NCBI GenBank assembly: GCA_965140775.1
Contig: OZ223471.1
Coordinates: forward strand, 3,042,198-3,106,197
DNA length: 64,000 nucleotides
Direction of reading: 5' to 3'
Source: Bacteroidales bacterium
GTDB taxonomy: Bacteria > Bacteroidota > Bacteroidia > Bacteroidales > F082
Shown here: piece after piece, positions 1-64,000 of the stretch
Layout: each line of letters begins with the position of its first letter
Numbering within the stretch: the first letter of the stretch is position 1
Notes under the pieces: model-generated
What the model saw: the letters and a program-made list of their open reading frames with translations, nothing else
Databases searched by the model: none
What the model was told of the DNA's origin: nothing
Position numbers and translations under genes: made by a program

Positions 1-618
1 GGCCACGAAAAACATGATCATTTGCAACAACACCGTCATAAGTCCGGGAACCAGGTAGTATAAATAATTGTAGATGGGATTAAACAGCGGTTTGGAGTTC
101 ACGCTGATGGGCATGGACAGGTTAAACGCCTGTTTGGGGGTAAGTCCCTGCGCCACCAGCTTCTGCATGGAAACCCCGGTAGAGAGCGTTGCCCCGATGA
201 GCATGGCATCACGCTGAAGCACATTGCCATACACGATGTTGGAAGAATTGGTCAGCACCTGAAAAGTGGCTTGTTCGCCCCGCATGATGGTCTGTTGAAA
301 GCCTTTGGGAATGACGTAAACAGCCTTTTCGGGATGGTTCAGAAAGAAGGTTTCCAGATCATCGCCCGAATCGAGATAGTAAGTTACCTGCATATCCGGA
401 GAGCTGTTGACATATTGACCCAACAATCGGGAAAGTTCGGTATGGTCCTGATCGGCAATGGCCACCGACACCTTACGTAAAGCTCCGGCCTGATAGATAA
501 AGGCCAGCAGCACAAAGGTAACAGCAGGAATCCACAACAGCAATATACGTGCAGATTTGCTTTCGCTGATGATCCGCAGTTCGCGGTCGGCTACCTTGAT
601 GAATCCCGGTGTTTTCAA
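1..618 (-). CDS. ABC-2 type transporter permease, N-terminal part only (gene runs off the window start)
   Basis: The minus-strand frame is open from position 1 up to an in-frame TAA at 646-648. The translation (...LKTPGFIKVADRELRIISESKSARILLLWIPAVTFVLLAFIYQAGALRKVSVAIADQDH...FNPIYNYLYYLVPGLMTVLLQMIMFFVA) shows an N-terminal TM helix followed by a large loop, as in ABC-2 permeases encoded after HlyD/TolC genes. There is no ATG; TTG at 618-616 is the most upstream plausible start. The ORF is absent from the track because it lacks a stop inside the window. Confidence 0.55.
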   Translation of the reverse strand, partial: MKTPGFIKVADRELRIISESKSARILLLWIPAVTFVLLAFIYQAGALRKVSVAIADQDHTELSRLLGQYVNSSPDMQVTYYLDSGDDLETFFLNHPEKAVYVIPKGFQQTIMRGEQATFQVLTNSSNIVYGNVLQRDAMLIGATLSTGVSMQKLVAQGLTPKQAFNLSMPISVNSKPLFNPIYNYLYYLVPGLMTVLLQMIMFFVA

Positions 619-699
619 AATCTGATGGTATCTATTGGTGAGGCTTTATCTTTGTAAACATAGTTATTCGGCTACCGGCAGCATTTGCTTTTTCATTAG

Positions 700-1167
700 T
701 TACTCGTCGGTATTCTCGTTGTTCAGTCCCAGAATCTCTTCTATTATTTTTTCCGAAACCCTAAAATTCGTCAATAAAGGTTTATCGAGTAAGGGCTTGA
801 CCTTTTCTACCAACCCTTTTTGTTTAGCTTTAACAATTATTCCAAGTGCACCCGTTACCTTCAGATTCAATCTATTGGCAAGCTTTCTTGCTCTTAAGTC
901 ATCCAAAATTAGCAACACATCTTCATATTCCTTTGCCAATGCAATTGCACTTGCTTCTCCCCGGTCAACTTGAGTTTCTACGAATTCCTGATATTTTTTG
1001 TCGGAAGCAGCTTCAATTTTTATCCAATGAGGAAGCTTTTCACCATATTCTTCAGCAATTTCGGGAGTTGTTAGCAGGTCTCCATAGACCTTATTCAACA
1101 AATCGAATTCTTCAATTTTTTGGAAAATTATTAGCGTACATGTATCTGAAATTACTACCTTATGCAT
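700..1167 (-). CDS. DUF3368-type PIN-like putative toxin (COG2405-like)
   Basis: 155-aa ORF with an ATG start. It overlaps the upstream small ORF by 8 nt. The size and the sequence MHKVVISDTCTLIIF...GEASAIALAKE...LLILDDLRARK resemble the PIN-like partner of UPF0175 antitoxins (recognised from memory). Confidence 0.6.
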   Translation of the reverse strand: MHKVVISDTCTLIIFQKIEEFDLLNKVYGDLLTTPEIAEEYGEKLPHWIKIEAASDKKYQEFVETQVDRGEASAIALAKEYEDVLLILDDLRARKLANRLNLKVTGALGIIVKAKQKGLVEKVKPLLDKPLLTNFRVSEKIIEEILGLNNENTDE

Positions 1168-1387
1168 TTGTAATATCTAAATGAAGGTCATTGATCGATG
1201 TACTAAAAACGGAAACTCCATATATTCCCATCACTTCAATAAAGGCACGCTTTGAAAGTCCAACCATTTCTGCCGCTTGACCTGAAGACAGCTTTCCTTC
1301 CTCATAAAGTTTGGCAGCTATCATCATCGAAAAATCATAGTCACTTATATCTACGCTATCGGGTAAATTTATTTGTATAGTCCTCAT
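1160..1387 (-). CDS. UPF0175-family putative antitoxin (COG2886-like)
   Basis: 75-aa ORF immediately upstream of, and overlapping, the PIN-like ORF. The motif KLYEEGKLSSGQAAEMVGLSKRAFIEVMG is typical of the UPF0175 HTH-like family. Confidence 0.6.
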   Translation of the reverse strand: MRTIQINLPDSVDISDYDFSMMIAAKLYEEGKLSSGQAAEMVGLSKRAFIEVMGIYGVSVFSTSINDLHLDITNA

Positions 1388-1457
1388 TTTTTACATTTTA
1401 TTACAAAGATACATATTTAGATTTCAAAGCCCTTTGAATAACATGGCTTATTTCGGG

Positions 1458-2441
1458 CTATGGAAGTTGCACCTGAACCGTCATGCCGGGATGCAAACCA
1501 TCAACAGGATTGACAGGAACCAGACGTACTTCAAAGGTTTTCAGGTCGAATTCGCCCTTGGCTTGGGTGGGTACCCAGGTGGCAAAGTCGGCCATGACGG
1601 CCAGGTAACTCACCCTGAATTCCAGTTCTTTACCGGCCAATCCGGGGACTTTTCCTTTGAGGATGGTTCCTTTTTTAAAGAAATCCAATTTATCCTCACG
1701 CACATTCAATACGGCATAAATTTTTTCGGGAATCATGATGGTGAGGATGGGATATCCGGCACCCATCACCTCTCCTTCCTCGGAAATTTTGGCACTTATA
1801 TCGCCCGAAACGGGTGCGATCAATTCCAACTGCTCGTAGTAAGCCATGGCCTCCTCGTACATTCCTTTGGCTGCCTCCACTTCGCCTTTCACTATCTGCA
1901 CATCCTCGTGGGTGGCACCGGTTTTAGCCATATCGTAAATTGCCTTAGCGGCTTCCATCTCGTTTTTGGCGGCAGTATATTTAAACTCCATTTCGTCCAT
2001 TTCCTGACGGGAAATGATGCTGTCGGCATACAACATCTGAAATCGTTTGTAGGTTTTTTCGGCAAATTCAAACTGACTTCGGGCCATCTTATACTGATTG
2101 CCGGCGGCTTCAATTTCTTCCTTACGAGCTCCTTGTTTTACCCTTTCGAGCATGGACTCGGCAGCATATTTCACCCCTTTGGCCTGCCCCACTTTGGCAT
2201 CCATGATATTGGCTTCAAGGGTAGCGAGCACCTGTCCCTTTTCTACGTGATCGCCCAGTTCCACCATGATTTCATCTATCCTTCCGGGAATTTCAGAAGC
2301 CACATTTACCGTGGTAGTCTCGAACATGCCTACAATGATGTTCTCAGGTTTTTCGTTGTGACGGATGATTAAAAAAACCACGGCCACCAGTATTACTACG
2401 ATGGGAATGGCCAATGCAATCACACTTTTATTGATCTTCAT
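1458..2441 (-). CDS. HlyD-family membrane fusion (periplasmic adaptor) protein
   Basis: 327 aa with an N-terminal TM helix (VIALAIPIVVILVAVVFLII), a coiled-coil middle region and a beta-barrel C-terminus. It lies 10 nt downstream of the TolC-like gene. Confidence 0.85.
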   Translation of the reverse strand: MKINKSVIALAIPIVVILVAVVFLIIRHNEKPENIIVGMFETTTVNVASEIPGRIDEIMVELGDHVEKGQVLATLEANIMDAKVGQAKGVKYAAESMLERVKQGARKEEIEAAGNQYKMARSQFEFAEKTYKRFQMLYADSIISRQEMDEMEFKYTAAKNEMEAAKAIYDMAKTGATHEDVQIVKGEVEAAKGMYEEAMAYYEQLELIAPVSGDISAKISEEGEVMGAGYPILTIMIPEKIYAVLNVREDKLDFFKKGTILKGKVPGLAGKELEFRVSYLAVMADFATWVPTQAKGEFDLKTFEVRLVPVNPVDGLHPGMTVQVQLP

Positions 2442-2451
2442 GACAGCGATA

Positions 2452-3915
2452 TTAATTATTCAAAAGGGTTACAGCTTTATCGGGATTTCCGGTGGCCAGA
2501 TACAGATCGGCCAAGGCAATGTAATAATCGTACAGGGATTTCAGTCGTTCAACCACCATACCTTCGTATAGCAGGCGGGCATCAATCACATCGATGGATT
2601 TGGACAAGCCCTCCTGAAAACGTTTTTCATTGATTTCCAGATTTTTGGAAGCCAAATCAACGGTGGGTTTCATCTTTACATAGCGCTCCTCTTTGTTCAG
2701 CACTTCTAAATATGATTTATTTACCCACAACTCCACCTGACTGGTTGCGTACTGCTGAGCAGCCTCCACTTCACGGCTCAGGTATTCGGTGGCTTTCAGG
2801 TTGTTGAACTTTTTCAACCCGTGAAAAAGGTTTACTTTGGCCTGAATGCCGATCATGGCAGGAGGCATGATGATGGGATATTCTTCTCTGAACCAGCCAT
2901 ATTCGCCCCAGGCAGCCACTTGCGGCAGAAACTCGCTGATATCCAACGCATGTTGTTGATCCACCATCACCTTTTTCTGCTCAATCATCTTAAATATGGG
3001 CTGACTGTTTCGGGCCTCGGTTTCGAGGGCAGACAACTCCAGTGGATGCATTTTGTATTCAAACTTGTCGGTGGTTTGTATTTGATAGGATTGGTTGAGT
3101 CCCAGACTGGTTTTTAAGGCCATGCGCGCAAGAGCCAGTTTGTTCTCATCATCTGCCAGGTCGCGCTCGGCATTGGCAACAGCCACCTGTGCGCGCAAAA
3201 GTTCGTGGGCGGGGATAACCCCGATTTCAATGGCCCTCTCTGCTTGCTTCTGATGCTTTTTCATGCCGGCAAGCACTTCTTTGCGGGTGACGATCACCTG
3301 TTCCAAAAGTACCACGCCATAATACCGTTCGATGGTTTCGCGGATAATTTCATTGCTCACCTGTGTCAGGTCCTGATTGGCATATTCCAGTTCTGCGGCG
3401 GCAAAACGCTTTCCGGCAATAATTTTTCCGCCAAGGAAAATGGGTTGTAAAGCCATCACATTCAGGCTGGGATACTGTTGTTGGTCTATTACCACATTGT
3501 AAGCCGGCACCTTGCCCGCGGCATCCACTACCGTTTGATACACCTGCGCCTGCACCTCGGGCGACAGCCCCAGCTGTTCGGCTACCCCTGCCCCATATTT
3601 TCCGGCAATGTCATCAATGGAACCCTTTACCTGCGACATATTTACCTCCGGATTGGCAGTCATGTAGGTATAACCCCCGGCCAAATCAATGGAAGGAAGG
3701 AAATTGCCTACGGCAGCTTTGTTCAGGTAATTTTTCTGCTGAACCACTTGCTGGTATTGCTTTATCCGGCTGTTGTTGTGAAGGGCGCTGTCAACAGCCG
3801 AGCGCAGGTTGAGTTGCAACACTTGCTGACTTTTGGCCGGATTCGTCCCAAAAAGCAAGGCCGCCACCAACAAAATTGGGAATAATTGATTAGTCATCAA
3901 AGGTTTATGTTTCAT
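2452..3915 (-). CDS. TolC-family outer membrane efflux protein
   Basis: About 487 aa with a signal peptide and the two-repeat coiled-coil architecture typical of TolC. The ATG at 3915 sits one codon inside the GTG-started track ORF. Confidence 0.85.
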   Translation of the reverse strand: MKHKPLMTNQLFPILLVAALLFGTNPAKSQQVLQLNLRSAVDSALHNNSRIKQYQQVVQQKNYLNKAAVGNFLPSIDLAGGYTYMTANPEVNMSQVKGSIDDIAGKYGAGVAEQLGLSPEVQAQVYQTVVDAAGKVPAYNVVIDQQQYPSLNVMALQPIFLGGKIIAGKRFAAAELEYANQDLTQVSNEIIRETIERYYGVVLLEQVIVTRKEVLAGMKKHQKQAERAIEIGVIPAHELLRAQVAVANAERDLADDENKLALARMALKTSLGLNQSYQIQTTDKFEYKMHPLELSALETEARNSQPIFKMIEQKKVMVDQQHALDISEFLPQVAAWGEYGWFREEYPIIMPPAMIGIQAKVNLFHGLKKFNNLKATEYLSREVEAAQQYATSQVELWVNKSYLEVLNKEERYVKMKPTVDLASKNLEINEKRFQEGLSKSIDVIDARLLYEGMVVERLKSLYDYYIALADLYLATGNPDKAVTLLNN

Positions 3916-4047
3916 CACCTGGAATTTTTCATTAATCAGAAAGCTCCATTGGGGCTATTGGTACAAATATAATCAAATTGAACAACCATAGGTATGCCAT
4001 GTGCTGCAAGTCCTATCATGTTAAAACAAAATTATCATAAAAACAGT

Positions 4048-4782
4048 TTAGCTATTGCCCGGAGGATGCGCCAGAAAATAATATTCCTTCGACTGCAGGT
4101 AGTGTTGTGTAAAAACTTCGAGCGTAAGTGGCGGACTTTGGCTGATCCAACCTTCAAGATTGGAAATTTGCAGTCCACATTCCTCCACCAACAACTGATA
4201 GATCATTTCGGGAGTGGTTTGGTAATAGTCGCTGGCACCCAAACCAAATTCAAATACCACGAATGGTTTGTCTTTTTTCAGGATGGATTTGGCTCCACGC
4301 AGCACCCCGTATTCGGCACCTTCCACATCTATTTTGATGAATTTCACCACCTGATTTTCGGGCACGAGGTGATCGAGGAGGTCGAGTTTTACGTTGATTT
4401 CTTCAATTTCGGGATGCTTAACGTCGTAACGCCGCTTCATGATACCGCTGTACGCAGGAGCATTTTTTACGTAGTTGAAAGTAGTGGTTCCTTTTTTGTC
4501 GCTCAAAGCACACGAAAAAAGATGAATGTTATCCTGAGTATATTTAGTTTTGAGTTGGGCAAACATCGCCGGAATGGGTTCAAATGCGTAATGTTGTCCG
4601 TTGGGGGCGTATTTCAGCATCAAATCGAGCATCTCCCCCTTGTGACAGCCCACATCCACACAACTCGAGTCGTCAGCTATAACCTTTTCCATGATCCGGG
4701 TGGTTAGTCGATCGTACTTGAGGTTCTTTGTCAGATCAAGACCCAGGGCGGTGAGTGTGTTTCGAATGATACGCTTTAACAT
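4048..4782 (-). CDS. FkbM-family SAM-dependent methyltransferase
   Basis: Motifs VDVGCHKGE, YAFEP, IKIDVEGAE and VFEF match FkbM-type methyltransferases. The ATG at 4782 is preferred over the TTG at 4791. Confidence 0.7.
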   Translation of the reverse strand: MLKRIIRNTLTALGLDLTKNLKYDRLTTRIMEKVIADDSSCVDVGCHKGEMLDLMLKYAPNGQHYAFEPIPAMFAQLKTKYTQDNIHLFSCALSDKKGTTTFNYVKNAPAYSGIMKRRYDVKHPEIEEINVKLDLLDHLVPENQVVKFIKIDVEGAEYGVLRGAKSILKKDKPFVVFEFGLGASDYYQTTPEMIYQLLVEECGLQISNLEGWISQSPPLTLEVFTQHYLQSKEYYFLAHPPGNS

Positions 4783-4846
4783 GCAATTCAACTTAGGGCA
4801 GCATTATTATGCCTACATTTGATTTTGTAAAAAATGCAAAAGTAAT

Positions 4847-5449
4847 ATGTTTAAAAGACTTTGGAGGGGCCTGATGAATTATTTTTTCAAAGGCCTGTTG
4901 TTATTGGCTCCCATCACGGTTACAATTTGGGCCATTGTGGCCATTTTCGATTTTGTGGATGGCCTGTTGCGTGAGCTGATTGTGGATATAACCGGTCGGG
5001 CGCTCCCCGGGTTGGGGTTCATCGCAGTCATTTTCATGATTCTTCTGATCGGATTGCTGGGGTCCACCATTGTTTTTAACCCCATCATCACCTATTTTGA
5101 TGGGTTGATGGCCAAAGCACCGATCATTAAAATTGTCTATACTTCGGTAAAAGACCTGGTTTCGGCCTTTGTGGGACAGAAAAAAAGGTTTACCGAACCG
5201 GTACTCGTGCAGATAGGTGCATCGTCGAATTTGCAAAAGGTAGGCTTCATTACCAACAAAGACTTAAAGTATTTGGGTATGCCCAATGAAAAAGTAGCCG
5301 TATATTTGCCCCACTCGTATGCATGGTCAGGAAATCTGTTCATCGTGTCAATGGAGTATATTCAGCCCTTAAATGCCAGCCCCACAGATGTCATGAAGTT
5401 TGTGATTTCGGCAGGAGTAAGCAATCTGGATGGCGACAACAGCGAATAA
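4847..5449 (+). CDS. DUF502-family membrane protein
   Basis: 200 aa with two N-terminal TM helices and the motif GLLLLAPITVTIW...PGLGFIAVIF. The layout is typical of DUF502. Confidence 0.65.
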   Translation: MFKRLWRGLMNYFFKGLLLLAPITVTIWAIVAIFDFVDGLLRELIVDITGRALPGLGFIAVIFMILLIGLLGSTIVFNPIITYFDGLMAKAPIIKIVYTSVKDLVSAFVGQKKRFTEPVLVQIGASSNLQKVGFITNKDLKYLGMPNEKVAVYLPHSYAWSGNLFIVSMEYIQPLNASPTDVMKFVISAGVSNLDGDNSE

Positions 5450-5501
5450 CACCCTGAGCTTCAACAGGAAAATATTTTATCAAAATAAAAAAAAGACATC
5501 T

Positions 5502-6263
5502 ATGACGAAACCAACCATATTGATTTCCAACGACGATGGTGCCGGAGCCAAAGGACTTAGAAGACTGATTGCCACCATGCGAAAATTGGGAAATGTGGTG
5601 GTGATTGTTTCCGAAGGCCCCATGTCGGGCATGGGACATGCCGTTACCATGCAGCAACCCTTGCGGGCACGATTGGTAGCAGACGAAGCCGGATACAAGG
5701 AATACATCACCAACGGAACTCCGGTGGACAACATTAAAATGGGCAAACACCTGTTGTTGGACAGAGCACCTGATCTGGTGGTAAGTGGCATCAACCATGG
5801 CTCCAATGCGGCCATTAATGTGATATACTCGGGAACCATGGGCGCTGTGCTCGAAGCCGCCATCGACGGTATTCCGGCCATAGGTTTTTCGCTCGACGAC
5901 TATGGAACCCATGCCCGTTTCGATCATTGCGATGAACTGGTGGAAAAAATCACCCGAAAAGTACTTGATCAGGGACTTCCCAAAGGCGTATGTTTAAACG
6001 TCAACTTTCCCAAATATACAGAAGAAGGACCACGGGGAGCCAAAATGTGCAGGCAGGCTCAAGCCCGATGGATAGAGGATTTTGAAGAACGTATCGACCC
6101 CTATGGCCGAAATTATTATTGGATGGGTGGTCGTTTTGAAAATGGTGATGGTCGTCCGGAAACAGATTTAAAGGCACTTTCGGAAAATTACGCATCCGTT
6201 GTGCCTACCCAATTTGATTTTACTGCCCATCAATATGTTACCGAATTAAATTTAGGCCTATGA
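5502..6263 (+). CDS. surE: 5'/3'-nucleotidase SurE
   Basis: The translation MTKPTILISNDDGAGAKGL...SGINHGSNAAINVIYSGTMGAVLEA carries the hallmark SurE N-terminal DDG and GIN.G.N motifs. The start is set at the internal ATG at 5502, which removes the overlap with DUF502. Confidence 0.9.
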   Translation: MTKPTILISNDDGAGAKGLRRLIATMRKLGNVVVIVSEGPMSGMGHAVTMQQPLRARLVADEAGYKEYITNGTPVDNIKMGKHLLLDRAPDLVVSGINHGSNAAINVIYSGTMGAVLEAAIDGIPAIGFSLDDYGTHARFDHCDELVEKITRKVLDQGLPKGVCLNVNFPKYTEEGPRGAKMCRQAQARWIEDFEERIDPYGRNYYWMGGRFENGDGRPETDLKALSENYASVVPTQFDFTAHQYVTELNLGL

Positions 6264-6556
6264 GACCAGGATTGATGAAACGTGATTGCTTTTTTGTGGG
6301 TATGGGCATGGGGATCGTGCTACCGGCCCTGCTTTTAGCCATACTGTTGGGCTTGGACTGGCTTCTGATGACCACGTTCAACACCCAGCTTACCCGCCAC
6401 ATGCACTACCTCTACCTGTTGAGCATGGCCGCCAACCTGCTCCCCCTGCGCTATTACCTGGCCAAACTAAACTACGAAAAAACAGGCATGGGCTTACTGC
6501 TGATGACCATCGCAGGTGTAATCGGTTATTTCTATTTGTTTGGGGTGGGAGAATAA
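6260..6556 (+). CDS. small hydrophobic membrane protein (3 predicted TM helices)
   Basis: 98-aa ORF whose ATG overlaps the surE stop as ATGA. The product is strongly hydrophobic. Confidence 0.5.
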   Translation: MRPGLMKRDCFFVGMGMGIVLPALLLAILLGLDWLLMTTFNTQLTRHMHYLYLLSMAANLLPLRYYLAKLNYEKTGMGLLLMTIAGVIGYFYLFGVGE

Positions 6557-6576
6557 AAAAACCATATCTTTGGCCG

Positions 6577-6969
6577 ATGATTTCTAAGAAAGAAAATATA
6601 ACTGATTTTTTTGGCACCGCCATTTTTTTGGTATTGTTCTCTCTTTTTGTGGGCTGTTACACACATAGCCCTGAGCCAACCATCCGTAAAGATGTAAAAA
6701 TTAGCATGACCGCAGGTTTGCAAACAAATCAAACTGCGCTAAATAATTTTCAACAGATCAACTGTCAGCATTCACTGATTCCGTTGCTTGATAAATCGTA
6801 CATAAGACTTACAAATCAAGATAACCGACATCAAAGTGACAACCTCAAAAACAATCAACAGTTTTCTTCTCAAAAAAAAGTAGAGAACAGAATTGCCCCT
6901 CAAATACATTTGAGGCAGTTCCGCCAGCCACTACATTACACTTCCGAAGACATCACTTTTTTAAGTTAA
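6577..6969 (+). CDS. hypothetical protein, possible lipoprotein (LFVGC), Q/N-rich
   Basis: This is the internal ATG of the 6286-6969 track ORF. The upstream part of that ORF overlaps 6260-6556 in another frame. There is no recognisable family. Confidence 0.3.
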   Translation: MISKKENITDFFGTAIFLVLFSLFVGCYTHSPEPTIRKDVKISMTAGLQTNQTALNNFQQINCQHSLIPLLDKSYIRLTNQDNRHQSDNLKNNQQFSSQKKVENRIAPQIHLRQFRQPLHYTSEDITFLS

Positions 6970-7042
6970 ATCACCTTTTTTTATTACCGATACTGCTTTC
7001 ACCCGAAAGCAGGTAATTTTTTTAACTTAAAATTTTATAACA

Positions 7043-7900
7043 ATGAAAACAATATTATACGCAATGATTGCCATCATGATTTTTGGCATTGTTGCAACCG
7101 GTTTAACCATCAAATCGAATAAAAACCAAGTTATTATCCTCCAGTCAGCGGAAAACCCAACCTCTGCCAGTCAACTTTCGCAATCTGCTGAAATCATCCG
7201 GCAACGGTTGGTAACATTTGGAACCAAAGATTCCAAAGTAGCTGTAATACGCGATAAAAATCAAATAGCGATAACGCTTCTCGACCCACAGGACATAGAA
7301 TTGATTAAGCTATTGGTAACCCAAAAGGGAAGGCTGGAATTTTTTGAAACCTATATACGTGAAGAGGTGGTTGGTACATTTGTTTCCGACAGTGTATTGA
7401 CCACCTACATGGAAACTCCGGTGACATCTCCATCATCCTCTAATTTGGGATGCTCTACGGCTCCAAAAGCACAGAAGCTGAATTCCTTACTTAACCCGGG
7501 CAAAAATCCAAGAGTGAAATTTATGTGGACTAACTTTTTTGGACATTCCGAGAACTGTCTTTTCGCATTGAAAATAAATCTTCCAAATTCGGGGATAATT
7601 ACAGGTTCAGACATCGAGAATTTTGAAGTAAAACACGAGAAAAACTCGAATGTAAACTTCCTGGAGTTTCATTTCAAGAAGTCAGCAGTAAATCGTTGGG
7701 CAGAGATTACGCGTGATAATATTAATCGATCCATCGCGATGGTTCTCGATAACAATATCGTTTCTGCCCCCTTGGTTCAATCACAAATCAATGGAGGAAA
7801 TTGTCAGATTACAGGCGATTTTACACCACAAGAAGTTCTGTACCTCGCTGCGGTTGGCAACAGTAGCGAATTGCCTTTGTCGCTCGTATTGGTGAAGTAA
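7043..7900 (+). CDS. membrane-anchored protein resembling the SecD periplasmic P1-head region, without the SecD/F transmembrane core
   Basis: The product has a single N-terminal TM helix. The segments GRLEFFETY and RSIAMVLDNNIVSAPLVQSQINGGNCQITGDFTPQEVLYLAAVGNSSELPL parallel conserved SecD segments (NLEFWETY; SIAIVLDG.V.SAP.V...I.GG..QITGNFT..EA..LA..L..G.LP). Confidence 0.55.
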   Translation: MKTILYAMIAIMIFGIVATGLTIKSNKNQVIILQSAENPTSASQLSQSAEIIRQRLVTFGTKDSKVAVIRDKNQIAITLLDPQDIELIKLLVTQKGRLEFFETYIREEVVGTFVSDSVLTTYMETPVTSPSSSNLGCSTAPKAQKLNSLLNPGKNPRVKFMWTNFFGHSENCLFALKINLPNSGIITGSDIENFEVKHEKNSNVNFLEFHFKKSAVNRWAEITRDNINRSIAMVLDNNIVSAPLVQSQINGGNCQITGDFTPQEVLYLAAVGNSSELPLSLVLVK

Positions 7901-7907
7901 AAACCCA

Positions 7908-7938
7908 CCCCTGACAGGGTTTCGACCCCTGTCAGGGG
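7908..7938. terminator. perfect 12-bp hairpin between convergent genes
   Basis: The sequence is CCCCTGACAGGG-tttcgac-CCCTGTCAGGGG. On the minus strand it is followed by TGGGTTTTT. It lies between the stops at 7900 (+) and 7949 (-). Confidence 0.55.
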
Positions 7939-7948
7939 TAATTTATCC

Positions 7949-9136
7949 CTACTCCTTCTTCCTCACATAGGTCAACTTCTCTACGGGACTCCAGTTTTTG
8001 GCTGCATCGTACGATTCGTGGATGCTAAGCACCAAACTGTCGTTGGTGATGCGATTCCATTCGTATTTCGACAATGGAATGGCTGCCAGCGTATCTGCCG
8101 GATGAGCAGCATGGTTGTCAAACACAAAAGAACGGTCGTTAAGTGCTCCTGAAAAAACCTCGATGTCGGAATTGAAGGCGTCGTAAACTGTGATACGATA
8201 ATTGTCGTCGGGCGAATAATAACTGTAATGAATCAGCTTGTTACGCACAAATACATTGTTGTATCTGATTTCCTCTTTAAGCAGATTGGTGGATTGGAAA
8301 TCAATATTTGAGGTTGTTCGGTCGATTAAATACCAACGATTTGCACGGGCATACCACATTTCAACATTTACATTCCAATTTCCTTGCAAAAAGGCCAATC
8401 GACTCATCTCCACACTTCGGGGCATCACAAACCAAGAGGTATCTACGGGAACATTCAACTCGACTTGTTCTATTTGCAGTATTCGGTCGCGTTGCGAAAA
8501 TGTTCGTTCGATGAAGAAGGGTATCACCAGTCCGTCAACTTCACGGAAATCGTCGAAATAGGATTCTGCCGGTGTCCTGTAAGCGAAATCCACCCAATTG
8601 GATTCGCTCTTCAGCTCCAGATAGGTTTGGGCGTCGAGGTACCAGGTTTCGGTTCTGCGGTTGGGTCGGGTAACCTTCAGAACAAACACTTCCACGCCGT
8701 CCAGGTCATCTTTTCCAACCAATTCCACGTTAATACCCCTTTCCTTGTAATGATAAAAGGGTGTAAAAAATTCGGCTTTTTGATAAAACACATTTTGTTC
8801 CGCACTGTTTAACTCCCTGGGGAAGGTAAATTCCTGCCAAGGGTCTATGGTCCAACCCTTTTCGCCGTCAAAGGCTTCTTCTACATGGTATTTACCCAAT
8901 TCCAACTGACTGTAATAACTTCCATTTTTCGTTTTATAGGCATACCAATCCTCTTCCACGCTAAAAGCAGTGAAGCGTCCCGTAATTTTCATTGATTCGA
9001 TGGCATCCCACTTTTCGGCTCCGCCATGTGCTTCAATATGTTTGGAGATAATTTCGTCTAATTCCTGTGCCTTCGCCAGTAAACCGACCGTGGTTAGCAT
9101 AACCGTCAGCACCATCTGATATAATATACGTTTCAT
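7949..9136 (-). CDS. secreted protein with LolA-like (lipoprotein-sorting-like) N-terminal half
   Basis: 395 aa with a signal peptide. The N-terminal sequence DEIISKHIEAHGGAEKWDAIESMKITGRF...FDGEKGWTIDPW...ELVGKDDLDGVEVFVLKV matches a common Bacteroidota LolA-fold family (from memory). Confidence 0.5.
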   Translation of the reverse strand: MKRILYQMVLTVMLTTVGLLAKAQELDEIISKHIEAHGGAEKWDAIESMKITGRFTAFSVEEDWYAYKTKNGSYYSQLELGKYHVEEAFDGEKGWTIDPWQEFTFPRELNSAEQNVFYQKAEFFTPFYHYKERGINVELVGKDDLDGVEVFVLKVTRPNRRTETWYLDAQTYLELKSESNWVDFAYRTPAESYFDDFREVDGLVIPFFIERTFSQRDRILQIEQVELNVPVDTSWFVMPRSVEMSRLAFLQGNWNVNVEMWYARANRWYLIDRTTSNIDFQSTNLLKEEIRYNNVFVRNKLIHYSYYSPDDNYRITVYDAFNSDIEVFSGALNDRSFVFDNHAAHPADTLAAIPLSKYEWNRITNDSLVLSIHESYDAAKNWSPVEKLTYVRKKE

Positions 9137-9160
9137 AATAATCCGGTTTTGTGTTGATGA

Positions 9161-10396
9161 TTAATTTAACTGATAACAAGCCATTTCCGTAAGGTTGCGC
9201 ACAAATACTTTTCCATTGGAAAATGAAGGTGCCGTCCATGATTTCCCCGAAAGGGCATCAACGGAACCATGTTCGGTATAGGCTTCCGGGTTGGTATCCA
9301 CCATCACCAGTGTTCCCTGATCGGAGAGTACCAACAGTTGATTGTCCACCAGAATTAAACTTCCTTTACCCAAACCTCGCTTGGTCCATTTCACTTCACC
9401 GGCTTCTGCTGAAATACAACGCAGCGCCGCCACGTGAAATCCATAAATATATCCGTTGTAGTAACAACTGGAGCTAAAGTCGTTTTTCATGGCAGGCCCG
9501 GTAAGAAACTCTGTGGCTTTGTTGTTTTCAACCGACACGATGCAAAACGATGGTGTTCTGACTCCTGACAGGAAAATTTTGTTTTTGTCAACCAACAAGG
9601 GAATGGCAGTTAGTCCGCCAAAGGGCATGGTAAAAGTCCACAATGTATCGCCCTGCAGATTATAGGAGTATAAAGTTCTGCCATTGGCGAAAATAATTTG
9701 CTGCTGACCATCGATGGTGGTCAATAGAGGCGAATCATGGGAACTGACTCCTTCGCCCGAAGCCCACAGCAGTTTTCCATCCTTTTTGCCAAAAGCGCCA
9801 AAAGTCCTGTTTTCGGTTCCGCCAATCTCCATGATCACCGTTTCGTCCAACAGCAGAGGGGAGCTGGCATATCCCCACCGCGGGATGGTACTGCCATAGG
9901 TTTCCCCAAAATTTACCTGCCATACGAGTGCGCCATCTTTTCGGGCAACGGCAGACAGTGTCCCCTTGCCGCTGAAGCAAAAAACGTAGTCCTCGTCGAT
10001 GGAAGGCGTTGCTCTGGCACCGCAGCCCCAGCCGTCGGCATCATAATACATGGAATCGACTTGGGTACGCCAAAGTTCGTTGCCCGTATTTTCATCGTAG
10101 GCTACCACAAATTCAAATCCGGAAATACTATCCAGTTTTTCGCTGGTCATGGTATAAACCACTCCATCCACTACCGTCAATTCGGAAAAGCCCTCTCCTA
10201 TTTCCTTTTTCCATAATAGTTTGGGTGGTGATTGATTCCAATCGGTGGATGAAAGTTTCTCCGTGGAAACGCCATTGCGATTTTGACCTCTGAACTGAGG
10301 CCATGCATGGGTACTGCTTTGCTGAGCAAATCCCGCGTATCCCTGAAATACCATCAGGAACACAAGCACCCCAAGGTGCATCATCTTCTTTTTCAT
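9161..10396 (-). CDS. PQQ-like (BamB-family) beta-propeller repeat protein, secreted
   Basis: The product has a signal peptide, the entry motif WPQFRG.NRNG, and repeated G.VY / G..LW blade motifs. The start is the ATG at 10396. Confidence 0.8.
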   Translation of the reverse strand: MKKKMMHLGVLVFLMVFQGYAGFAQQSSTHAWPQFRGQNRNGVSTEKLSSTDWNQSPPKLLWKKEIGEGFSELTVVDGVVYTMTSEKLDSISGFEFVVAYDENTGNELWRTQVDSMYYDADGWGCGARATPSIDEDYVFCFSGKGTLSAVARKDGALVWQVNFGETYGSTIPRWGYASSPLLLDETVIMEIGGTENRTFGAFGKKDGKLLWASGEGVSSHDSPLLTTIDGQQQIIFANGRTLYSYNLQGDTLWTFTMPFGGLTAIPLLVDKNKIFLSGVRTPSFCIVSVENNKATEFLTGPAMKNDFSSSCYYNGYIYGFHVAALRCISAEAGEVKWTKRGLGKGSLILVDNQLLVLSDQGTLVMVDTNPEAYTEHGSVDALSGKSWTAPSFSNGKVFVRNLTEMACYQLN

Positions 10397-10605
10397 AAGC
10401 AATTATCTATTCATTAAATGGTTGCCAAAACAAAAATGGAGTTGTAAACATAGAAAACCGCTTTACACGGTGGAAGTGATGGCAGTAGCAGGAGATGTTT
10501 TCGTTTGGTGAGATTTCAATCTTCCAAAACGAAATAAGTCCTTAATGGTCAGTGTATAAAAGTGGATATAAAAATACAAAAAATCTGATTCGTGACAAAC
10601 AGAGG

Positions 10606-13600
10606 CTATTCATTTCGTAATTCATTGCCCCAATCACGTTTGATAGCCCAATGGGAGGCGAGCACAATCCAAAGGGTAGCGCTGAAAAAGACTCCGCAGA
10701 CCAACATAATCAAAAAATATCCCGGAACTTGAAAAGCAGGAGAAAACAATGAAGGAAGTATGCCAATCAATGCCGAGATGATTCCAATGGCCATCCCCAT
10801 GAGCAGCAACCACATATTTTCCATGACAATGAGCTGAAACAATTGTTTTCGTGTAAATCCCAGAGCTTTCATAACAGCCAGTTCGTGTTTGCGGTCCAGC
10901 ATGTTGCGCATGAGCACAATCCCCATCCCTACCGTTCCCAGAATAACACCCAAACCTCCCAAGATCATGAAAATGTTGAGATAAGTATTGGTGACGGAAT
11001 AAAAGGCCGCCAGCCGTTTGGGAGCCGACATTATCTCGACACCATAGTCCACCCATCGGCTTTTAAGCAGCTGTCCCATTTCTTTTTCCTGAGAAAGTGG
11101 CACCTCCACCAGCATCATTTGCGAGCCTCCCGACGAGGGGAAATTGGCCAAAAAGCAACTATCCGAAATAAGAATATTCCCCTGAAATACAGATGGATTG
11201 AGCCCGCCCACCAAAAGCAAACGAATGGTATCGCCCCGCTCGTTCAGGTAGGTCAGGGTGTCGCCGATGGATTTCATCAACCCCCACTGAATCACGGTTT
11301 GGTCGGCAATGGCCGGAACAACTCCTAAGCCTCTGTTTTTGGTCAATTGGAGCCAGGGTGAAGGGGCATCATCCAACAAATTGGAGAAGGAAAATGCACC
11401 AAGACTGTTGAAAATTTTGGGGTTAACACCCAGAATTTGTGGCAATTGAACCTGATTCAGATTCAAACAACTGGCATCATCACCCGGAAGGTTATAAAAT
11501 TGAACGAAGGAAGTATTTTTCATCACCTCCTCCCCATCAAGCCCGTAGGTCGAACGCCCTTCACGGGTATTGAGGTCGTGTAAAATCGGCACCGAAGTTT
11601 CTACCCAAAGTGAAAAACCACCTGTGCCTGAAGTACGCTGGTTTTCTGCGCTGACAAAGGTTTTTCGGTTGGCACCGGTGACAATAATGGTAAAAGTTCC
11701 CAAAGCCAGCAACCAAACCACTGCCATGCTTCGGTTTTTATTCCTTCCAACATTTTTCCAAATGAGTTCGCCCATTTCAAACCTCTTTTTCCGAAACGAC
11801 ATGTTTCCTTTGGCAGGGTCTATCAAAATGGACACAAAGGAGGCGCTGCCCATGAGAAACAGAAAACCGGCAGCCAGCACCAGCGGAGCGTTTTGTACCA
11901 ACGCATGGGAAAAGGAATATATGACCATCGCCGCAGTTCCTCCCCAACCCAACACAACCAAAAACCTGTTTACCAATGTCTTACCAAAACGAACAGGAAC
12001 AGATTGCGAACGTATAACAGCAACTATATTTTTTCTGAAACTGCGGGCAGTAATCACGTAAATGGAAATCGTAGCAATAACCATCCCCGTTAAAATACCT
12101 ACGAGAAGGGTTTGTGGTCGAATGACCATCTTTAACATGTCGGCATGAACGGCATCATTCCAAACGGAATTTAACCCCCACAGCATCACCTTATTGTATA
12201 GCACACCCAACATTCCTCCCAGCAAAGCTGAAAGCACCAGCGCGGGCAATGCCTCCATCATCCGGAGCCTGATGAGTTGGCGTTTGTTGAAACCAAGAGC
12301 ATAAACGACACCTGTTTCCCGACGTCGGCTTTCCACATTCAGGCTGTAAACCAGCACCAAAAGCAAGAGTGCAGCAACAATAACAAAAAAGCTCAGACTC
12401 AGAAACAACTGACCAAAATCAACACCGTTGGTAGCCGCTTGTTTACCTTGCCTGCGCACATCAACAAACGACAGGTTAATATCGGAAGGGCTGAGGGTTT
12501 GGAGCAATCGGCTCTCCAATTCAGATTTGGACAGGGTATCCGCAGAAAATCGAATAGCGGTATAATTCCCAAAGGGATTTTCCCACAGTTGCAGACCCTT
12601 TTTTAAGGAAATATATGCCTTGGGTGTTCCACGGTAATCGGTCCAGTACTGTTCATCTTTGTCGCGAATTTTGCTCAAATCGATGGGGATGCCCGCCTCC
12701 CAATCGCGACAATTTCCGGCTTCGGTGAGTCCGGGAAAGGCGGGCATGAGCGACCTGTTTAGGGATGGTGATTCCACAGGAACAATTTCCGACACACGAA
12801 ACCAGGCACTTTTCTCCACCAATTTTCGCATGGATCCCATGGCGAAATAACGCATCTGAAGTGAATCGCCGACTTTGATATCCAAGTCGTTGGCCAACCA
12901 GCTATTGACTATTATGTCATTGTCGTTGAGGGTTTTATCCAGAAGGGTTCGGGAGGCAGCCGTAACGAAGGAATAGGGAGTTTCGTTTTCGTGAAAACGA
13001 AGGGAGTTGACAAAATAGGTAAGGATTTTTTGTGATTCAATGGGCCAATTTTCCAATCGATCGGAGATGGACTTATCGAAAAAAACACGATCGGAAAGCA
13101 ATTGCAAAGCACTTGAATCAGGCAAGTAGGAGAGCGACAATCCGGCATCTTTTAGTTGCCAGTTTTCGCTAAGACTTTGGTTTAAAACACCTTCAGATAA
13201 GCCTTCCTTGTCAGCCACCAAAATTAAATTGCACAAACCCTGCAAGTCCATTTTATCGGCCAGAAGTTGTCGGGGAACGAAAATATTATAAGGTGCCAAC
13301 TGGTTGTTTCTCAAACTAAACCGTCCCAATTGATTGCTGCCCGCGATGGCAGAAACCTTCAAACGTAACGCCACCGTAGCGGTTTCCTCCTCCGAAAAAG
13401 GCGCATTTAATGGGATGAGCTCAGCCTGCCGGATCCTGAGCAACAGTTCGTCGCCGGGATTCACCGACAGTTCGTCGGCGATATTTTGTGAAATAACGAT
13501 TCCATCAGAAGTCCATTCAGGTAACTGTCCATCAGCAAGTTGCCAAAACGAGGCATCCACGCCCATGATCTGCGCCGATGAAATTCTGGATTGGTTTTGT

Positions 13601-13890
13601 GGGTTGACCACCATGCCCTGCAACAAGAGCACAGGGGTGGCAACTACCCGCAGTTCATTGGCCATTTCAACAGCCAAATCGGCGCGAACAAACCGATCGC
13701 CGGCCATCAAAGCATACTCAACCTTTCCCAAACGTTGATCCACTAAATGAATGAGACTGTATTTCACCGAATCGCCAACCACCAATGCACCCGTAAGCAC
13801 CGCCGTACTGATAACAGCCGCCAAAAACACCCATAGGTGTTGCCTTTTGAAGTAAAACAGGCTTCGTATGACGAATTTCATCCGGCTCAT
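10606..13890 (-). CDS. ABC transporter permease with two FtsX/MacB-type modules (1094 aa)
   Basis: There are two blocks of four TM helices, each preceded by a large extracytoplasmic domain. FtsX-like C-terminal motifs are present (MKALGF.RKQL). The gene follows a LolD/MacB-like ATPase gene. Confidence 0.85.
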   Translation of the reverse strand: MSRMKFVIRSLFYFKRQHLWVFLAAVISTAVLTGALVVGDSVKYSLIHLVDQRLGKVEYALMAGDRFVRADLAVEMANELRVVATPVLLLQGMVVNPQNQSRISSAQIMGVDASFWQLADGQLPEWTSDGIVISQNIADELSVNPGDELLLRIRQAELIPLNAPFSEEETATVALRLKVSAIAGSNQLGRFSLRNNQLAPYNIFVPRQLLADKMDLQGLCNLILVADKEGLSEGVLNQSLSENWQLKDAGLSLSYLPDSSALQLLSDRVFFDKSISDRLENWPIESQKILTYFVNSLRFHENETPYSFVTAASRTLLDKTLNDNDIIVNSWLANDLDIKVGDSLQMRYFAMGSMRKLVEKSAWFRVSEIVPVESPSLNRSLMPAFPGLTEAGNCRDWEAGIPIDLSKIRDKDEQYWTDYRGTPKAYISLKKGLQLWENPFGNYTAIRFSADTLSKSELESRLLQTLSPSDINLSFVDVRRQGKQAATNGVDFGQLFLSLSFFVIVAALLLLVLVYSLNVESRRRETGVVYALGFNKRQLIRLRMMEALPALVLSALLGGMLGVLYNKVMLWGLNSVWNDAVHADMLKMVIRPQTLLVGILTGMVIATISIYVITARSFRKNIVAVIRSQSVPVRFGKTLVNRFLVVLGWGGTAAMVIYSFSHALVQNAPLVLAAGFLFLMGSASFVSILIDPAKGNMSFRKKRFEMGELIWKNVGRNKNRSMAVVWLLALGTFTIIVTGANRKTFVSAENQRTSGTGGFSLWVETSVPILHDLNTREGRSTYGLDGEEVMKNTSFVQFYNLPGDDASCLNLNQVQLPQILGVNPKIFNSLGAFSFSNLLDDAPSPWLQLTKNRGLGVVPAIADQTVIQWGLMKSIGDTLTYLNERGDTIRLLLVGGLNPSVFQGNILISDSCFLANFPSSGGSQMMLVEVPLSQEKEMGQLLKSRWVDYGVEIMSAPKRLAAFYSVTNTYLNIFMILGGLGVILGTVGMGIVLMRNMLDRKHELAVMKALGFTRKQLFQLIVMENMWLLLMGMAIGIISALIGILPSLFSPAFQVPGYFLIMLVCGVFFSATLWIVLASHWAIKRDWGNELRNE

Positions 13891-13927
13891 GTTGGTTCGA
13901 TGGGGTTTTTCTTATTACAATATATAA

Positions 13928-14611
13928 CTATTTGGTTATCAAGTTTCCACCCTCCAAAAAATGCACCTGGCCAATCAAGTTCGCGAGTTTAAGCGAATGG
14001 GTTACCACCACCATTGCCACTTTGTTTTGGCGGTTGAGGTTGGAAAGTAATTGACCGATTTGTTGAGCAGAAGCTTCATCGAGTGAGCCAGTGGGTTCGT
14101 CGGCCAAGATAAGTTTGGGTTGGTTGATTAAGGCCCTGACCACCGCTGCACGCTGACATTCACCTCCCGAAAGCTGACCCGGAAACTGCCTGATTTTGTC
14201 GGCCAATCCCACCAAAGAAAGCAATTCCATGGCCCGATCGGGCGCAGATTTTTTCAAGATCATATCCTTCAAGGGAAGTGTAGGCAACAAAACATTTTCC
14301 AACAGATTAAGCTGTGGCAACAGGTGATGCGATTGAAAAACAAAGCCAATATGTTGGTTTCGGATGGAAGCCAACTCATCCGTAGAATGGTGAGTCAGGT
14401 CTTTTCCGTCGAACAAAACAGTCCCGGAAGTGGGCGTATCCAACGTGCCCAAAATATGCAGCAAGGTACTTTTGCCCGAGCCCGACGGACCCACAACGGA
14501 CATGGATTGCCCTTTTTTCAAGGACAGGGATATGTCGGTCAGCACCTCCCTTCGAATGTCTGATTGAGGGTTGACATAGGACTTATTTACGTGCAACAGT
14601 TGGCAAATCAT
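13928..14611 (-). CDS. ABC transporter ATP-binding protein (LolD/MacB-like)
   Basis: Walker A GPSGSGKST, signature LSGGECQR and Walker B LILADEPTGSLD are all present. The start overlaps the upstream gene's stop as ATGA. Confidence 0.9.
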   Translation of the reverse strand: MICQLLHVNKSYVNPQSDIRREVLTDISLSLKKGQSMSVVGPSGSGKSTLLHILGTLDTPTSGTVLFDGKDLTHHSTDELASIRNQHIGFVFQSHHLLPQLNLLENVLLPTLPLKDMILKKSAPDRAMELLSLVGLADKIRQFPGQLSGGECQRAAVVRALINQPKLILADEPTGSLDEASAQQIGQLLSNLNRQNKVAMVVVTHSLKLANLIGQVHFLEGGNLITK

Positions 14612-15897
14612 TTAACAAGACTTTGATAAATTTCTAATATTTGGCTACTTATATGATCGATTCCATATTTTTCGGCAACAGCATTTTTTCCTTGTTCACT
14701 CATTTCACGGATTTTCCCGGGATCGGAAAGCACCTCCATCCACTTATTGGCCAATGCCTCCGGCGTGTTGGGTGCGTAGGTAACGCCGCCACCGGTTACG
14801 TCAATTATTTCGGGAAAAGCTCCCAATGCCGGTTGCACCAAAGGAATACCACATGCCAGAGATTCAAGCTGATAGGTTCCGAAGGCCTCCCCTTTGAGCA
14901 CGGGCACGGTCAGTATGGTGAGTTGATTGAAAAAATGATAACGGTTTTCGGGCAGGTGATCCTGAATAATTTCCACATCATGGCCCATGCCGGCTTTTTT
15001 CAGTTTATTCAGTTGTTTCTTTACAAATCGCTTATCATCTGCGGTATAGCCTCCGGATAACTTCAGTTGAACATGACTAAATTCAGGTCGTTGTTTGAGC
15101 AGTATAAAGGCATCTATCAACAGTCCGAAACCATGTTCGGGGTACATTCGCGAGATATATCCGATGACAGGCTGCTCTTCTTTGGGGGGTGCATAGCGGT
15201 AAATGGACGAATCTATCCCAATGGGAACCACCTTCAGTTTGTGATCGGGAATATTCATTTTCACCTTCATTTCCTTGGCGTAGTAATCGCTCACGGCGAT
15301 AAAGGCATCCACATCTGCACCCTTGTCGGCCATCAGTTTCCAGACTTTTTCCCGATAGAAATCGTTCATGGCATCCACCCACACATCCTCATCCTGGAGT
15401 GAGCAAACCACGGGAACCTTCAGTTGTTCGCGAATTTGGTTGGCCAAACCCAGGAGAAGGGCGTTGCTCAGGTGTACCACATCCGGTTTTTCGTGTACCT
15501 TAAGAAAATCGATAAGTTCCTGAAGCTCGCGGTTTTGGTTGCCTTCACGTCCCATGAGCATGGAAATGGTCATTTCTTCCAGGCCTTCGGTTCGGGTGGA
15601 TCCGGCTTTTTTGGCGGCATAACTTAGTATTCCCGATGAATTAAACATGCGCTCCATCCAGGCAGGCATATTTTTGAAAATCCGAAAGTTTTGTTTCAGG
15701 TATATATTGACTGCTCCGTAAAAAATGGGGTTCTCATCCTTTTCAACACCGTGTTCGAGGGTGAGGGGTAGATAAATGGGTAGCATCATGGCATCGTGCC
15801 CCAATTTGATCAAGGATTTGATGTATCCGCTGTCGCGAAGGCAGTTTCCACAATAAAAGGTACCACCAAATCCGGGAACTATGTTGACTATTTTCAT
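14608..15897 (-). CDS. GT4-family glycosyltransferase
   Basis: 429 aa with a C-terminal GT-B motif: EAFGTYQLESLACGIPLV (the E-x7-E region). Confidence 0.8.
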   Translation of the reverse strand: MKIVNIVPGFGGTFYCGNCLRDSGYIKSLIKLGHDAMMLPIYLPLTLEHGVEKDENPIFYGAVNIYLKQNFRIFKNMPAWMERMFNSSGILSYAAKKAGSTRTEGLEEMTISMLMGREGNQNRELQELIDFLKVHEKPDVVHLSNALLLGLANQIREQLKVPVVCSLQDEDVWVDAMNDFYREKVWKLMADKGADVDAFIAVSDYYAKEMKVKMNIPDHKLKVVPIGIDSSIYRYAPPKEEQPVIGYISRMYPEHGFGLLIDAFILLKQRPEFSHVQLKLSGGYTADDKRFVKKQLNKLKKAGMGHDVEIIQDHLPENRYHFFNQLTILTVPVLKGEAFGTYQLESLACGIPLVQPALGAFPEIIDVTGGGVTYAPNTPEALANKWMEVLSDPGKIREMSEQGKNAVAEKYGIDHISSQILEIYQSLVK

Positions 15898-16086
15898 TTT
15901 TTTGAGTGCCTAAAGTTTAAAGTGCTAAAAATAGGGAATTTTGGGGGTTCGGCGATTGTTGTCGTTGCTTTTTACCCATTTCCTGATTGCGGTGGGATAT
16001 TCGGGGAAAATTGGTCGATGACCATCCCCGGACCTATTGAGATTTGTGGTTTCGTTTATCGGCCAGCTGCGGAAAAGGTTGGTTGC

Positions 16087-16148
16087 GCTACGCTGTAGCT
16101 TTGTTTTTGCTGATTGTATTTTTACAAAGATTGTCGCTGCGCTGCAGC
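16087..16148. repeat. pair of 13-nt mini-hairpins with a covarying stem
   Basis: GCTAC-GCT-GTAGC at 16087-16099 and GCTGC-GCT-GCAGC at 16136-16148. Both are followed by TTTG. The A/T pair in one copy is replaced by a G/C pair in the other. A TTGTA-TTTT-TACAA hairpin lies between them. Confidence 0.6.
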
Positions 16149-16236
16149 TTTGAAACCCGGGGTGCCATTATATTTATCTGTAATGCAGAGTTTTACCTCT
16201 CGATCAGCACTTCTAACTTCCTATTCCTCACCTTTT

Positions 16237-16365
16237 CTTCCCACTCCTGTTGATGTCCTACGGACAAGAACCTTTGCTTTCTGTTAATCTATTGATGTTG
16301 AAGCCCTATGGGCTATTCAATAATTCTGTCTTTTAATTAAAAACAACAATTCCATTCACCCTTTC
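16237..16365. repeat. 129-bp direct repeat, copy 1
   Basis: By eye there are 5 mismatches over 129 bp against 16418-16546, at an offset of 181 bp. The copy contains mini-hairpins GTCC-TAC-GGAC and AGCCC-TAT-GGGCT. Confidence 0.85.
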
Positions 16366-16417
16366 TCCTTATCTTCTTTTCTCCTCTTCTCCTTTTCTTC
16401 CGACTTCCGACTCCCGA

Positions 16418-16546
16418 CTTCCCACTCCTGTTGATGTCCTACGGACAAGAGCCTTTGGTTTATGTTAATCTATTGATGTTGAAGCCCTATGGGCTATTCA
16501 ATAATTCTGTCTTTTGATTAAAAACATCAATTCCATTCACCCTTTC
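16418..16546. repeat. 129-bp direct repeat, copy 2
   Basis: See copy 1. Each copy is followed by a polypyrimidine tract on the plus strand. Confidence 0.85.
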
Positions 16547-16636
16547 ACCACTTCACCTCTTCTCCACTTCTCCTCTTCTCCTCTTCACATCTCCTCCTCT
16601 TCTCCAAGCTGCCTACTCCTTACTCCCTACTCCTGA

Positions 16637-16727
16637 CTTCCGTCTCCCATCTTCCGTTTCCCGTCTTCCGTCTCCCATCTTCCGTTTCCCGTCTTCCGTT
16701 TCCCGTCTTCCGTCTTCCGTCTTCCGT
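16637..16727. repeat. 13 tandem heptamers (CTTCCGT / CTCCCAT / TTCCCGT) with 28-nt higher-order periodicity
   Basis: The array reads directly as cttccgt ctcccat cttccgt ttcccgt, twice, followed by further cttccgt/ttcccgt units. It ends 4 nt from the stop codon (16732-16734) of the propeller gene. Confidence 0.9.
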
Positions 16728-16731
16728 CCTC

Positions 16732-17841
16732 CTACTCCCACCCAAATCCATAAACCCGGCCGTCTTCGGCACCCACCACCATCAATTTATTAACAATAGC
16801 AGGAGTGCTGCTTATCGGGCTTCCGATTTCGTAGGACCAAATTTTTTGTCCGGCGTACATATCCAACAGGTATATTCGTCCGTCTTTGGAGGTGATGACC
16901 ACCTGATTTCCGGCGATTACCGGAGAGCTTTCTATTTTACCGAGGGTAACAAATTCCCACAAAATCTTGCCGGTATCGCCATCATAGGCATATACTTTTT
17001 TGTTTTGAGAACCAATAACGACGATGTTGTCTGAAGTGGCAGGCGAGCCAAGAAATGGTCCTGCACCCGGAACTTTCCAAAGGGCTTTTTTGCTGGAAAT
17101 ATCCACTTTGTAAAACACGCCATCGTAATTGCCAAAATAGGCCATGGGGCCCACCATGCATGCTGACGAGGCAATATAGGTACCGATTTCCACGGTATCT
17201 GCAATTGTTCCCGAAATCACATCCACCAAGTGCAACATACCGTCGCATCCGCCGAAGACTGCTTCCTTTCCGTTGGTGGCGGGAGTTCCGTTGATGTAGT
17301 TATCGGTTTCGTATTTCCAAAGTGGTTGTCCCGTAAGGGCATCCACACAATGAAGGTAATAATCGTAACTCCCGAAAATCAGATTTTGGCTTTTATCGTC
17401 GGCAGCAAGCGTCCAATTGGCAGCGCCGGATATCTGTCCTTCAGTAGCATAGTGCCATTTTTCGGATCCCGTTTTGGCATCCAACGCAAACATGATTCCC
17501 TCCAAAGAGCCCACAAAAACCGTTTGATCGAGAAACAAAGGAGGTGCTTCGATGGAGGTTTCAGTGGAAAACCGCCAAACCTCTTTGCCTTCAGCTGATA
17601 AGCAGTAAAGCGACCCTCCATTGGTTCCGATAAAAATATGGCCGTCAGCTATTATCGGTGAGGATTTGATGATGTCGTCGGTTTGAAAACTCCAAAGAAG
17701 CGCAGGATTATCCGGAATGGCGACATGGGTTGTTCCCGTCAGGGCAGGATTTCCGCGGTATGAAGGCCAACTATCTTGCTGTGCCTTTCCTGAAAAGGAA
17801 CACGAAATTATAATCAACCATATGATTATCAATCTATCCAT
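16732..17841 (-). CDS. PQQ-like beta-propeller repeat protein, secreted
   Basis: 369 aa with a signal peptide, the entry motif WPSYRGNPALTG, and repeated blade motifs (G..F.G, G...W). It overlaps the upstream gene by 8 nt. Confidence 0.8.
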   Translation of the reverse strand: MDRLIIIWLIIISCSFSGKAQQDSWPSYRGNPALTGTTHVAIPDNPALLWSFQTDDIIKSSPIIADGHIFIGTNGGSLYCLSAEGKEVWRFSTETSIEAPPLFLDQTVFVGSLEGIMFALDAKTGSEKWHYATEGQISGAANWTLAADDKSQNLIFGSYDYYLHCVDALTGQPLWKYETDNYINGTPATNGKEAVFGGCDGMLHLVDVISGTIADTVEIGTYIASSACMVGPMAYFGNYDGVFYKVDISSKKALWKVPGAGPFLGSPATSDNIVVIGSQNKKVYAYDGDTGKILWEFVTLGKIESSPVIAGNQVVITSKDGRIYLLDMYAGQKIWSYEIGSPISSTPAIVNKLMVVGAEDGRVYGFGWE

Positions 17842-19411
17842 CTAATTCATTTTTTAAAGCGATGGCGCCGGTTGGACAAGCGTTGGCACATCGGAGGGCA
17901 GTTTGGTCGAGCAAATCGGACATCGACTTATTGAGGGGCATGCCCATTTCTACCTCGAATCCACGATGAACGGAAGTGAATCCCAGCCGATCCTGCTCTT
18001 TTTCCGATATTTGAACACAGATATTGCACTTTATGCATTTTTCAGGTTCGTAAATGATCAGGTGATGCTGTTCGAATTTTCGTACTGGCTCCCGTTCCCC
18101 ATAAGAGAACATCCTCCTATCCACCCGGTATTCATCGGAATAGTTCCTAAGCTTACAGGTATGCGGCTTTCGGCAATCGCAATGCAAACACCTGCTTGCT
18201 TCAATCCGGGCTTGCTCAATGGTGAGCGATCCTTTGGTTTGAACACGGGGTGACCAACCACTTTCGGTCACAATTTCTTTTTGGTATTCAGCTACTTCCT
18301 CCTCGAAAAGTTTTCCAAATTTTGAGTTAAACTTGCGGTGAATTTTTCCCGGAGGCGATCCTTGAAGGTAGAGATCGACGGAATGTGCCGCGGCTTTTCC
18401 CTGTGCCACGGAAGTTACAGCCATTCGGCGTGAACGGATGATATTCCCACAGGCAAAAACGCCCTGCTCATCTACCTGCATGGTATCGCGGTTGACCGTC
18501 AATCCCTGTGAATCGTGGGGTAATCCAAAAGAGGACAATGGAGCCTCCTGAAAATCGCCTGTAGCCAGCACCACCGCATCAAAATTCTTTTTCAATTCAT
18601 TTTCAAAGAGTTCCCTGTTAATGTCGTAATTCATAATGAATGTGGCGCCCAAGGTTTTCAACAGATCAATTTCCGCATCCAACGCCGACCTAGGCAATTT
18701 TTCCTCCGGAATGGCATATCTCAATGCTCCACCCGCTTTCGGATGTTTGTCGTACAGCACACAACCATGACCCATGGTCAACAAAAAGTAAGCACACGAC
18801 AGACCGGCCGGACCCGTACCAACGATGGCGACCTTTTTGCCCGAAGGTGGACTTTTCTGTGGAAGATAAGCATCTGATCCGGCCAAATCTTCATCTGCTA
18901 CCAAATGTTTTAACTTACAAATGGAAACCGGCTCGTCCACCTGCCCCCGGCGGCAAGCTTTTTCGCAGGGAGCCGGACAGATATATCCCAAAATCAGGGG
19001 CAAGGCAATTTCCTCTTTCACCACTTTCAGGGCTTCGGTCAATTTTCCGTTGGAGATTAACCTGTTCATTTTGGGGATGTCCATGAACGCGGGACAGCTC
19101 GTCCGGCACGGAGCCTCGCAGTCGCCCACATGGTCGCTGAGCAGCAATTCCAGCGCTTCTTTGCGCGATTCGATGATTTCCTCGTCATGGGTGATGATTT
19201 CCAGTCCGTTTTCAGCTTTCAATGCACACGAAGGATGAATCTTTCCTGTTTTGGCATCCTTCACCACACACAACATGCACGAAGGATGGGTGGGCAATCC
19301 CTCGAGATAACACATGGTAGGAATTTGGATACCCGCCTGTCGGGCAGCTTCCAGCACGGTAGTTCCGTCCGGTACTTGCACCAGTATATTATTGATTGTC
19401 AGATCTATCAT
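17834..19411 (-). CDS. multidomain Fe-S flavoprotein: N-terminal 2Fe-2S ferredoxin domain, GltD-like FAD/NAD(P)H oxidoreductase, C-terminal Cys-rich 4Fe-4S region
   Basis: The sequence MIDLTINN..VPDGTTVLEAA...MCY resembles a NuoG/HydA N-terminal fold. The dinucleotide motif KKVAIVGTGPAGLSCAYFL is present, as are GltD-like CP.PCE.AC cluster motifs and a C-terminal CIKCNIC...CANACPTGAI. The ATG at 19411 forms an ATGA overlap with the NuoEF-like stop. Confidence 0.8.
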   Translation of the reverse strand: MIDLTINNILVQVPDGTTVLEAARQAGIQIPTMCYLEGLPTHPSCMLCVVKDAKTGKIHPSCALKAENGLEIITHDEEIIESRKEALELLLSDHVGDCEAPCRTSCPAFMDIPKMNRLISNGKLTEALKVVKEEIALPLILGYICPAPCEKACRRGQVDEPVSICKLKHLVADEDLAGSDAYLPQKSPPSGKKVAIVGTGPAGLSCAYFLLTMGHGCVLYDKHPKAGGALRYAIPEEKLPRSALDAEIDLLKTLGATFIMNYDINRELFENELKKNFDAVVLATGDFQEAPLSSFGLPHDSQGLTVNRDTMQVDEQGVFACGNIIRSRRMAVTSVAQGKAAAHSVDLYLQGSPPGKIHRKFNSKFGKLFEEEVAEYQKEIVTESGWSPRVQTKGSLTIEQARIEASRCLHCDCRKPHTCKLRNYSDEYRVDRRMFSYGEREPVRKFEQHHLIIYEPEKCIKCNICVQISEKEQDRLGFTSVHRGFEVEMGMPLNKSMSDLLDQTALRCANACPTGAIALKNELDG

Positions 19412-21741
19412 AGGATTACTACCGCGTTTACCGGACAAATCCGGCGACATATGTCACATTGAATACATTTTTCCTGATCCACCACATGCACCTGATAGGG
19501 TTGGAAGGCGATGGCATCTGTGGGACAATCGACGGCACACTTGGTACAGCCGATACAATCATCAGTGATCTGATAGTGAACCAGGGCTTTACACTTTCCT
19601 GACCTACACTTGCCTTCAATATGATCCAGGTATTCTTGCCGGAAATAGGTGAGTGTGGACAACACCGGATTGGGAGCAGTTCTGCCCAGACCGCACAGAC
19701 TTCCCTTTTGGGTGCTGTAGGCCAATTTTTCGAGGGTAAGGAGGTCTTCGGGTTTTCCATCTCCGGTACATATTTTATCGAGAATTTCAAGCATGCGGCG
19801 GGTGCCTATCCGGCAAAAGGTACACTGTCCGCACGACTGATCCTGGGTAAACGACAAAAAATACCGCGCCATGTCCACCATGCAATCGTCTTCATCCAGC
19901 ACCACCAGACCACCTGAACCCATCATGGCACCCACCGATGAAAGCGATTCAAAATCAATGGGGGTATCGGCCAAAGAAGCCGGAATACAACCTCCCGAAG
20001 GACCCCCAATTTGCACCGCCTTGAACACTTTTCCGTTGGGAATGCCGCCGCCGATTTTCTCCACAATCTCTCGGATGGTAATGCCCATGGGCACTTCGAT
20101 GAGACCGCCACGGTTGATTTTTCCTGCCAAAGCAAATACTTTGGTTCCCTTGCTATCGCCACTTCCGATGGAGGCAAAAGCGGGTGCGCCATGCCGGATG
20201 ATCCAGGAAATCAGCGAGAAAGTTTCGGTATTGTTGATGAGGGTGGGTTTACCCCACAGGCCTTGTTCGGACGGATAGGGAGGTCGCAAACGTGGGATAC
20301 CCCGGTTTCCCTCCACAGAGGCGATGAGGGCCGTTTCTTCGCCACAGATAAATGCTCCTGCCCCTTCAAAAACTGATAGCTCAAAGGAGAAATCAGTATG
20401 TAATATCTTACTGCCCAGCAAGTTGCTTTGTTCGCAGAGTTGCAATGCCTGTTTGATACGTTTTACGGCCAATGGATATTCGGCACGGATGTACAGAATT
20501 CCCCGGTTGGCACCCACGGCATAAGCGGCGATAATCATTCCTTCGATCACCCGAAAGGGGTACGACTCCAACAGCATGCGGTCCATGAAAGCCCCGGGGT
20601 CACCTTCGTCGCCATTGCAAATCACATACTTTTGGTCGGAGATTTCCTGCTGAACCAAAGACCACTTGGTACCGGTTGAGAAACCACCTCCTCCCCTTCC
20701 GCGAAGCCCGCTTTGCTTGATGATGTCAACAATTTCTTCAGGAGTTTGTTTGAGACATGTCTTGAGTGCCTCGAATCCTCCCAGACTAAGGTATTCGTTT
20801 AAATCAACGGGACTGATCATGCCACGATGCTCCGTGGCCAGATTTACCTGTCCGGCCAAAAACTCCGCCACGGGTGTATCTTGTTGGTCGCCGGCATATT
20901 TTTGGGTGAATTTGGGTACCCCATTGATTACATGATCATTAACAAAAGCATTAAGATTGGTAACGGTACGTCGCCAAAGGTTTTTCGATTTGAAATGCTT
21001 TCGGATGATGTCGTTGACTTCCCGTGCCTCAATTTTGGTATAAAAATAAGGTGTTTCGTTGGGTTTATGAATTTCCAGTAAAGGAACCTGATTGCATATT
21101 CCCACACAACCCACCTGTTTCACCTCCACGTTAGATTTGTTGGCGGCAAGAGACTGTTCCAAAGCAACTTTAACATCTGAGCTTCCGCTGGCCACACAGC
21201 AAGACCCCAGACCAATGCGGATTTCACCTTCCGACTCCTTGGTTGTTGCTGCCCGTTTACTGTCGCCAACCGTATCGCCATCCTTTGTTGTGAGAAACTC
21301 TTCCAGAATCTCTCCTACCCTACCCGGCTCCACATGTCCAAAGGTATGTTGATCTATTTGAACTGCAGGAGCAATGGTACAACACCCCAGACAGGCAACT
21401 TTTTCAACGGTAAAAAGGCCTTCAGCATCTGTATCTTCATTTTCATTCAGGTTTAAATGCCGCTTAAACGCATCGTAAACCTGCATGGCACCCTTCACAT
21501 GACAGGCCGTTCCCACGCATACCTTAATCATATGCTTTCCAACAGGTTGATGCCGGAATTGGTTGTAAAAAGTGGAAATGCCATAAATTCTTGAAAGGCT
21601 GATGTCGGTGGTTTCGGCCACACGAATCAGGGCCTCTTCCGGCAGATAATGATAAACAGCCTGAATGGCTTGCAAAATCGGGATTACCGACTCCACTGCG
21701 CGTCCATTTTCGGCGATGATCTTATCTACAACTTCCTTCAT
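19408..21741 (-). CDS. NuoE-NuoF fusion-type NAD(P)H dehydrogenase flavoprotein (HydB-like) with extra 2Fe-2S and 2x[4Fe-4S] domains
   Basis: NuoE-like cysteines (CVGTACHVKG...CLGCC). NuoF motifs GLRGRGGGGFSTGTKW, CNGDEGDPGAFMDR and SCGQCTFCR. C-terminal CIGCTKCAVDCP and CIQCDICRRICP. Confidence 0.85.
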   Translation of the reverse strand: MKEVVDKIIAENGRAVESVIPILQAIQAVYHYLPEEALIRVAETTDISLSRIYGISTFYNQFRHQPVGKHMIKVCVGTACHVKGAMQVYDAFKRHLNLNENEDTDAEGLFTVEKVACLGCCTIAPAVQIDQHTFGHVEPGRVGEILEEFLTTKDGDTVGDSKRAATTKESEGEIRIGLGSCCVASGSSDVKVALEQSLAANKSNVEVKQVGCVGICNQVPLLEIHKPNETPYFYTKIEAREVNDIIRKHFKSKNLWRRTVTNLNAFVNDHVINGVPKFTQKYAGDQQDTPVAEFLAGQVNLATEHRGMISPVDLNEYLSLGGFEALKTCLKQTPEEIVDIIKQSGLRGRGGGGFSTGTKWSLVQQEISDQKYVICNGDEGDPGAFMDRMLLESYPFRVIEGMIIAAYAVGANRGILYIRAEYPLAVKRIKQALQLCEQSNLLGSKILHTDFSFELSVFEGAGAFICGEETALIASVEGNRGIPRLRPPYPSEQGLWGKPTLINNTETFSLISWIIRHGAPAFASIGSGDSKGTKVFALAGKINRGGLIEVPMGITIREIVEKIGGGIPNGKVFKAVQIGGPSGGCIPASLADTPIDFESLSSVGAMMGSGGLVVLDEDDCMVDMARYFLSFTQDQSCGQCTFCRIGTRRMLEILDKICTGDGKPEDLLTLEKLAYSTQKGSLCGLGRTAPNPVLSTLTYFRQEYLDHIEGKCRSGKCKALVHYQITDDCIGCTKCAVDCPTDAIAFQPYQVHVVDQEKCIQCDICRRICPVNAVVIL

Positions 21742-21753
21742 TCAAATAACTCC

Positions 21754-23688
21754 CTAATTTCCAATACAAAACAAATGATCATTCCCACGAATATAGATTC
21801 GGCCATCTGCAAAAGCAGGGGTAGTCATACATTTCTCACCCAAGGGCGAATCTGCCAGCAAGTTAAACTCCCGTTCGGCACCAAAAACGTGCATGATACC
21901 GGCCATATCCATCAAATATATTTTTCCTTCTGCCAACATGGGCGATGAATAGAACCCGTTGTCGAACTCATGTTCCCATAAAATTTCTCCTGATTTGGCA
22001 TCATAGCAAACCATCACGCCATAGCTGGTAGCCATGAACAACAAACTTTCGGTGGCCACGGGACTGGGAACATCCGACAGATATTCGTCGCTTTCCCATA
22101 GAATTTCAGGAGATTCGCCCAATTGAATGGCCACCAGGCGGGCATATTCATTCACGGCATACACCACCCCATCGGCATAAGCCGCCGACGGACCCACTTC
22201 GCCAAAAATACAATTCAGTTCCCAGTTTAACTTTCCCGTCAACGGATCGAACGACGAGACCATGGGGTCGGCCACCGTAATTATTTCAGTACGATTACCG
22301 ATATTTACCACGATAGGCGAAGCCCAGGAAATTTTCACCTTGTGTTCAGTCTCCCAAACGGTTGCTCCCGTGAGTACAGAAAGCCCCATGAGTTTGGGAG
22401 CGGATTTGATATCGTATTGCAGAATCAACATATCCTGATACAATATAAGTGAGGAGGAGTGGCCGTAATGATTGCCGGTGGGACCCATATTTTTCGCCCA
22501 AAGTTGCCGGCCTTCCATGTCGAGCGCAATCAAATCACCATTGGCAAAAATGGCAAACACCCGCTGTCCGTCGGTAGTTAAGGATGGCGCCGCCTGTCCG
22601 GTATCCTCGGTAACTTTGGGCGCAGTGGGAGGAGAACCCGGTATTCCGGAAACCTGAGTTGTCCACAAAAATTCACCCGTATTTCGATCCAGACAATAGA
22701 CCTCCCGCTGAGCCGAATTGGCTCCCGACACGAAAAGCTTATCGCCCCAAATAATGGGCGAATTATAGCCATGTAAGGGGATTTTTACTTTCCACAGGAT
22801 GTTTTCTCCCGTGACACCATCCCAGTCAACAGGAATATTTTTACGATGGGAAATACCGTTTCCAAAGGGTCCGCGAAAGGAAGGATGATTGCTGAGAATT
22901 TCCTTTTCGGTGGGGAAAGCAGGGACAGTTTTGGGTTGATCAGGTATCCCGGTTGATTTGGCTTTTTCTTCTTGTTTAGGCTTTTTGGGTTGCTCTGTAA
23001 CGACTGCTTCCGTATTTTTCTCCGGATTTTTTATGGGTGCAACAACAGCAGCAGGTTCCTCAGTTTGACTTTCCGTAACAACTGAATTTTCTTCGGATAC
23101 TCCCAAGTTTTCAGGTTGAGGCGATTCTTCTTCCAAAACAGGGTTTTGAACAGGTGTGGATGCCGAATTATTTGAATTTTCGGAAGCAGAGGCCATCAGT
23201 TGATTGGCCAATGAGTCGGATAGTTGCAAATGCGTTAACAGGGCAAAGACAAAAGCAATAACTACCAGAGCTCCACCGCTGATGGCCACCCATTTTCGGG
23301 CCTTTTGTTGTTCAAAAAATGTATTTTCCTTTTCAGACATCTCCACCTCTCTGGCGGCATTTGTGTGCATCATCTGCATGGCCAGCACCAACACCACCAC
23401 ACTGATCAACAACAAATAACCACCGGTTCTGACCTGCCACTGATTGGTAAAATATGCCTTACGCGCCAGCAAATCAACGGTTCGTATTTGCTCACGCAAC
23501 TGCACATCGTCGGGGTTGGCATTCAGACGTTGCACCAGCGCATTGATCATCTCCGTTTCCACAGGATCCATGCGTTTGTATTGAGCATAATTCACAATCA
23601 ATAAGATGGATATGACGAAAGCAAAAGCTCCGGCAATTTGTGCCAAAAGTTTCCAGAAATTGCTATGCACGCTCCTATTTTGTGTCAT
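21754..23688 (-). CDS. membrane-anchored PQQ-like beta-propeller (3 TM helices, ~100-aa acidic/Pro-rich linker, propeller)
   Basis: 644 aa. The N-terminus has hydrophobic helices, followed by a low-complexity E/P/K/T/V linker, then PSFRGPFGNG and propeller blades. Confidence 0.8.
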   Translation of the reverse strand: MTQNRSVHSNFWKLLAQIAGAFAFVISILLIVNYAQYKRMDPVETEMINALVQRLNANPDDVQLREQIRTVDLLARKAYFTNQWQVRTGGYLLLISVVVLVLAMQMMHTNAAREVEMSEKENTFFEQQKARKWVAISGGALVVIAFVFALLTHLQLSDSLANQLMASASENSNNSASTPVQNPVLEEESPQPENLGVSEENSVVTESQTEEPAAVVAPIKNPEKNTEAVVTEQPKKPKQEEKAKSTGIPDQPKTVPAFPTEKEILSNHPSFRGPFGNGISHRKNIPVDWDGVTGENILWKVKIPLHGYNSPIIWGDKLFVSGANSAQREVYCLDRNTGEFLWTTQVSGIPGSPPTAPKVTEDTGQAAPSLTTDGQRVFAIFANGDLIALDMEGRQLWAKNMGPTGNHYGHSSSLILYQDMLILQYDIKSAPKLMGLSVLTGATVWETEHKVKISWASPIVVNIGNRTEIITVADPMVSSFDPLTGKLNWELNCIFGEVGPSAAYADGVVYAVNEYARLVAIQLGESPEILWESDEYLSDVPSPVATESLLFMATSYGVMVCYDAKSGEILWEHEFDNGFYSSPMLAEGKIYLMDMAGIMHVFGAEREFNLLADSPLGEKCMTTPAFADGRIYIRGNDHLFCIGN

Positions 23689-23709
23689 ATACTATTCATT
23701 TCTATATCA

Positions 23710-24981
23710 TTAGCTATCTTTTTGTACAGGACAATAATCCATACATCGGGCACAACTCAAGCAAGTTCCTTTGTTGGGCTCATAATCTTTTCTGAATTTA
23801 AAGGTGGACAATTGGGCCAACGTCAATCCAAAAACTAGTCCCAAAAAACCTCCCAGCCACATGCTGCCCACCCGAAATTTGTTCAATAGGTCATGTGATT
23901 CGGCCATCAGGGTTTCACGGCTTTTTCCGGATGCCCTGAAAGCCTCTACCTCAATGGAAACTTCTGTGTTATTTTCCGTTGAATTGCTCAACAACATGAC
24001 CTCTTGTGCCAAACGAATTTTTGGATGAACCAGGGCCAGTTTTTCATGAAATTGCGCTCCCGTCCATACCCCGAGCACAACCAAGAATGGAATGATGGCG
24101 GCCAAGGCCAAAAAGCGCCTGGATGTTACCTTGGGCGATTCTTTCAACCGGACAGATTCGGGTTGTTCGATGGCTCCGAAAGGACAGGAATTTTCGCACA
24201 AGCGACATTGAATACATTTGGAGGGCGTGATGGTGAGGTGATATTTTGAGATGCGGCTCGTGAGGTTGAGCAATACGCCATAGGGACAAAAAAACCGACA
24301 GTAGGGCCGTGCAATGAAAACGCTGGTCAGTAAAAAAATGGCACCTAAAGCAATCATGGTAAATGTGCCATCCAAGCGAAATATCCCGATAAATGGATCG
24401 TACCGACAAATGACAAAATCGGTGGCCGTAGCTGCATAAAGCACTGCCAATCCGAGATAGATAAACGGAATCAATCCCAACAAAGTTTGCAACCACGATC
24501 GCAACTGAATTGGTTTCCAAACAAATAAATCCTGTATGGCACCCAACGGACAAACTCCGGCACAAAACACCCGTCCGAAAAGAAGGGAAAACACCAACGG
24601 AAGAATAAAAAAGGCCAATACCGTAACCGGAATTTTATATCCCGGCTCGAACAATGCCAGTGCGATATTTTGTACTGATCCTACCGAACAAACACACCCT
24701 TCGCGAAAAAACCCAAAATACCCGATGGAGAACACCGACACCAACAGCACACCCACGCGGGAACGCTTTTTCAATACCAACCAGGTTACCAACGACAACG
24801 CCAGCAACAACACCAAAACATCCAAATACTCCAGATAATTGGACCGTGCAGCAGGAATCTGGGTAATTTTTTGCACATAACCCGACTCAAACTCCGGCTT
24901 GGGAAAACGTTGGGCCTGTGCTACGACTCCTTGAATCATGGCCAAAAATAACACGCCTATTTTACTTGTCAGGTTTTTCAT
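23710..24981 (-). CDS. NapH/NosR/MauN-type integral-membrane polyferredoxin
   Basis: Two CX3CP motifs lie in TM-flanking positions (FCAGVCPLG, CRFFCPYG). Ferredoxin motifs CIQCRLCENSCP and CLSCARCMDYCP are present. The start is set at ATG 24981, 4 nt after the upstream stop, because the longer track ORF would overlap the ferredoxin gene. Confidence 0.8.
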   Translation of the reverse strand: MKNLTSKIGVLFLAMIQGVVAQAQRFPKPEFESGYVQKITQIPAARSNYLEYLDVLVLLLALSLVTWLVLKKRSRVGVLLVSVFSIGYFGFFREGCVCSVGSVQNIALALFEPGYKIPVTVLAFFILPLVFSLLFGRVFCAGVCPLGAIQDLFVWKPIQLRSWLQTLLGLIPFIYLGLAVLYAATATDFVICRYDPFIGIFRLDGTFTMIALGAIFLLTSVFIARPYCRFFCPYGVLLNLTSRISKYHLTITPSKCIQCRLCENSCPFGAIEQPESVRLKESPKVTSRRFLALAAIIPFLVVLGVWTGAQFHEKLALVHPKIRLAQEVMLLSNSTENNTEVSIEVEAFRASGKSRETLMAESHDLLNKFRVGSMWLGGFLGLVFGLTLAQLSTFKFRKDYEPNKGTCLSCARCMDYCPVQKDS

Positions 24982-24985
24982 GGAG

Positions 24986-25561
24986 TTACGAATTTTTGGA
25001 TACCAACCCTTTAAAGATACTGCTTTCGCTTGCCGGCACACGACTAAATGCATCGGCCGGACAATCACGGGCGATCGCACACTCGTTGCAGTTGACACAA
25101 ATATCCTGACGCACTTGCAGTTGTAGGGAACCATTGCCAAAAGCACTGCATCCGGCCACACACTTTCCACAGCCGATGCACAAATCTTCGTCGATGGTAT
25201 ATTCATAAAAGGGGTCTTCCACAAACTTCCGTTGAATGGCAGCGGTGGGGCAAAGCTGGTTTTCGGCGGCCGTGGTGAGTTGGGAAGTGCCCGGACGGAA
25301 ATATCCGCCGCATAAATTGCAATAACCACACATATCGAAAACATGTACACATTTTACGGCAGAGGGGGTGAGAACACAATGGGTGGCACATTGACCACAT
25401 TGTACGCATTTGGCCGGATCCAACTGCCAGACCAGCTCTTCGGTTGAAGCGTTTTTGGCCAGAAAAATGCCTACCCCACCCAAAGCCACGCCTGCCGTAA
25501 TCCGGAGACTGCTGAACAGAAATTCTCTGCGGGTGGTGCTATGGTCTTTATTTTCTGACAT
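24986..25561 (-). CDS. Tat-exported poly-[4Fe-4S] ferredoxin (NapG/MauM-like)
   Basis: Twin-arginine motif TRREFLF followed by a hydrophobic region. Cys clusters CVQCGQCATHC, CGYCNLCGG, CIGCGKCVAGC and CVNCNECAIARDCP. The start is ATG 25561. Confidence 0.8.
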   Translation of the reverse strand: MSENKDHSTTRREFLFSSLRITAGVALGGVGIFLAKNASTEELVWQLDPAKCVQCGQCATHCVLTPSAVKCVHVFDMCGYCNLCGGYFRPGTSQLTTAAENQLCPTAAIQRKFVEDPFYEYTIDEDLCIGCGKCVAGCSAFGNGSLQLQVRQDICVNCNECAIARDCPADAFSRVPASESSIFKGLVSKNS

Positions 25562-25757
25562 GCAATTCGCGTTTGATGAATTCGTCGGCTTGGGGCAAAC
25601 CGCATGTTGTGAGCTTTTTGCAGTTGCGGCAAACAAAATCGAAAGTACATGTTTCACCGGTTTCCTCTTTCAGCAGCAAATAACCACTTCCCACGGCAAT
25701 TGCCCCGAAAGTCATGTTTCGCAATACTTTTTTCAAAAATGTTCTCCTGTTTACCAT
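25548..25757 (-). CDS. small Tat-signal protein with a Cx5Cx2Cx5C motif (about 69 aa)
   Basis: MVNRRTFLKKVL is a near-consensus S/T-R-R-x-F-L-K motif, followed by the hydrophobic region FGAIAVGSGYLLL and then ETCTFDFVCRNCKKLTTCGLP. The ORF overlaps the ferredoxin gene start by 14 nt. The track ORF begins 3 codons earlier at a TTG. Confidence 0.6.
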   Translation of the reverse strand: MVNRRTFLKKVLRNMTFGAIAVGSGYLLLKEETGETCTFDFVCRNCKKLTTCGLPQADEFIKRELHVRK

Positions 25758-25768
25758 AGCCCCCAAAT

Positions 25769-26740
25769 TTACAAACTATTGTGCTGAAAGACCCTAATCT
25801 TTCGCTGTTTTGGGTCGAGAACAATGATTTTTTGTTCTGAATCCACCGCCAAATCAAGACCCGTGGTTCCCTTTTCAAACTGATGGGGTGCCGCCACCAC
25901 ACAACTAAAACTGCCATCAGGGCGATGTATTTTTATTCTGACCAGCCCTTTTTCGCTGGTAACGAAGGAACCGTCCGAAAGCAGGGCAATATGTGAAGGG
26001 TTACAGCAACCACTAAATCCCTCAAGGGTCATGGAAGTTTTGGTCCAGGAAGATAACAATCTACCGGAAGGGTCGTAGGCTTCAAGTTGGTGCATACCCG
26101 AATTGACCACCCACAACTCACCATCTCTGCCCGGAGCCACGTCGAAATAGGCGCTGGGAATCACAAAGCCGGGGATGCCACGAAGGCTGTCTTTTCTTCC
26201 AATTTCATTGATGAAATCGCCATTCAGGTTGTAGTGATATACCACTTTGTTTCCGGCATCAGCCACAAAAACCGACGAATCGGAAACGGCGATGCTCGTA
26301 ATAAATACATTCTCGTTTCTGGTTTCCCAAACGGCTTTTTGAATCCCGTCTTGTGTCCAGCTTTCCAGGTGATCCAGTGCGCCCAGCAGGATATCACCGT
26401 CATCGGCAACCGCCAACGCTGTGGTTTCAACACCCGTATAAATTGTTTTTTGAACCTGACCATTTTCATTGAAAATCAAAAAGCTATCCTTACCCCCCAC
26501 GTAAATATGGTCCAGATTATCCAAAGCAAGTGCATGTGGAGCTTGTAATCCAATGGGGAAACTCATGACTTCATGGTAGCAAATCAAAGACGAATCAACC
26601 TCTTCGTAATCCGTGATATTAAACTGATACACATTTTTTTGTGGCGTATCAAAACCACCGAAAAAGTCGTAAGCCATCAAGGCAACAATGATCAGGATAA
26701 CGACAACCGCAAGTAAAACGATCCATTTATTTTGTTTCAT
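25769..26740 (-). CDS. NHL-repeat six-bladed beta-propeller protein with N-terminal membrane anchor
   Basis: 323 aa. The anchor is WIVLLAVVVILIIVALMAY. NHL-like blade repeats are visible (D..G.I.V.D..N..V..F). A vicinal Cys pair occurs in GCCNPSHIAL. Confidence 0.7.
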   Translation of the reverse strand: MKQNKWIVLLAVVVILIIVALMAYDFFGGFDTPQKNVYQFNITDYEEVDSSLICYHEVMSFPIGLQAPHALALDNLDHIYVGGKDSFLIFNENGQVQKTIYTGVETTALAVADDGDILLGALDHLESWTQDGIQKAVWETRNENVFITSIAVSDSSVFVADAGNKVVYHYNLNGDFINEIGRKDSLRGIPGFVIPSAYFDVAPGRDGELWVVNSGMHQLEAYDPSGRLLSSWTKTSMTLEGFSGCCNPSHIALLSDGSFVTSEKGLVRIKIHRPDGSFSCVVAAPHQFEKGTTGLDLAVDSEQKIIVLDPKQRKIRVFQHNSL

Positions 26741-26751
26741 GGTCTTAAATT

Positions 26752-28182
26752 TTAGTGTTTACGCAGATCCAGACACACCATTTGTTTTGAATCGCGCATG
26801 AGCAGCCTACCGTCGGCAATGGCAATGGGTCCCCAGGCATCCTGCCCCTGGATGATTCGTTTTTTGTCCAGCACCTCAAATCCGGAAACAGAGGCACGGG
26901 CAATGGTCATGGTTCCATCATCACTCAAGATGAAAAACTTGCCATCGGCCATGATGTAAGGTCCCAGTCCGAAGCGTTCCTTTTTACCACTCGTCCACAG
27001 GATATCCTGAACATCATCGGGCGCACAGCAAGCCAGTTGGTTTCGGTTCATACCGGCATCCTTGGGCAAGATAATAAACAGACGGTTGTTCCAAAAAATG
27101 GCCGTTTGTTGCTCAGAAGCAATGCCTTCCTTGGGTTTAAATTGTTGAAGCATGTTGGCAGAAAACCTACCTACCCTTTCAGTTACCTGAAAAAGCACTG
27201 ACCCCGCGCCATAACCTGCCGTCATGAAAATTTTACCTTCCGGTAAAAGAAGCGGTGAAGGAGCCACGACGTTGGGAGCGAAATCGGTAAATTTCCACAA
27301 TATGGAACCCATGTCTTTACCCGTGGCCGAAACGCCACAAATTCCACCCACAGCGGCATACACGTACATTTTCTTTCCGTTGAAGGTCATGGGCATGATG
27401 GATGAATGTGACATTTGCCAATGGTCCGGGTTGGGGGTCTCCCAAACAACCTTCCCTGTGGCGCAATCCACCGCCACCAAAAGCGCACTGCCTCCGGGAG
27501 CAAGAATGGCCAGGCCGGAGTCAATGAGCGGACATTGTCCGGTGTACCAAAAAGGGATTTCCGTGTGATAGGTTTTCACCATATCCAGTCCCCAAATCAG
27601 GTCGCCTGAAACAGGATTACAACACATCACATGACCCAAAGGACCGATGGTTAAAACAAAATCATCCGTTACCACCGGAACCGTGCGCGACATGCCATGG
27701 TTTCGCTTTACATGAACAGAGTAACTCCTTCGCCACAATTCCTCCCCCGTTTCCAGCGAGAAACATCGGAGGGCGACTGCTTTTTCATCCTCCAAATAAT
27801 CAAGGAGATACACTTTTCCGTTGTATATGGCAGGAGCCGCATGTCCTTCACCCAAATCCACTTTCCATTTGATTTCGACATTGCCTTCAGGAAATCGATC
27901 AATCAATGGGATGTTTTCTTTGTTGATGTTGTCGAAATCGCTTCCGCGAAAGCGTGACCACTTGCCTTTTAATGACGAATCCTCGCTTAAAAAGTGTTGA
28001 AATTTCTCACCAATAACCACCACCTGAGTGCTTTCGGCAAGGCTATCGGGCCGATCGTCCATACCCGGAATGCTCTTGCTAAAATCGCCAACAGGATCGT
28101 ACACCACCCAAAAGATAACCAATACCAAGCCTACAAAGCTGATGATAAGCAAGAGGTATTTTTCTTTGGAGAAAGAGAGCAT
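26752..28182 (-). CDS. PQQ-like beta-propeller with N-terminal membrane anchor
   Basis: The anchor YLLLIISFVGLVLVIFWVV is followed by the WSRFRG entry motif and propeller blades. Vicinal Cys pairs occur in VMCCNPVSG and LACCAPDD. ATG 28182 is preferred; TTG 28206 is possible. Confidence 0.75.
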   Translation of the reverse strand: MLSFSKEKYLLLIISFVGLVLVIFWVVYDPVGDFSKSIPGMDDRPDSLAESTQVVVIGEKFQHFLSEDSSLKGKWSRFRGSDFDNINKENIPLIDRFPEGNVEIKWKVDLGEGHAAPAIYNGKVYLLDYLEDEKAVALRCFSLETGEELWRRSYSVHVKRNHGMSRTVPVVTDDFVLTIGPLGHVMCCNPVSGDLIWGLDMVKTYHTEIPFWYTGQCPLIDSGLAILAPGGSALLVAVDCATGKVVWETPNPDHWQMSHSSIMPMTFNGKKMYVYAAVGGICGVSATGKDMGSILWKFTDFAPNVVAPSPLLLPEGKIFMTAGYGAGSVLFQVTERVGRFSANMLQQFKPKEGIASEQQTAIFWNNRLFIILPKDAGMNRNQLACCAPDDVQDILWTSGKKERFGLGPYIMADGKFFILSDDGTMTIARASVSGFEVLDKKRIIQGQDAWGPIAIADGRLLMRDSKQMVCLDLRKH

Positions 28183-28224
28183 TTCCGGAGCAGTTATTAT
28201 TTCCAAGCGACTTGTTAAGCCGAT

Positions 28225-29448
28225 CTATTTTTGTGCGATATCATACACCATGAGGGAAGTTCCGTGACGGACATACAATTTTTTATCATGAATTACCAGG
28301 TGTGCCCAATGGTACTGTTCGCCGTAAGGCACTTCAAAGGAGCTGATCAGGTTAAAATCATTTGTTTTGGGATCAACGATTCCCACTTTACCACCTGTGC
28401 CATAACAATATAAGAGTCCATCGGCATAGATAATAATACCTACTTTCAGCATCTTAGAGGAATACAACTCCTCCCCTGTTTCCCAATCCAGACAAAACCA
28501 ACTCTTGTTTTTATCACCTGAACCGTAAATGCGTCCATCTACCAAAACCACACCGCCCATCTTGCTGTCGAGAGACGAATTTCGCCACAGTTCAGTGATG
28601 GAGTTGCCATCTTCGGAAACCTGAAGCATAACACCTCCTTTTCCATAACCACTAAAGCAGTATAATTTTCCATCTTTATAAACGGGCGAATTGGCTTGCA
28701 CCGACCAGGTATTGGGATGCTCGAGACTCCACAACAATTTTCCCGTTGAGGCTTCAAATCCCAAAATGGAATTGGCTGTTTGGGTCACAATAATTTTACG
28801 ACCACCTACCTCGATCGCAATGGGAGAGCAATAGGCGCTCAATTCTTCCAAACCCTTGGATTTCCAAATCAACTCGCCGGAATCTTTGTTTAGCGCAATC
28901 ACGTTGGCCTCTAATCCGCCGGGAGTGACGTATAATTTTCCATCATCGATGAGGAGGTTTTCGGTTACACCCCATTTAATATTTCGTCCATCATAATCGT
29001 TGAAAAGATCAACTGTCCATTCGATTTTTCCGGATTTTGCAGACATGCAAACAAGCTTTCCAAATGAGCTCATGATGTAAAGTTTACCATCGTAAACCAA
29101 TGGGGTAGAACGTGTTCCTTCAAAACTCTCCATCCACTCCGGTCCAAAATCTGTTTTCCATTTCAAGTGGCCTTGATGATCGAGTGCCACCACAAATCCA
29201 ATACCCTCGGGGCTTGTTCCGGCAGTGTAAACCATTTCATTGGTTACGGCTGCAGAAGCATGACCCGGACCTAAATCATCATAATGCCATAAGAGCATGG
29301 GACCCTCTACAGGCCATTCCTTTAAAAGACCTGTTTCATGATAGATTCCGTCACGGTTGTCGCCACGCCATTGAGCAATTTCCTGGGATTCGACATGGGT
29401 TTGCAGTAAGAAGATCAACCCGACAAATAACAGTGTTATTTTACGCAT
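28225..29448 (-). CDS. PQQ-like beta-propeller repeat protein, secreted (first gene of the operon)
   Basis: 407 aa with a signal peptide, the AQWRGDNRDG entry motif, and repeated G.LY/G..LW blades. Confidence 0.8.
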   Translation of the reverse strand: MRKITLLFVGLIFLLQTHVESQEIAQWRGDNRDGIYHETGLLKEWPVEGPMLLWHYDDLGPGHASAAVTNEMVYTAGTSPEGIGFVVALDHQGHLKWKTDFGPEWMESFEGTRSTPLVYDGKLYIMSSFGKLVCMSAKSGKIEWTVDLFNDYDGRNIKWGVTENLLIDDGKLYVTPGGLEANVIALNKDSGELIWKSKGLEELSAYCSPIAIEVGGRKIIVTQTANSILGFEASTGKLLWSLEHPNTWSVQANSPVYKDGKLYCFSGYGKGGVMLQVSEDGNSITELWRNSSLDSKMGGVVLVDGRIYGSGDKNKSWFCLDWETGEELYSSKMLKVGIIIYADGLLYCYGTGGKVGIVDPKTNDFNLISSFEVPYGEQYHWAHLVIHDKKLYVRHGTSLMVYDIAQK

Positions 29449-29511
29449 AAAGTTTCATTAATTATGATTATTATTGCTATCAAACAAATTCATTCCCATT
29501 AAAATAGGCTT

Positions 29512-29519
29512 CAAATTTA
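29512..29519 (-). promoter_or_regulatory. candidate Bacteroidota -7 box (TAaaTTTG) upstream of the propeller/redox operon
   Basis: The minus strand reads TAAATTTG 64-71 nt upstream of ATG 29448. No clear -33 TTTG was found at the expected spacing. Confidence 0.25.
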
Positions 29520-29567
29520 CGTTATATTTAGGAACTCCACAATATGACATATCAACGGTATCCAACA

Positions 29568-29598
29568 CAAAAAAAGCCGCTTTCCAGCGGCTTTTTCC
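29568..29598 (-). terminator. rho-independent terminator after PorP/SprF (bidirectional A-run/T-run hairpin)
   Basis: The sequence is AAAAAGCCGC-tttcca-GCGGCTTTTT. On the minus strand the GC stem is followed by T7. It lies 12 nt after the stop at 29610. Confidence 0.7.
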
Positions 29599-29609
29599 AT
29601 TTCTATCTC

Positions 29610-30734
29610 CTAAAACGGCGAACACTCTATCGGACTATAACTCCGTGGCCGTGGCGACATGAAGGAGTTCTTGTCTTTGTTCACCAGGCCGATGTCGTCC
29701 AGTTCGAAGATCAGGCTGATTTCGTGGCTGGGGCCGGTGAAGCTCTGGCGGGCGTTGATGTTCACCTCGTAGCTGTACATGAGTTTCATGCGGTATTGCT
29801 CCGTGAAGGGGATGTTCAATCCCAGCATCACGTCGAAACTGCTGAACTCGTCGTATTCCAGGGTCTGGTTTTTGTACCACAAACCCAAATACACATGTTG
29901 CATGTACACGTTGGTGCCCAAAGTGTACAAAAACATGTTGCGCTGGTGTTCTACCATCACGCCCGGATTGAGCTTAAAGCCTTGCTTTTTCTGGTAGTAG
30001 CCCTGCTCCTGACCCATGGTGATGACAAAGTCCAGGTTGTACACGAACTTTCGGGGGAGGGCAGCGTCCACGTCAAAAAAGCTTTGGTTGGGCTCGGTGA
30101 TGTGGTGCACGGCCACGCCCAGCTTGCCATCCACGTCCCTGCCTTGCCATTGGAAGATACCTCCAAAGCTAAAGTCGGGGAAGCTCACCTTGTCGCGGGC
30201 GGCGCCGGCAAAGGTGCTCGGCCCGATGTTGCCCCACCTGGGATCCAGCTGGTCTTCAAAAACCAGGTTGTCCCAGTTCAGACTCTGGGTGACCACCGAG
30301 GCCAGTGCTCCCAGTTGGAAGATCATGTTGTGGGCCACGGGAATGCGTACCGAGGGCAAGAAGCCAAAGGTGTTGGTCTTTAACATGCCCACCCCTTCCA
30401 GGGTTTGGGAGGCGATCACGCCAATTCCTCCGGCACCGGGCAGACTGCGCTCGGCCACGTCGGCACTAAAGCTGTAGGTGTGGTAGTTGCCCTGAAGGCC
30501 GGTCCACTGTTTTTTGTAGTTCAACCTTACCTTTAACCCCTGGGTCAAACCCACGTTGGCAGGATTGTAATAGGTGGGGTTGTTGTAATACTGGGCAAAG
30601 TCCACGTCCTGGGCATGGAGCCTTTGGGGAAGAAACAGGATGCTCAGAAAAAGTAGGCTGAGGCTCAGGCTCAGGCTTAGGTTGAGGCTCAGATTCATTC
30701 CGAATGTCGATTTGATGGTGTTTTCTTTTTTCAT
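29610..30734 (-). CDS. PorP/SprF-family type IX secretion system membrane protein
   Basis: The sequence QDVDFAQYYNNPTYYNPANVGL...KKQW.GL.G...T matches the PorP/SprF N-terminal signature. The gene sits 12 nt downstream of a type-B CTD cargo gene. Confidence 0.85.
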   Translation of the reverse strand: MKKENTIKSTFGMNLSLNLSLSLSLSLLFLSILFLPQRLHAQDVDFAQYYNNPTYYNPANVGLTQGLKVRLNYKKQWTGLQGNYHTYSFSADVAERSLPGAGGIGVIASQTLEGVGMLKTNTFGFLPSVRIPVAHNMIFQLGALASVVTQSLNWDNLVFEDQLDPRWGNIGPSTFAGAARDKVSFPDFSFGGIFQWQGRDVDGKLGVAVHHITEPNQSFFDVDAALPRKFVYNLDFVITMGQEQGYYQKKQGFKLNPGVMVEHQRNMFLYTLGTNVYMQHVYLGLWYKNQTLEYDEFSSFDVMLGLNIPFTEQYRMKLMYSYEVNINARQSFTGPSHEISLIFELDDIGLVNKDKNSFMSPRPRSYSPIECSPF

Positions 30735-30746
30735 GTTGGGATCGAT

Positions 30747-33700
30747 TTATCGGATCAAAGTTACAGTTCCGTGGGTTTCTAAATTGCCGTCGCCATTGTC
30801 GCTGCCACGCCAGTAGCTGTCATCGCTAAAGCGTGCCGTGATGCGCCAGATGTAAGTGCCTGTGGGCAAAGGCTGACCTTCGTAGGTGCCATCCCAACCT
30901 TCGGCTACCTGTCCGTTCTCCAGCAGGGTACTGCTAAAGACCAGGTTGCCCCACGAGCTGAACACTTCCAGCTTGTACTCGCTTAAGTTAATGCCTACGG
31001 GCTTGAAGGTGTTAAAGGTGGGATCCGCCACCGAGGGACTAAAGGCATTGGGTACATACAATCCCGTGAACAGCAGCTCATAGGGATAGATGAGCGTGTC
31101 GGGACAGCCATAGGTGTTGGTGGCTACAAGCGTCAGGTTGTAGATGGGGTCGGAGTCGTATTCATACTGGTGAATGGGGTTTTCTTCCGTTGAGGTGTAG
31201 GTGTCGTCAAAATCCCAGAAGTAGTCGATGGTATCGCACAGGGAGAGGTTGTCCAGCTTCACCTGTCCCTGTCTGCCTTCCCAGTCTTCGGTCAGGGTGA
31301 AAAGGGCCGTGGGTACGGGATATATCTCGATTTCATGGCTGATTTGGCTCCTGCAGAAGTTGGCATCGGTGATTTGCATGGTTACCGTGTAGCTATCGAT
31401 GGAATCGTAGATGTGGTAGGGGTTCTGAAGGTCACTCACGCTGTCCATGGTGTATGGATCGCCAAAATGCCAGAAGTAGTTAGTGATCTGTGCACTGTCG
31501 GCTGTGCTTTCATCGGTGAAGTAGGTGTAGTATCCCTGACAGGTTTCTGCCCAGCTAAACTCGGCCGTGGGTGGCTTGAAGATGGTCACCTCCGTGGTAG
31601 TGGTGTCTGTACATCCCCACTGGTTGGCTACAATGAGTTCGGTGAGGTAGTTGTCGTATGCCGGATACAGGTAGGTGGGGTTGGCGATAATGGCCGTGTC
31701 GGCATCGGTTGAGGTGTCGCCAAAGTCCCAACGCCAGGCGGTAATGGGCTCTGAATAGGTCTCACTGCCATCCATGAAGTAGGTGATGTCGCCCAGACAG
31801 TTGTTCTGAACGACGATCGCTGCCATGGGGGTGGGACGTATGAGCACTTCCTTGGTGATGGTGTTGGTGTAGGTTTGGGTGCCAATCTCTCCGGTAACCG
31901 TCAGGGTGACCTGATAGGTACCGCCCTGGTTGTCCTGATAACTATGGCAGGCATGGCTTTGGAAGCTGGTGTAGCTATCGGTATTTCCATCGCCAAAGTC
32001 CCAATCCCACTGGGTGATATTTCCGTTTTGGGTCAAAAATACGGAGCTGTCGGCAAAGCATACTTCTGTTAGTGCACACAAGTTAATGGTGTCGGGTACG
32101 TAGAAGTTGGCTATCAAACAAGCCCTGGTATAGACCGTCTGGGTGATGGAGTCGGTGCAGCCGGTAAAGTTGGTGACAATGAGCTTGACCTGGTAGCTGC
32201 TGTCGTTGGGTGAATACAGGTGGGTGGGGTTCTGAGCGGTGGAGGTGTTGGGCTCGCTGCTGAGTGGATCGCCAAAGTCCCACAACCAGCTTTGAATAAA
32301 GTTGCCTCCGTGTAGTGATTCGTCCGTGAACTGCATGGGGGTATCACAGGCTCCTGCCTCGTAGCTAAAGCGTGGGGTGGGCAGGGAGTCTATGGTGATT
32401 TCCAGACTGGCGTAGGCCGAGCAGCCATTGGTGTCCACGGCCATGAGCTCTACATTGTAAAGCCCGGGATTGGCAAAGGTGTGTTGGATGCTGTCGTGGT
32501 AAGTGGTAATCTGTGGGGTGCCATCGTGGAAGTTCCAGCTGTAGCTGGCCACGCTGTCGTTCTCGGGCAGGTAGTGGGCATAGAAGGTCGTGGGCTGTGT
32601 CAAACAAACCTGATCGGCGGTGATTTCTACTTCCAATTGTCCAAACACGCAGACTTCTACCGTGTCGGTGGAGTAACACGCGTTGTCATCGGTCACTGTC
32701 AGGGTTACCTGGTAACAGGTGTCGGTGATATCGTAGATGTACTCGGGATCGATTTCTGTGCTGTAGTAGCCTTCGTTAAGGTTCCATTCCCAGGTTTGTA
32801 TCGGGCTGCCATCGGCTCCGGGCTCGCTGCCATCAAAGAAGTAAACCTGTCCGGCAGGATCACATACCTGGACAAAGCTTTCGATCTTGGCGATGGGGCG
32901 GGTTCTTACCTTCACCCATTGGCGGATGGTGTCGGCACAGCCGTAGTTGTCCGTGGCAATAAGGGTTACCTGAAAGTCATCGTTGGTGGCGTACAGGTGG
33001 GTGGGGTTTTGGATGTTGGCGGTGCTGCCATCGCCCAAATCCCATTCCCAGCCGGCAATGTAGCCCAGCTGACTGTAGCTTTCATCGGTGAAGTAGGTGG
33101 TGTCGCCCAAACAGGCATTCTGGTAGCTAAAGTTGGCCAGGGGTGGGTCTTTGACCACGATCTGCTCACTGGTGGAAGCCTCGCAGCCTGCCAGGTCGGT
33201 GATGGTCAGGGTCACGGTGTAAGTGCCGGGGGCGTTGTACAGGTAGTCGGCATTTTGGGTCAGGGCATAGCCGCCATCGCCAAAGTCCCAGTACCAGGTG
33301 CTGATCTGTGCGGTGGAGGTGCCTGCAAAGCTTACCGGGGTGTTGGCACACAGGGTGTCGCTGCTCATGGTAAAGCTTACATCGGGGGCGGGGTTCACGC
33401 TCAGATCGTGGGTGATGGTGTCGTCGCAGCCCTGGGTGTTGGTCACAATCAGGGTGACGGTGTAATCGCCCGGGCTACTGAACACGTGGGTGGGGTTTTG
33501 GTAGGTGCTGGTGTTGGTGTTGCCCGAGAGGGGGTCGCCAAAGTCCCAGTACCAACTGCCAATGTCGGGGGTGTTGTTGGTCAGATCATAAAACTGGGTG
33601 GGCTGGCCAAAGCAGGCGTCTTCCCAGTTGAACTCTGCCACGGGACTGGCTACGGAAATAACGGTTCTGGTTACTGTATTCTGACAGCTGTCGGAGTCGG

Positions 33701-35929
33701 TAACAGTCAGGGTGACATCGTAGCTTTGGTCGTTGGCATAAACATGACTGGTGTTGCCGCCATTGGGTGCCAGGATGGTTTCGGTATTGCCATCGTCAAA
33801 GTCCCATTCCCATTTTACAATGGCGCCATTGGGGCTGTTGCTCAGGTTTAAGAAGAAGATGGTATCGCCGACGCAGGTGGGCTGACTGTATTCAAAGCCG
33901 GCCTGTGGCAGGGGGTTCACCGTTACCGTTTGGGTTTGGGTGGCCGTGCAGCCATCGGTGGTTTGTACGGTTAAGCTTACCTGGAAGTCGCCGGGGCTGT
34001 CGTAGGTGTTTTCGGGATCGGGCTGCTGGCTGGTGTGGCCATCGCCAAAGTCCCAAAAGTATTGATCCAGTCCTGTCAGATCGGTGATGGTAAAGCTTAC
34101 CGGTTCATGCATACAGGCGGGGGTGAAAGTAAAGTCCACTTCGGGGGCATCGGTGATGGTGATTTCTATGGTGTCGGCATCCGTGCAGTTGCTTTGGCTT
34201 TGAATGCTTAAGGTGACTTCATAGGTGCCCGGACCGCTGAACAAGTGGGTGGGATCGCTCTGGCTGCTCTGGTTGGAGGATCCACTGGCGGGGTCGCCAA
34301 AGTTCCACTGCCATGCAATGATGCTGCCGGCGCCGTTTTCACTGCTCACATCATGGAAGCTGATGGGTCCGCTCATGCAGCCCGCATCGTAGTCGATCTG
34401 GGCAATGGGTGATGGGGTGATGGTGACGTCCTGGCTATTGGTTGCCTGACAGCCATCGCTGGTGGTGACCGTTAACATGGCGGTGTAGGTGCCTGTACCT
34501 GGGTAAATGTGGCTTACATCGGGATCGTCGGGGAAGTTGATGGTTGCTGTATTGCCATCGCCAAAGTCCCACTCCCAGGTGGTGAGATAGCCGCTCAGGG
34601 GAATGCTGTAGTCTTCAAAGAAGGTTTCTGAGTTCTCGCAGTTGGGACTGCTGATGGAAAACATGCTGATGGGCTCGGGCATCACTTCTACCTGGTGGGT
34701 AACACTGTTGGTATATCCCAGGGTGTCGATAATGGTGAGGGTGACATTGTACATGTTCGCGTTGACATAGGTGTGCAGGGGATCTTGGTTGTTGCTGCCT
34801 GTTCCATCGCCAAAGTCCCAATCGTAGATGGCCACGGCGCCCACGTCGGTAACGCTGGCATCGGTGGTGAACTGGATGGGGGTGTTTTCGCAGGCGTTGT
34901 TCCAGCTAAAATCCACCGGGGGTAGTCCGCCTACATGGACTTGGATCACGGTTTCAAAGGTGCAGCCGTTCACATCGGTGACGGTCAGGCTCACGTCGTA
35001 GTCGCCGGGGTTGGTGTAGGTGTGGGTTGCATTTTGTCCCGTGGCTGTGCCGCCATCGGCAAAGTCCCAGGCCCAGTTGGTGATGGTGCTGCCGCTGGTG
35101 GCAAAAAAGCCGATGTTGTCGCCTGCCTGGGCGGGGTTGGGTGCCCAGGTGAAGGTGGCATTGGGGGTGTTGGGGGCTTGCACGGTCTTGGTGATGCTGT
35201 CGCTGCATTGGTATGTCAGGCTATCGCTGGTGAACACCAGTTTGACATCGTAGAAGCCTCCCGTGGCATAGGTGTGTACGGGATTGGGGACATCGGAGGT
35301 GCTGCCATCACCAAAGTCCCAGAGTCTGCTATAGGGCTGATAGCCCGGGGGCAGGGTGCTGTTGTCGGTAAAGGCAAACAGGTTGCAGCCGCTCATGGTA
35401 TAACTAAAGTCGGCCGTGGGGGTGGGTACCACGATAATCTCTCCTGTGGCAGTTGCGGAGCAGCCTGCCGAGTCGGTGGCGGTTAAAGTGACCGTGTAGG
35501 TGCCGCCATTGGTGTAGCTGTGCACGGGGTTTTGGTCTTCGCTGATGCCGCCATCACCAAAGTCCCACCACCAGAATTCAATGCCAGTATCGGCACTTCC
35601 CTGGAAACTGGTCATACTTTGGGCGCAGGTGGGTGAATCAAAGATTTGCATGCTCACCTGTGGGATGGGGTTGATGGTGACTTGTTGGCTCAGACTGTTC
35701 TGGCACAGGTTGGTGTCGGTGATGTAGAGGATCACATCATAAGTTCCGGGGTTGTCGAACACGTGTCCGGCATATTGTCCGGTGGTGTCGTGGCCATCGT
35801 CGAAGTTCCAGTACCAATCGGTGATGGGGGTGCCCGAAGCGCCGTAGAAGAAGGTGGTGTCCATCAAACAGGTGGGCTCGGGATCCCAGGTGTAGTAGAT
35901 GGTGGGGGTGTTGGGGACGATTACGGGCA
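30747..35929. repeat. 5,183-bp direct repeat, copy 1 (3' portion of giant gene 1)
   Basis: It matches 41604-46786 at a constant offset of 10,857 bp. The same offset holds for track ORF pairs 30886/41743, 32481/43338, 33767/44624 and 35545/46402. Similarity stops abruptly after ...GACGATTACGGGCA. Confidence 0.9.
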
Positions 35930-38900
35930 TTGTCACGGTGTTGGAACAGGTGTAGCCTGAGCTGTCGGCGGTGACTGTGAGGGTGACGTTGTAAATTCCG
36001 CCATCTGCGTAAGCATGATTGAAAATGGGGTCGTCCTGGGTGGTGCCATCGCCCAAATCCCAGTCATAATCCACCAAAAAGTAGCCCGACGGTGCCGTGC
36101 TGGCATCTTCAAAATGGATGGTGTGGCAGGAGTCGACCACGTAGGTGAAGTCGGCTTGGGGTGGTTCAGAGATACTTACAGTATGAAGGGCGGTTTCGCT
36201 ACACCCGTTTTGGTCGGTAACGGTCAGTGTGACCTGCATCATACCCCAGGTGGTGTACATATGACTGATCATTTGTCCTGTACCCGTTTGTCCATCGCCA
36301 AAGTCCCATTGCCAGCTATTGATATTGGAGGTGCTGCTTCCAACAAAGTCGATGGGGGCTTCCATGCAGGAAATGCTGTCGCTCACGCTAAAATCCACAT
36401 CAGGTAGTTCATTTACCACGATATTACTTACAATGGAATCTGAACAGCCGTTCTGATCAGTGTAATGATAAATCAATTGATAACTGCCCGGGTTCTGGTA
36501 GGTATGTGTGGGGGTGGTTAATGTGGAGGTGGTTCCATCGCCAAACATCCACAAACGATCGATGATTTGAGCAGTTCCAGTGGGGGTATAGATGATGGAT
36601 TCTCCCAGACAAAACGGGCTGGGGGTGCTCATGGTAAAACCGTGGTCTATCTTGGGTCGGACTGTCAGGTTGGTGACGATCACGCTATCGCAACCATAGA
36701 TAGCTGTAGCAAGGGTATCGTAGTAAATCCCTGAGTTGTATTGCCATGCGCCTTGGGCAAAAATAGAGTCGTAGTGACAAAGGGTAATATCCACAGGAAT
36801 TTCATAGGTAGGCCGGATGGTTAAAATCATCTCATCGATGGAGTCGCAGTTGATGATATTGGCCGCTACCATGGTCAGGGTAACTTCTCCCATCTCATTG
36901 GGTCCTGGGACGTAGGTGGGTTGCAAAACGTGGGGATCGATAAAGTGTCCTGTGCCACTGGTTTCCCAGTAAAGGGTGGCATAGTGCATGGCAAAGGAGG
37001 AGTCGGCTGAATTATGAAAATCGTAGGGCTCTCCAAAGCAAACACTTTCATCGGATCCGGCATGGGCTGAAGCTCCGGGGATGACAACGAGTTGCATTGT
37101 GGAGGTGTCGTTGCCGCAGGGTGCCAAACCATAACCTACCATGGTCATGGTCAACGTATCGTTTTGAATCAAACCTTCTGAAGGATCGGGAAAATAGGTG
37201 GGGGCGATTTGTCTGGGATCATCAAAGTGTCCGATGCCGCTGGTAAACCAACGGATGGAGTCGTAGTTGGTGGCGGTGGGTGGGGTTTCCAGTCGGGATA
37301 GATTAAAATATACATCCTGACAGGTGATGGTGTCGTTGCCGGCGGTGACTTGACAGGTGCCATTGATAATGAGTTCCTTTTCCACATGTTGAGAGCAAAC
37401 AGCTAAAGACACAATCACCGTATCTGCTTGGAGGTATGTGTGATCAACCGAATGACCGACAGTGCTATTTCCATCACCAAAATCCCAGTTCCATGGTGTG
37501 AAATTGGCTTCTCCCACCTCATTCATCTCCACCAAGTAATTCTGACAGCTCGTGGGTGGGGTAATGGTGAAATCCAAAGCTGACATATCAACCAAAACGC
37601 GGGTATGTGACGCTGTATTCTCACACCCATTTCCATTGGTAACAATGGAGATAACAGAAAATGTCCCGTCCGTTAGATACGCATGGGTGGTATTTTGTCC
37701 GGCACCGGTTGTTCCATCTCCAAATTGCCACGACCAGTTAATGATATCCGCTGTCCCAACTCCCGAAAAGGCAACAACCTCATTTACACAACTTGAATCG
37801 TTGGGAGACATAGAAAAATCACATTGGGGCAGGCTATTAATAATAACAGTCGTGGTAACTACATCAGAACAATTATTTTGATTGTTGGTAGTAAGCGTGA
37901 CTTGATAACCCCCCGCATTTGTGTATGAATGAATGGCATTCTGTCCGGTTACAAGAGCAGTTCCATCTCCAAAATCCCACTGCCAGTCAACAACCACTGT
38001 TCCATTGTTATCTGTGCCTTGGAAACTTATAGGGGATTGAGCACAAACGGTATTACCCGGCACGACATTGATTTGGGCATCAGGTATTTGAAATATCTCT
38101 ATGGGCAAAGTCGCTGTACCAGCACAGGCATGTTGGTTGGTAACAACCAATTGAACATCAAAAACACCACCATTTAAATAGGCATGTTGCGGGTTTTGAT
38201 CACTACTTAAAATACCATCACCAAAATCCCATGCCCAGGAAATCACGTCACTGGAACTTGCATCTGAAAAGTCGATGATATCACCCTCGCACGCCAATCC
38301 TGTTGGTGACATGGCAAATCCAGCAGTGGGCACTTCGTTAACCACCACCGTTTCCGTCACCACATCTGTACATCCTCCCGCACTAACTACCGACAAACTC
38401 ACTGTGTAGGTACCTGAAGCGCTGTAGGTATGACTGGTAGTTTGACCGGAAAAGCCCGGGCTTCCATCTCCAAAATCCCATTGCCAGTCGGTAATGGTGG
38501 TGGCATTGAGATCAAATCCGCTTAAGCTAATGAGTGAATTGGCACAAATGGTTGACCCCGGAGTCATGTCAATTTGTATGTCAGGTACCTGATAAATCTG
38601 TATTGGGGTGATAATGGAATGGGTACATCCATTGGAGTTGGTCACGGTCAGTTCCACATCAAACCATCCAAAACTTGTATAACTATGATCAGGATTTTGA
38701 AGTATACTTGTGGTTCCGTCACCAAAATCCCATGCCCATAAAACGACATCACTGCTGCTATTATCGGTAAACTGGATTAATTCTCCCAAACAGGCTGATC
38801 CTGAAGGTAACATTGCAAAGGCAGCCACCGGAATTTCTTGTACAGTAATTGTTTCAGTCACCACATCTTCACAACCTCCGCTATTGGTCATGGACAACTC

Positions 38901-41414
38901 AACCGTGTACGTGCCCGGATTAACATACGCATGGGTGGGATTCTGTACATTGGAAAATGGTGTTCCATCGCCAAAATCCCATTGCCAAGTCACAATCGCA
39001 GTTCCATTCTGATCTATTCCCTGAAAACTTACAGCAGATTGGGCGCATACTGTGGTACCGGGACTTATATTCATGGACGCATAAGGCTCCTGAACCACCA
39101 CCATTGAGTTGCTAACCGAATTGGTACAATTGTACGGATTCGTCACCGTGAGTTGAACATTGTAGTTACCTTGGGTAGCGTAGCTATGTGTAGGATTCTG
39201 AGCCGAACTTACGAATCCATCTCCAAAATTCCACGACCAGGAAACTACATTGCTCGAACTGGCATCCGTAAAGTTAATGATCTGATTCACGCATACAGGG
39301 CTGGGAGGTGTTGTAACAAAGCTTACGGAAGGCGTTTGTCTGATGAAAACTGTATGACTTACCTCTCCGGGACAACCATCGGCACTTAAAACATTTAATT
39401 GAACAAGATAGGTTCCTGAAGTGGAATAAGTATGCGTAACATTTTGACCCGAAACGATGGGAGAGCCATCGCCAAAATCCCATTGCCAACTGACAATATT
39501 GGACGCGCTGGTTCCACTAAAAGTCTGTGGTGTAGAAGCACATACTTCTAACCCCGGAGATACCGTAAAATCCGCATCAGCGTTGCCTCCGATGGTTAAA
39601 ATCATAGAAGTGGTAATGCTTGGGCATGGCGAAAAACCGAAAATCTCCATTGTTAGCGTAACATTCCCTGTTTCGTTGATGTCGGGCAAATAAGTGGGCC
39701 AGAGGGCATGGGGATTGGTGAAGGTTCCCAAACCTCCTGACCAAAAAATATCGCTGTAATTAACGGCCGTGGGCGGCACAGCTGAATTGGCAAAATCAAA
39801 GGGTTGGGCCTGACAGATTGTTTCATTGGATCCGGCATCACCTGTGGCTTGTGGTTCAACGCTCACCCCAATGGCATCGGTGGAACTACAGTCCTGAAGC
39901 GTACCTACTACACTATATGTTCCTGCTGTACTCACGGTGATTGTTTGAGAGGTAGCTCCTGTATTCCACAAATAACTGTCAAAACCGGCGCCGGCATCCA
40001 AAATAACCGATCCGCCTGAACAAATGGACTGGTCTGGACCCAGGTTGATCGGTGGAGCTTCTATTATCTGTACATCTGTTGTAAAATCCTGTGAAACGCC
40101 ATTGATGACAACGGTTGCCGTAATGGTAAAAGTTCCCGGAGCTGTAAAAATATGTGTTGGATTCTCCAAAGTAGAGGTGTTACTGGATCCGGATGCGGGA
40201 TCACCGAAATTCCACAGGATGGATTGTATGGGATCAGACGTTTGAATGCTGAAGGTGGTGGTTTCTCCAAAACAGGTGTTTTCGTAGGAGATGTTGGCGG
40301 AAAAATAGCTTTGGATGAAGGTAGGGAGGCCAAGTCTTCCATTTTTTCCATCGAGAAAAACTGCATCATGCACAAAGTCACACGCAGTTCCCAACAAATT
40401 GGGTGAGTTTATAGCCCCTAAATAATCACTAAAATCAAGCGAAACATAAATCTTCTGATCAGGTCCCAACTGCAAAGCCCCCATTTCATTTGTTGGAGAA
40501 ACTCCAACAGTAGTTACCGAGTTAACAATCCCGGTTGGGGAACCAGCCGAAAGGTCGGCTTGTAATATTTGGGCTTGATTTCTAATAACCCCCATATACA
40601 ACCGGGTCTCATCTGGAGAAAATTCTATACCATAAGCACCAACGTATCCTGTAAATGAAATGGGATTTGAAACATGGCCTGTAGATCTATCAAAATTACA
40701 CAACTCAAATCTGGCCAGAGTCCCATGCATCGCACAGGCTACATAATTTCCCAAAGGTGATGCCTTTAAATAACCTACATAATTGGATACCGGATCACCT
40801 TGATACGTGCCCACATTACTAATGATGCCCGTGGCGCTTACACCAGACGATGTTACAAGAAATGAATAGTATGAGTTAGAATTTCTGGTATGCGTAACCA
40901 CCCATACATCAACCCCATTTGAATGAGAAACTGCGGTAATACGTTCCGTTACAGGATCCAGTAAGTAGGTGTTTTTAACAGTAACCCTTCCCAATCCACC
41001 ATTCAGACTCATATCCACAAGCGAGTAATACAGGTTGGCGCCATTTGGATCGTACGCAGCCGGAACCGTAAAAACATAATATAAATCTCCTGAACCTGGT
41101 TTACGGACAATGATCGCCGATTGTGTAGAAGAAAAGTCGCCAAAGAGACCTGTCCCGTTGTCCATCACTTGATGATTCGCATTCCAAATGGTAGTTCCTT
41201 CCGTGTAAAATAATAAGTTACCATTAATATCGGAAATGGTAGCGCAACCTTCTCTGGTACTAAGGGCTCCATCAGTTAAAGCCACAGGAGACCCTGAAGA
41301 GAAATTAATCCCAGCGTTATCTCCGAAATACCAATTATTGGCCTCATTTTGAGAGAACCCACTTAAAATTGCAAGACTAAAAAGGAGTAATAGAGTTATT
41401 TTATTGTAATTCAT
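30747..41414 (-). CDS. giant (3555 aa) T9SS cargo: N-terminal NWYFG-type propeller-like domain, about 30 PKD-like repeats, type-B (gliding-motility/CHU_C) C-terminal sorting domain
   Basis: The product has a signal peptide. The N-terminus reads ANNWYFGDNAGINF. The repeating unit W.WDFGDG....QNP.H.Y...G.Y.V.L.V....GC recurs throughout. The C-terminus reads YVPNAFSP...GWDGTY.GQPLPTGTYIWRI. Confidence 0.9.
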   Translation of the reverse strand: MNYNKITLLLLFSLAILSGFSQNEANNWYFGDNAGINFSSGSPVALTDGALSTREGCATISDINGNLLFYTEGTTIWNANHQVMDNGTGLFGDFSSTQSAIIVRKPGSGDLYYVFTVPAAYDPNGANLYYSLVDMSLNGGLGRVTVKNTYLLDPVTERITAVSHSNGVDVWVVTHTRNSNSYYSFLVTSSGVSATGIISNVGTYQGDPVSNYVGYLKASPLGNYVACAMHGTLARFELCNFDRSTGHVSNPISFTGYVGAYGIEFSPDETRLYMGVIRNQAQILQADLSAGSPTGIVNSVTTVGVSPTNEMGALQLGPDQKIYVSLDFSDYLGAINSPNLLGTACDFVHDAVFLDGKNGRLGLPTFIQSYFSANISYENTCFGETTTFSIQTSDPIQSILWNFGDPASGSSNTSTLENPTHIFTAPGTFTITATVVINGVSQDFTTDVQIIEAPPINLGPDQSICSGGSVILDAGAGFDSYLWNTGATSQTITVSTAGTYSVVGTLQDCSSTDAIGVSVEPQATGDAGSNETICQAQPFDFANSAVPPTAVNYSDIFWSGGLGTFTNPHALWPTYLPDINETGNVTLTMEIFGFSPCPSITTSMILTIGGNADADFTVSPGLEVCASTPQTFSGTSASNIVSWQWDFGDGSPIVSGQNVTHTYSTSGTYLVQLNVLSADGCPGEVSHTVFIRQTPSVSFVTTPPSPVCVNQIINFTDASSSNVVSWSWNFGDGFVSSAQNPTHSYATQGNYNVQLTVTNPYNCTNSVSNSMVVVQEPYASMNISPGTTVCAQSAVSFQGIDQNGTAIVTWQWDFGDGTPFSNVQNPTHAYVNPGTYTVELSMTNSGGCEDVVTETITVQEIPVAAFAMLPSGSACLGELIQFTDNSSSDVVLWAWDFGDGTTSILQNPDHSYTSFGWFDVELTVTNSNGCTHSIITPIQIYQVPDIQIDMTPGSTICANSLISLSGFDLNATTITDWQWDFGDGSPGFSGQTTSHTYSASGTYTVSLSVVSAGGCTDVVTETVVVNEVPTAGFAMSPTGLACEGDIIDFSDASSSDVISWAWDFGDGILSSDQNPQHAYLNGGVFDVQLVVTNQHACAGTATLPIEIFQIPDAQINVVPGNTVCAQSPISFQGTDNNGTVVVDWQWDFGDGTALVTGQNAIHSYTNAGGYQVTLTTNNQNNCSDVVTTTVIINSLPQCDFSMSPNDSSCVNEVVAFSGVGTADIINWSWQFGDGTTGAGQNTTHAYLTDGTFSVISIVTNGNGCENTASHTRVLVDMSALDFTITPPTSCQNYLVEMNEVGEANFTPWNWDFGDGNSTVGHSVDHTYLQADTVIVSLAVCSQHVEKELIINGTCQVTAGNDTITCQDVYFNLSRLETPPTATNYDSIRWFTSGIGHFDDPRQIAPTYFPDPSEGLIQNDTLTMTMVGYGLAPCGNDTSTMQLVVIPGASAHAGSDESVCFGEPYDFHNSADSSFAMHYATLYWETSGTGHFIDPHVLQPTYVPGPNEMGEVTLTMVAANIINCDSIDEMILTIRPTYEIPVDITLCHYDSIFAQGAWQYNSGIYYDTLATAIYGCDSVIVTNLTVRPKIDHGFTMSTPSPFCLGESIIYTPTGTAQIIDRLWMFGDGTTSTLTTPTHTYQNPGSYQLIYHYTDQNGCSDSIVSNIVVNELPDVDFSVSDSISCMEAPIDFVGSSTSNINSWQWDFGDGQTGTGQMISHMYTTWGMMQVTLTVTDQNGCSETALHTVSISEPPQADFTYVVDSCHTIHFEDASTAPSGYFLVDYDWDLGDGTTQDDPIFNHAYADGGIYNVTLTVTADSSGYTCSNTVTMPVIVPNTPTIYYTWDPEPTCLMDTTFFYGASGTPITDWYWNFDDGHDTTGQYAGHVFDNPGTYDVILYITDTNLCQNSLSQQVTINPIPQVSMQIFDSPTCAQSMTSFQGSADTGIEFWWWDFGDGGISEDQNPVHSYTNGGTYTVTLTATDSAGCSATATGEIIVVPTPTADFSYTMSGCNLFAFTDNSTLPPGYQPYSRLWDFGDGSTSDVPNPVHTYATGGFYDVKLVFTSDSLTYQCSDSITKTVQAPNTPNATFTWAPNPAQAGDNIGFFATSGSTITNWAWDFADGGTATGQNATHTYTNPGDYDVSLTVTDVNGCTFETVIQVHVGGLPPVDFSWNNACENTPIQFTTDASVTDVGAVAIYDWDFGDGTGSNNQDPLHTYVNANMYNVTLTIIDTLGYTNSVTHQVEVMPEPISMFSISSPNCENSETFFEDYSIPLSGYLTTWEWDFGDGNTATINFPDDPDVSHIYPGTGTYTAMLTVTTSDGCQATNSQDVTITPSPIAQIDYDAGCMSGPISFHDVSSENGAGSIIAWQWNFGDPASGSSNQSSQSDPTHLFSGPGTYEVTLSIQSQSNCTDADTIEITITDAPEVDFTFTPACMHEPVSFTITDLTGLDQYFWDFGDGHTSQQPDPENTYDSPGDFQVSLTVQTTDGCTATQTQTVTVNPLPQAGFEYSQPTCVGDTIFFLNLSNSPNGAIVKWEWDFDDGNTETILAPNGGNTSHVYANDQSYDVTLTVTDSDSCQNTVTRTVISVASPVAEFNWEDACFGQPTQFYDLTNNTPDIGSWYWDFGDPLSGNTNTSTYQNPTHVFSSPGDYTVTLIVTNTQGCDDTITHDLSVNPAPDVSFTMSSDTLCANTPVSFAGTSTAQISTWYWDFGDGGYALTQNADYLYNAPGTYTVTLTITDLAGCEASTSEQIVVKDPPLANFSYQNACLGDTTYFTDESYSQLGYIAGWEWDLGDGSTANIQNPTHLYATNDDFQVTLIATDNYGCADTIRQWVKVRTRPIAKIESFVQVCDPAGQVYFFDGSEPGADGSPIQTWEWNLNEGYYSTEIDPEYIYDITDTCYQVTLTVTDDNACYSTDTVEVCVFGQLEVEITADQVCLTQPTTFYAHYLPENDSVASYSWNFHDGTPQITTYHDSIQHTFANPGLYNVELMAVDTNGCSAYASLEITIDSLPTPRFSYEAGACDTPMQFTDESLHGGNFIQSWLWDFGDPLSSEPNTSTAQNPTHLYSPNDSSYQVKLIVTNFTGCTDSITQTVYTRACLIANFYVPDTINLCALTEVCFADSSVFLTQNGNITQWDWDFGDGNTDSYTSFQSHACHSYQDNQGGTYQVTLTVTGEIGTQTYTNTITKEVLIRPTPMAAIVVQNNCLGDITYFMDGSETYSEPITAWRWDFGDTSTDADTAIIANPTYLYPAYDNYLTELIVANQWGCTDTTTTEVTIFKPPTAEFSWAETCQGYYTYFTDESTADSAQITNYFWHFGDPYTMDSVSDLQNPYHIYDSIDSYTVTMQITDANFCRSQISHEIEIYPVPTALFTLTEDWEGRQGQVKLDNLSLCDTIDYFWDFDDTYTSTEENPIHQYEYDSDPIYNLTLVATNTYGCPDTLIYPYELLFTGLYVPNAFSPSVADPTFNTFKPVGINLSEYKLEVFSSWGNLVFSSTLLENGQVAEGWDGTYEGQPLPTGTYIWRITARFSDDSYWRGSDNGDGNLETHGTVTLIR

Positions 41415-41535
41415 GCTATTGCAGATAGACAGCCCCTAACAAACCGAAATCAGATTATTTGTCTGTTTAGAAAAATTGAACGGTTAATTTTTAACAAGAA
41501 TTCATACAGCTAACAGACCGATGAATTCTCCAAAT

Positions 41536-41543
41536 CAAATGTA
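41536..41543 (-). promoter_or_regulatory. candidate -7 box TAcaTTTG upstream of giant gene 1
   Basis: The minus strand reads TATACATTTG about 122 nt upstream of ATG 41414. The same ACATTTG core occurs upstream of giant gene 2. Confidence 0.3.
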
Positions 41544-41603
41544 TAAAATAATAGGTTTGAGAATGATTATTATTATAATTTAAAAATATTACAAATAAGG
41601 AAC

Positions 41604-44600
41604 TTATCGGATCAAAGTTACAGTTCCGTGGGTTTCTAAATTGCCGTCGCCATTGTCGCTGCCGCGCCAGTAGCTGTCATCGCTAAAGCGTGCCGTGATG
41701 CGCCAGATGTAAGTGCCCGTGGGCAAAGGCTGACCTTCGTAGGTGCCATCCCAGCCCTCGGCTACCTGTCCGTTCTCAAGACGGGTGCTGCTAAAGACCA
41801 GGTTGCCCCAGCCGGAGAATACTTCCAGCTTGTACTCACTCAGGTTGATACCCACCGGCTTGAAGGTGTTAAAGGTCTCATCCGCCACCGAAGGACTAAA
41901 GGCATTGGGTACATACAGCCCCGTGAACAGCAGCTCATAAGGGTAAATGAGCGTGTCGGGACAGCCATAGGTGTTGGTGGCTACAAGGGTCAGGTTATAA
42001 ATTGGATCACTGTCGTACTCGTACTGGTGGATGGGACTTTCTTCCGTTGTGGTGTAGGTGTCGTCAAAATTCCAGAAATAGTCGATGGTATCGCACAGGG
42101 AGAGGTTGTCCAGCTTCACCTGTCCCTGTCTGCCTTCCCAGTCTTCGGTCAGGGTGAAAAGGGCCGTGGGAACGGGATAGATCTCGATTTCATGGCTGAT
42201 TTGGCTCCTGCAGAAGTTGGCATCGGTGATTTGCATGGTTACCGTGTAGCTGTCGATGGAATCGTAGATGTGGTAGGGGTTCTGAAGGTCACTCACGCTG
42301 TCCATGGTGTATGGATCGCCAAAATGCCAGAAGTAGTTAGTGATCTGTGCACTGTCGGCTGTGCTTTCATCGGTGAAGTAGGTGTAGTATCCCTGACAGG
42401 TTTCTGCCCAGCTAAACTCCGCCGTGGGTGGCTTGAAGATGGTCACCTCCGTACTGGTGGTGTCTGTACATCCCCACTGGTTGGCTACAATGAGTTCGGT
42501 GAGGTAGTTGTCGTATGCCGGATACAGGTAGGTGGGGTTGGCGATAATGGCCGTGTCGGCATCGGTTGAGGTGTCACCAAAGTCCCAACGCCAACTGGTG
42601 ATGGGATCTCCATAGTTATCACTGCCATCCATGAAGAAGGTGATGTCGCCCAGACAGTTGTTCTGAACGATGATTGCTGCCATGGGGGTGGGACGTATGA
42701 GCACTTCCTTGGTGATGGTGTTGGTGTAGGTTTGGGTGCCAATCTCTCCGGTAACCGTCAGGGTGACCTGGTAGGTGCCGCCTTGGTTGTCCTGGTAACT
42801 ATGGCAGGCATGGCTTTGGAAGCTGTTGTAGCTCTCAGTGGTGCCATCGCCAAAGTCCCAATCCCATTGGGTGATGTTGCCGTTTTGGGTCAAAAATACG
42901 GAGCTGTCGGCAAAGCATACTTCTGTTAGTGCACACAAATTAATGGTGTCGGGTACGTAGAAGTCGGCTATCAAACAAGCCCTGGTATAGACCGTCTGGA
43001 CAATGGAGTCGGTGCAGCCGGTAAAGTTGGTGACAATGAGCTTGACCTGGTAGCTGCTGTCGTTGGGTGAATACAGGTGGGTGGGGTTCTGATCGGTGGA
43101 GGTGTTGGGCTCCGTGCTGAGTGGATCGCCAAAGTCCCACAACCAGCTTTGAATAAAGTTGCCTCCATTTATTGATTCGTCCGTGAACTGCATGGGGGTA
43201 TCACAGGCTCCTGCCTCGTAGCTAAAGCGTGGGGTGGGCAGGGAGTCTATGGTGATTTCCAGACTGGCGTAGGCCGAGCAGCCATTGGTGTCCACGGCCA
43301 TGAGCTCTACATTGTAAAGCCCGGGATTGGCAAAGGTGTGTTGGATGCTGTCGTGGTAAGTGGTAATCTGTGGGGTGCCATCGTGGAAGTTCCAGCTGTA
43401 GCTGGCCACGCTGTCGTTCTCGGGCAGGTAGTGGGCATAGAAGGTCGTGGGCTGTGTCAAACAAACCTGATCGGCGGTGATTTCTACTTCCAATTGTCCA
43501 AACACGCAGACTTCTACCGTGTCGGTGGAGTAACACGCGTTGTCATCGGTCACTGTCAGGGTTACCTGGTAACAGGTGTCGGTGATATCGTAGATGTACT
43601 CGGGATCGATTTCTGTGCTGTAGTAGCCTTCGTTAAGGTTCCATTCCCAGGTTTGTATCGGGCTGCCATCGGCTCCGGGCTCGCTGCCATCAAAGAAGTA
43701 AACCTGTCCGGCAGGATCACATACCTGGACAAAGCTTTCGATCTTGGCGATGGGGCGGGTTCTTACCTTCACCCATTGGCGGATGGTGTCGGCACAGCCG
43801 TAGTTGTCCGTGGCAATGAGGGTTACCTGAAAGTCGTCGTTGGTGGCGTACAGGTGGGTGGGGTTTTGGATGTTGGCGGTGCTGCCATCGCCCAAATCCC
43901 ATTCCCAGCCGGCAATGTAGCCCAGCTGACTGTAGCTCTCATCGGTGAAGTAGGTGGTGTCGCCCAAACAGGCATTCTGGTAGCTAAAGTTGGCCAGGGG
44001 TGGATCTTTGACGATGATCTGCTCACTGGTGGAGGCCTCACAGCCTGCCAGGTCGGTGACCGTCAGTGTCACGGTGTAAGTGCCGGGGGCGTTGTACAGG
44101 TAGTCGGCATTTTGGGTCAGGGCATAGCCGCCATCGCCAAAGTCCCAGTACCAGGTGCTGATCTGTGCGGTGGAGGTGCCTGCAAAGCTTACCGGGGTGT
44201 TGGCACACAGGGTGTCGCTGCTCATGGTAAAGCTCACATCGGGGGCGGGGTTCACGCTCAGATCGTGGGTGATGGTGTCGTCGCAGCCCTGGGTGTTGGT
44301 CACAATCAGGGTGACGGTGTAATCGCCCGGGCTACTGAACACGTGGGTGGGGTTTTGGTAGGTGCTGGTGTTGGTGTTGCCCGAGAGGGGGTCGCCAAAG
44401 TCCCAGTACCAACTGCCAATGTCGGGGGTGTTGTTGGTCAGATCATAAAACTGGGTGGGCTGGCCAAAGCAGGCGTCTTCCCAGTTGAACTCTGCCACGG
44501 GACTGGCTACGGAGATCACCGTTCTGGTGACCGTGTTCTGACAGCTGTCGGAGTCGGTAACAGTCAGGGTGACATCGTAGCTTTGGTCGTTGGCATACAC

Positions 44601-46786
44601 GTGGCTGGTGTTGCCGCCATTGGGTGCCAGGATGGTTTCGGTATTGCCATCGTCAAAGTCCCATTCCCATTTTACAATGGCGCCATTGGGGCTGTTGCTC
44701 AGGTTTAAGAAGAAGATGGTATCGCCGACGCAGGTGGGCTGACTGTATTCAAAGCTGGCCTGTGGCAGGGGGTTCACCGTTACCGTTTGGGTTTGGGTGG
44801 CCGTGCAGCCATCGGTGGTTTGTACGGTTAAGCTTACCTGGAAGTCGCCGGGGCTGTCGTAGGTGTTTTCGGGATCGGGCTGCTGGCTGGTGTGGCCATC
44901 GCCAAAGTCCCAAAAGTATTGATCCAGTCCTGTCAGGTCGGTGATGGTAAAGCTTACCGGTTCATGCATACAGGCGGGGGTGAAAGTAAAGTCCACTTCG
45001 GGGGCATCGGTGATGGTGATTTCTATGGTGTCGGCATCCGTGCAGTTGCTTTGGCTTTGAATGCTTAAGGTGACTTCATAGGTGCCCGGACCGCTGAACA
45101 AGTGGGTGGGATCGCTCTGGCTGCTCTGGTTGGAGGATCCACTGGCGGGGTCGCCAAAGTTCCACTGCCATGCCATGATGGTGCCGGCGCCGTTTTCACT
45201 GCTCACGTCATGGAAGCTGATGGGTCCGCTCATGCAGCCCGCATCGTAGTCGATCTGGGCAATGGGTGATGGGGTGATGGTGACGTCCTGGCTATTGGTT
45301 GCCTGACAGCCATCGCTGGTGGTGACCGTTAGCATGGCGGTGTAGGTGCCTGTACCTGGGTAAATGTGGCTTACATCGGGATCGTCGGGGAAGTTGATGG
45401 TTGCTGTATTGCCATCGCCAAAGTCCCACTCCCAGGTGGTGAGATAGCCGCTCAGGGCAATGCTGTAGTCTTCAAAGAAGGTTTCTGAGTTCTCGCAGTT
45501 GGGACTGCTGATGGAAAACATGCTGATGGGCTCGGGCATCACTTCTACCTGGTGGGTAACACTGTTGGTATATCCCAGGGTGTCGATAATGGTGAGGGTG
45601 ACATTGTACATGTTCGCGTTGAGGTAGGTGTGCAGGGGATCCTGGTTGTTGCTGCTTGTGCCATCGCCAAAGTCCCAGTCGTAGATGGCCACGGCACCCA
45701 CATCGGTTATGGTGGCATCGGTGGTGAACTGGATGGGGGTGTTTTCGCAGGCGTTGTCCCAGGTGAAATCAACAGGGGGTAGTCCGCCTACGTTTACTTG
45801 TATCACGGTTTCAAAGGTGCAGCCGTTTACATCGGTGACGGTCAGGCTCACATCGTAGTCGCCGGGGTTGGTGTAGGTGTGGGTGGTGTTTTGTCCCGTG
45901 GCTGTGCCGCCATCGGCAAAGTCCCATGCCCAGTTGGTGATGGTGCTGCCGCTGGTGGCAAAAAAGCCGATGTTGTCGCCTGCCTGGGCGGGGTTGGGTG
46001 CCCAGGTGAAGGTGGCATTGGGGGTGTTGGGGGCTTGCACGGTCTTGGTGATGCTGTCGCTGCATTGGTATGTCAGGCTATCGCTGGTGAACACCAGTTT
46101 GACATCGTAGAAGCCTCCCGTGGCATAGGTGTGTACGGGATTGGGGACATCGGAGGTGCTGCCATCACCAAAGTCCCAGAGTCTGCTATAGGGCTGATAG
46201 CCCGGGGGCAGGGTGCTGTTGTCGGTAAAGGCAAACAGGTTGCAGCCGCTCATGGTGTAACTAAAGTCGGCCGTGGGGGTGGGTACCACGATAATCTCTC
46301 CTGTGGCAGTTGCGGAGCAGCCTGCCGAGTCGGTGGCGGTTAAGGTGACGGTGTAGGTGCCGCCATTGGTGTAGCTGTGAACGGGGTTTTGGTCTTCGCT
46401 GATGCCGCCATCGCCAAAGTCCCACCACCAGAATTCGATGCCGGTATCGGCACTTCCCTGGAAACTGGTCATACTTTGGGCGCAGGTGGGTGAATCAAAG
46501 ATTTGCATGCTCACCTGTGGGATGGGGTTGATGGTGACTTGTTGGCTTAGACTGTTCTGGCACAGGTTGGTGTCGGTGATGTAGAGGATCACGTCATAAG
46601 TTCCGGGGTTGTCGAACACGTGTCCGGCATATTGTCCGGTGGTGTCGTGGCCATCGTCGAAGTTCCAGTACCAATCGGTGATGGGGGTGCCCGAAGCGCC
46701 GTAGAAGAAGGTGGTGTCCATCAAACAGGTGGGCTCGGGATCCCAGGTGTAGTAGATGGTGGGGGTGTTGGGGACGATTACGGGCA
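41604..46786. repeat. 5,183-bp direct repeat, copy 2 (3' portion of giant gene 2)
   Basis: See copy 1. The antisense ORFs 32365-32679 and 43222-43536 translate identically over 104 aa. Confidence 0.9.
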
Positions 46787-49700
46787 GGGAGGTGCTGTTG
46801 GTACAGAAATCTCCGTCTTTTTCACTGGTAACAGTTAAAGTAACCGTGTAAACCCCTCCTGCTGGGTATTGGTGTCTGAAAGTGGGGCCTGAATCGGTGG
46901 TGCCATCGCCCAGTTCCCAGTACCAGTCTACCAAAAAGTAGCCCGCGGGGGCGATGCTCTCATCAGTGAAGATGATCTTCTGACAGGTGTCTATGGCATA
47001 GCTAAAATCAACTATGGGGGGTTCTACCACGTCGATCATCAGGGTGTCGGCGTTGCTGCAGCCAATCACGTCGGTGACGGTGAGGGTCACCAGGTAGTTT
47101 CCAAAGATGGTGTAGGTATGTGGGGGTGGGTTTTGGTCGGTGCTGGTGGTGCCATCGCCAAAGTTCCACATCCAGGTGACGTTGTCGGTGCTGAATCCAC
47201 TAAAGGTGACTTCGTTGTTCACACACACGGAGCTGATATTGGATACGGCCACCACGTTGGGGGGATCGTTTACCGTGATGGTGACGATGTTGGTGTAGAT
47301 GCTGCCGCATCCGGAGGTTTGCATCAGGCGGTAGTTGGTGGTGGTTTGCAGGGCGTTGGGCTCGCTGTAATCCAGTGATGTGGCGCCTCCGATGGGGGTA
47401 TAGGGTCCGCCTGCCTGTGATTTTTCCCACTGGTAGCTATAGATGCCGTCTGCGCCCGTGGGAACGGTGCCGTGCAGGGGCAGGGTGGGAATGGTGTTAA
47501 AGCAAATGGTTTGGTTGCCGGTGGCGTTTCCTGGTAAGAATTCGTTGTAAACGGTTACGGTCACCGTATTGGTGTTTTCTATTCCACAGCCTGATCCACT
47601 GCTTTGTACTTGTCTGAAGTAGGTGGTGGTGGTCAGGGCTCCGCTTTGGTAATCGATTTGGGTGGCACCGGGAATATCCAAAAAGGTGACATTGTTGGTG
47701 GAACTCTGCCATTGGTAGGTGTAGTTGCCATCGCCTCCGGTGGGGGCGGTTCCCAAGATTGCCGTGGGGATGGTATTGTAGCAGATGGTCTGATCACCAC
47801 TGATGCTGCCCACGTTGTAGTCGGGATGTACATCCACGAAAATGGAGGCGGTGGTCACGGTGCCACAGATGCATATCTGGTTCAGGTGGTAGTAGGTGGG
47901 GGTGGTCAGCAGGCCGGGTTGGTAGCTCAGGTTGGTGGCGCCGGTGATATCGGTGTAGGTGATATCGTCCGTGGAGCTTTGCCACTGGTAGGTGTAGTTG
48001 CCATCACCACCGGTGGGGGGATCGGCACTCACGGGGGCGGGCTGGGTATTGTAGCAGATGAGCTGGTCGCCACTCACGGCGCCGGGGATGAACTCATCCA
48101 GCACGCCGATGGTGGTAGTGGGGGTGAATACAAGTGCACAGGTATTGGTCTGTCGCAACCTGTAATAGGTGGTTTGGGTAAGTAAGGGGGGTTGGTAGCT
48201 CAGGGTGGTGGCTCCGGTGATGTCGCTAAAGGTGATGTTGTCAGTGGAGCTTTGCCATTGGTAGGTGTAAACTCCATCGCCTCCTGTGGGGGCATCGGCC
48301 ACCAGCAGCTGGGGTTGGTTGCTATAGCAGATGATTTCGTCGGGGGCGGGGGCGCCGGCCAAAAATTCATCCCACACGTTGACCGTGATCACCGGGGTTT
48401 CCTTGCTGCCGCAATCGCAGCTTTGTACGTTTTTGAAGTAGGTGGTCTGCAATAAGGAGGTGGGACTCAGGTAGGTCAGGGCCGTGGCTCCGGGGATGTC
48501 GGTGAAGGTGACATTGTCGGTGGAGCTCTGCCATTGGTAGCTGTAGGTGCCTACACCGCCCGTGGGGGCACTTACTTCCATCTGGGCAGGGACGATGTTG
48601 TAGCAGATGGTTTGGTCGGGGGTGAGGGGGGCGCCGGGCTGGTAGTCTTCGATGGTGAGGATCATGTTGTCGCTCTCGCGGCAGCGGATGGCGCTTAGGA
48701 CTTCCATATTGAATTCGATGTCAATAGGATAAGTTATGTTGGGGTCGAAATCCCCCACCACATACACGGGTCGTTCAACGTGCGAATCAAGGAAATATCC
48801 CGCCGGATCTATCGTCGGATCGACTTTGGTCCAATTGATAATATCTCCATTCTGTTCTACAGGTGGTACCAAACTATTGGCAAAATCAAAAGGTAAACCC
48901 ACACATGCTTGTTCATCGGTACCGGCGTCGGCATAGGACCCCTCGCGTACTTCCAACACCATCACGTCGGTTTGGTCGGTACAGGGTGACAGTGCAGTTG
49001 CATGCAACGTAAGTGTAACAAAAGCTATTTCATCAGGTCCGGGAACATAGGTGGGATTTGCCGTGGTTTCATTTATCAGCGATCCTCCCTGTGTGCTGTT
49101 GTGTGTCCACAAGAGGGAACTATAGTTGACAGCATCTGCATCGATGAGTGTGAAAGGAACATCCTCACAGGTAACACGATCGGGACCTGCATCAGCCAGA
49201 CAGGTTCCGTTGATGGTTATTGGCTTTATCACTTGCTCCACACAGAGGTTTAAGGTAACATTATAATTTCCCGGTGCGGTGTAAGTATGAACCGTATTTT
49301 TCCCTGTTCCCATGCTACCATCGCCATAATCCCAATCCCAACCGGTAAAATCAGCATCGCCAATCCCATCGAAACTAACCTGAAAATCCTGACAACCAAC
49401 AGGCGGATTCAAATTAAAATCGAGTCCCGACATATCTACCACCACCTGTTCGTGGGTGGTAGATACGGCACACCCGTTATTATTGGTATAAGTGGAGGTT
49501 ATCAGAAAATTCCCTGCATTTTGAAATTCATGGGTAGTGATGGCATTGGTTCCGGCCTCACCATCGCCAAAATCCCATTGCCAATCCACAATATCAGAGG
49601 TTCCTGAAGCCTCCAGAGTGAGCATCTCGCCCAAACAGATGGTGTCGTTGGGTAACACAGCGAAATCGGCCGCAGGAAGGTCGCTCACCAACAAATGATG

Positions 49701-51884
49701 AACCAGGGTATCGTTACAATTGTTATCATTTACCACGATCAGGGTCACATCGTAATCTCCCGAAGCTCCGTAGGTGTGGGTTACCATCTCTCCATTGTCA
49801 GTGGTCAGGTCACCAAAATCCCAATTCCAGTCGGTAATGTTGGTGTTGGCACTTCCCGTATAGGTGATTTCATCTCCCAAACAACTGATATCGGGCACAC
49901 TAATACTCATGGTGGCATTGGGCGCTTCAAATATTTCTACCTGATGGGTGACGGTGGCAGGACAATTTTCATCGCTTGTGGCCGTGAGTGCGATGGTCTT
50001 CAGTCCAAACGAATTGTACGTATAATTCACATTTTGACCCATACCTGTGTTGCCATCGCCATAATCCCAAGCCCAGCTGTTAATTGGTATATCCGCAGTC
50101 CCGGCAAGGGTCATTTCTTCATCCGAACAAAAAACATTGCCCGGACTTATCCCAAAATCGAGGGTGGGCGTTTGATTGATGGTTAAAGTGTGTTGGATGA
50201 TGTCGCTACACAAGTCGTCGGTGATTACCTCCAGTTGAACGGTGTAGATACCCGGAAGGAGGTACTGATGGGACACATTTTGACCCGCATCCGTATTTCC
50301 ATCTCCAAAATCCCAATTCCAGTCGGTGATGTTACCATTCGCATTTCCCGTAAAATCAATGGGATCGCCCAAACAACTGATGTCGTTGACACTGATCAAC
50401 ATCGAAGCCACAGGAGTTTCGAACACCTCCACCTGATGACTGGTATTGGCAGAGCAATTGTCAACCGTATTTACCAACATGGTGACGGTTTTGAACCCAA
50501 AGGTGCTGTATGTATGCGTTGCCGTTTGGCCAAAGCCTATATTACTGTCCCCAAAATCCCAAGTCCATGAGGCTATGGGTGCGTCGGAAGAACCGGTCAC
50601 GGACATTTCCTGATCGGAACAAAAAGAGTTGCCGGGGGTTATGGTAAAATCGATGGTAGGCGCCTGTGAAATGGTGATGTTGTGCGTTACCACATCCGTG
50701 CACGTATGGTTATTGGTAACGGTTAAGGTAACAACGAAATTTCCGAAGGAGGAATACTGGTGAGAAACCGTTTGACCGGAGGCAGTACTTCCATCGCCAA
50801 AATTCCATACCCAGCTTGTAATATTGGTAATCGGTGATGCGCTAAAGGTAATGTCCTGGTCTGCGCATGCCGTATTGCCCGGACTCATTGTAAAATCCGC
50901 AACCGGGGGAGAAAAGGTTTGTACCACTTGTGAGGTTATTCCCGTACAACTTTCGGAGGAGGTTACAGTAAGTTGTACCGCGTGATTTCCGGGCACGGTA
51001 TAGGCATGACTCACATTCTGACCTGATCCGAAGCTGCCATCGCCAAAGCTCCATGCCCAGTTGGTGATGGTTTGGGTGCTGCTACCCGAAAAACTGACAG
51101 TTTCGTTAAGACAAATTCCTGTAAGTGGGTTCACTGTAAACGATGGACTGGGATTGGGATTGATAACCACTGTTGTGATGGCGGGATCGCTCACTACACC
51201 GTCGATGGTAATCACCACCTGATAATCACCTGCATATCCCAACACCACGTTGGGTCGGGTTGGGTTTTGCAGGGTAGAAAAGAAACCTGCGGGACCTGTC
51301 CATTCGTAGGTAGCTCCGGTGGCATCGGTGGCGTACAACTCGAGAGTTTCGCCCACGCATAGCGGACCATTGTTGCTTACCTGCGGAGGAACAATATCAC
51401 AGTCAGTTTCTCCGGTACCCGAGGACAATTCAAAAGTGATATTACACGGATCATTGGAGTAATTGGTAATCAATAAAATATAGTACTCCCCCACTTGTGC
51501 ATTGGGAATATCGCAATATTCTATGGCATCCGGCAAAAAACTACAATCTACAATTTTGGGGGCAGTGAGTTGACCATCACATGGCGCCTGAGGATCCATA
51601 AAGGGCCCCCAGCAAATAAAGTCGATATCTTTGGAGGGTGTGGAATACATTTTTATCTGGAGGTTGCCCGCGACGGCAATACGCATATGGTACCAAGCCG
51701 GGTTTGGTTGTGAGCCCAAACAACCATAATTCGGACCCAGTTGAGCTTGGCCCGAATTTACTCCTGCGGGAAAGTCATATACAGTGCTGGTACAAAACGG
51801 GTCGGAGGTTTCGCACATACTCGACTGCCCGAAAAGAAAAGAAGTGTAAGCTAATAGAAAGGAAATCAAAAATATTTTTTTCAT
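41604..51884 (-). CDS. giant (3426 aa) T9SS cargo: Cys-rich N-terminal domain, PKD-like repeats, five YxYQWQ repeats, type-B C-terminal sorting domain
   Basis: The product has a signal peptide. The N-terminus reads CETSDPFC...GPNYGCLGSQPNPAWYHM. PKD-like units recur as in the neighbouring gene. The C-terminal 1726 aa are near-identical to those of 30747-41414. Confidence 0.9.
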   Translation of the reverse strand: MKKIFLISFLLAYTSFLFGQSSMCETSDPFCTSTVYDFPAGVNSGQAQLGPNYGCLGSQPNPAWYHMRIAVAGNLQIKMYSTPSKDIDFICWGPFMDPQAPCDGQLTAPKIVDCSFLPDAIEYCDIPNAQVGEYYILLITNYSNDPCNITFELSSGTGETDCDIVPPQVSNNGPLCVGETLELYATDATGATYEWTGPAGFFSTLQNPTRPNVVLGYAGDYQVVITIDGVVSDPAITTVVINPNPSPSFTVNPLTGICLNETVSFSGSSTQTITNWAWSFGDGSFGSGQNVSHAYTVPGNHAVQLTVTSSESCTGITSQVVQTFSPPVADFTMSPGNTACADQDITFSASPITNITSWVWNFGDGSTASGQTVSHQYSSFGNFVVTLTVTNNHTCTDVVTHNITISQAPTIDFTITPGNSFCSDQEMSVTGSSDAPIASWTWDFGDSNIGFGQTATHTYSTFGFKTVTMLVNTVDNCSANTSHQVEVFETPVASMLISVNDISCLGDPIDFTGNANGNITDWNWDFGDGNTDAGQNVSHQYLLPGIYTVQLEVITDDLCSDIIQHTLTINQTPTLDFGISPGNVFCSDEEMTLAGTADIPINSWAWDYGDGNTGMGQNVNYTYNSFGLKTIALTATSDENCPATVTHQVEIFEAPNATMSISVPDISCLGDEITYTGSANTNITDWNWDFGDLTTDNGEMVTHTYGASGDYDVTLIVVNDNNCNDTLVHHLLVSDLPAADFAVLPNDTICLGEMLTLEASGTSDIVDWQWDFGDGEAGTNAITTHEFQNAGNFLITSTYTNNNGCAVSTTHEQVVVDMSGLDFNLNPPVGCQDFQVSFDGIGDADFTGWDWDYGDGSMGTGKNTVHTYTAPGNYNVTLNLCVEQVIKPITINGTCLADAGPDRVTCEDVPFTLIDADAVNYSSLLWTHNSTQGGSLINETTANPTYVPGPDEIAFVTLTLHATALSPCTDQTDVMVLEVREGSYADAGTDEQACVGLPFDFANSLVPPVEQNGDIINWTKVDPTIDPAGYFLDSHVERPVYVVGDFDPNITYPIDIEFNMEVLSAIRCRESDNMILTIEDYQPGAPLTPDQTICYNIVPAQMEVSAPTGGVGTYSYQWQSSTDNVTFTDIPGATALTYLSPTSLLQTTYFKNVQSCDCGSKETPVITVNVWDEFLAGAPAPDEIICYSNQPQLLVADAPTGGDGVYTYQWQSSTDNITFSDITGATTLSYQPPLLTQTTYYRLRQTNTCALVFTPTTTIGVLDEFIPGAVSGDQLICYNTQPAPVSADPPTGGDGNYTYQWQSSTDDITYTDITGATNLSYQPGLLTTPTYYHLNQICICGTVTTASIFVDVHPDYNVGSISGDQTICYNTIPTAILGTAPTGGDGNYTYQWQSSTNNVTFLDIPGATQIDYQSGALTTTTYFRQVQSSGSGCGIENTNTVTVTVYNEFLPGNATGNQTICFNTIPTLPLHGTVPTGADGIYSYQWEKSQAGGPYTPIGGATSLDYSEPNALQTTTNYRLMQTSGCGSIYTNIVTITVNDPPNVVAVSNISSVCVNNEVTFSGFSTDNVTWMWNFGDGTTSTDQNPPPHTYTIFGNYLVTLTVTDVIGCSNADTLMIDVVEPPIVDFSYAIDTCQKIIFTDESIAPAGYFLVDWYWELGDGTTDSGPTFRHQYPAGGVYTVTLTVTSEKDGDFCTNSTSLPVIVPNTPTIYYTWDPEPTCLMDTTFFYGASGTPITDWYWNFDDGHDTTGQYAGHVFDNPGTYDVILYITDTNLCQNSLSQQVTINPIPQVSMQIFDSPTCAQSMTSFQGSADTGIEFWWWDFGDGGISEDQNPVHSYTNGGTYTVTLTATDSAGCSATATGEIIVVPTPTADFSYTMSGCNLFAFTDNSTLPPGYQPYSRLWDFGDGSTSDVPNPVHTYATGGFYDVKLVFTSDSLTYQCSDSITKTVQAPNTPNATFTWAPNPAQAGDNIGFFATSGSTITNWAWDFADGGTATGQNTTHTYTNPGDYDVSLTVTDVNGCTFETVIQVNVGGLPPVDFTWDNACENTPIQFTTDATITDVGAVAIYDWDFGDGTSSNNQDPLHTYLNANMYNVTLTIIDTLGYTNSVTHQVEVMPEPISMFSISSPNCENSETFFEDYSIALSGYLTTWEWDFGDGNTATINFPDDPDVSHIYPGTGTYTAMLTVTTSDGCQATNSQDVTITPSPIAQIDYDAGCMSGPISFHDVSSENGAGTIMAWQWNFGDPASGSSNQSSQSDPTHLFSGPGTYEVTLSIQSQSNCTDADTIEITITDAPEVDFTFTPACMHEPVSFTITDLTGLDQYFWDFGDGHTSQQPDPENTYDSPGDFQVSLTVQTTDGCTATQTQTVTVNPLPQASFEYSQPTCVGDTIFFLNLSNSPNGAIVKWEWDFDDGNTETILAPNGGNTSHVYANDQSYDVTLTVTDSDSCQNTVTRTVISVASPVAEFNWEDACFGQPTQFYDLTNNTPDIGSWYWDFGDPLSGNTNTSTYQNPTHVFSSPGDYTVTLIVTNTQGCDDTITHDLSVNPAPDVSFTMSSDTLCANTPVSFAGTSTAQISTWYWDFGDGGYALTQNADYLYNAPGTYTVTLTVTDLAGCEASTSEQIIVKDPPLANFSYQNACLGDTTYFTDESYSQLGYIAGWEWDLGDGSTANIQNPTHLYATNDDFQVTLIATDNYGCADTIRQWVKVRTRPIAKIESFVQVCDPAGQVYFFDGSEPGADGSPIQTWEWNLNEGYYSTEIDPEYIYDITDTCYQVTLTVTDDNACYSTDTVEVCVFGQLEVEITADQVCLTQPTTFYAHYLPENDSVASYSWNFHDGTPQITTYHDSIQHTFANPGLYNVELMAVDTNGCSAYASLEITIDSLPTPRFSYEAGACDTPMQFTDESINGGNFIQSWLWDFGDPLSTEPNTSTDQNPTHLYSPNDSSYQVKLIVTNFTGCTDSIVQTVYTRACLIADFYVPDTINLCALTEVCFADSSVFLTQNGNITQWDWDFGDGTTESYNSFQSHACHSYQDNQGGTYQVTLTVTGEIGTQTYTNTITKEVLIRPTPMAAIIVQNNCLGDITFFMDGSDNYGDPITSWRWDFGDTSTDADTAIIANPTYLYPAYDNYLTELIVANQWGCTDTTSTEVTIFKPPTAEFSWAETCQGYYTYFTDESTADSAQITNYFWHFGDPYTMDSVSDLQNPYHIYDSIDSYTVTMQITDANFCRSQISHEIEIYPVPTALFTLTEDWEGRQGQVKLDNLSLCDTIDYFWNFDDTYTTTEESPIHQYEYDSDPIYNLTLVATNTYGCPDTLIYPYELLFTGLYVPNAFSPSVADETFNTFKPVGINLSEYKLEVFSGWGNLVFSSTRLENGQVAEGWDGTYEGQPLPTGTYIWRITARFSDDSYWRGSDNGDGNLETHGTVTLIR
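47290..48650 (-). repeat. five tandem ~91-aa (~273-nt) coding repeats with the core GG.G.Y.YQW(Q/E).S.D...F.DI.GAT...Y
   Basis: The motif is read in the protein as TYSYQWQSSTDNVTF, VYTYQWQSSTDNITF, NYTYQWQSSTDDITY, NYTYQWQSSTNNVTF and IYSYQWEKSQAGGPY. The corresponding antisense ccattggta/ccactggta strings recur about every 273 nt. Confidence 0.8.
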
Positions 51885-51980
51885 CGATGTGAAATGTGGT
51901 ATCGTGTTTCAATAAATAATCATCAGAAATTCAATTACTGAGGCTGACAAAACGCCGAAACCAGGTAATTCTCGTGCATA

Positions 51981-51988
51981 CAAATGTA
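51981..51988 (-). promoter_or_regulatory. candidate -7 box TAcaTTTG upstream of giant gene 2
   Basis: The minus strand reads TTACATTTG about 95 nt upstream of ATG 51884. Confidence 0.3.
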
Positions 51989-52284
51989 ATGATAACACCA
52001 AAACCACCACAGGTTGCCTGATATTTATAGGCATTTCAAATTACAATCGCTGCCATTTTTTCAACCCGGGATATAGGACACATATTCAGGGCAAATGGTT
52101 GCGGGTAAGAATAACAGTTGTGAGCCATCTTTGGTTTTCGTAGCGACCAAAATTTGGGTTGCATGGGGTTTTGGTACAGAATATTCGCCTGCCAAATGAA
52201 AATGCAGGATACCAACCATGCCGGCTATCGAAGGGAGGATGGGATTTGAAAAAACCGACAACCGCGAAGGCTCGAAAACAAACT

Positions 52285-52314
52285 AAAAAGGGAGGCATGC
52301 TTTGCATACCTCCC
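52285..52314 (-). terminator. rho-independent terminator of rpmH
   Basis: The hairpin GGGAGGTATGC-aaa-GCATGCCTCCC has 10 of 11 positions paired and is followed by TTTTT on the minus strand. It lies 37 nt after the rpmH stop. Confidence 0.75.
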
Positions 52315-52351
52315 GATTTTATGTTTTCAGGATATTACAGAAAGAATCTGT

Positions 52352-52507
52352 TTATTTACGTGATTCGTCGGAAACAGTGAGTTTCTTTCTACCTTTTGCT
52401 CTTCTTCTCTTAAGAACCTTCCGGCCGTTGACGGATGCCATTCTTTCACGGAAACCGTGTTTATTCCTTCTTTTTCTCTGCGATGGTTGAAACGTTCTTT
52501 TAGTCAT
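52352..52507 (-). CDS. rpmH: 50S ribosomal protein L34
   Basis: My own translation is [51 protein letters not shown] (51 aa), the canonical L34 sequence. It falls below the ORF-track length cutoff. Confidence 0.95.
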
Positions 52508-52531
52508 CTCTTTCTATGTTTTTTCGGAGTG

Positions 52532-52561
52532 CAAAAATAGGGTTATTTTATTTAATACAAA
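52532..52561 (-). promoter_or_regulatory. Bacteroidota-type promoter for rpmH (-33 TTTG, 18-nt spacer, -7 TATTTTTG)
   Basis: The minus strand reads TTTG tattaaataaaataaccc TATTTTTG, ending about 25 nt upstream of the ATG. Confidence 0.45.
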
Positions 52562-52624
52562 ATGGTTTGACAAAAAAAATTGAAATTTCTGCATACCCTT
52601 TTCTACGCTCTGTTTCAAAGTGTT

Positions 52625-52658
52625 AAAAAACAGAGGGGAACCTTAGGCTCCCCTCTCC
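52625..52658 (-). terminator. rho-independent terminator of pepD
   Basis: The hairpin AGAGGGGA-gcctaaggt-TCCCCTCT is followed by TTTTTT on the minus strand. It lies about 25 nt after the stop at 52681. Confidence 0.7.
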
Positions 52659-52680
52659 TACAATTAAAATGAAAAAATTA

Positions 52681-54141
52681 TTACTTTTTTGGTGCATGTT
52701 TTAATGTTTCGAGCAAAAATTCCCAAAACAAGTCCACCGTAGCAATATTTACTTTTTCGTCGGGTGAGTGGGGATTGCGAATGGTGGGTCCGAAGGAAAT
52801 CATATCCCAGTGGGGATAGGTAGCTCCCAAAATCCCACATTCCAAACCTGCATGTATCACCTTCACTTCCGGCACTTTTCCAAAGCGGTTGTTATATACC
52901 TCTTTCATTTCCTTGAGGATGGCCGAATCAGGATTGGGTTTCCAGCCCGGATAGGAACCTGAACTGACGGCAGTTCCACCGGCACCTTCAAATACCTTGC
53001 GAATGGTGGCACCCAATTCGTCTTTGTCGGCATCTACCAGACTGCGTTGGAGGGTAGAGATTTCAATTTTTCCGTTACCCGACTTCACAATGGCCAGGTT
53101 GGTGGAGGTTTCCACGATACCTTCAACGCTTTCGCTCATCTTGATAACCCCGTTGGGACATTCAAGCACGGCTTTGTAGAGGTTGGCTTGTGTGGTTTCG
53201 TCCAACAGATTTTCAGGCAGGTCGGCAGGTTCGGCAATGATCATCAAACCACCATCATTTTCTTCAAATTCTTCCCGGGCAATCACTTCAAACTCTTTCA
53301 CAAAGGTTTCGAAGGTGGCTTTTTTGTCCTCTTCCACTACCACGGTAGCAAAAGACTCGCGTGGAATGGCATTGCGCAGACTTCCGCCGTCGATTTCGGC
53401 CAAACGAACGCCGTATTTTTCGGCAGCCTTCATCAGCAACACGTTCATGATTTTGTTGGCATTGCCGCGACCCAGGTTGATATCCAATCCTGAGTGTCCG
53501 CCTTTGAGGCCTTTTACACTGATTTTATAAGCTGCCATCCCATCGGGAAGGTTCACCGGAGTGTAGGTAAAAGTACCTGTGGTGTCGATACCACCGGCAC
53601 AACCAATATACAATTCGCCTTCGTCTTCAGAGTCGAGGTTGATGAGGATATCACCATCCAATAAGCCGGCTTCCAGGTTTTCGGCACCGGTCATTCCGGT
53701 TTCTTCGTCCATGGTGATCAGCACTTCAATTGGTCCGTGAACCAGGTCGGTTGCTTCGAGCACAGCCATGGCAGCAGCCACACCCATACCGTTGTCGGCA
53801 CCCAAAGTTGTTCCTCTGGCAGTTACCCATTCGCCGTCAATATATGCATCAATGGGGTCTTTTTCAAAATCGTGTTTGGTATCTGAATTTTTTTGAGGTA
53901 CCATGTCCATATGACCTTGCAGGATAATTCCTTTGCGGTCTTCCATGCCTTCGGTGGCAGGTTTTTTTATGATTACGTTACCCACTTTGTCCACGATGGT
54001 TTCCAGACCGAGGTCTTCACCAAATTTTTTCAAGAAAGCAATTACTTGTGCTTCTTTTTTCGATGGGCGGGGTATTTCCGTAAGTGCATGGAAGTTTTTC
54101 CACAGACTTTCGGGTTTTAATGTCAAAATATCTTTTGCCAT
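52681..54141 (-). CDS. pepD: aminoacyl-histidine (Xaa-His) dipeptidase, M20C family
   Basis: 486 aa. The segments LWKNFHALTEIPRPSKKE...LQGHMDMVPQKN...DGEWV.A.GTTLGADNG and HSPDE are characteristic of PepD. Confidence 0.85.
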   Translation of the reverse strand: MAKDILTLKPESLWKNFHALTEIPRPSKKEAQVIAFLKKFGEDLGLETIVDKVGNVIIKKPATEGMEDRKGIILQGHMDMVPQKNSDTKHDFEKDPIDAYIDGEWVTARGTTLGADNGMGVAAAMAVLEATDLVHGPIEVLITMDEETGMTGAENLEAGLLDGDILINLDSEDEGELYIGCAGGIDTTGTFTYTPVNLPDGMAAYKISVKGLKGGHSGLDINLGRGNANKIMNVLLMKAAEKYGVRLAEIDGGSLRNAIPRESFATVVVEEDKKATFETFVKEFEVIAREEFEENDGGLMIIAEPADLPENLLDETTQANLYKAVLECPNGVIKMSESVEGIVETSTNLAIVKSGNGKIEISTLQRSLVDADKDELGATIRKVFEGAGGTAVSSGSYPGWKPNPDSAILKEMKEVYNNRFGKVPEVKVIHAGLECGILGATYPHWDMISFGPTIRNPHSPDEKVNIATVDLFWEFLLETLKHAPKK

Positions 54142-54160
54142 AATAGTTTATTTTTAAAGT

Positions 54161-55588
54161 TTATTTCTGGATATTCGGAAGTTCAAGTCCGTATCCTTTT
54201 TTCTTGTCTTCGGCTTTCAGCATAAAACCTACCAATACAGCCAAAACACCCAAACCTGTAAAAATAAGCATGGGGTTGGTGTAATCGTAAAGTGGTATTT
54301 CGGTTCCATTGGCTTTGGCCAACGCAACACCGGGATTGGATTGATCCAACACATAACCGATCAAGGCAGGAATGCCCATCAAACCCCAGTTTTGAATCCA
54401 GAAGATCAATGAGAAAGCTGTTCCCAATTGATTTTCAGGTATAATCTTTGGTACGGAAGGCCACATGGCTGAAGGAACCAGCGACAAGGCCACGCCCAGG
54501 AGAATAACCAAAACCACGGCCACCATCCAATAATTAAATACGGGCAGGGAGAAAATGGCATGAACAAATACAATGATGCCGGCACCAATAATCATGATGG
54601 TAGCACCTTTTCCTTTTTTGTCGTAGATATTTCCAAAGAATGGGGTCAGGAACAAAGTACCCAATGGCAACAAGCTTGGAATTAAACCTGCCAGGCTTTG
54701 ATCGACGCCATATTTGTTCACCATCAGGTCGGAAGCATATTTGATAAAGGGAAATACGGAAGAATAAAACAGCACGCACAAAAAGGCAATTAACCAGAAA
54801 CCTTTGTTAGAAACGATGGTTCCGATATCGCTGAATTTGAATGGTTCTTCTTCATTTACCTCACCGGATTCGGCAACAGATTTATCCAGTTTCTTATCCA
54901 TGGAAACATAGATAAAAAAGGCAATAAAACCAATACAAAGAAGAATGAAAGCAAAGGCAATGGGAGCCGCGATGCTGGGCGACATTTTTTCGGTGAGTGA
55001 ACCTCCTGAAACAACCGTATGGGTACTGGCGAAAAATTCGGCCAAAAAAACGGGAGCAGCCATGGCAAGGAGGGTTCCCATACGGGCAACCGCCATTTGC
55101 ATACCCATGGCCAATGCCATTTCGTAGCCTTTAAACCATTTCACGATAATCTTTGATACGGTAATCCCCGCAATTTCAACACCTACACCAAAAATGGCAA
55201 AACCGACAGAAGCAAAAAACACCTGACTGTGAATTCCCATGATGGTTTCTGTGGGCAAGGTTGGATTTGAAATAGCCCAAAATTTAATACCTGCACCCAA
55301 CACCATGATTCCGGATGCCATCAAACCTGTAAACCGAACACCCATTTTATCAAGGATAATACCTCCGAAAATGAGCATGAGCAAAAACACATTCAACCAT
55401 CCATAAGCACTGGTAAATATGCCATAATTGGTACTCGACCAACCAAACTCTGATTCCAGCATCGGTTTTAAGGGCGACATAACGTCGGTTAAAAAATAAC
55501 CCGCAAACATGGTTATGGAGATAATTCCCAAAGCACTCCATCTGGCAGCTTTCGAATCTCGCAATGATTTTCTTATTACTTCTGTCAT
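54161..55588 (-). CDS. MFS transporter
   Basis: There are about 12 hydrophobic segments and an MFS-like loop DKMGVRFTG. The start is set at ATG 55588 (MTEVIRKSL). Confidence 0.75.
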   Translation of the reverse strand: MTEVIRKSLRDSKAARWSALGIISITMFAGYFLTDVMSPLKPMLESEFGWSSTNYGIFTSAYGWLNVFLLMLIFGGIILDKMGVRFTGLMASGIMVLGAGIKFWAISNPTLPTETIMGIHSQVFFASVGFAIFGVGVEIAGITVSKIIVKWFKGYEMALAMGMQMAVARMGTLLAMAAPVFLAEFFASTHTVVSGGSLTEKMSPSIAAPIAFAFILLCIGFIAFFIYVSMDKKLDKSVAESGEVNEEEPFKFSDIGTIVSNKGFWLIAFLCVLFYSSVFPFIKYASDLMVNKYGVDQSLAGLIPSLLPLGTLFLTPFFGNIYDKKGKGATIMIIGAGIIVFVHAIFSLPVFNYWMVAVVLVILLGVALSLVPSAMWPSVPKIIPENQLGTAFSLIFWIQNWGLMGIPALIGYVLDQSNPGVALAKANGTEIPLYDYTNPMLIFTGLGVLAVLVGFMLKAEDKKKGYGLELPNIQK

Positions 55589-55764
55589 TTTGATTTTTTT
55601 AAATGAAGTGGCGAATTTAAAATAAAAAAAGCATGTAATAGGAGTATAATGAGTATAAATATCCAAACGGGCTGTTCACAAACGTGACACCAAGATGCTT
55701 TTTGGCATCTTTGACAACCAAATCTACAACGTTTGCAGCACTTTGACTCATTTTCACCAACCTG

Positions 55765-56733
55765 TTACTTTTTCTTCTTTTCAAAAAAATCTTTGTCCTT
55801 AAACAACTGCTTCATTTGGGTACCATTTTTGTCAACAAAAACGGCTTCGGTATTTTGCGTGGAAGTTACCAACATGTTTACTGAGTCTTGCTGATAGGCT
55901 TTTATCACCACCTCTTCCATGCCATCGCCGGTTATGGTCAGCACCTGCGCCAGAGGATACGCTTCGGGTTTGACATCCGTGAATTTGGAACCGTTTTTGC
56001 GTGAGAGCCCGGCGATAAACTGAGCAGCTTTTGTGGAATCAATGGGTTGATTGTCATATTGCCATTTTCCATCATTCAGCTGCATTACGTGACTGTTTTC
56101 TCCTGTATTATCCATGGCGACACGTTGTATCTGACTCTTATCCAGGTTGATCAGGGTTTTGTTTCGGAAGGCATCCATGTCCTTGCCCAAACCAAAACCA
56201 ATCTGACCGTCAATCACATAAACGGTAGGTTCGCCGGTAATGCAGGCGTAAAAAATCATTTCGCCCTGGGGCTGACGACCTCCGGGGTTGGGTTGGGCAT
56301 TTTGTGGCTGGATATAGTCGAATTTACCCAAAATTAAATCGCCCACCAACTTGCCATCGGAAAACATCTCCAGGTGGGTACCTTTGTCGGAGGTAACGGC
56401 AAATTCTTCGTGCGAAGAGGCTTTTTGTGAAGCAATCCGTTTGACGGGAATGGCATTGAGCATGCCCAACGTGCGTTTCATGGTATTGGCATCCGCCGTA
56501 TAGGTTTTCCCTTCACCTTGAATTTTCCAGCCTGCATCGGTTTTGGTCAGGGTAAATGCAGGGGCTCCGTCGGGAGGTGCAATATTCAATTGATCCACCG
56601 TGGCTGTATCGATCTGGGTAAGGGTGGTTTTATAGTTGCTCAAATTTCCGGCAGACCGCTGCGACCACCAGTAAATGGCCACCACCACAATTAAAATGGC
56701 CAGTAACAATAAGTTTCTGTTTTTACTTAACAT
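55765..56733 (-). CDS. DUF4340-like protein encoded downstream of gldG
   Basis: The product has a single N-terminal TM helix (LLLLAILIVVVAIYWW). Its position immediately after gldG (11-nt overlap) is typical of DUF4340 proteins. Confidence 0.6.
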   Translation of the reverse strand: MLSKNRNLLLLAILIVVVAIYWWSQRSAGNLSNYKTTLTQIDTATVDQLNIAPPDGAPAFTLTKTDAGWKIQGEGKTYTADANTMKRTLGMLNAIPVKRIASQKASSHEEFAVTSDKGTHLEMFSDGKLVGDLILGKFDYIQPQNAQPNPGGRQPQGEMIFYACITGEPTVYVIDGQIGFGLGKDMDAFRNKTLINLDKSQIQRVAMDNTGENSHVMQLNDGKWQYDNQPIDSTKAAQFIAGLSRKNGSKFTDVKPEAYPLAQVLTITGDGMEEVVIKAYQQDSVNMLVTSTQNTEAVFVDKNGTQMKQLFKDKDFFEKKKK

Positions 56734-58237
56734 AACCTTCCTCCATTCTTTTATTACGTTGTTTTCTTCTCCATTGCAGTCTGAAAAGTCCATAAATAAT
56801 CACCAACACCAAGGGCAACAGGAAGTTACCCCATTTCATCATCGCTTTTTTGGCGTCGGTAAGCTGATCGAGCGGACGTGAGGTGATGGTTTTGGTTCGC
56901 AATTCTATCAAACCGGTGGCGTCGCTCATCCAGTCGATGGAGTTCACCATTAAACTGATGTTATCGGGTTGCAACTGACGGGGACGTTGTCCGGTTCCGT
57001 TCACGGCGAAATCACCACTGGTTACCACAACAATTTTGGCGTTTTCCAATCCGAATTTACCTTCAAACAAGGCTGCAACCACCTGCTCTCCGTCGGGAAA
57101 ATCGGTACGCACCCAATTGTGCTGCACATCGATGCGCACAGGCAGATTTTGCAATCCCGTGAGTTCAGAAGTTTTGGCCAGCGGGGTATATCTGATGGAA
57201 GTGTCGCCGGTAAACGAAATGGGACTTGGAAAGCCCAACATGATTTGTTCCAAACCTTTGGTGATGCTTACATCAGCAAAATTGGAAATCAGTGGTAAAT
57301 AGGGGAATTTAACGGGAGTTGACATATTGAAAGCTCCCATTTGCTGACTTACATTCACATTTCCACACGAAGCATCCAATACAAATTGGTCGGACACCTG
57401 AATGCCCTTTTTGGCCAGCCATTCCGCCAAATTGGTGTTCACTTTTTCACCCGAAAGGGTTTGGAGGTTGGCATTCACCGTATTGAAAGCCACAAACAGG
57501 TTACCCCCGTTGTTCAGGTATTTGTCGAGTACCCGAAACGCCTCCACATTGAAGGTATCAGCCGGATTGGAAATCACCAACGTACGGAATTTGTTGATAT
57601 CGCGGATGGTATCGCTCAGGAAAACGGGTTCCACCTTGTAGAGCACATCCAGTTCGCCCAACACTTGTTGGTATGCCTCAAGAGCGGGTTCGCCCTGTCC
57701 CTGCACAAAGCCAATCAAAGGTTTATTGCTCACGCTCAGCTTTTTGATGGAAGTGGTGAGGTCGTACTCGATGCTACCCTGGGGATTAATAAAAGGAATC
57801 ACTTCCTTTTGGTTGTTGAGAGAAATAACGGCTCCCATGAACACTTTCTGTTGTTTTACCTCATCCTTTTCGCGGGCTTTGAACAGCATGGGATGAATTC
57901 CGGCAGCCATGGCTTCATTTTCGAGGGTGGGGTCTTTGCCCGGGTCTTCGAATTTAAACACCACATTGCCATGCGAAAGGCTGTTGTATTCCACCAGCAT
58001 GTCCTGAAAATTACGCTTTACCTTGGCCAAATCCGGAGGCAGGTCGGTGGTGAAATAGGCCGTTACGGTGACCGTATTGTCCAGGTCGTTCAGGATGTCC
58101 TTGGTGGCTTTGCTTAATGAATATTGTCCGCCCTCGGTTAGGTCGAACCGAAGAAAAAATTGCTCAGAAATGATGGCTACCACCACAAATATGGCCACCA
58201 ACAACAATACAGATGATAAATATGTTTTCTTTTTCAT
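56723..58237 (-). CDS. gldG: gliding-motility-associated ABC transporter accessory protein GldG
   Basis: 504 aa with N- and C-terminal TM helices flanking a large periplasmic domain. It follows the gldA and gldF genes. Confidence 0.75.
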   Translation of the reverse strand: MKKKTYLSSVLLLVAIFVVVAIISEQFFLRFDLTEGGQYSLSKATKDILNDLDNTVTVTAYFTTDLPPDLAKVKRNFQDMLVEYNSLSHGNVVFKFEDPGKDPTLENEAMAAGIHPMLFKAREKDEVKQQKVFMGAVISLNNQKEVIPFINPQGSIEYDLTTSIKKLSVSNKPLIGFVQGQGEPALEAYQQVLGELDVLYKVEPVFLSDTIRDINKFRTLVISNPADTFNVEAFRVLDKYLNNGGNLFVAFNTVNANLQTLSGEKVNTNLAEWLAKKGIQVSDQFVLDASCGNVNVSQQMGAFNMSTPVKFPYLPLISNFADVSITKGLEQIMLGFPSPISFTGDTSIRYTPLAKTSELTGLQNLPVRIDVQHNWVRTDFPDGEQVVAALFEGKFGLENAKIVVVTSGDFAVNGTGQRPRQLQPDNISLMVNSIDWMSDATGLIELRTKTITSRPLDQLTDAKKAMMKWGNFLLPLVLVIIYGLFRLQWRRKQRNKRMEEGYVK

Positions 58238-58255
58238 GATAGATTCCTTTCCTGA

Positions 58256-58978
58256 TTATGCAAACCGCTTGCGTATGAGCATGGTTTCCGAAAACACCAA
58301 CATAACAAAGGTGATACCTGCAAAGAACAGGACATCACGGGTATCGAGCACGCCACGGGTCATCGACTCGAAATGGGTGGAGGTGCTGAGGTAGTCGAGC
58401 ACATGTCCCGCCATTCCGGGAAGGTTTTGTCCCAGAATGCCAAAAATAATTTGGAAAAACACCCCGATGGAAAGCGCCAGCAAATAGCTCACAATCTGAT
58501 TGTTTCCAATGCTGCTGGTAAAAATGCCGATGCCAATCATCATGGAACTAAACAGCAGCAGGGCCAGGTATCCGCTAAACACCTCTCCCCCATCGATATT
58601 GCCGATGGTTGACAGGGTGATGGGATACACAAAGGTGAGAAACAAGGCCACCAGAATCAGGAGCAGCGAGGCCATGTATTTTCCCATAATTACCTGCCAG
58701 TTGCTCACGGGACGGGTAAGTAGCAATTCGATGGTCCCCATGCGGTTTTCTTCGGAGAGCAACCTCATGGTGAGGGCCGGAATAAAGAAAAACAAGGTCC
58801 AATAGGCGATATTGAAAAATGGCATCAGGGTAGCTTGCTTGATAAAAAAGATGTCGTTGCCATTGATCCAGGTAAAAAATCCGCTGAATCCCAGAAACAG
58901 GATAAGCAGGATATAGGCCATCAGCGAGTCGAAATAGGCCTGTAGTTCACGTTTGGTAATGATCCAGATTTGTTTCAT
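58256..58978 (-). CDS. gldF: gliding-motility-associated ABC-2 permease GldF
   Basis: 240 aa with six TM helices. The N-terminal motif KRELQAYFDSLMAYI is present. The gene lies between gldA and gldG. Confidence 0.75.
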   Translation of the reverse strand: MKQIWIITKRELQAYFDSLMAYILLILFLGFSGFFTWINGNDIFFIKQATLMPFFNIAYWTLFFFIPALTMRLLSEENRMGTIELLLTRPVSNWQVIMGKYMASLLLILVALFLTFVYPITLSTIGNIDGGEVFSGYLALLLFSSMMIGIGIFTSSIGNNQIVSYLLALSIGVFFQIIFGILGQNLPGMAGHVLDYLSTSTHFESMTRGVLDTRDVLFFAGITFVMLVFSETMLIRKRFA

Positions 58979-59029
58979 AAGTAAAAATATTTTGTCGGTA
59001 CCACAAGACGATTCCCGTGGATTCCGCGG

Positions 59030-59974
59030 TTAATTCCTGACGGATGACTCCATCGTTAATTCCTTAAAGATATCTTCCAGCTTGGTTTCCACCGGAATCA
59101 GTTCGGTGAGCACCCAACCCTTTTTCACGCAAAGGTTGAACACGGCCTCATCGAGTTTGGCAGCCGGCGAACCGTCGATTTGGAAGCGATTTTGGTCTTT
59201 GTCGATAAAATCAACCAACTGCGCACCTTCCATTTCCTGAAGCGCTTTGAACACCACATCCGTTTCACCTTTCAGGATTTTTACTTTGAAGATGGCTTTT
59301 CCACTTGCCTGATTGCGCAAATCCTTGGTGGTGCCGTCGGCCACGATTTTTCCTTTGTTGATGATCATGATGCGGTCGCAGGTGGCTTCTACCTCGGCCA
59401 GGATGTGGGAGCTGAGGATGACCGTTTTTTCTCTACCTATTTTACGGATCAGTTCCCTGATTTCGATGATTTGGTTGGGATCGAGACCGGTGGTAGGCTC
59501 ATCCAGGATGAGTACTTCGGGTTTGTGGATCAACGCCTGGGCCAGCCCCACGCGTTGCTTGTATCCTTTGGAAAGCTCGCTAATGCGCTTGTGTTTTTCG
59601 GCTTCCAGACCACATAAGTCGATCACGTTCAACATACTGTCCTGAAGTTGACTTTTGGGAATCCCTTGCAATTCGCCCACAAACTTCAGGTAATCGATTA
59701 CCGGCATATCTTCGTACAAGGGATTGTTTTCGGGCAGGTAACCGATATTTTTCTTCAGCTTTTCGGGTTGATCGTGTATGGAAAATTCACCCACATGAAT
59801 GTCACCCGAATCGGGCACCAGAAAGGTGGTAATGGCTTTCATGGTAGTGGTTTTTCCTGCTCCGTTGGGTCCCAAAAACCCCAGAACTTCACCGGTTCGC
59901 ACGCGAAACGAAATATCATCCACAGCACGCTGTACACCGTAGGTTTTAACCAGGTTTTCAACAACAATATCCAT
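59030..59974 (-). CDS. gldA: gliding-motility-associated ABC transporter ATP-binding protein GldA
   Basis: Walker A GPNGAGKTT, signature LSKGYKQR and Walker B LILDEPTTGLD are all present. It is the first gene of the gldAFG arrangement. Confidence 0.8.
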   Translation of the reverse strand: MDIVVENLVKTYGVQRAVDDISFRVRTGEVLGFLGPNGAGKTTTMKAITTFLVPDSGDIHVGEFSIHDQPEKLKKNIGYLPENNPLYEDMPVIDYLKFVGELQGIPKSQLQDSMLNVIDLCGLEAEKHKRISELSKGYKQRVGLAQALIHKPEVLILDEPTTGLDPNQIIEIRELIRKIGREKTVILSSHILAEVEATCDRIMIINKGKIVADGTTKDLRNQASGKAIFKVKILKGETDVVFKALQEMEGAQLVDFIDKDQNRFQIDGSPAAKLDEAVFNLCVKKGWVLTELIPVETKLEDIFKELTMESSVRN

Positions 59975-60097
59975 AATTTAAGTTCATTAGATGAGTAAAT
60001 GAATAAATTCAGTGCAAAATAAAATAATTCATTTTTCAAGAAAAAGGAATGGCCGTGGGGTTTAACAAATCTTAACAGTAGAAACCAGGCGGTTATT

Positions 60098-60196
60098 GGG
60101 TGAAGGGGAGAGATGGTGAGGGGGTGAAGGGGAGAATTGGTGAGGGGGGTGATGTTCCGTCGCGGTCTGTTTTTTGGGCTTAGGTGGGTTTAGATT
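60098..60196. repeat. G-rich element: 23-24-bp tandem GGTGAAGGGGAGAnnTGGTGAGGGG (about 2.3 copies) plus a GGGTGATGTT...TTTTTTGGGCTTAGGTGGGTTTAGA block
   Basis: This was read directly from the sequence. The second block has a related copy at 61127-61180. Confidence 0.6.
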
Positions 60197-60218
60197 CGAT
60201 GATGGTGGGTATAAGTGT

Positions 60219-60631
60219 TTATTTTCTGATGCTTTGAAGGAATTCGTGAGGTGACATCACAGGTAATTCGGATTTCTTAAAGTCTTTCCCGTTTCTTGTT
60301 ATAATAATGTCGCATTCTGTCCGTAATGCGCTAAAATATTGTAATGCATCTTCAAAGCCGGAAAAGTCTGAGTTTTGTCCTTTTTCAATAATCACTTCAT
60401 CCAATTCAGCTATTTCTGAGATGACTTTGAACTTTCTTAGTTTTTCTTTTGTTTTTTCAAGTCCGTAGTAACTAACCAGAAAATAATTTATCGTTGCATA
60501 AGATAAAGCTGATACAACAATCTGAACAGACCTCTTGTCGGCTAAAGTTGCAATTTTGCGGCTGAAACATAAAACGGATCACGTTCACCGAGAAAATCAA
60601 TCATCACACTGGTGTCTAAAAATAATCTCAT
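60219..60631 (-). pseudogene. PIN-domain (VapC-like) toxin gene interrupted by a 1-nt frameshift in an A4 run
   Basis: Frame 1 reads MRLFLDTSVMIDFLGERDPFYVSAAKLQL*. The -1 frame continues as IATLADKRSVQIVVSALSYATINYFLVSYYGLEKTKEKLRKFKVISEIAELDEVIIEKGQNSDF...ITRNGKDFKKS. One extra A at plus-strand 60554-60557 would restore a 137-aa PIN protein. Confidence 0.7.
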
Positions 60632-60633
60632 GG

Positions 60634-60884
60634 CTATTGATGTTTTTCTTCCAGATGATTTAAGATTTCAGATTTGTAGTCTAAGTCAGCAGGAATTTTA
60701 ATTCCGGTTGACATGCTTTTTACAAAAGGTGAAATTTCAATATCGTTCTCATTTTTTTCATTCTCGCGATCAACAAGTGATCTTAAATAGGATTCAATGA
60801 TTCTTGAAAGACTCCGTTTCTGCGAAGAGTCATATACTTTCGCTTGTTCGATAACGAGTCTGTCCAGTTTGAGCGTTAGTTTTG
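60634..60884 (-). pseudogene. small antitoxin-like ORF (DUF6364-like, from memory) with no canonical start codon
   Basis: My own translation is IKDTKLTLKLDRLVIEQAKVYDSSQKRSLSRIIESYLRSLV...HLEEKHQ*. The first sense codon after an in-frame TAA that matches the family N-terminus is ATC. The stop lies 2 nt before the PIN ATG. Confidence 0.45.
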
Positions 60885-61126
60885 TGTCCTTGATGAAAAA
60901 TTATACGTGCAAATACAATCAATTAGCCCGTATTCAGCAAATTGTTTTTTCTCTTACACTTCCTTCCAAGGTTAAGCACTTGAAAAGTAAGCGATTCCGG
61001 CGCACAACCAAAACTGTTCAATCACCACATCCAAGACGATTGATTACCTGTGATTTAGCCCAACAGGGTTTAAAACTCAATTGAGCGGGTGCTTTCGCTA
61101 AATTCCGGAGTTGATTTACAGGTTGT

Positions 61127-61180
61127 GGGTGATGTTTTCATTGTGGGGTGGTTTTTTTGGGACTTGGGTGGGCTTTAAAA
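61127..61180. repeat. second copy of the GGGTGATGTT...TTTTTTGGG.CTT.GGTGGG.TTTA element
   Basis: It aligns by eye with 60147-60195 at roughly 70% identity. It ends 5 nt from the stop of the ORF at 61185. Confidence 0.5.
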
Positions 61181-61184
61181 CCTA

Positions 61185-61934
61185 TTATGTTTGGGAAAAG
61201 TTTTTTATTTTTTCTAGTCTTGTTTTAACAAATTCATAGACATTTCGAGATTTCATCTCAATAAATGGGTCAATATCATTGTTATCCATAATCAATTGAT
61301 TTACCTCTATTTCCCAAATATAAAAGCTTAATTTATTATTTGGATTTAAAATCCTAATATAATCCGTTAGTTTACTTTTATAATTTTCTTTAAATCCCAA
61401 AGTATCATTATCATAAAATACTTGATAAACAACAATTGCCTGTCCATTCGTATTGCAAGCCGATGCTGTACGATGATAAAATTGATAACTTATTTGATTT
61501 AAAGAGTCATTATCAAATCCATTTGAAAATGGTTTAATTAAGCTTGTCCAATAATTTAGGACTTTAATTCTATTCTCCTTATCACCAGCGCGCTTCCAGT
61601 CATCAATTAAATCTGGTTTAACCTTAACATACTCTGTAAACTTAGCTTCAATAGCAACTTTGAAATCATTGCTTAAAATCATTAAATCTGTCATAGATGA
61701 CTTGCCTATTCCTTGTTTAGGCTTAGTCGGGTATTCAAAGCATAGAATAGGTTTGACGCATTTCAATTCAAGCTTATTGAATAAGTCATTTAATCGATTG
61801 TTTGTATCTTTCCAGAATTGAACTAAAGGAATGCTAGAAGTTCTAAATGAATTAATCTTAGTTCCTGAAAACTGGTCAATAATTGTGTCAAAATCGTAGG
61901 AGTTGGGTTGTCCAAATCTAAGTTCTAAATTCAT
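61185..61934 (-). CDS. hypothetical protein with a PD-(D/E)xK nuclease-like motif
   Basis: 249 aa, encoded in AT-rich DNA. The segment SSMTDLMILSNDFKVAIEAKFTE fits a D...(E/D)xK restriction-endonuclease-like core. Confidence 0.5.
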   Translation of the reverse strand: MNLELRFGQPNSYDFDTIIDQFSGTKINSFRTSSIPLVQFWKDTNNRLNDLFNKLELKCVKPILCFEYPTKPKQGIGKSSMTDLMILSNDFKVAIEAKFTEYVKVKPDLIDDWKRAGDKENRIKVLNYWTSLIKPFSNGFDNDSLNQISYQFYHRTASACNTNGQAIVVYQVFYDNDTLGFKENYKSKLTDYIRILNPNNKLSFYIWEIEVNQLIMDNNDIDPFIEMKSRNVYEFVKTRLEKIKNFSQT

Positions 61935-61990
61935 AGTTTACACATTATCAAGTTATAGTCAATTATTCGCGTGAGTTTTTTAAATTTTGC

Positions 61991-62118
61991 CAAACGGTAA
62001 ACTGCATGATTAGTAGCCTATTGCGGAGCACTTTCCAGTCAAGCTACAAAAAAGCTGAAGCGGGTTACAACCCTTGAATCTACTACGGTCTCGGCTATTA
62101 TTTTTATACATTATTGTG
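61991..62118. repeat. ~128-bp inter-cassette repeat, copy 1
   Basis: It is about 83% identical by eye to 63159-63285. A terminal 27-bp block is identical in both copies: CGGCTATTATTTTTATACATTATTGTG. Confidence 0.8.
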
Positions 62119-62128
62119 CCTAGTTTTT

Positions 62129-63136
62129 TTATTTCCAAGTTACTTTTTTTAATTCCTCAGCTATTAACTTAGTGTCGTTAAAATCGGTGATGGTCAAGTA
62201 ATCTCTTAAGTCTTTGTATCTGTAACCCTGTATTCCTCCGTGAGATGTTTTTCGGAAATCAGTGTCATAGGTTTTGTCTTCTAAAAGGATGTAATATTTT
62301 AAACCAAAATGATTTTCGCCCAAATCATATAATCCATTTTTAAGTCGGTCAATTTGTTTGTCTGTATGTCCTTTGCTATGCATAGTTAAGTCATTTGTAT
62401 TAGCGTCATAGTCAGCGATTATTGTCGTTTCAATTTCCGATATTGTTCTTACAGACTTCCAATTATACAACCCGAAAAATTTAAACTTTTGACTATGCCA
62501 ACTAACTGGACAGTAGTATATTTTGTGCTTTTTATTCCAATTATAAGAGAAACCTGTTGGCACAAATAGCAATTTGTATTCTTCATTGGAGATTAAATTA
62601 CTGCTTATACAGTAATTGCTGAAATCGTCAAGAAGTAACCTCAATTCCGTATCGTGATTGTTCTCTTCGTAAATACCTTCTATGTTTTCAATTAAGTCGG
62701 CGAATACTAAATTGTTAAATTGTATTTTTAGATTAGGGTATGTATCTTTGAGCTTTTTATTTATTTCTAGAACTTCTTTTTCGCCAAATCTAATCGAACT
62801 CAAATGCCAAAGTTGATTCTGACTATTTTCATTAAACACTTTTCCGTACTTAATCAATTTCCCAATAAATTCTTTACTATTCAATTTGGTTTCAATAAGA
62901 ATCTTTGAAGGTTTTACTTCTATATGTCCATCAATCACGCCATTCTTGATTCCAACTTGTTGTCTAAAAATTGGCCGAGGATAATAATATTGGTCAATAC
63001 TTCCTTCGTTCAAACGTTCAATTATTGTTTTGTAATAATCAACATTTAGGTCATTTAACCTAGATAGCATCAATAATACATTGTTAGTGACGGTATTTTC
63101 TCTTTGTGAATATTTTTGAAATTGACTTATTCTCAT
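62129..63136 (-). CDS. hypothetical protein, N-terminal PD-(D/E)xK-like nuclease motif plus uncharacterised C-terminal domain
   Basis: 335 aa, encoded in AT-rich DNA. The segments QRENTVTNNVLLMLSRL...GVIDGHIEVKPSKILIETKL fit an E...D...ExK pattern. Confidence 0.5.
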   Translation of the reverse strand: MRISQFQKYSQRENTVTNNVLLMLSRLNDLNVDYYKTIIERLNEGSIDQYYYPRPIFRQQVGIKNGVIDGHIEVKPSKILIETKLNSKEFIGKLIKYGKVFNENSQNQLWHLSSIRFGEKEVLEINKKLKDTYPNLKIQFNNLVFADLIENIEGIYEENNHDTELRLLLDDFSNYCISSNLISNEEYKLLFVPTGFSYNWNKKHKIYYCPVSWHSQKFKFFGLYNWKSVRTISEIETTIIADYDANTNDLTMHSKGHTDKQIDRLKNGLYDLGENHFGLKYYILLEDKTYDTDFRKTSHGGIQGYRYKDLRDYLTITDFNDTKLIAEELKKVTWK

Positions 63137-63158
63137 ATCTTATTTTTTAAATTAGGTA

Positions 63159-63285
63159 CAACGGTAAATTGTATGATCAGTAGCCGATTGCGTGGGACTT
63201 TCCTGTCAAGTTACACGAATGTTGGAGCGGGCTAAAACCCTTGAATTTACTACTGAGGCGGCTATTATTTTTATACATTATTGTG
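63159..63285. repeat. ~128-bp inter-cassette repeat, copy 2
   Basis: See copy 1. Here the last 15 bp of the repeat encode the C-terminus (HNNV*) of the ORF ending at 63271. Confidence 0.8.
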
Positions 63286-64000
63286 GGTAGTTATTAGTTC
63301 TTTTGCTATTTCTATTTTTGCTCCGTCAATATCTTTTTGATTAGTTTCATTATTTTCAATTGATTCAATAATCTTAATAGACATACCAACATTATTAATT
63401 TTTTCTAAACTTTTCGAATGTTGAATTGCTTGAGTAATTGTTGATTTGTAAATAAATAAAAATGTTGCACCAATAAATTCTGTAATAATACCAGCTATAA
63501 TTCCGATATCCTCATTCTTAATCTCTTTGTCATAAAACACACCAGCGATAAGAATTGAAACTATTAACAAAAACCCCATTATCATAACAGCAATACTTAA
63601 TTTATATATACTGTTTACTTGTTCAATATTTTTGTTATAATATTTTTGAAGTGTTGCATTTGCTAAATCCCAAACTGGCAGCACTTCATTTGGAGTCTCT
63701 TTAATTTTCTTCTTTGCATTACTAATATCTTGTTCGATATCTTCTGATTCACTTGCTTGCTTTTCTTTTTCAATTAAATAAGCAATGGCAATCTTAACTA
63801 AAATTATTAGGACAAATGCAACTAAGATAATCCTCAAATACAGTCGTTGCCACATCGGAAAATTATCTATTACATCATTTAAAAAGCCCGAGATTTGATT
63901 ATAATCATAAATTCCAATTAATTTCTTACACTCCTGTTCAAACTCTTCATTTGTTTTGAAACTCACATCCTTTATCTCATGTAATTTTACAATCAGTTTA
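63271..64000 (-). CDS. multi-TM protein with coiled-coil segments, resembling 2TM effector domains (SLATT / TRADD-N-associated type); 5' end possibly outside the window
   Basis: The track ORF starts at GTG 63966, but the frame stays open to position 64000. TM helices are LRIILVAFVLIILVKIAIAYLI, LSIAVMIMGFLLIVSILIAGVF and IGIIAGIITEFIGATFLFIY, followed by KSTITQA...L. Confidence 0.5.
   Translation of the reverse strand, partial: KLIVKLHEIKDVSFKTNEEFEQECKKLIGIYDYNQISGFLNDVIDNFPMWQRLYLRIILVAFVLIILVKIAIAYLIEKEKQASESEDIEQDISNAKKKIKETPNEVLPVWDLANATLQKYYNKNIEQVNSIYKLSIAVMIMGFLLIVSILIAGVFYDKEIKNEDIGIIAGIITEFIGATFLFIYKSTITQAIQHSKSLEKINNVGMSIKIIESIENNETNQKDIDGAKIEIAKELITTHNNV

Follow-up and report, generated by a model that had tools for sequence, protein, structure and literature searches.

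We analysed a window of 64,000 nucleotides, the whole stretch of DNA considered here, and all coordinates are positions within it. Ten open reading frames, numbered g1 to g10 in transcription order and all on the minus strand, occupy positions 16732-29448, with intergenic gaps from g1 to g10 of +42, +11, +11, -14, +4, +21, +12, -4 (ATGA) and -8 nt. This bears out an earlier note, made from the sequence alone, which had described ten co-directional genes with gaps of -14 to +42 nt. Profile searches (Pfam, NCBIfam) upheld all of its domain calls, and the transmembrane (TM) anchors are as it had claimed: one in g2, one in g3 and three in g7. The genes and their bordering features are as follows.

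29571..29596, no strand: palindromic hairpin, 11-bp stem with 5 GC pairs, flanked by A and T runs
28225..29448, minus: g1, 407 aa, signal peptide and PQQ_2-type beta-propeller (PQQ_2 9e-25)
26752..28182, minus: g2, 476 aa, PQQ_2 eight-bladed propeller with an N-terminal TM anchor (helix 9-27)
25769..26740, minus: g3, 323 aa, NHL-repeat propeller with a TM anchor (helix 6-24)
25548..25757, minus: g4, 69 aa, Tat-motif single-helix peptide, RRTFLK and C-x5-C-x2-C-x5-C-x-LP(E/Q)A
24986..25561, minus: g5, 191 aa, Tat-exported ferredoxin, TRREFL, Fer4 matches
23710..24981, minus: g6, 423 aa, NapH-like integral-membrane Fe-S protein, signal peptide, seven TM helices
21754..23688, minus: g7, 644 aa, three TM helices (14-32, 89-107, 134-152), linker and PQQ_2 propeller
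19408..21741, minus: g8, 777 aa, BfuC (NuoE-type [2Fe-2S]) fused to BfuB
17834..19411, minus: g9, 525 aa, NfnA/StnA-like BfuA, truncated
16732..17841, minus: g10, 369 aa, exported PQQ_2 propeller with a signal peptide
15898..16731, no strand: repeat-rich spacer between g10 and a GT4 gene, two 162-nt copies and a 7/14-nt CTTCCGT-type tandem array

The earlier note had regarded the hairpin and the spacer as the bounds of the unit. The hairpin lies between g1 and a PorP/SprF gene and marks the upstream edge; the PorP/SprF gene is accompanied by a 3555-aa PKD/CHU_C adhesin (Pfam), a pairing that recurs in locus L093. The spacer, whose tandem and direct repeats are located at 16237-16727, did not hold up as a boundary: its counterpart measures 155 nt in the close relative L090 and 18-51 nt in L002 and L004, and the spacer has no conserved boundary role: in relatives the system extends beyond it. 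Consensus promoter and terminator matches within the region showed no excess over the shuffled expectation.

Conservation, fusions and flanking genes

A gene-neighbourhood survey found the order g2-g3-(g4)-g5-g6-g7-g8-g9-g10 preserved colinearly in 77 of 80 species genomes of Bacteroidales, which excludes a chance neighbourhood. The cluster occurs in hundreds of anaerobic sediment bacteria from at least two phyla, and its core recurs in Planctomycetota-type contigs (L085, L086, L088 and L089), where the local gene order differs. Per-gene counts refer only to loci long enough to show the gene in question; by this measure g2 is in its expected place in 65/66 loci, and g3 is found in 70/71, g5 in 76/77, g7 in 67/69, g8 in 54/57, g9 in 49/52 and g10 in 46/50. 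Outside Bacteroidales, no g1, g4 or GT4 gene was found.

Natural fusions join neighbouring genes. Fusions of g6 to g7, roughly 1000 aa long, account for about 10 of the top 150 representative clusters (P0126 matches g7 at 2e-111), and g6 is also fused to the N-terminal TM region of g7 (P0132, P0294), to the NuoE domain of g8 (P0308, P0311), and to g4 and g5 together (P0299-P0301). Such fusions are the strongest evidence to be had short of experiment for one cytoplasm-to-periplasm redox assembly, and together with the conserved order they support the claim that the ten genes form one conserved unit.

Further genes follow g10 in the direction of transcription.

14608..15897, minus: GT4-family glycosyltransferase, 429 aa (Pfam Glycos_transf_1 / Glyco_transf_4)
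13928..14611, minus: type VII (LolD/MacB/FtsE-like) ABC ATPase, 227 aa (ABC_tran)
10606..13890, minus: duplicated FtsX-type permease, 1094 aa, two FtsX domains
9161-10402, minus: sixth PQQ_2 propeller, 413 aa (Pfam)
7949-9136, minus: protein without a family match (Pfam), 395 aa

The ABC ATPase, which matches the LolD model at 5e-74 but below the model cut-off, comes after g10 or the GT4 gene in 32 Bacteroidales loci and adjoins core genes in L086 and L089. In these two loci, full-length orthologues of the permease (28-32% identity), which in the window has two extracytoplasmic domains of about 455 and 225 aa, overlap or abut homologues of g2, g10 or g9, and g10 orthologues adjoin the ABC-FtsX genes (31% identity, 2e-66 in L086; 35% identity, 3e-79 in L089). 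Across phyla, then, the ABC ATPase and the FtsX permease are linked to g10 and to the core genes, and the view that the cluster is self-contained at position 16732 had to be given up. The GT4 gene lies between g10 and the ABC gene in 36 loci and is missing in Marinifilaceae and in the other phylum; it is linked in many Bacteroidales, and its membership of the system is uncertain. Only the close relative L090 keeps the gene pair at 7949..10402 after FtsX (88-89% identity), and L092, with an FtsX of 43% identity, does not, so that the pair is possibly a lineage-specific extension.

Periplasmic and membrane components

Five propellers had been counted in the earlier note. Pfam matches to PQQ_2 in g1, g2, g7 and g10, and to NHL in g3, support this count, but g1 is lineage-specific and the conserved set is g2, g7, g10 and g3. 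More than one g1 copy is present in 48 of 66 Bacteroidales loci and none in the Planctomycetota-type clusters examined; g1 is an accessory of variable copy number. The product of g10, possibly a lipoprotein, matches PQQ_2 (2.5e-37) and Beta-prop_ACSF4 (1e-59).

By sequence comparison, g2 is the best-conserved periplasmic subunit and is a candidate catalytic or docking subunit. Its residues H162 (K.NHGMSRT), C217 (GQCP) and H259 (M[ST]H[ST]S) are invariant across phyla, as are C140, C187, C385 and C470. The best PDB fold matches of its AF2 model (pLDDT 88) are BamB and tetrathionate hydrolase (TMq 0.53-0.62, 15-16% identity), the latter being a PQQ_2-type propeller that acts on inorganic sulfur without a cofactor. 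In g3, the motif F-x-G-C245-C246-(N/G)-P, with its vicinal Cys pair, shows no variation among 75 homologues or between phyla. The invariant His and Cys of g2 and the invariant GCC of g3 make these two proteins the best catalytic candidates. None of the propellers has a demonstrable redox cofactor, and they could instead be scaffolds.

The TRREFL Tat motif of g5 and its 16 Cys, enough for four [4Fe-4S] clusters, are invariant across phyla. No match of g5 to the NapG-family model (NCBIfam) was found; the protein is a predicted functional analogue of NapG/NosG/MauM. The four Cys of g4, which has no family match in Pfam or NCBIfam, are at least 95% conserved among 61 homologues, and its RR motif is replaced by RK in some members. 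A separate g4 gene was not found in L085, L088 or L089, and the g5 homologue of L089 has an equivalent Cys4 insert after its Tat signal; g4 thus behaves as a detachable Cys4 module of the ferredoxin.

The membrane protein g6 contains two Fer4_5 domains and Fer4 (Pfam), scores 52 bits against the NapH/MauN model, below its cut-off of 213, and has no solved homologue or PDB match; its structure model is poor (pLDDT 69). The predicted topology, which obeys the positive-inside rule (K/R distribution) and agrees with the fusions, places QRFPKPEFESGY, C96-x-C98 and C192 on the periplasmic side, and two CX3CP and two CxxCxxCxxxCP motifs on the cytoplasmic side. Fusion to the NuoE domain likewise puts the Fe-S end in the cytoplasm. 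However, the g4+g5+g6 triple fusion keeps a hydrophobic segment at the g5/g6 junction, which counts against a settled topology there. The likely membrane partner of g6 is g7, which has a conserved first periplasmic loop, a low-complexity linker and a PQQ_2 domain (5.5e-28).

The cytoplasmic flavo-iron-sulfur pair

The domains of the NuoE-NuoF fusion described in the earlier note were confirmed in g8 (Pfam 2Fe-2S_thioredx, Complex1_51K, NADH_4Fe-4S and two Fer4), but the protein is specifically Bfu-type. An end-to-end alignment of its residues 174-776 is obtained with NfnB (9n5u_B, 1e-209; 9bov_B), StnC-type 8oh5_B and HydB, whereas the non-bifurcating homologues NuoF and FdsB cover only about 290-706. 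The BfuB part has an N-terminal [2Fe-2S], an FMN/NADH site, an N3-type [4Fe-4S] and C-terminal double-ferredoxin motifs, and all ligand Cys and the GRGGGGF and NGDEGDPGAF motifs are at least 95% conserved. On this basis, g8 is a fused BfuC-BfuB core of the electron-bifurcating Bfu family, and g8 and g9 belong to the same family as HydBC, NfnABC and StnABC.

In g9, Fer2_4, Fer4_20 and an FAD domain (Pfam) accommodate a [2Fe-2S] cluster, and two GltD-type [4Fe-4S] clusters including the Lys-ligand position; two more cluster motifs lie towards the C-terminus. Among 51 homologues with lengths of 514-541 aa, the cluster Cys are conserved, as are K168 and GxGxxG. The best PDB matches are 9bov_A (4e-99), 8oh5_C and 9n5u_A, and the alignment jumps from query 301/chain 299 to query 304/chain 453, so that the NAD(P)H-binding subdomain of about 150 residues is deleted. 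This deletion rules out the usual NAD(P)H-oxidising GltD-like flavoprotein that the earlier note had seen in g9. The cofactor roles used here for g9 are those reported for NfnA (PMC11829005); in NfnABC, the chain FAD-A7-A6-A3-A2-A1-B1-FMN has the FAD as its terminal entry point. Given the lost lobe, the nucleotide partner in the cytoplasm would be NADH, bound at g8, instead of NAD(P)H at g9, and ferredoxin is a probable further partner.

A proposed electron route

No CxxCH haem motif was found in a motif search of all ten products, as the earlier note had stated. Its failure to recognise a characterised system also stands, given that the gene set is absent from curated family models, from solved structures and from the papers that could be searched. 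With moderate confidence, we propose that the genes of this region specify a single multi-subunit redox machine spanning the membrane and free of haem and pterin, for which we infer co-transcription, complex formation and electron flow. In the cytoplasm, the Bfu-type core g8 would take NADH at its FMN and, as its solved relatives do, probably ferredoxin as well. From there, electrons would pass along the Fe-S chain of the trimmed BfuA g9, whose FAD would no longer face a nucleotide because the NAD(P)H-binding lobe is lost, to the cytoplasmic [4Fe-4S]/CX3CP end of g6. Through g6, with invariant Cys on both membrane faces, they would reach the four-cluster ferredoxin g5, assisted in Bacteroidales by g4, and g5 may in turn serve g7 and g2, both propellers tethered to the membrane, as well as the NHL protein g3. 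The type VII ABC transporter (ATPase and duplicated FtsX) with propeller g10 would be a conserved accessory; NosDFY and FtsEX offer analogies for a possible role in loading, assembling or mechanically operating the periplasmic part.

The cluster thus appears to connect periplasmic beta-propellers, across the membrane, with a flavo-iron-sulfur enzyme of the cytoplasm that depends on NADH/ferredoxin. The NAD(P)H-to-propeller route of the earlier note survives as one conserved unit with fusions, but the Bfu type of g8 and g9 points to NADH together with ferredoxin as the partners rather than to NAD(P)H alone. What speaks against the machine is that a NapH-type protein must pass electrons across about 30 Å of membrane without haem, a difficulty shared by the whole family. 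In addition, a few loci (L024, L028, L044 and L089) have the periplasmic and membrane genes without adjoining g8/g9, and therefore another donor, such as menaquinol, may serve there.

For the proposed machine, the most likely role would be an outward electron sink for fermentative anaerobes, disposing of NADH and reduced ferredoxin; both the direction of flow and the acceptor are what we infer. The periplasmic acceptor might be an inorganic sulfur compound or chelated Fe(III)/Mn(IV). If g8 truly bifurcates, however, thermodynamics favors a partner near -400 mV, for which Fe(III) and polysulfide are both unfit. Strains of Labilibaculum are fermenters that pass 2-12% of their electrons on to Fe(III); for strain 59.10-2M, reduction of Mn(IV) is reported as well (PMC5760507). 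A contig of the L. manganireducens genome (L001) bears the cluster.

Gene order and conservation of the cluster

The cluster consists of ten minus-strand genes at 16732-29448 of the window, which we numbered g1 to g10 in transcription order. Their coordinates were taken from the ORF map together with start-codon analysis, and their domains from Pfam and NCBIfam.

Genes of the cluster (from the ORF map and Pfam; g4 from the ORF map)
28225-29448, minus strand, g1: PQQ_2-type propeller with a signal peptide
26752-28182, minus strand, g2: PQQ_2-type propeller
25769-26740, minus strand, g3: NHL protein
25548-25757, minus strand, g4: short Cys4 peptide
24986-25561, minus strand, g5: ferredoxin with a Tat motif
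23710-24981, minus strand, g6: Fer4_5 (NapH-type) membrane protein with two CX3CP motifs
21754-23688, minus strand, g7: PQQ_2-type propeller
19408-21741, minus strand, g8: NuoE-NuoF fusion
17834-19411, minus strand, g9: 2Fe-2S domain, GltD-type clusters and FAD domain
16732-17841, minus strand, g10: PQQ_2-type propeller

From g1 to g10, the intergenic gaps are +42, +11, +11, -14, +4, +21, +12, -4 (ATGA) and -8 nt. The order, common direction and gap sizes that the earlier note had read from the DNA were matched exactly, and the profile-HMM searches (Pfam, NCBIfam) upheld every domain call it had made. The hairpin that it placed beyond g1 (29571-29596) and the repeats beyond g10 (16237-16727) are also real. 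None of the ten products reached the curated cut-off of a named equivalog in Pfam or NCBIfam. Consensus promoter and terminator matches within the operon were not above shuffled expectation, so nothing argues against a single transcript for g1-g10, which the sequence would neither contradict nor prove.

A homologue search showed that relatives of g6 number in the thousands, and a scan of one genome per species gave at least 589 stretches encoding g6 relatives with its signature motifs. The best 80 of these at least 589 stretches all belong to Bacteroidales in the broad sense, and include Marinifilaceae, Prolixibacteraceae, Lentimicrobiaceae, Salinivirgaceae, Draconibacterium, Mariniphaga, Perlabentimonas and Ancylomarina. 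We compared all window proteins with these 80 loci by tblastn, counting a gene as present at its expected position and using as denominators only the loci long enough to show it. The possibility, raised in the earlier note, that the genes are not syntenic in related genomes was clearly set aside by this survey: the order g2-g3-g4-g5-g6-g7-g8-g9-g10 was colinear in 77 of the 80 loci. Presence was nearly universal for g2 (65/66), g3 (70/71), g5 (76/77), g7 (67/69), g8 (54/57), g9 (49/52) and g10 (46/50); g4 was found in 60/76, a count that may be low because some copies of so short a peptide were possibly missed by tblastn. At 48 of 66 loci, g1 occurs in multiple copies. The same ten genes were found on a contig of Labilibaculum manganireducens (L001) and in two other genomes (g6 identity 62-79%), and the layout is identical in a 96%-identical relative.

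An exhaustive search of representative sequences gave 396 clusters at 50% identity (E ≤1e-30), and the search with a g6-g7-type fusion as query recovered members labelled Planctomycetota and Phycisphaerae. The core kept across phyla comprises g2, g3, g5, g6, g7, g8, g9 and g10, together with an ABC ATPase (ABC, 13928-14611, minus strand) and a duplicated permease (FtsX, 10606-13890, minus strand) that lie beyond g10 in the window. In contrast to this core, g1, g4 and the intervening glycosyltransferase gene (GT4, 14608-15897, minus strand) were found in Bacteroidales only.

Gene content of four loci with a g6-g7 fusion
L085 and L088: g2-like propeller, NHL protein, g5, g6-g7 fusion, g8, g9
L086: g5, g6-g7 fusion, g8, g9, ABC, FtsX, g10-like propeller
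L089: g10-like propeller, ABC, FtsX, g2-like propeller, NHL protein, g5, g6-g7 fusion (stops and starts overlap)

Such natural fusions recur, and proteins of approximately 1000 aa make up about ten of the best 150 representative clusters. P0126 is a g6-g7 fusion (32% identity to g7, 2e-111), P0132 and P0294 join g6 to the N-terminal transmembrane region of g7, P0308 and P0311 join g6 to the NuoE domain of g8, and P0299-P0301 combine g4, g5 and g6. In addition, the g5 homologue of L089 carries a Cys4 insert mimicking g4 after its Tat signal. As far as gene structure can, these fusions and the insert show that g4, g5, g6, g7 and g8 act in physical contact, and together they put the end of g6 that carries the ferredoxin-type motifs on the NADH (cytoplasmic) side. 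They also define a set of partners for reconstitution (g6-NuoE, g6-g7 and g4-g5-g6).

Several loci differ in content. L024 holds a variant cluster, g1-g2-g3-g5-g6 without g7-g10 (3528-12029), with a protein resembling squalene-hopene cyclase and alpha-macroglobulin TED (599 aa) in front of it and a thioredoxin-like protein (171 aa) behind it. These thioredoxin-like and squalene-cyclase-like genes are only weak hints as to variants without g8-g10 (L024, L044). The rearranged variant of L087 (8928-14603) has three unusual genes: a 307-aa product combining an NHL C-terminal fragment with a g5-like ferredoxin, a NapH-like protein fused to NuoE (P0310), and a 576-aa protein joining the NuoF C-terminal Fe-S domain to a g9-like N-terminal part. 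The next gene in L089 (12993-15413) encodes a fusion of TPR, FGE-sulfatase and GDSL-lipase domains, and that in L086 (17977-18412) an ArsP_1-type permease.

We found no description of this gene set in the literature searched, and no paper under the names that NCBI gives to these products; a paper on ANME genomics mentions NapH homologues, but unrelated ones only. The cluster is a distinct, widespread and undescribed combination.

The putative membrane conduit and the cytoplasmic module

The g6 product has a signal peptide and seven predicted transmembrane helices, and the way K/R are distributed along it is consistent with an external N-terminus and an internal C-terminus. In this predicted topology, an invariant QRFPKPEFESGY segment and the invariant C96-x-C98 and C192 lie on the periplasmic face, and two CX3CP and two CxxCxxCxxxCP motifs on the cytoplasmic face. 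Among 64 sequences, the latter four motifs (C140-x3-C144-P, C228-x3-C232-P, C256/259/262/266-P and C407/410/413/417-P) proved invariant or conserved to at least 90%.

This arrangement resembles the NapGH, NosGH and MauMN pairs in several respects. g5 is Tat-exported and its 16 Cys, which like the Tat motif are invariant across phyla, would suffice for four [4Fe-4S] clusters. g6 combines two Fer4_5 domains with the two CX3CP and two cytoplasmic ferredoxin-type [4Fe-4S] motifs of NapH/MauN, and the g5 and g6 genes stand side by side, adjoining genes for exported propellers. However, g6 scores far below the NapH/MauN cut-offs (52.0 versus 213 bits for TIGR02163, and 47.1 versus 234 for the NapH model PRK09477), and g5 matched no NapG model. 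Whereas NapH/MauN proteins have four transmembrane helices and both termini in the cytoplasm, g6 has a signal peptide, seven predicted helices and its N-terminus outside, as well as the extra invariant periplasmic Cys residues and the QRFPKPEFESGY segment. No domain of NapA, NosZ or the MauB heavy chain was found within the window or in 90 related loci, and the cytoplasmic partner is a module of the electron-bifurcating (Bfu) enzyme family, not obviously quinol. The AlphaFold model of g6 is mediocre (pLDDT 69) and had no match in the PDB by Foldseek (best E 0.9), and the g6 sequence matched only generic ferredoxin motifs there. The model thus offered no structural clue to the transmembrane path.

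NapH-like modules have been reported to link cytosolic or membrane electron pools to diverse periplasmic oxidoreductases, including the propellers NirS and ExaA, and most such systems are of uncharacterised function (Meheust et al. 2021; PMC8238504). The present cluster likewise has a NapH-like module, which would link to periplasmic propeller proteins; those systems, however, are defined by an ApbE-flavinylated FMN-binding domain, in the place of which we found a Tat ferredoxin. No product examined had a Pfam match to FMN_bind or ApbE, which rules out a flavinylated NapH system. The earlier note had found no CxxCH haem-binding motif in the ten translations, and none occurs in the 16 products that we examined, which rules out a multihaem cytochrome conduit.

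On the cytoplasmic side, residues 174-776 of g8 aligned end to end with residues 7-594 of NfnB (9n5u_B; 1e-209), with all Cys motifs matched. g8 also aligned end to end with 9bov_B, 8oh5_B and HydB, the BfuB subunits of solved bifurcating enzymes, whereas ordinary (non-Bfu) NuoF/FdsB homologues cover only approximately residues 290-706. The FMN/NADH site, the B1 cluster, the N-terminal [2Fe-2S] and the C-terminal ferredoxin-type extension of BfuB are all found in g8, with ligands at least 95% conserved, and a BfuC domain (2Fe-2S_thioredx, 7e-51, residues 6-149) is fused to them. In this fusion of B and C, g8 differs from the known Bfu family (HydABC and NfnABC/StnABC; 9BOV, 9N5U and 8OH5).

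The g9 product is nearest to NfnA/StnA (9bov_A at 4e-99, then 8oh5_C and 9n5u_A), and matches their N-terminal 670 residues, namely the [2Fe-2S] cluster, the GltD-type clusters with the Lys-ligand position and the FAD domain. Unlike these enzymes, g9 lacks the NAD(P)H-binding lobe (chain residues ~300-452 of 9bov_A, skipped by the alignment) and the entire pterin-like C-terminal domain, ahead of which the alignment stops, so that it retains the FAD domain but not the features of an NADP(H)-binding, Nfn-type BfuA. All homologues, the other phylum included, have this shortened form (514-541 aa), and g9 retains the corresponding cluster Cys residues and K168. In NfnABC, the chain runs FAD-A7-A6-A3-A2-A1-B1-FMN with the FAD as its terminal entry point, and the A7 cluster has a Lys ligand (PMC11829005). 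Given that the lobe is deleted while the cluster Cys residues and K168 are kept, these alignments identify g8-g9 as a Bfu-type NADH/ferredoxin core with the ‘third substrate’ port minus its nucleotide site. The deletion of the NADPH lobe rules out an Nfn transhydrogenase. The cytoplasmic Fe-S end of g6 would be the obvious replacement partner for g9, which would make a membrane Fe-S protein with an onward route to the periplasm the apparent ‘third substrate’.

A survey of the Bfu family described hydrogenase, formate dehydrogenase, Nfn, Wor, Mbh- and Nuo-linked forms and 17 unassigned clades; the membrane forms named are Mbh- and Nuo-linked only, and a NapH-linked class is absent from the survey and its supplement (PMC9304861). 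Bfu enzymes hold a central place in anaerobic energy metabolism, many of their clades have no third substrate assigned, and the cluster would add to them a membrane- and periplasm-directed class. NapH/NosR-type proteins are also widespread.

The periplasmic propellers and the ABC transporter

The most conserved periplasmic protein is g2 (61-70% identity within the order), with invariant H162 (K.NHGMSRT), C217 (GQCP), H259 and four further Cys residues. Its AF2 model is confident (pLDDT 88) and folds as an eight-bladed PQQ_2 propeller, in which the invariant motifs sit in loops ahead of the innermost strands of successive blades. From this model, we infer that the invariant residues cluster on one face round the central channel. 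The best fold matches in the PDB, on both of which the model superposes, were BamB and a cofactor-less tetrathionate hydrolase (TMq 0.53-0.62, E ~1e-17), but at only 15-16% identity, and the modelled likeness is best read as resemblance, not membership. In g3, the motif F-x-G-C-C-(N/G)-P is kept across phyla; an exact-sequence look-up of g3 gave no match.

All four PQQ_2 proteins (g1, g2, g7 and g10) matched the BamB Pfam family. However, their scores with the BamB equivalog model TIGR03300 (g10 142, g7 69, g1 60 and g2 28 bits) lie below the cut-off of 285, and their genomic partners are redox proteins instead of the BAM machinery. These scores and the wrong genomic context rule out BamB orthologues. 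Likewise, the PQQ alcohol dehydrogenase model TIGR03075 gave only 29-85 bits over partial stretches, against a cut-off of 480, and PDB quinoproteins matched with E no better than 3e-6 over ~140 residues; scores so far under the cut-off rule out PQQ-dependent alcohol or glucose dehydrogenases.

The ABC ATPase was best matched by LolD (5e-74, under the equivalog cut-off), with MacB, FtsE and DevA models also matching. The permease (1094 aa), a duplicated FtsX, contains the FtsX domain twice and has two large domains outside the cytoplasm. The pair thus combines the LolD/MacB-type ATPase and the FtsX-fold permease with extracytoplasmic domains that characterise type VII ABC systems (MacB/LolCDE/FtsEX). 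Clade II nos clusters unite an exported propeller with a NosG/NosH-type pair and with an ABC transporter, and the present cluster similarly groups exported beta-propellers as end-proteins with a NapG/NapH-type conduit and an ABC transporter. In contrast to those clusters (NosZ, NosG/NosH, NosDFY and NosL), it has no cupredoxin or CuZ His signature, its ABC transporter is of type VII (LolD-like ATPase and duplicated FtsX) and not NosFY, and it has no NosD, NosL or cytochrome but does have an NADH/ferredoxin module. By analogy, the cluster would work like a NapGH/NosGH-type conduit grafted onto a Bfu enzyme, with a logic resembling that of clade II nos.

Proposed electron flow and flanking genes

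The cluster combines a conserved set of genes with repeated fusions, a Bfu-type core, a NapH/NapG-like pair, exported propellers and a linked type VII ABC transporter, as established by sequence comparison. We propose that electrons would travel between NADH/ferredoxin and the periplasm along g8-g9-g6-g5 and on to g7, g2 and g3, and that the ABC/g10 unit would assist the periplasmic part. The periplasmic end may well conceal new chemistry.

Outward flow, as an electron sink for fermenters, is favoured because no known low-potential oxidase accompanies the cluster, because the hosts are fermenters, and because of what is reported for Labilibaculum, one of whose species carries the cluster on the L. 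manganireducens contig L001: its strains ferment and pass 2-12% of electrons to Fe(III), and Mn(IV) is reduced as well by strain 59.10-2M, in both cases by unknown genes (PMC5760507). Tentatively, the cluster could encode an unrecognised respiratory-type terminal reductase, in which Bfu confurcation of NADH and reduced ferredoxin would feed an all-Fe-S, haem- and quinone-independent wire ending at g2 and/or g3 with a new metal or Cys site. If this is true, the reductase would be the long-sought ‘fermentative-type’ sink of fermentative sediment Bacteroidota and Planctomycetota, with inorganic sulfur compounds or Fe(III)/Mn(IV) chelates as examples of acceptors. In anoxic sediments the hosts are abundant fermenters, and for those among them that reduce Fe(III) or Mn(IV) the cluster offers a concrete candidate route that can be tested. 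As a second candidate acceptor, an inorganic sulfur compound is suggested only by the tetrathionate hydrolase fold match of the g2 model. Cultured carriers for genetics and biochemistry include Labilibaculum, Marinifilum, Draconibacterium orientale, Ancylomarina and Perlabentimonas.

It is rather unlikely, though conceivable, that the system serves maturation or maintenance: a propeller enzyme or thiols in the periplasm would be assembled, reactivated or kept reduced with low-potential electrons from the Fe-S conduit and with a component supplied by the ABC transporter. The clade II nos-like architecture would then parallel NosR/NosGH and NosDFY for NosZ, or reductant export of the DsbD type, and the invariant vicinal Cys pair of g3, the invariant Cys of g2 and the thioredoxin-like gene after g6 in L024 are consistent with this. 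The propellers also have transmembrane anchors or Sec-type signals, so that any cofactor would be inserted in the periplasm. However, no recognisable end-enzyme needing maturation was found in or near the clusters, a full Bfu module for maintenance would be unusual, and the ABC transporter is not NosFY-like and has no NosD or NosL beside it.

We consider inward flow unlikely. In that case, one or more propellers would oxidise a low-potential periplasmic donor and pass electrons through g5 and g6 to the Bfu core, which would bifurcate them to NAD+ and ferredoxin, as hydrogenase- or formate-dehydrogenase-linked Bfu enzymes do in reverse. PQQ biosynthesis requires O2 and the hosts are anaerobes, and although the propellers are distant relatives of PQQ dehydrogenases, their 29-85 bits fall well short of the 480-bit cut-off. 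No hydrogenase, formate dehydrogenase or other known low-potential oxidase was found in any locus examined. Bfu enzymes are nevertheless reversible, with known third substrates between NAD and ferredoxin in potential (PMC9304861), and NapH-like systems also occur with oxidases such as the PQQ ethanol dehydrogenase ExaA (PMC8238504).

The archaeal MBS complex is a precedent for Fe-S-only sulfane reduction. The propellers could be non-catalytic, BamB-like scaffolds that position g5 or bind substrate, with g5 as the working, unspecific reductase of soluble acceptors (Fe(III) chelates, quinone-like humics or polysulfide). BamB is the best fold match of g2, and g1, g7 and g10 have no recognisable cofactor motif. 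We regard this as improbable, however: g2 is the best-conserved periplasmic subunit, with its invariant His, Cys, Arg and Lys motifs in loops before the innermost strands, the GCC motif of g3 is invariant across phyla, and such a pattern would suit a site better than a scaffold.

NapH is classically a quinol dehydrogenase, g8/g9 are not beside g6 in a few loci (L024, L028, L044 and L089), and an 835-nt spacer parts g10 from the GT4-ABC genes in the window, but an assembly of unrelated neighbours (a NapGH-like module that draws on menaquinol and has propellers, an independent cytoplasmic Nfn/Stn-type transhydrogenase in g8-g9 and an unrelated ABC exporter, adjacent by lineage synteny only) is very improbable given the fusions, including g6 with a NuoE domain, and the missing NADPH lobe of g9, without which g8-g9 cannot be such a transhydrogenase, and is further disfavoured by the adjacency of g5-g6/g7-g8-g9 with overlapping stops and starts in another phylum and by the placement of ABC-FtsX between g10 and g2 (L089) or between g9 and g10 (L086).

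The spacer itself (15898-16731, g10 to GT4) contains two 91%-identical copies of ~162 nt (16237-16398 and 16418-16579) and a 7/14-nt CTTCCGT-type tandem array (16587-16727). Because close relatives have only 18-155 nt there, it is a recent expansion specific to this genome. Beyond FtsX, the stretch 7949-10402 encodes a sixth PQQ_2 propeller, of 413 aa, and an exported protein of 395 aa without family match, which are kept in the close relative L090 but not in L092 (FtsX 43% identical). HlyD/TolC-like partners are typical of MacB-type pumps, and genes for a HlyD-type membrane-fusion protein and a TolC-like outer-membrane efflux protein occur at 1458-3918 on the minus strand, 6-9 kb beyond FtsX, with plus-strand genes in between.

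Upstream of g1 on the same strand are a PorP/SprF gene (29610-30734) and then two giant ORFs of 3555 and 3426 aa (29610-51884 in all). The first combines over 30 PKD domains with a CHU_C type IX secretion signal, and both fall in regions (about 30-36 kb and 42-48 kb) where GC is raised and GC skew strongly positive. A 6950-aa PKD protein and PorP occupy the same place in the 96%-identical relative (L093). Because they are upstream only in close relatives (L002 and L093) and absent from the other related loci, we rejected PorP/SprF and the giant PKD adhesins, which form a T9SS cargo pair, as part of the unit. Finally, the GC content at 60001-64000 is 0.30-0.34, against ~0.46 elsewhere in the window, and this region may represent either a foreign island or a set of AT-rich genes.

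What the first reader, a model, noticed from the sequence alone, without database searches (positions are those of the whole stretch)
25548..25757. About 69-aa ORF with a near-consensus twin-arginine signal and a Cx5Cx2Cx5C mature region, overlapping the ferredoxin gene
Seen:
- The sequence is MVNRRTFLKKVL, then a hydrophobic region, then ...ETCTFDFVCRNCKKLTTCGLPQADEFIKRELHVRK.
- After any signal cleavage only about 40 residues with four Cys would remain.
- The stop lies 14 nt inside the next gene, which suggests translational coupling.

Established knowledge:
- Tat export is normally reserved for folded, cofactor-loaded proteins.
- Small Tat-exported subunits that carry crosslinked or cofactor-bearing Cys/Trp residues are known, for example MauA, which sits next to a propeller heavy chain and MauMN-type proteins.

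Inference:
- The peptide could be a mini metal or Fe-S carrier.
- It could be a crosslinked cofactor subunit that docks into one of the propellers.
- It could be a Tat hitch-hiking or anchor subunit.
- It has no Trp and no E-x3-Y, so a TTQ- or PQQ-type quinone precursor is not supported.
Basis: partly seen in the sequence, partly recalled or inferred. Interest (0 to 1): 0.65.

Follow-up and report, generated by a model that had tools for sequence, protein, structure and literature searches.

The report
Small Tat-anchored four-cysteine redox subunit
This is a real, strongly conserved 69-residue gene for a membrane-anchored mini-protein with an RseC-type four-cysteine (probably iron-sulfur) motif; it partners the NapG-like ferredoxin of a widespread, uncharacterised Bacteroidota electron-transfer operon and founds a protein family that no database yet describes.

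Summary
A 69-codon ORF lies on the minus strand at 25548-25757 and reads MVNRRTFLKK...; it carries Cx5Cx2Cx5C, and its stop lies 14 nt inside the next gene.

It is a genuine gene. dN/dS is about 0.13. It sits at the same position (NHL protein, small ORF, NapG-like ferredoxin, NapH-like protein) in about 77 of 84 related Bacteroidota loci. An exhaustive profile search found 1693 clusters of 58-93 aa proteins. None is named, and none matches Pfam or NCBIfam.

Family signature:
- RRxF[ILF]...R
- a 16-residue hydrophobic helix with a conserved Gly and no AxA site
- C-x5-C-x2-C-x5-C-x-LPEA, with the last three Cys invariant
- a basic tail

In two genomes the small protein is fused in frame to the mature ferredoxin and replaces the ferredoxin's own Tat signal.

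The Cys motif, and its conservation pattern, is that of E. coli RseC. RseC's motif reconstitutes an O2-sensitive [4Fe-4S] cluster, and RseC binds the polyferredoxin RsxB. The small protein is not an RseC family member: architecture and topology differ and the profile scores are sub-threshold.

Best reading: a Tat-type signal-anchored, periplasm-facing Fe-S (or metal) mini-subunit of a NapGH-like transmembrane electron conduit. The cofactor and the Tat dependence are inferred, not shown. A crosslinked-cofactor or propeller-docking role is not supported.

The parts
25548..25757 (-). Small ORF, 69 aa (ATG at 25757, stop at 25548-25550): founding member here of an unannotated family of 58-93 aa proteins.
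   Evidence: dN/dS 0.13-0.18. No Pfam or NCBIfam match.
25719..25757 (-). n-region MVNRRTFLKKVLR: twin-arginine motif plus a second conserved Arg (R13). This is the NapG/MauM-type signal pattern RRxFLxxxxR.
   Evidence: Family frequencies: R4 94%, R5 73% (K 22%), F7 93%, I/L/F8 96%, R13 95%. hhalign against the ferredoxin's Tat signal: probability 94%, E 9.5e-8. Aligns to E. coli NapG GRRRFLRDVVRTA.
25671..25718 (-). 16-residue uncharged hydrophobic segment NMTFGAIAVGSGYLLL (Tat h-region, probably a retained membrane anchor). There is no AxA cleavage site.
   Evidence: AF2 helix 4-29 with pLDDT above 90. Median length 16, mean Kyte-Doolittle hydrophobicity 1.8; N-flank net charge +2.9 against C-flank 0. 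G25 85%, L27 77%.
25602..25649 (-). Cys motif CTFDFVCRNCKKLTTC (C37-x5-C43-x2-C46-x5-C52), the putative [4Fe-4S] or metal site.
   Evidence: C43, C46 and C52 are 100% conserved, C37 96%. 141 of 146 representatives have this spacing. E. coli RseC has the same spacing, and that motif binds an O2-sensitive [4Fe-4S] cluster (PMC11729352).
25587..25598 (-). Conserved L-P-(E/Q)-A box directly after Cys4. It starts the C-terminal amphipathic, basic helix.
   Evidence: L 76%, P 80%, E/Q 75%, A 79%. AF2 helix 55-67.
25548..25561 (-). 14-nt overlap between the end of the small ORF and the start of the ferredoxin gene.
   Evidence: The same overlap occurs in L001, L004, L008 and L011. Overlaps of 2-20 nt occur in 26 of 75 loci.
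24986..25561 (-). NapG-like polyferredoxin, 191 aa. It has a Tat signal and 16 Cys in four [4Fe-4S] motifs, plus one extra Cys. It is the partner of the small protein.
   Evidence: Fer4 domains. hhalign against E. coli NapG: probability 92% over 165 columns. 6285 homologues. Cys conservation. Fused to the small protein in L076 and L077.
23710..24975 (-). NapH/NosR-like integral membrane Fe-S protein, 421 aa (Fer4_5, two CX3CP motifs, split 2x[4Fe-4S] domain).
   Evidence: TIGR02163 napH E 4.9e-14, below its cutoff. Synteny.
25769..26740 (-). Membrane-anchored NHL six-bladed propeller with a conserved GCCNPS motif. It is the upstream neighbour, 11 nt from the small ORF.
26752..29448 (-). Two BamB/PQQ_2-type beta-propeller genes at the head of the operon (484 aa and 407 aa).
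16732..23688 (-). Distal part of the operon: TM-anchored PQQ_2 propeller (644 aa), NuoE-NuoF fusion (777 aa), HoxU/GltD-like Fe-S flavoprotein (538 aa) and a further PQQ_2 propeller (369 aa).
   Evidence: The order is conserved in about 80 loci.

Best explanation
SHOWN.
- The ORF is a protein-coding gene under purifying selection.
- It belongs to a large, unannotated family of 58-93 aa proteins.
- In Bacteroidota (and neighbouring FCB-group MAGs) it sits almost invariably between a membrane-anchored NHL propeller gene and a NapG-like Tat ferredoxin gene. These lie inside an 11-13 gene operon: propellers, NHL, small ORF, NapG-like, NapH-like, propeller, NuoEF, GltD-like, propeller.
- In two genomes it is fused in frame to the mature ferredoxin and replaces that protein's own Tat signal.

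INFERRED ANATOMY.
- The N-terminus is cytoplasmic and carries a NapG-type RRxF(L/I)...R motif.
- One short hydrophobic helix follows. It has no signal-peptidase site and carries conserved Gly and Leu, so it probably remains as a Tat-type signal anchor packed against the NapH-like membrane subunit.
- About 39 residues then face the periplasm. They fold into a small helical knot around C-x5-C-x2-C-x5-C-x-LPEA.

INFERRED MECHANISM.
- The cysteines ligate an oxygen-labile [4Fe-4S] cluster (or a similar metal centre) that is inserted in the cytoplasm. This would explain why so small a domain keeps a Tat signal.
- The mini-domain docks at the N-terminal end of the ferredoxin, next to its first cluster. 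There it extends, caps or gates the Fe-S wire. That wire runs between the cytoplasmic NAD(P)H module (NuoEF/GltD-like), the NapH-like protein and the NapG-like ferredoxin on one side, and the periplasmic propeller proteins on the other.
- Functionally it would be the periplasmic counterpart of RseC. RseC's identical motif binds [4Fe-4S] and contacts the polyferredoxin RsxB on the cytoplasmic side.
For: Coding gene:
- dN/dS 0.13-0.18 and third-position bias.
- 74 of 75 complete orthologues have an ATG start.
- Gene callers and NCBI annotate it as a hypothetical protein.
- RNA-seq contigs of a related organism cover 25546-25762.

Family:
- 40 hits by indexed profile search.
- 1693 clusters at E<=1e-3 and 185 at E<=1e-10 by exhaustive search; all of the top 150 are 58-93 aa.
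- 141 of 146 have Cx5Cx2Cx5C and 139 of 146 have exactly 4 Cys.

Synteny: same position in about 77 of 84 loci.

Physical link to the ferredoxin:
- L076 encodes a 218-aa fusion and L077 another fusion.
- The L077 junction is present without gaps in contigs of two runs from different studies. In the second run, 21 substitutions give only 3 amino-acid changes.

Tat and topology:
- RRxF motif frequencies.
- hhalign of the N-terminal 33 columns against the ferredoxin's Tat signal gives probability 94%.
- The ferredoxin is NapG-like over its whole length, signal included.
- N-flank net charge is +2.9 against 0 for the C-flank, and exceeds it in 209 of 249 sequences. The h-region median is 16 residues with Kyte-Doolittle 1.8.
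- Sub-threshold TAT_signal or TIGR01409 hits occur in 5-12 of 62 members.

Fe-S:
- E. coli RseC has C20-x5-C26-x2-C29-x5-C35.
- In RseC, as here, the last three Cys are conserved and the first is not. The domain reconstitutes an O2-sensitive [4Fe-4S] cluster, and RseC interacts with RsxB and RsxD (PMC11729352).
- rseC lies directly upstream of rnf operons in clostridia (PMC9124969).
- The Pfam RseC_MucC profile aligns exactly to the Cys region in 11 of 62 members, though only at E 0.1-0.7.

Fold: with a 150-sequence alignment AF2 models the Cys region at pLDDT about 84-86 as a compact helical mini-domain.
Against: - Nothing was measured on the protein: no cofactor data, no export data, no proteomic evidence of translation.
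- Tat profile HMMs do not reach their thresholds (10.6 against 22.7 bits; 12 against 16.7 bits).
- The second Arg is Lys in 22% of members, and one clade (Perlabentimonas-like, about 7 representatives) has no RR at all. Tat targeting is therefore not universal.
- Two otherwise complete clusters (L032, L038) and three shortened ones (L045, L074, L085) have no small ORF, so it is dispensable in some lineages.
- Four Cys within 16 residues could equally bind Zn or form two disulfides in the periplasm.
- Similarity to RseC rests on the motif only (hhalign probability 1.3%).
- Foldseek finds no related solved fold.
- I could not read model coordinates, so the Cys geometry is unchecked.
Confidence: 0.5

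Rival explanations
1. Cofactor-less structural subunit. The four Cys bind Zn or form two disulfides, and the protein merely anchors or stabilises the NapG-like ferredoxin on the NapH-like membrane subunit. It would be inserted by Tat together with the ferredoxin, or by Sec/YidC.
For: - The domain is tiny, and a CxxC plus two flanking Cys is typical of Zn knuckles.
- 22% of members have RK and one clade has no RR.
- The gene is missing from some complete clusters.
- The hydrophobic helix has conserved Gly and Leu, suggesting helix packing.
- The fusions show that one signal serves both domains.
Against: - A cofactor-less 39-residue tail would not need a Tat-type signal, yet RRxF is kept in more than 90% of members (RR or RK).
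- The exact motif and conservation pattern match the RseC site, which binds Fe-S experimentally.
- The context is saturated with Fe-S proteins.
Confidence: 0.25
2. RseC-like assembly, regulatory or redox-sensing factor. An O2-labile cluster reports redox state or oxygen and controls assembly or activity of the conduit, rather than carrying electrons in the main path.
For: - RseC is needed for Rsx/Rnf function. It has been discussed as a regulator or stabiliser, and Rnf can assemble without it in some species (PMC11729352 discussion; PMC9124969).
- The small ORF is dispensable in a few clusters.
- The carriers come mostly from sediment, wastewater and bioreactor samples; that they are anaerobes is my assumption, not a test.
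Against: - In-frame fusion to the ferredoxin in two genomes argues for a stoichiometric, permanent partner.
- There is no DNA-binding or signalling domain.
- The predicted location is periplasmic.
Confidence: 0.12
3. Opposite topology. The N-terminal helix is an N-out anchor, and the Cys domain (with the 'NapG-like' ferredoxin) faces the cytoplasm, as in RseC and RnfB.
For: - JGI names the ferredoxin RnfB.
- The fused form (TM, Cys domain, ferredoxin domains) has the RnfB domain order.
- In L077 the ORF runs on into the NapH-like gene across that gene's signal-peptide segment. This is topologically easier if the ferredoxin is cytoplasmic.
Against: - Charge bias is strong: +2.9 before the helix against 0 after it.
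- RRxF(L/I) is conserved in the small protein (R4 94%, R5 73% plus K 22%) and RR is invariant in the ferredoxin.
- The ferredoxin aligns with E. coli NapG from its Tat signal onwards.
- The L077 run-on is explained by loss of a stop codon, with an in-frame internal GTG plus an intact signal peptide for the NapH-like part. In L076 the NapH-like gene is separate.
Confidence: 0.05
4. Precursor of a crosslinked or cofactor-bearing small subunit, or of a released peptide (MauA/QhpC/RiPP-like), that docks into one of the propellers.
For: It is a small Cys-rich Tat-signal protein next to propeller genes and MauM/N-like (NapG/H-like) genes.
Against: - There is no radical-SAM/SPASM, protease or other maturase gene in the conserved operon.
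- There is no conserved Trp, Asp or Glu partner. Only 23 of 146 members contain any Trp.
- There is no leader/core variability pattern.
- The fusions are to the ferredoxin.
- No cleavage site is present.
Confidence: 0.04
5. Not a gene: a chance ORF or an out-of-frame leader of the ferredoxin gene.
For: It is short, has no database family, and overlaps the next gene.
Against: dN/dS is 0.13. The ORF is conserved across about 250 distinct sequences at 22-50% identity with invariant Cys. In most loci it is separated from the ferredoxin gene by an intergenic spacer.
Confidence: 0.01

Closest known systems
RseC / MucC / RnfF N-terminal domain (Pfam PF04246), the SoxR-reducing-system protein RseC
   Same: - Identical Cys spacing, C-x5-C-x2-C-x5-C (E. 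coli RseC C20, C26, C29, C35).
- Same conservation pattern: the last three Cys are conserved, the first is variable.
- A small membrane-anchored protein that partners a polyferredoxin of a membrane Fe-S electron-transfer complex (RsxB). It is often encoded directly upstream of that complex.
- The motif binds an O2-sensitive [4Fe-4S] cluster in vitro.
   Different: - In RseC the Cys domain is N-terminal, cytoplasmic and followed by two TM helices. Here one Tat-like helix precedes a C-terminal, predicted periplasmic Cys domain.
- Profile scores are far below threshold (<=12.9 against 24.4 bits; hhalign probability 1.3%).
- The partner is NapG/NapH-like, not Rnf/Rsx.
NapG / MauM / NosG-type Tat-exported periplasmic polyferredoxins, and their signal peptides
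   Same: The small protein's first ~33 residues match the signal of the neighbouring NapG-like ferredoxin (hhalign probability 94%) and the RRRFLRDVVR segment of E. coli NapG. The operon pairs it with NapG-like and NapH-like genes.
   Different: It has no ferredoxin domain of its own: 39 residues with one 4-Cys site instead of four CxxCxxCxxxC(P) motifs. It has no AxA cleavage site.
Tat signal-anchored Fe-S proteins (Rieske subunit type) and small Tat Fe-S proteins such as HiPIP (comparison from my own knowledge)
   Same: An uncleaved twin-arginine signal serving as an N-terminal membrane anchor for a periplasm-facing Fe-S domain; cofactor loading before export.
   Different: The domain is several-fold smaller than the Rieske or HiPIP domains, and the Cys motif and fold are unrelated. 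Anchor retention is only inferred.
TIGR02811 'formate dehydrogenase region TAT target' small proteins
   Same: Proteins of 70 aa or less with a Tat signal, encoded beside a periplasmic redox enzyme. 15 of 62 members give weak hits through the signal region (best E 3.4e-4).
   Different: The score is 15.6 against a cutoff of 48.45 bits. The match covers only residues 2-36. That family's conserved C-terminal region has no Cys motif (my own knowledge).
Endonuclease III / MutY Fe-S cluster loop (C-x6-C-x2-C-x5-C; Pfam PF10576)
   Same: A compact 4-Cys stretch with the same C-x2-C-x5-C core that ligates a [4Fe-4S] cluster. One member hits PF10576 at E 0.38, and one hits TIGR01084 (mutY) at E 0.0098.
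   Different: The first spacing is x6, not x5. The motif sits inside a large DNA glycosylase. There is no significant similarity.
PF12669 FeoB-associated Cys-rich membrane protein
   Same: Same architecture: about 50-60 aa, one N-terminal TM helix, then a short Cys-rich tail. 5 of 62 members hit the profile, best E 7.1e-5; in the one hit I could inspect the match spans nearly the whole profile.
   Different: The inspected hit is below the gathering score (15 against 27 bits). That family has no twin-arginine motif and a different gene context; that its Cys pattern differs is my recollection, not tested. Its function is unknown.
RnfB/RsxB (for the fused form in L076 and L077)
   Same: Same domain order: TM helix, small Cys-cluster domain, then [4Fe-4S] ferredoxin domains.
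   Different: RnfB has its positive charges after the helix (N-out, cytoplasmic domains; my own knowledge). Here RR precedes the helix, so the topology is predicted to be opposite.

Membership tests
RseC/MucC (PF04246) | Significant match to the family profile (gathering score 24.4 bits) | tested here: not met
   The best hit is 12.9 bits, E 0.11. 11 of 62 members hit, at E>=0.11, and only profile positions 13-29 are matched. hhalign against E. coli RseC gives probability 1.3%.
RseC/MucC (PF04246) | CX5CX2CX5C motif with the last three Cys conserved and the first variable | tested here: met
   C43, C46 and C52 are 100% conserved and C37 96%. The first spacing varies (x5, x4, x3 or absent). RseC sequence; PMC11729352.
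RseC/MucC (PF04246) | Architecture: N-terminal cytoplasmic Cys domain followed by two TM helices | tested here: not met
   A single N-terminal helix (residues 4-29) precedes the Cys motif, and there is no second hydrophobic segment. Charge bias predicts the Cys domain outside the cytoplasm.
RseC/MucC (PF04246) | Works with an Rnf/Rsx complex and contacts its polyferredoxin subunit | tested here: inconclusive
   It is adjacent to, and in two genomes fused with, a polyferredoxin. That protein is NapG-like, and the membrane partner is NapH-like, not Rnf.
RseC/MucC (PF04246) | Binds an oxygen-sensitive [4Fe-4S] cluster | not testable with these tools
   This needs anaerobic purification or reconstitution and spectroscopy.
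Tat (twin-arginine) substrates | Z-R-R-x-hydrophobic-hydrophobic motif in a positively charged n-region | tested here: met
   N/D3, R4 94%, R5 73% (K 22%), F7 93%, I/L/F8 96%. N-flank net charge +2.9.
Tat (twin-arginine) substrates | Short, moderately hydrophobic h-region followed by a basic residue | tested here: met
   Median 16 uncharged residues, mean Kyte-Doolittle 1.8. R/K at position 30 in 84%.
Tat (twin-arginine) substrates | Match to the curated signal models PF10518 / TIGR01409 at threshold | tested here: not met
   10.6 against 22.7 bits, and 12.0 against 16.7 bits. Weak hits in 5 and 12 of 62 members.
Tat (twin-arginine) substrates | AxA signal-peptidase site after the h-region (for cleaved substrates) | tested here: not met
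   The sequence after the helix is K-E-E-T-G-E, with no small-x-small c-region. Residues inside the helix are conserved. This suggests an uncleaved anchor.
Tat (twin-arginine) substrates | Export depends on TatABC; tat genes present in the genome | not tested
   No tat gene was seen among the window genes I scanned.
NapG/MauM ferredoxins (TIGR00397, PRK09476), for the partner gene | Curated family score | tested here: not met
   15.6 against 178.85 bits, and 16.2 against 269 bits. hhalign against E. coli NapG nevertheless gives probability 92% over 165 columns. Hence 'NapG-like', not NapG.
TIGR02811 formate-dehydrogenase-region TAT target | Curated family score (48.45 bits) and the conserved C-terminal region | tested here: not met
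   15.6 bits, and only residues 2-36 (the signal) are aligned.
MauA / QhpC-type crosslinked small subunits and RiPP precursors | Conserved crosslink residues (Trp; Cys plus Asp/Glu) and dedicated maturation genes in the cluster | tested here: not met
   Trp is present in only 23 of 146 members. The operon genes are propellers, the NHL protein, Fe-S proteins and flavoproteins only.
PF12669 FeoB-associated Cys-rich membrane protein | Gathering score of 27 bits | tested here: not met
   The inspected hit scores 15 bits, E 0.03. The best of 62 members has E 7.1e-5, and that member was not identified.

The most novel reading that the evidence does not exclude
The family would be the smallest known class of Tat-targeted iron-sulfur proteins: a ~40-residue, signal-anchored, RseC-type [4Fe-4S] mini-domain working on the periplasmic side. 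It would act as the terminal relay or oxygen-sensitive gate of a previously undescribed, quinone-independent NAD(P)H-to-periplasm electron conduit (NuoEF/GltD-like, NapH-like, NapG-like, small protein, beta-propellers) that is conserved across anaerobic Bacteroidota.
Probability: 0.3. Interest if true: 0.7.

Novelty: new variant of a known kind. Interest (0 to 1): 0.55.

Why it matters
- **An unrecognised family.** It adds a named, testable function to a large family of small proteins (at least 1693 clusters at 50% identity). Gene callers often miss them, and no domain database describes them.
- **A bearing on RseC.** The CX2CX5C/CX5CX2CX5C Fe-S mini-module is so far discussed only for cytoplasmic RseC and RnfF. 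This finding suggests it is a more general accessory of polyferredoxin-based membrane electron-transfer complexes and can work on either side of the membrane. That bears on the still unclear role of RseC itself.
- **An uncharacterised operon.** It flags a highly conserved operon in hundreds of Bacteroidota species: five or six BamB-like propellers plus an NHL propeller, wired through NapGH-like proteins to an NAD(P)H module. The physiological substrate of this operon is unknown. No literature search I ran retrieved a description of it.

Tried and rejected
- **Pfam and NCBIfam at default thresholds:** nothing for the small ORF. At E<=10 there are only sub-threshold hits.
- **Single-sequence indexed search:** only 5 close relatives. 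The family became visible only through synteny and the exhaustive profile search.
- **My own regex screens:** the first screen called 14 loci negative. Re-inspection showed that six carry variant Cys motifs (four Cx3Cx2Cx5C, two lacking the first Cys) and one (L076) carries a fusion that the length filter of a later screen also hid.
- **AF2 with 39 sequences:** no confident fold for the Cys region. With 150 sequences pLDDT rose to 84.
- **PDB sequence search:** only spurious summed hits to C2H2 zinc-finger arrays.
- **Longer ferredoxin homologues (P0116, P0125; 237 aa):** these are over-extended start calls, not fusions.
- **The L077 'triple fusion' with the NapH-like protein:** this is probably a lost stop codon with an internal GTG start, so I do not use it for topology.
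- **Literature searches for the operon:** nothing relevant. The string CX5CX2CX5C occurs in one paper only, the RseC paper.
- **Link between loss of RR and loss of Cys1:** Fisher p = 9e-6, but it comes essentially from one clade, and one clade member keeps four Cys. I give it little weight.
- **Co-folding of the small protein with the ferredoxin or NapH-like protein:** could not be run. The tool folds single chains only, and the natural fusions are not admissible inputs.
Full report
**1. The observation**

The ORF exists as described, on the minus strand. Its ATG is at 25757 and its stop at 25548-25550. It encodes 69 aa: MVNRRTFLKKVLRNMTFGAIAVGSGYLLLKEETGETCTFDFVCRNCKKLTTCGLPQADEFIKRELHVRK. 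The Cys spacing is C37-x5-C43-x2-C46-x5-C52. The next gene is a 191-aa ferredoxin that starts at 25561, so the two genes overlap by 14 nt. The upstream NHL-repeat gene ends 11 nt before the ATG.

**2. It is a real gene**

- Neither Pfam nor NCBIfam recognises the protein.
- An indexed search found five close relatives in which all four Cys are invariant.
- Their contigs show the same gene order and the same 14-nt overlap.
- Against these relatives, nucleotide differences concentrate at third codon positions (39 of 59; 15 of 24), and dN/dS is 0.13-0.18.
- RNA-seq contigs from a related organism cover 25546-25762. This is weak evidence of transcription. I have no evidence of translation.

**3. 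The family, found through synteny**

The ferredoxin has more than 6000 homologues. A scan of one genome per species returned 80 loci, almost all from Bacteroidota MAGs and a few isolates: Perlabentimonas, Labilibaculum, Ancylomarina. L011 (OY781436.1) is 99% identical to the window over the ferredoxin gene (query residues 1-191) and is probably its source.

Immediately upstream of the ferredoxin:
- 70 of 84 loci encode a small protein with Cx5Cx2Cx5C.
- Five more loci have variant Cys motifs: Cx3Cx2Cx5C in L041-L043 and L072, and no first Cys in L031. L033 (Perlabentimonas) also lacks the first Cys of the motif.
- Two loci have in-frame fusions (see section 5); one of them, L077, is already among the 70.
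- L032 and L038 have full clusters without the small ORF.
- L045, L074 and L085 have a shortened cluster without it.
- L013 and L018 lack the upstream part of the cluster altogether.

A profile of 62 of these sequences found 40 database proteins, all of them 'hypothetical'. An exhaustive HMMER search of 1.84 billion cluster representatives found 1693 at E<=1e-3 and 185 at E<=1e-10. All of the best 150 are 58-93 aa.

Over 251 distinct sequences the signature is as follows:

| Position | Conservation |
|---|---|
| R4 | 94% |
| R5 | 73% (K 22%) |
| F7 | 93% |
| I/L/F8 | 96% |
| R13 | 95% |
| G25 | 85% |
| L27 | 77% |
| R/K30 | 84% |
| C37 | 96% |
| C43, C46, C52 | 100% each |
| L54-P55-E/Q56-A57 | 75-80% each |

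A basic tail follows. In one search, 139 of 146 representatives have exactly four Cys.

**4. The surrounding operon**

The gene order is strikingly constant: one to six BamB/PQQ_2-type propellers, a 480-aa propeller, the NHL propeller, the small ORF, the NapG-like ferredoxin, a NapH-like membrane Fe-S protein, a TM-anchored propeller, a NuoE-NuoF fusion, a HoxU/GltD-like Fe-S flavoprotein, and another propeller.

The ferredoxin aligns with E. coli NapG over 165 columns, including the Tat signal (hhalign probability 92%), but it fails NapG's curated thresholds. I read the whole as an Fe-S conduit across the membrane. It would link a cytoplasmic NAD(P)H module to periplasmic propeller proteins. 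The substrate and the direction of electron flow are unknown. None of my literature searches retrieved a description of it.

**5. Natural fusions**

- **L076** has a 218-aa ORF. The small protein (MPDRREFL...CGFDFTCGSCSKSKDCKLPRALESRQ) runs directly into the mature ferredoxin (MVWQLDPSKC...), and the ferredoxin's own Tat signal is gone.
- **L077** has the same kind of junction (...KARSPIT/MVWQLDP...).
- The L077 junction is spanned without gaps by contigs from two sequencing runs of different studies. In the second run, 21 substitutions cause only three amino-acid changes and no stop. The fusion is therefore real DNA under selection.
- The two genomes have closely related ferredoxins, so this is probably one ancestral event.

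The fusions show that the Cys domain and the ferredoxin share a compartment, that one signal suffices for both, and that the Cys domain sits at the ferredoxin's N-terminal end, 19-27 residues before the first Cys of cluster I.

In L077 the ORF also runs on into the NapH-like gene. That gene keeps an in-frame GTG and an intact signal peptide, and in L076 it is separate. I treat the run-on as a lost stop codon, not as evidence about topology.

**6. Targeting and topology (inferred)**

- The N-terminus fits the Tat consensus.
- By profile-profile comparison it matches the Tat signal of the neighbouring ferredoxin (33 columns, probability 94%, E 9.5e-8). It also matches the RRRFLRDVVR segment of E. 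coli NapG.
- The uncharged core is short (median 16 residues) and only moderately hydrophobic (Kyte-Doolittle 1.8). The N-flank carries +2.9 net charge against 0 for the C-flank. This predicts N-in, C-out.
- No small-x-small cleavage site follows the helix, and residues within it are conserved. A retained signal anchor is therefore more likely than a cleaved peptide.

Caveats:
- The Tat HMMs stay below threshold.
- 22% of members have RK.
- One clade has lost RR entirely, mostly together with the first Cys.
- I could not check the genome for tat genes.

**7. The cysteine site**

Weak Pfam hits pointed to RseC_MucC, matching exactly and only the Cys region. E. coli RseC indeed reads C20-DVKAS-C26-SS-C29-ASRAG-C35, the same spacing.

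Lee et al. 2024 (PMC11729352) report four things about RseC:
- The last three Cys are conserved and the first is not. The same holds in this family.
- The isolated domain reconstitutes an oxygen-sensitive [4Fe-4S] cluster.
- RseC interacts with the polyferredoxin RsxB and with RsxD.
- AlphaFold is unsure about this region.

In clostridia, rseC lies directly upstream of the rnf genes and is required for their function (PMC9124969).

The analogy is therefore close in motif, in partner type and in gene position. Membership fails, however: the profile scores are sub-threshold, hhalign probability is 1.3%, the domain order is reversed, there is one helix instead of two, and the predicted side of the membrane is the opposite one.

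The related C-x6-C-x2-C-x5-C loop of endonuclease III and MutY also binds [4Fe-4S] (my own knowledge). Only single, insignificant hits were seen to it.

With a 150-sequence alignment AF2 models the whole protein at pLDDT 84: helix 4-29, short helices at 40-44 and 48-50, and helix 55-67. Foldseek finds no similar solved structure, and the PDB sequence search gives only spurious zinc-finger hits.

**8. Interpretation**

Best-supported: a Tat-type signal-anchored mini-subunit that docks on the NapG-like ferredoxin on the periplasmic side and carries an Fe-S (or other metal) centre on its four Cys.

- Shown: gene status, family, synteny, fusion.
- Inferred: side of the membrane, anchor retention, Tat dependence, cofactor, role in the wire.

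The main rival is a cofactor-less Zn or disulfide structural anchor. An RseC-like regulatory or assembly role is also open. The MauA-like crosslinked subunit, the released peptide and the non-coding leader are poorly supported or refuted.

**9. Novelty and score**

The kind of module is known: the RseC-type CX2CX5C Fe-S mini-domain attached to a polyferredoxin complex. This family is a new variant, with a different architecture, Tat-type targeting, the opposite face of the membrane, a different host complex, and no database entry. Interest is moderate to good (0.55). The family is large, cleanly defined and testable, and it sits in an unexplored conserved operon. Its biochemical role is still inferred, and the concept is an extension rather than a surprise.

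Noticed in passing
window 23710-24975 (-): The NapH-like protein has a Sec-type signal peptide and two CX3CP motifs. Its 2x[4Fe-4S] ferredoxin domain appears split: CIQCRLCENSCP, then two extra TM helices with a ~70-aa loop, then CLSCARCMDYCP at the extreme C-terminus.
   Followed up: partly
window 25769-26740 (-); orthologues in L032-L085: The membrane-anchored NHL propeller carries a vicinal Cys pair in a conserved motif, GF(S/A/C)GCCNP(S/V/I). It appears in every orthologue printed. This is reminiscent of the vicinal disulfide near PQQ in methanol dehydrogenase (my own knowledge). Its function is unknown.
   Followed up: no
window 24986-25561 (-), residue C71: Besides 16 Cys in four cluster motifs, the ferredoxin has a 17th Cys (KC71VHV), conserved in 78 of 84 loci. 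It could be an extra ligand or a partner for the small protein.
   Followed up: partly
window 9161-10402, 16732-17841, 21754-23688, 26752-29448 (all -): There are five BamB/PQQ_2-type propeller genes in and around one operon. The copy number of the 407-aa paralogue varies from 1 to 6 between genomes. Weak hits to the 'acido-empty-quinoprotein' family suggest PQQ-less propellers.
   Followed up: partly
window 10606-15897 (-): A glycosyltransferase (429 aa), an ABC ATPase (227 aa) and an unusually long FtsX-type permease (1094 aa) follow the redox operon. The glycosyltransferase is syntenic in many loci.
   Followed up: no
window 30747-41414 and 41604-51884 (-); 29610-30734 (-): Two giant ORFs (3555 and 3426 aa) with many tandem ~80-residue repeats lie next to a PorP/SprF gene. 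I take them for PKD-like repeats and T9SS cargo by eye, without a test. Long antisense ORFs inside them (32481-33851 +, 43338-44708 +) are probably composition or repeat artefacts. The PorP N-terminus contains an (LS)n run.
   Followed up: no
L077 9812-11761: The ferredoxin part of the fused ORF has no stop codon and runs in frame into the NapH-like gene. That gene keeps an internal GTG (10460) and its signal peptide. A second, independent metagenome contig shows the same open frame.
   Followed up: partly
L031 9785-9973; L033 8466-8669; P0155-P0158, P0219, P0222: The Perlabentimonas-like clade of the small protein has lost the twin arginine (MSKNTLNKVLR...). Most members have also lost the first Cys (SPSPCSTCSKVSSC), while the neighbouring ferredoxin keeps RR. 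P0219 keeps a KR pair, and P0222 keeps four Cys without RR.
   Followed up: partly
L008 1587-2384; L010 2763-3560: An AraC-type regulator (DUF6597 plus HTH_18) is encoded divergently upstream of the operon in two distant genomes. It is not present at that position in the window, where a PorP/SprF gene lies instead.
   Followed up: no

Follow-up and report, generated by a model that had tools for sequence, protein, structure and literature searches.

The AT-rich end (about 60.0 to 64.0 kb) of the DNA analysed here – a stretch of 64 kb, hereafter the window – is very probably where a chromosomal array of integron-type gene cassettes, carried on the minus strand, comes to its distal end beside gldA. 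At the level of sequence, comparison with other genomes documents a family of sites with conserved boxes, arrays of these sites, complementarity between the start and end of individual cassettes, breakpoints at GTT, variation in cassette content, and recombinase genes at the heads of related arrays. What had been 4 kb of "hypothetical, AT-rich" sequence is now a set of mapped mobile cassettes with exact boundaries.

The gldA-side end of the array

GC content is 0.29–0.37 within 60–64 kb and 0.41–0.58 in the rest of the window, in agreement with the initial annotation, which placed the onset of AT-richness at about 60.2 kb. The three ORFs of this tail (249, 335 and at least 243 aa) lie, as was also noted, on one strand: it is the minus strand, and they read from right to left. 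The array runs towards lower coordinates and stops at gldA; a recombinase, if there is one, would therefore lie beyond 64 kb, and we infer that the source genome carries both recombinase and attI there. No recombinase or integrase was found across the 64-kb window by tblastn with an IntI1 probe (an approximate query). The contig from the source run reaches ~577 nt past the window edge. A comparison aimed at extending the sequence past 64 kb gave no match to the window, outside the repeats, among the fetched loci.

The chromosomal flank (56723–59974, minus strand; profile search) consists of gldA (59030–59974), gldF (58256–58978) and gldG (56723–58237), with best full-length matches to TIGR03522, TIGR03518 and TIGR03521, all under the equivalog cut-offs. 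These genes form the array's distal boundary and indicate a host within Bacteroidota. Between gldA and the array, repeat comparison delimits a terminal non-coding stretch (60040–60215, no strand assigned) that contains G-rich 24-nt tandem units (60091–60138), the number of which differs in the relative X4, and a block resembling 61125–61180. The stretch may be a remnant of the last site; neither a hairpin nor a closing stem is predicted within 60040–60215.

Next to it lies a decayed toxin-antitoxin cassette (60219–60882, minus strand), recognised by domain searches and in the runs of relatives. The pair is VapBC-like and no longer intact: the antitoxin (60637–60882; DUF6364, E 2e-20) has no canonical start codon, and the PIN-domain toxin (60219–60631; PIN_3, E 5e-13 after read-through) carries a 1-nt frameshift near 60553, where relatives X3 and X4 have an additional T after that position. 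A second type of junction element (61002–61198, minus strand), recognised by R''/start complementarity and run depth, follows ORF1. Its R'' (TTTCCCAAAC, 61198–61189) overlaps the ORF1 stop, its multi-copy core spans 61050–61139, and its candidate R' boxes are GTTGGGC (61064–61058) and GTTGTGC (61008–61002). Depth in run X1 is ~25–65-fold, with copies diverging directly after 61191; the element was found in none of the fetched loci and is lineage-specific. No clean hairpin or closing stem is predicted for 61002–61198, and both this element and 60040–60215 were dropped as candidates for clean attC hairpins because a closing stem is not predicted.

Two repeats and the family to which they belong

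The repeat pair described initially as ~128 bp is real (61976–62128 and 63143–63295; 81% identity across 153 nt; 1167 nt start to start; direct orientation), with the length corrected to 131 nt box to box (62119–61989 and 63286–63156). We assign both elements to one family (A) of attC-type sites, an assignment made from sequence features. Copy 1 (61989–62119, minus strand; nhmmer E 7e-35) would form the 3' end of the ORF2 cassette and copy 2 (63156–63286, minus strand; nhmmer E 2e-36) that of the ORF3 cassette. In copy 1, R'' is GCACAAT (62119–62113) and R' is GTTTGGC (61995–61989), with a presumed crossover between G61995 and T61994; in copy 2 the boxes are CCACAAT (63286–63280) and GTTGTAC (63162–63156), and crossover would fall between G63162 and T63161. 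A 27-mer, CACAATAATGTATAAAAATAATAGCCG, comprising the R'' tail, the spacer and the L'' arm, is identical in both copies (62092–62118 and 63259–63285; expectation zero in 100 shuffles). In gene direction it encodes H-N-N-V-stop of the 63271 ORF in one copy and begins 10 nt past the stop of the 62129 ORF in the other, just as the initial annotation stated.

That annotation likened the array to integrons or shufflons. The integron half of the comparison is supported; a shufflon or other invertible switch is ruled out because the repeats are direct and not inverted. A DGR TR/VR pair was also rejected: substitutions between the copies are of all kinds and not adenine-specific, and only five ORF3 codons overlap the repeat.

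Both window copies have GTT as R', whereas R'' ends in AAT and not AAC, and the L' arm is a shortened 16-nt variant. Of the pairing proposed earlier, the short TAGTAG/CTACTA match exists, but in neither copy is folding better than in shuffled sequences (z = +1.2 and −0.5 for the sense strand, +0.6 and −0.4 for the other), and the minimum-energy folds of the window copies contain no typical attC-like hairpin. Judged by their sequences, the window sites are degenerate variants, and they may no longer recombine. Since these sites are degenerate and the adjoining toxin-antitoxin cassette is decayed, the distal end of the array is probably old and sluggish.

The repeat might have occurred only here, which would have told against an array; instead, a 20-mer from the element matches at least 120 loci, mostly in Bacteroidota and related phyla (Ignavibacteria, Balneolaceae, Cloacimonadota, Marinimicrobia and others), and the sequencing run of the source organism holds ~45 copies (depth ~45-fold; run comparisons throughout rest on assembled contigs). 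The ~130-nt element consists of an AAC box, an 18–19-bp arm, a ~70-nt conserved core, the complementary arm and a GTT box. In the family alignment (n = 98) the consensus is SMYAAC...GTTRKS, with AAC present in 82 members and GTT in 81. An nhmmer search with the family returned 171 matches, with two to four each in 40 loci; wherever multi-copy loci were inspected, the copies share a strand and are mostly 1–5 kb apart, and in arrays they are placed 3' of single same-strand ORFs. Group II introns with RT/maturase ORFs are inserted at site arms in related loci.

A repeat that is multi-copy, partly palindromic, AT-rich and intergenic, that folds unconvincingly in the window, and that adjoins a second multi-copy element (61005–61191) might be taken for a common type of intergenic repeat (MITE, REP or BIME-like) or for a terminator module, one that owes its spread to transposition or duplication and has no part in cassette recombination. 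We consider this highly improbable: terminal inverted repeats and target duplications are both absent, copies are always co-oriented with ORFs and located at their 3' ends, and neither the rule governing cassette starts nor the GTT breakpoint of a shared cassette (both below) is expected of a MITE.

Typical family members, by prediction, fold into a 6–7-bp R stem, spacers of 3/5 nt and a 19-bp L stem. In 77 of the 98 members the bottom strand is predicted to be the stabler (mean −14.65 versus −13.27 kcal/mol), and for typical members the predicted bottom-strand fold has z = −2.3 against shuffles. Extrahelical (bulged) bases are not predicted in the bottom-strand L stem of typical members, which is continuous; in their place are two A·C (top) / G·T (bottom) positions, with C,C in 91 of 98 members. 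Non-Watson-Crick oppositions are strongly skewed, 108 of 195 being A·C as opposed to 8 for the mirror C·A (76 other sites). Such strand asymmetry of the arms would otherwise be senseless, which suggests that one folded strand is the substrate.

Every copy also lies upstream of an ORF, and a semi-conserved ATTTAAAAA follows the GTT box. Coupled with nuclease-like and 2TM-effector-like features of the ORFs, this could point to regulation of the downstream ORF by a structured RNA (a leader, riboswitch-like element or small RNA), the three ORFs and repeats forming one co-regulated defence system. To this we attach next to no likelihood. No Rfam family reaches its gathering score anywhere in the window; RNAalifold finds zero consensus pairs in the 98 members, on which ground a structured RNA was dropped; the genes preceding the element, over at least 120 loci, are unrelated; and the ORFs are found separately elsewhere and have no PADLOC match.

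Cassette boundaries and mobility

In the mechanism that we propose, each "128-bp repeat" would be a recombination site of the attC type, closing a cassette at its 3' end. An R'' AAC box would be followed by a short unpaired spacer and an 18–19-nt L'' arm (most of the invariant 27-mer), then by the ~70-nt core, the complementary L' arm, a spacer and the R' GTT box. A tyrosine recombinase would cleave between G and TT. Because the cut falls there, a cassette would begin with TT followed by bases able to pair with the AAC box that stands at the opposite end of the same cassette, and this complementarity of start and end would be the scar of a circular intermediate. Recombination would proceed via the folded bottom strand, and distal cassettes would be mostly silent stock.

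The sequences behave in this way. Complementarity between consecutive sites averages 3.0 of 6 positions as against 1.81±0.35 for shuffled partners (4 of 5000 shuffles were as high), while pairing within the same site is at chance level (2.01 versus 1.94). In three arrays (L108, L097 and L040) all six positions of the cassette start are complementary to the R'' of that cassette. Within the window, the ORF2 cassette begins with GTTGTACCT, which by manual count agrees with the cassette's own R'' (AGGCACAAT) at 5 of 6 positions outside AAC/GTT, and the ORF1 cassette start (GTTTGGCAAA) is complementary to the R'' of the second-type element at 9 of 10. The attI-like junctions of relatives, which sit beside the recombinase gene, give 9/9 in each of L115, L121 and L128, 10/10 and 9/10 in L125, and 9/9 and 10/10 in L003. 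The window cassettes appear to share the G|TT boundary and a start complementary to their own inverse core.

Further evidence comes from the cassettes themselves. The ORF1 cassette also occurs in a different array (L135; protein identity 92%), where homology begins exactly at GTT (CGTT) and the DNA upstream is unrelated. A 78% identical homologue of ORF2 is flanked by classical attC sites, with arms that differ in length, in a classical gammaproteobacterial integron (L133). Relatives X3 and X4 retain 57000–61084, including the gldA-side toxin-antitoxin cassette, and lack all three ORFs. To all appearance the window cassettes are discrete mobile units with breakpoints at the sites. The initial annotation had suggested that the three ORFs might together belong to a single, previously uncatalogued system. 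This is not borne out: ORF1 is found alone in L135 and ORF2 alone in L133, L134 and L138, and since each ORF occurs elsewhere without the others, they are separate cassettes, to be tested singly and not as one system.

Cargo genes

The ORF1 cassette (61009–61994, minus strand; ORF 61185–61934, 249 aa) has two candidate 3' limits, 61009 and 61065. Its product is a DUF6946-family, PD-(D/E)xK-like protein, scoring 25 bits against DUF6946 (cut-off 27) and 17 bits against REase-ARP; homologues carry PF22187 and PF22558. The ORF2 cassette (1167 bp; 61995–63161, minus strand; ORF 62129–63136, 335 aa) encodes, by alignment and structure model (pLDDT 86.6), an N-terminal PD-(D/E)xK-like domain and then a beta-rich C-terminal domain without a fold match. 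The nuclease-like motifs that had been pointed out (DLMI...IEAKF and DGHIEV...IETK) are present, and in 29-sequence family alignments their D, E and K residues are invariant (D83, E96 and K98 in ORF1; D69, E82 and K84 in ORF2); in the predicted models of both proteins the motif residues fall on consecutive strands. A Foldseek comparison of ORF1 and ORF2 with the PDB gave nothing below E 0.05, the weak matches including restriction enzymes and HamA. The ORF3 cassette gene (63271–64000, minus strand; at least 243 aa, open to the edge) has its N-terminus past the window edge and its last codons overlapping R'' of the copy 2 attC-type site; it matches PF20712, the TRADD-N-associated 2TM domain (E 4.8e-11; 43 bits, cut-off 24.3).

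The effector features noted earlier, nuclease-like motifs and a 2TM domain, are therefore real, but a PADLOC search with all three ORFs, as had been recommended, gave 0 families at E≤1; NCBIfam gave no meaningful match for any of the three. We read the cargo as two PD-(D/E)xK-like proteins and a 2TM membrane protein, mutually independent. They are likely to be nucleic-acid-cutting or membrane-damaging conflict genes; a role in defence is a plausible guess. Related arrays carry cargo of great diversity (few clusters emerge among 728 ORFs), Shedu-like, AbiE and retroelement genes included.

Recombinases of related arrays

Relatives carry recombinase genes and attI-like junctions at the heads of their arrays. 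The array-head recombinases (L115, L097, P0024 and others) are ~280 aa long, align end to end with XerA (4a8e), and have no counterpart of VchIntIA residues ~180–245: the IntI-specific additional domain near patch III is absent from the recombinases heading related arrays (there being none in the window). Against TIGR02249 they score 166–216 bits in separate stretches (cut-off 265). A tblastn search for canonical IntI, with an approximate IntI1 query as probe only, returned just short insertion-free recombinases or C-terminal fragments. The best-scoring solved structure is nevertheless that of an integron integrase (2a3v). Not all recombinases found need belong to arrays: those of L009, L028 and L078 each adjoin an IS91-like transposase gene, and in L091 IS91-like ORFs overlap the recombinase gene or directly follow it; these four are probably separate mobile elements. 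In Marinimicrobia the recombinase gene has a conserved, housekeeping gene neighbourhood. When relatives of the recombinase were sought in a metagenome scan, only proteins 34–54% identical came up, and as just 2 of 80 such loci have weak family-A matches and ~4 have similar ~120-nt hairpin arrays, the link between recombinase and array is clade-specific.

These proteins bear on the chemistry. The same arrays could be composed of double-stranded dif-like sites of a Xer-type recombinase, that is, of Xer-exploiting modules (IMEX, pdif). The XerA-like length and alignment, the missing VchIntIA segment, the Marinimicrobia synteny, the lack of bulged bases in the sites, and the fact that most of the 80 more distant relatives have no array would all suit such modules. 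We regard them as unlikely, since the sites are hairpin-type elements of ~120–130 nt as opposed to 28 bp, their arms show strand asymmetry (A·C over C·A, and C,C in nearly all members), the G|TT crossover and AAC/GTT boxes are of integron type, one and the same cassette gene is also in circulation in a classical integron, and 2a3v is the best structural match.

Several observations also run against an integron reading: the window has no recombinase, and its site copies have AAT, a 16-nt L' and no predicted hairpin; the assembled contigs showed no excision junction; in the family, strict RYYYAAC occurs in 12 of 98 members and strict GTTRRRY in 15 of 98, no bulges are predicted in typical members, and the recombinases beside related arrays lack the IntI domain.

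The IntI additional domain reads bulged attC bases in classical integrons. Because the adjacent recombinase lacks this domain, the sites and recombinase together suggest an undescribed variant of the integron. A more far-reaching proposal, which we put forward tentatively and at somewhat less than even chances, is that of a distinct, widespread integron-like branch in Bacteroidota, Ignavibacteria, Marinimicrobia and others, with G·T-marked sites of ~120–130 nt and a short IntI/Xer-like integrase. Two conserved G·T wobbles, not bulges, would mark the recombinogenic strand, to be acted upon by an integrase without the additional domain. We found no description of the site family, or of integrases without the IntI domain, in the open-access literature, and an earlier description is possible.

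Significance

Integrons are regarded as rare in Bacteroidota. IntegronFinder 2.0 reported In0 elements and one complete integron (Salinibacter) in this phylum (10.1101/2022.02.28.482270). A single site family is here enough to mark arrays at no fewer than 120 loci, and dozens of its copies are present in the source organism. If recombinases without the IntI domain work on bulge-free sites, then the current definition of integrons misses a large cassette reservoir, part of which classical integrons would share; it would become possible to test whether integrons arose from Xer-type recombinases, and a new structure-specific recombination system would be at hand. If the distinct-branch reading is true, it would explain the near-absence of complete integrons from Bacteroidetes surveys that use the IntI domain, and the branch would possibly be an intermediate form between Xer systems and integrons. 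Cassette arrays are, besides, a known store of anti-phage genes (10.1101/2024.07.02.601686).

Comparison with known systems

A CALIN is a cluster of attC sites without an integron integrase (Cury et al. 2016, PMC4889954); the criteria applied were a minimum of two attC sites inside 4 kb and no integrase over that distance. Like a CALIN, the window has two to three sites spaced by less than 4 kb (the family-A pair being separated by 1167 nt) and 64 kb free of integrase distally; the absence of an integrase, however, holds for the distal side only, the proximal side ending at the window edge.

Xer/dif modules (IMEX; the pdif modules of Acinetobacter plasmids) likewise involve a Xer-like recombinase without the IntI insertion and site-bounded modules adjoining its gene. 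Their sites, however, are double-stranded cores of ~28 bp, and pdif modules alternate in orientation, whereas the sites described here are direct hairpin elements of ~130 nt that carry AAC/GTT boxes of the integron kind and are asymmetric between strands. Group IIC-attC introns characteristically insert at attC stem-loops. Similarly, group II introns are found directly 3' of a site arm in related loci (none in the window), but here the insertions follow the 3' arm on either strand.

There is also a close likeness to sedentary chromosomal integrons such as the Vibrio cholerae superintegron with its VCR attC of ~125 nt, which likewise form long arrays of mostly promoterless, same-strand, single-gene cassettes. 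There, too, cassettes end in a lineage-conserved attC of ~120–130 nt with a G|TT crossover and start with bases complementary to their own inverse core; and there, too, are toxin-antitoxin cassettes, AT-rich cargo without assigned function, and content that varies between relatives. The differences are that the host here belongs to Bacteroidota or a related phylum; that recombinases heading related arrays lack the IntI additional domain; that typical sites are bulge-free, with two A·C/G·T positions instead (the window copies being degenerate); and that conservation of the site, central core included, reaches beyond a single genus to different orders and phyla.

The AT-rich tail of the window

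The final 4 kb of the window have a GC content of 0.29-0.37, against 0.41-0.58 in the remainder, which confirms the AT-rich tail described in the initial annotation. As also described, three ORFs are present here, all on the minus strand: ORF1 (61185-61934, 249 aa), ORF2 (62129-63136, 335 aa) and ORF3 (63271 to beyond 63999, at least 243 aa). They are spaced by two minus-strand copies of one element (copy 1, 61989-62119; copy 2, 63156-63286), which lie 1167 nt apart and are 81% identical over 153 nt, close to the first estimate of ~83%. The 27-mer said to end both copies is shared exactly (by chance, none is expected): in gene direction it codes the final HNNV-stop codons of ORF3, and it begins 10 nt past the stop of ORF2. 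Folded singly, neither window copy beats shuffled sequence, and Rfam gave zero matches across the whole window.

Elsewhere in the window, GC-rich, strongly GC-skewed blocks coincide with two giant minus-strand ORFs in tandem, of 3555 aa (30747-41414) and 3426 aa (41604-51884). Antisense ORFs of identical length lie within these stretches (32481-33851 and 43338-44708), which suggests that the two giant genes may be near-duplicates.

Distribution and structure of the repeat family

The proposed search for the repeat outside the window used a 20-mer taken from the invariant block; across a set with a single genome for each species it matched at least 120 stretches. The sequence bin that contains copy 2 stands at ~45x the flanking depth in the run of the source organism, and in runs of related organisms repeat depth is 70-125x flanking. 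The repeat is thus neither local nor rare, and the concern that it might occur only here falls away. The majority of the matches listed belong to Bacteroidota (Marinilabiliales, Prolixibacteraceae, Flavobacteriaceae, Cytophagales, Saprospiraceae), and among those listed are cultured strains of Marinifilum, Labilibaculum, Maribacter, Lutibacter, Persicobacter and Cyclobacterium; further listed matches come from Ignavibacteria, Balneolaceae, Cloacimonadota, Marinimicrobia and a few odd bins. Family members also occur in bins labelled archaea, Saccharibacteria, Proteobacteria or Firmicutes (L034, L108 (Woesearchaeota), L030 (Saccharibacteria), L013, L022, L073, L095, L100), which could be short-contig mis-binning or real cross-phylum transfer. 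A profile built from the alignment found 171 copies from 121 sources, with two to four copies at each of 40 loci; in the multi-copy loci inspected the copies share a strand and are usually 1-5 kb apart.

Alignment of 98 full-length members (~130 nt) shows that the site opens with a few variable bases ending in AAC (82/98), then AAT and the arm GTATAAAAATAATAGCCG; a conserved core of ~70 nt leads to the second arm, CGGCTACTATTCTTATAC, followed by ~5 bases, GTT (81/98) and variable bases. Typical members are predicted, with DNA parameters, to fold into a 6-7-bp AAC/GTT stem, a short unpaired spacer and a 19-bp arm stem, with no bulged bases predicted in the stems. For 77 of the 98 members the predicted fold of the bottom strand is more stable than that of the top strand; the mean bottom-strand z-score against shuffles is -2.3. 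The long stem has two A·C oppositions on the top strand, where the bottom strand has G·T wobbles, and 91 of 98 members keep both cytosines at these positions. The same arrays hold 76 other AAC-stem-GTT hairpins, quite different in sequence and mostly ~120 nt long, whose 195 non-Watson-Crick oppositions include 108 A·C, 8 of the mirror C·A, 6 G·T and 5 T·G. Such conservation of a mismatch on one strand would make sense only if the folded single strand is the substrate.

Several variations on this structure were observed. Short sites of ~70 nt (L130-L132, ~5645-5714, 5359-5428 and 1833-1902; L125, ~6640-6710) keep both ends of the family model, with the central core missing or a different short loop present; their arrays are of the same kind and adjoin genes of the same recombinase family. 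Alignment columns past the GTT box contain a semi-conserved ATTTAAAAA, ~9-12 nt after GTT at many cassette starts (in the window, 63140-63152 and 61973-61985). A-rich translation start regions are typical of Bacteroidota, and the motif may be one of these or part of the site. At other loci the arm runs directly into GTGTGCC, resembling the 5' end of a group II intron (top strand in L087, L105, L084 and L007; bottom strand in L031, L083, L096 and L101): the insertion lies immediately 3' of the arm on either strand, as TATTCTTAT joined to GTGTGCCGAG, or as the reverse complement beside AATGTAT. Group II intron RT/maturase ORFs are present in several of these loci, and by analogy the insertions resemble group IIC introns targeting attC stem-loops.

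Cassette boundaries and mobility

Integron crossover separates the G of the core from the TT, so the first bases of a linear cassette should pair with the inverse core at the opposite end of that cassette, and not with the adjoining site. Beyond AAC/GTT, the two boxes of one site match at 2.01 of 6 positions, which is chance level (shuffled partners, 1.94); cassette starts compared with the AAC box of the next site downstream match at 3.0 of 6 (shuffles 1.81±0.35), a value reached by 4 of 5000 shuffles. The match is complete (6/6) in L108, L097 and L040, and 5/6 in L024, L057 and L023. Within the window, the ORF2 cassette starts with GTTGTACCT and ends with AGGCACAAT (5/6), and the ORF1 cassette starts with GTTTGGCAAA, matching at 9 of 10 positions the TTTCCCAAAC that overlaps the ORF1 stop. 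Judged by this sequence rule, the window repeat behaves as an integron-type cassette boundary.

A Bacteroidia genome (L135) carries an ORF1 homologue, 92% identical, in another array; its DNA aligns with the window from CGTT exactly, upstream sequence being unrelated, and cassette start GTTAGGCAAA and end TTTGCCTAAC match at 10 of 10 positions. Members of the ORF2 family (335 aa) are 60-88% identical across phyla and gave no Pfam domain; one homologue (78%) lies in a gammaproteobacterial array (L133, 4590-7140, GCA_014647215.1) with textbook attC sites (TATAAC...GTTATAC) on either side. The ORF2 cassette gene thus circulates across phyla between classical integrons and Bacteroidota-type arrays. 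In two related organisms, contigs can be aligned to the window from gldG, across the toxin-antitoxin genes, as far as 61084; ORF1, ORF2 and ORF3 are absent from these contigs. The cargo of the 120 loci analysed varies to an extreme degree, its 728 ORFs (at least 120 aa) including very few recurrent clusters. Together these comparisons indicate that the cassettes are mobile units. The suggestion of an integron-like cassette array is therefore upheld by attC-type anatomy, the G/TT rule and the presence of the cassettes in other arrays (L135, L133). The further proposal, that the three ORFs form one uncatalogued system, is not: each is a separate cassette, ORF1 recurring in L135 and ORF2 in L133.

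The gldA-side end of the array

Both window copies have AAT in place of AAC and a shortened, altered L' arm (ACTRATCATRCARTTTACC), a variant also found in L111 and L009, and the canonical hairpin is predicted for neither; the canonical arm is present in other copies of the same organism, at loose ends of run contigs. Behind ORF1 lies a second, lineage-specific multi-copy element of different type (61005-61191). Its core (61050-61139) has ~25-65x flanking depth in the source run and is multi-copy in related organisms too, and its copies diverge exactly after AAC (61189-61191); no clean attC fold was obtained for it, and none of the 138 fetched loci contains it. The toxin-antitoxin cassette that follows (60219-60882) is decayed: no ATG, GTG or TTG codon could start the DUF6364 antitoxin frame at full length, and a 1-nt frameshift interrupts the PIN toxin gene near 60553, a point at which contigs from two relatives have one more T. 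Degenerate sites, second element and decayed cassette together give the impression of an old, slow end to a large array.

Between the array and gldA are G-rich 24-nt tandem units (GGTGAAGGGGAGA..., 60091-60138), the number of which differs in a related organism (a 48-nt step back, with 8-9-nt gaps).

Recombinases at array heads

No recombinase was found in a search of the whole 64-kb window. The array reads from high to low coordinates and terminates at gldA (best matches GldA, GldF and GldG), so an integrase, if any, must lie beyond 64 kb. In two other arrays of the family (L097, L115) a tyrosine recombinase of ~280 aa is divergent from the first cassette. The same layout is seen in five of six further species-level contexts of the clade (L121-124, L125, L128/129, L130-132), the exception (P0064) being at a contig end; in L003 (Bacteroidetes) a longer relative is co-directional with the array. 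An attI-like junction adjoins these genes and obeys the cassette-start/AAC-box rule: GAC/GTTGTGCAC against its own AAC box GTGCACAAC in L115 (9/9), GAC/GTTAGCGTT against AACGCTAAC in L121 (9/9), GAT/GTTAGGCTT against AAGCCTAAC in L128 (9/9), GAT/GTTGCCACAC against GTGTGGCAAC in L125 (10/10) and AAC/GTTGGCAAC against GTTGCCAAC in L003 (9/9), where a later cassette starts with GTTAGCTGCC and has the box GGCAGCTAAC (10/10).

The top-scoring model for the array-head recombinases is the integron integrase, yet they score below its cut-off. VchIntIA is their best solved relative; they align end to end with XerA, and have no counterpart of VchIntIA residues ~180-245, the IntI-specific domain. Metagenome relatives at 34-54% identity mostly occur without arrays (~4 have similar ~120-nt hairpin arrays), which argues that the association of recombinase and array is clade-specific. 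A double-strand, Xer-type mechanism has to be weighed as a rival, though the weaker one, since A·C mismatches conserved on one strand only point to a folded single-strand substrate.

Four metagenome contigs that encode distant relatives of the short recombinase (L141, 1710-2478; L150, 5433-6789; L161, 5648-8398; L203, 140-261) have AAC-stem-GTT hairpins of ~120 nt, which differ in sequence from the family but show its two A·C positions. In L141, L150 and L161 they lie on the strand of the recombinase gene, downstream of it; L203 has a single hairpin, just upstream. In or beside other arrays (L009, 3388-5491; L028, 808-2881; L078, 5264-7296; L091, 854-2247), a gene for a tyrosine recombinase of ~280 aa adjoins one for an IS91-like (Y2) transposase, and in L091 the IS91-like ORFs overlap the recombinase gene; the pair looks like a separate mobile element landing in cassette arrays.

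Cassette cargo

ORF1 belongs to DUF6946 (25 bits); PF22187, and in some cases REase-ARP, is found in its homologues. A confident model (pLDDT 90.8) places the invariant residues D83, E96 and K98 on consecutive strands; a Foldseek search with ORF1 gave nothing significant, restriction enzymes and HamA being among the weak matches. The invariant D69, E82 and K84 of ORF2 have the same arrangement, and its C-terminal domain is beta-rich, with no structural match found. ORF3 has a TRADD-N-associated 2TM domain. Thus the nuclease-like and multi-TM effector-like features first noted are present as invariant D/E/K residues and a 2TM domain; the search for known defence systems with PADLOC matched none of the three ORFs. 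Chromosomal integrons have been reported to store defence genes (10.1101/2024.07.02.601686). Two related arrays (L135, 1-17859, Bacteroidia, GCA_009930305.1; L128, 1156-9804) are long and same-strand, with several attC sequence types, and carry AbiEi/AbiEii, an AAA_13 ATPase, a bAvd + reverse transcriptase + Lcl_C retroelement, a ScoMcrA_N-like gene, SduA_C (Shedu-like) and AAA_15. It is a reasonable guess that the window ORFs act in conflicts with phages or other elements.

Relation to known integrons

Integrons and attC arrays are well known. Integrons have already been reported in Bacteroidota (PMC8618304). From complete Bacteroidetes genomes IntegronFinder 2.0 recovered only In0 elements and one complete integron, in Salinibacter (10.1101/2022.02.28.482270). 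The additional domain of IntI is treated as defining and necessary in a passage of PMC9668308 that cites Messier and Roy 2001. The open-access literature searched yielded no description of this site family. Nor did we find in it any mention of sites that are free of bulges and keep G·T positions, or of recombinases that head arrays yet lack the additional domain. On these grounds we place the window as an integron-type cassette array, and the site family points to a new variant of that kind, the variant features being seen in relatives and not in the window itself. The classical attC sites flanking the gammaproteobacterial ORF2 homologue have arms of unequal length, whereas typical sites of this family are predicted to be bulge-free.
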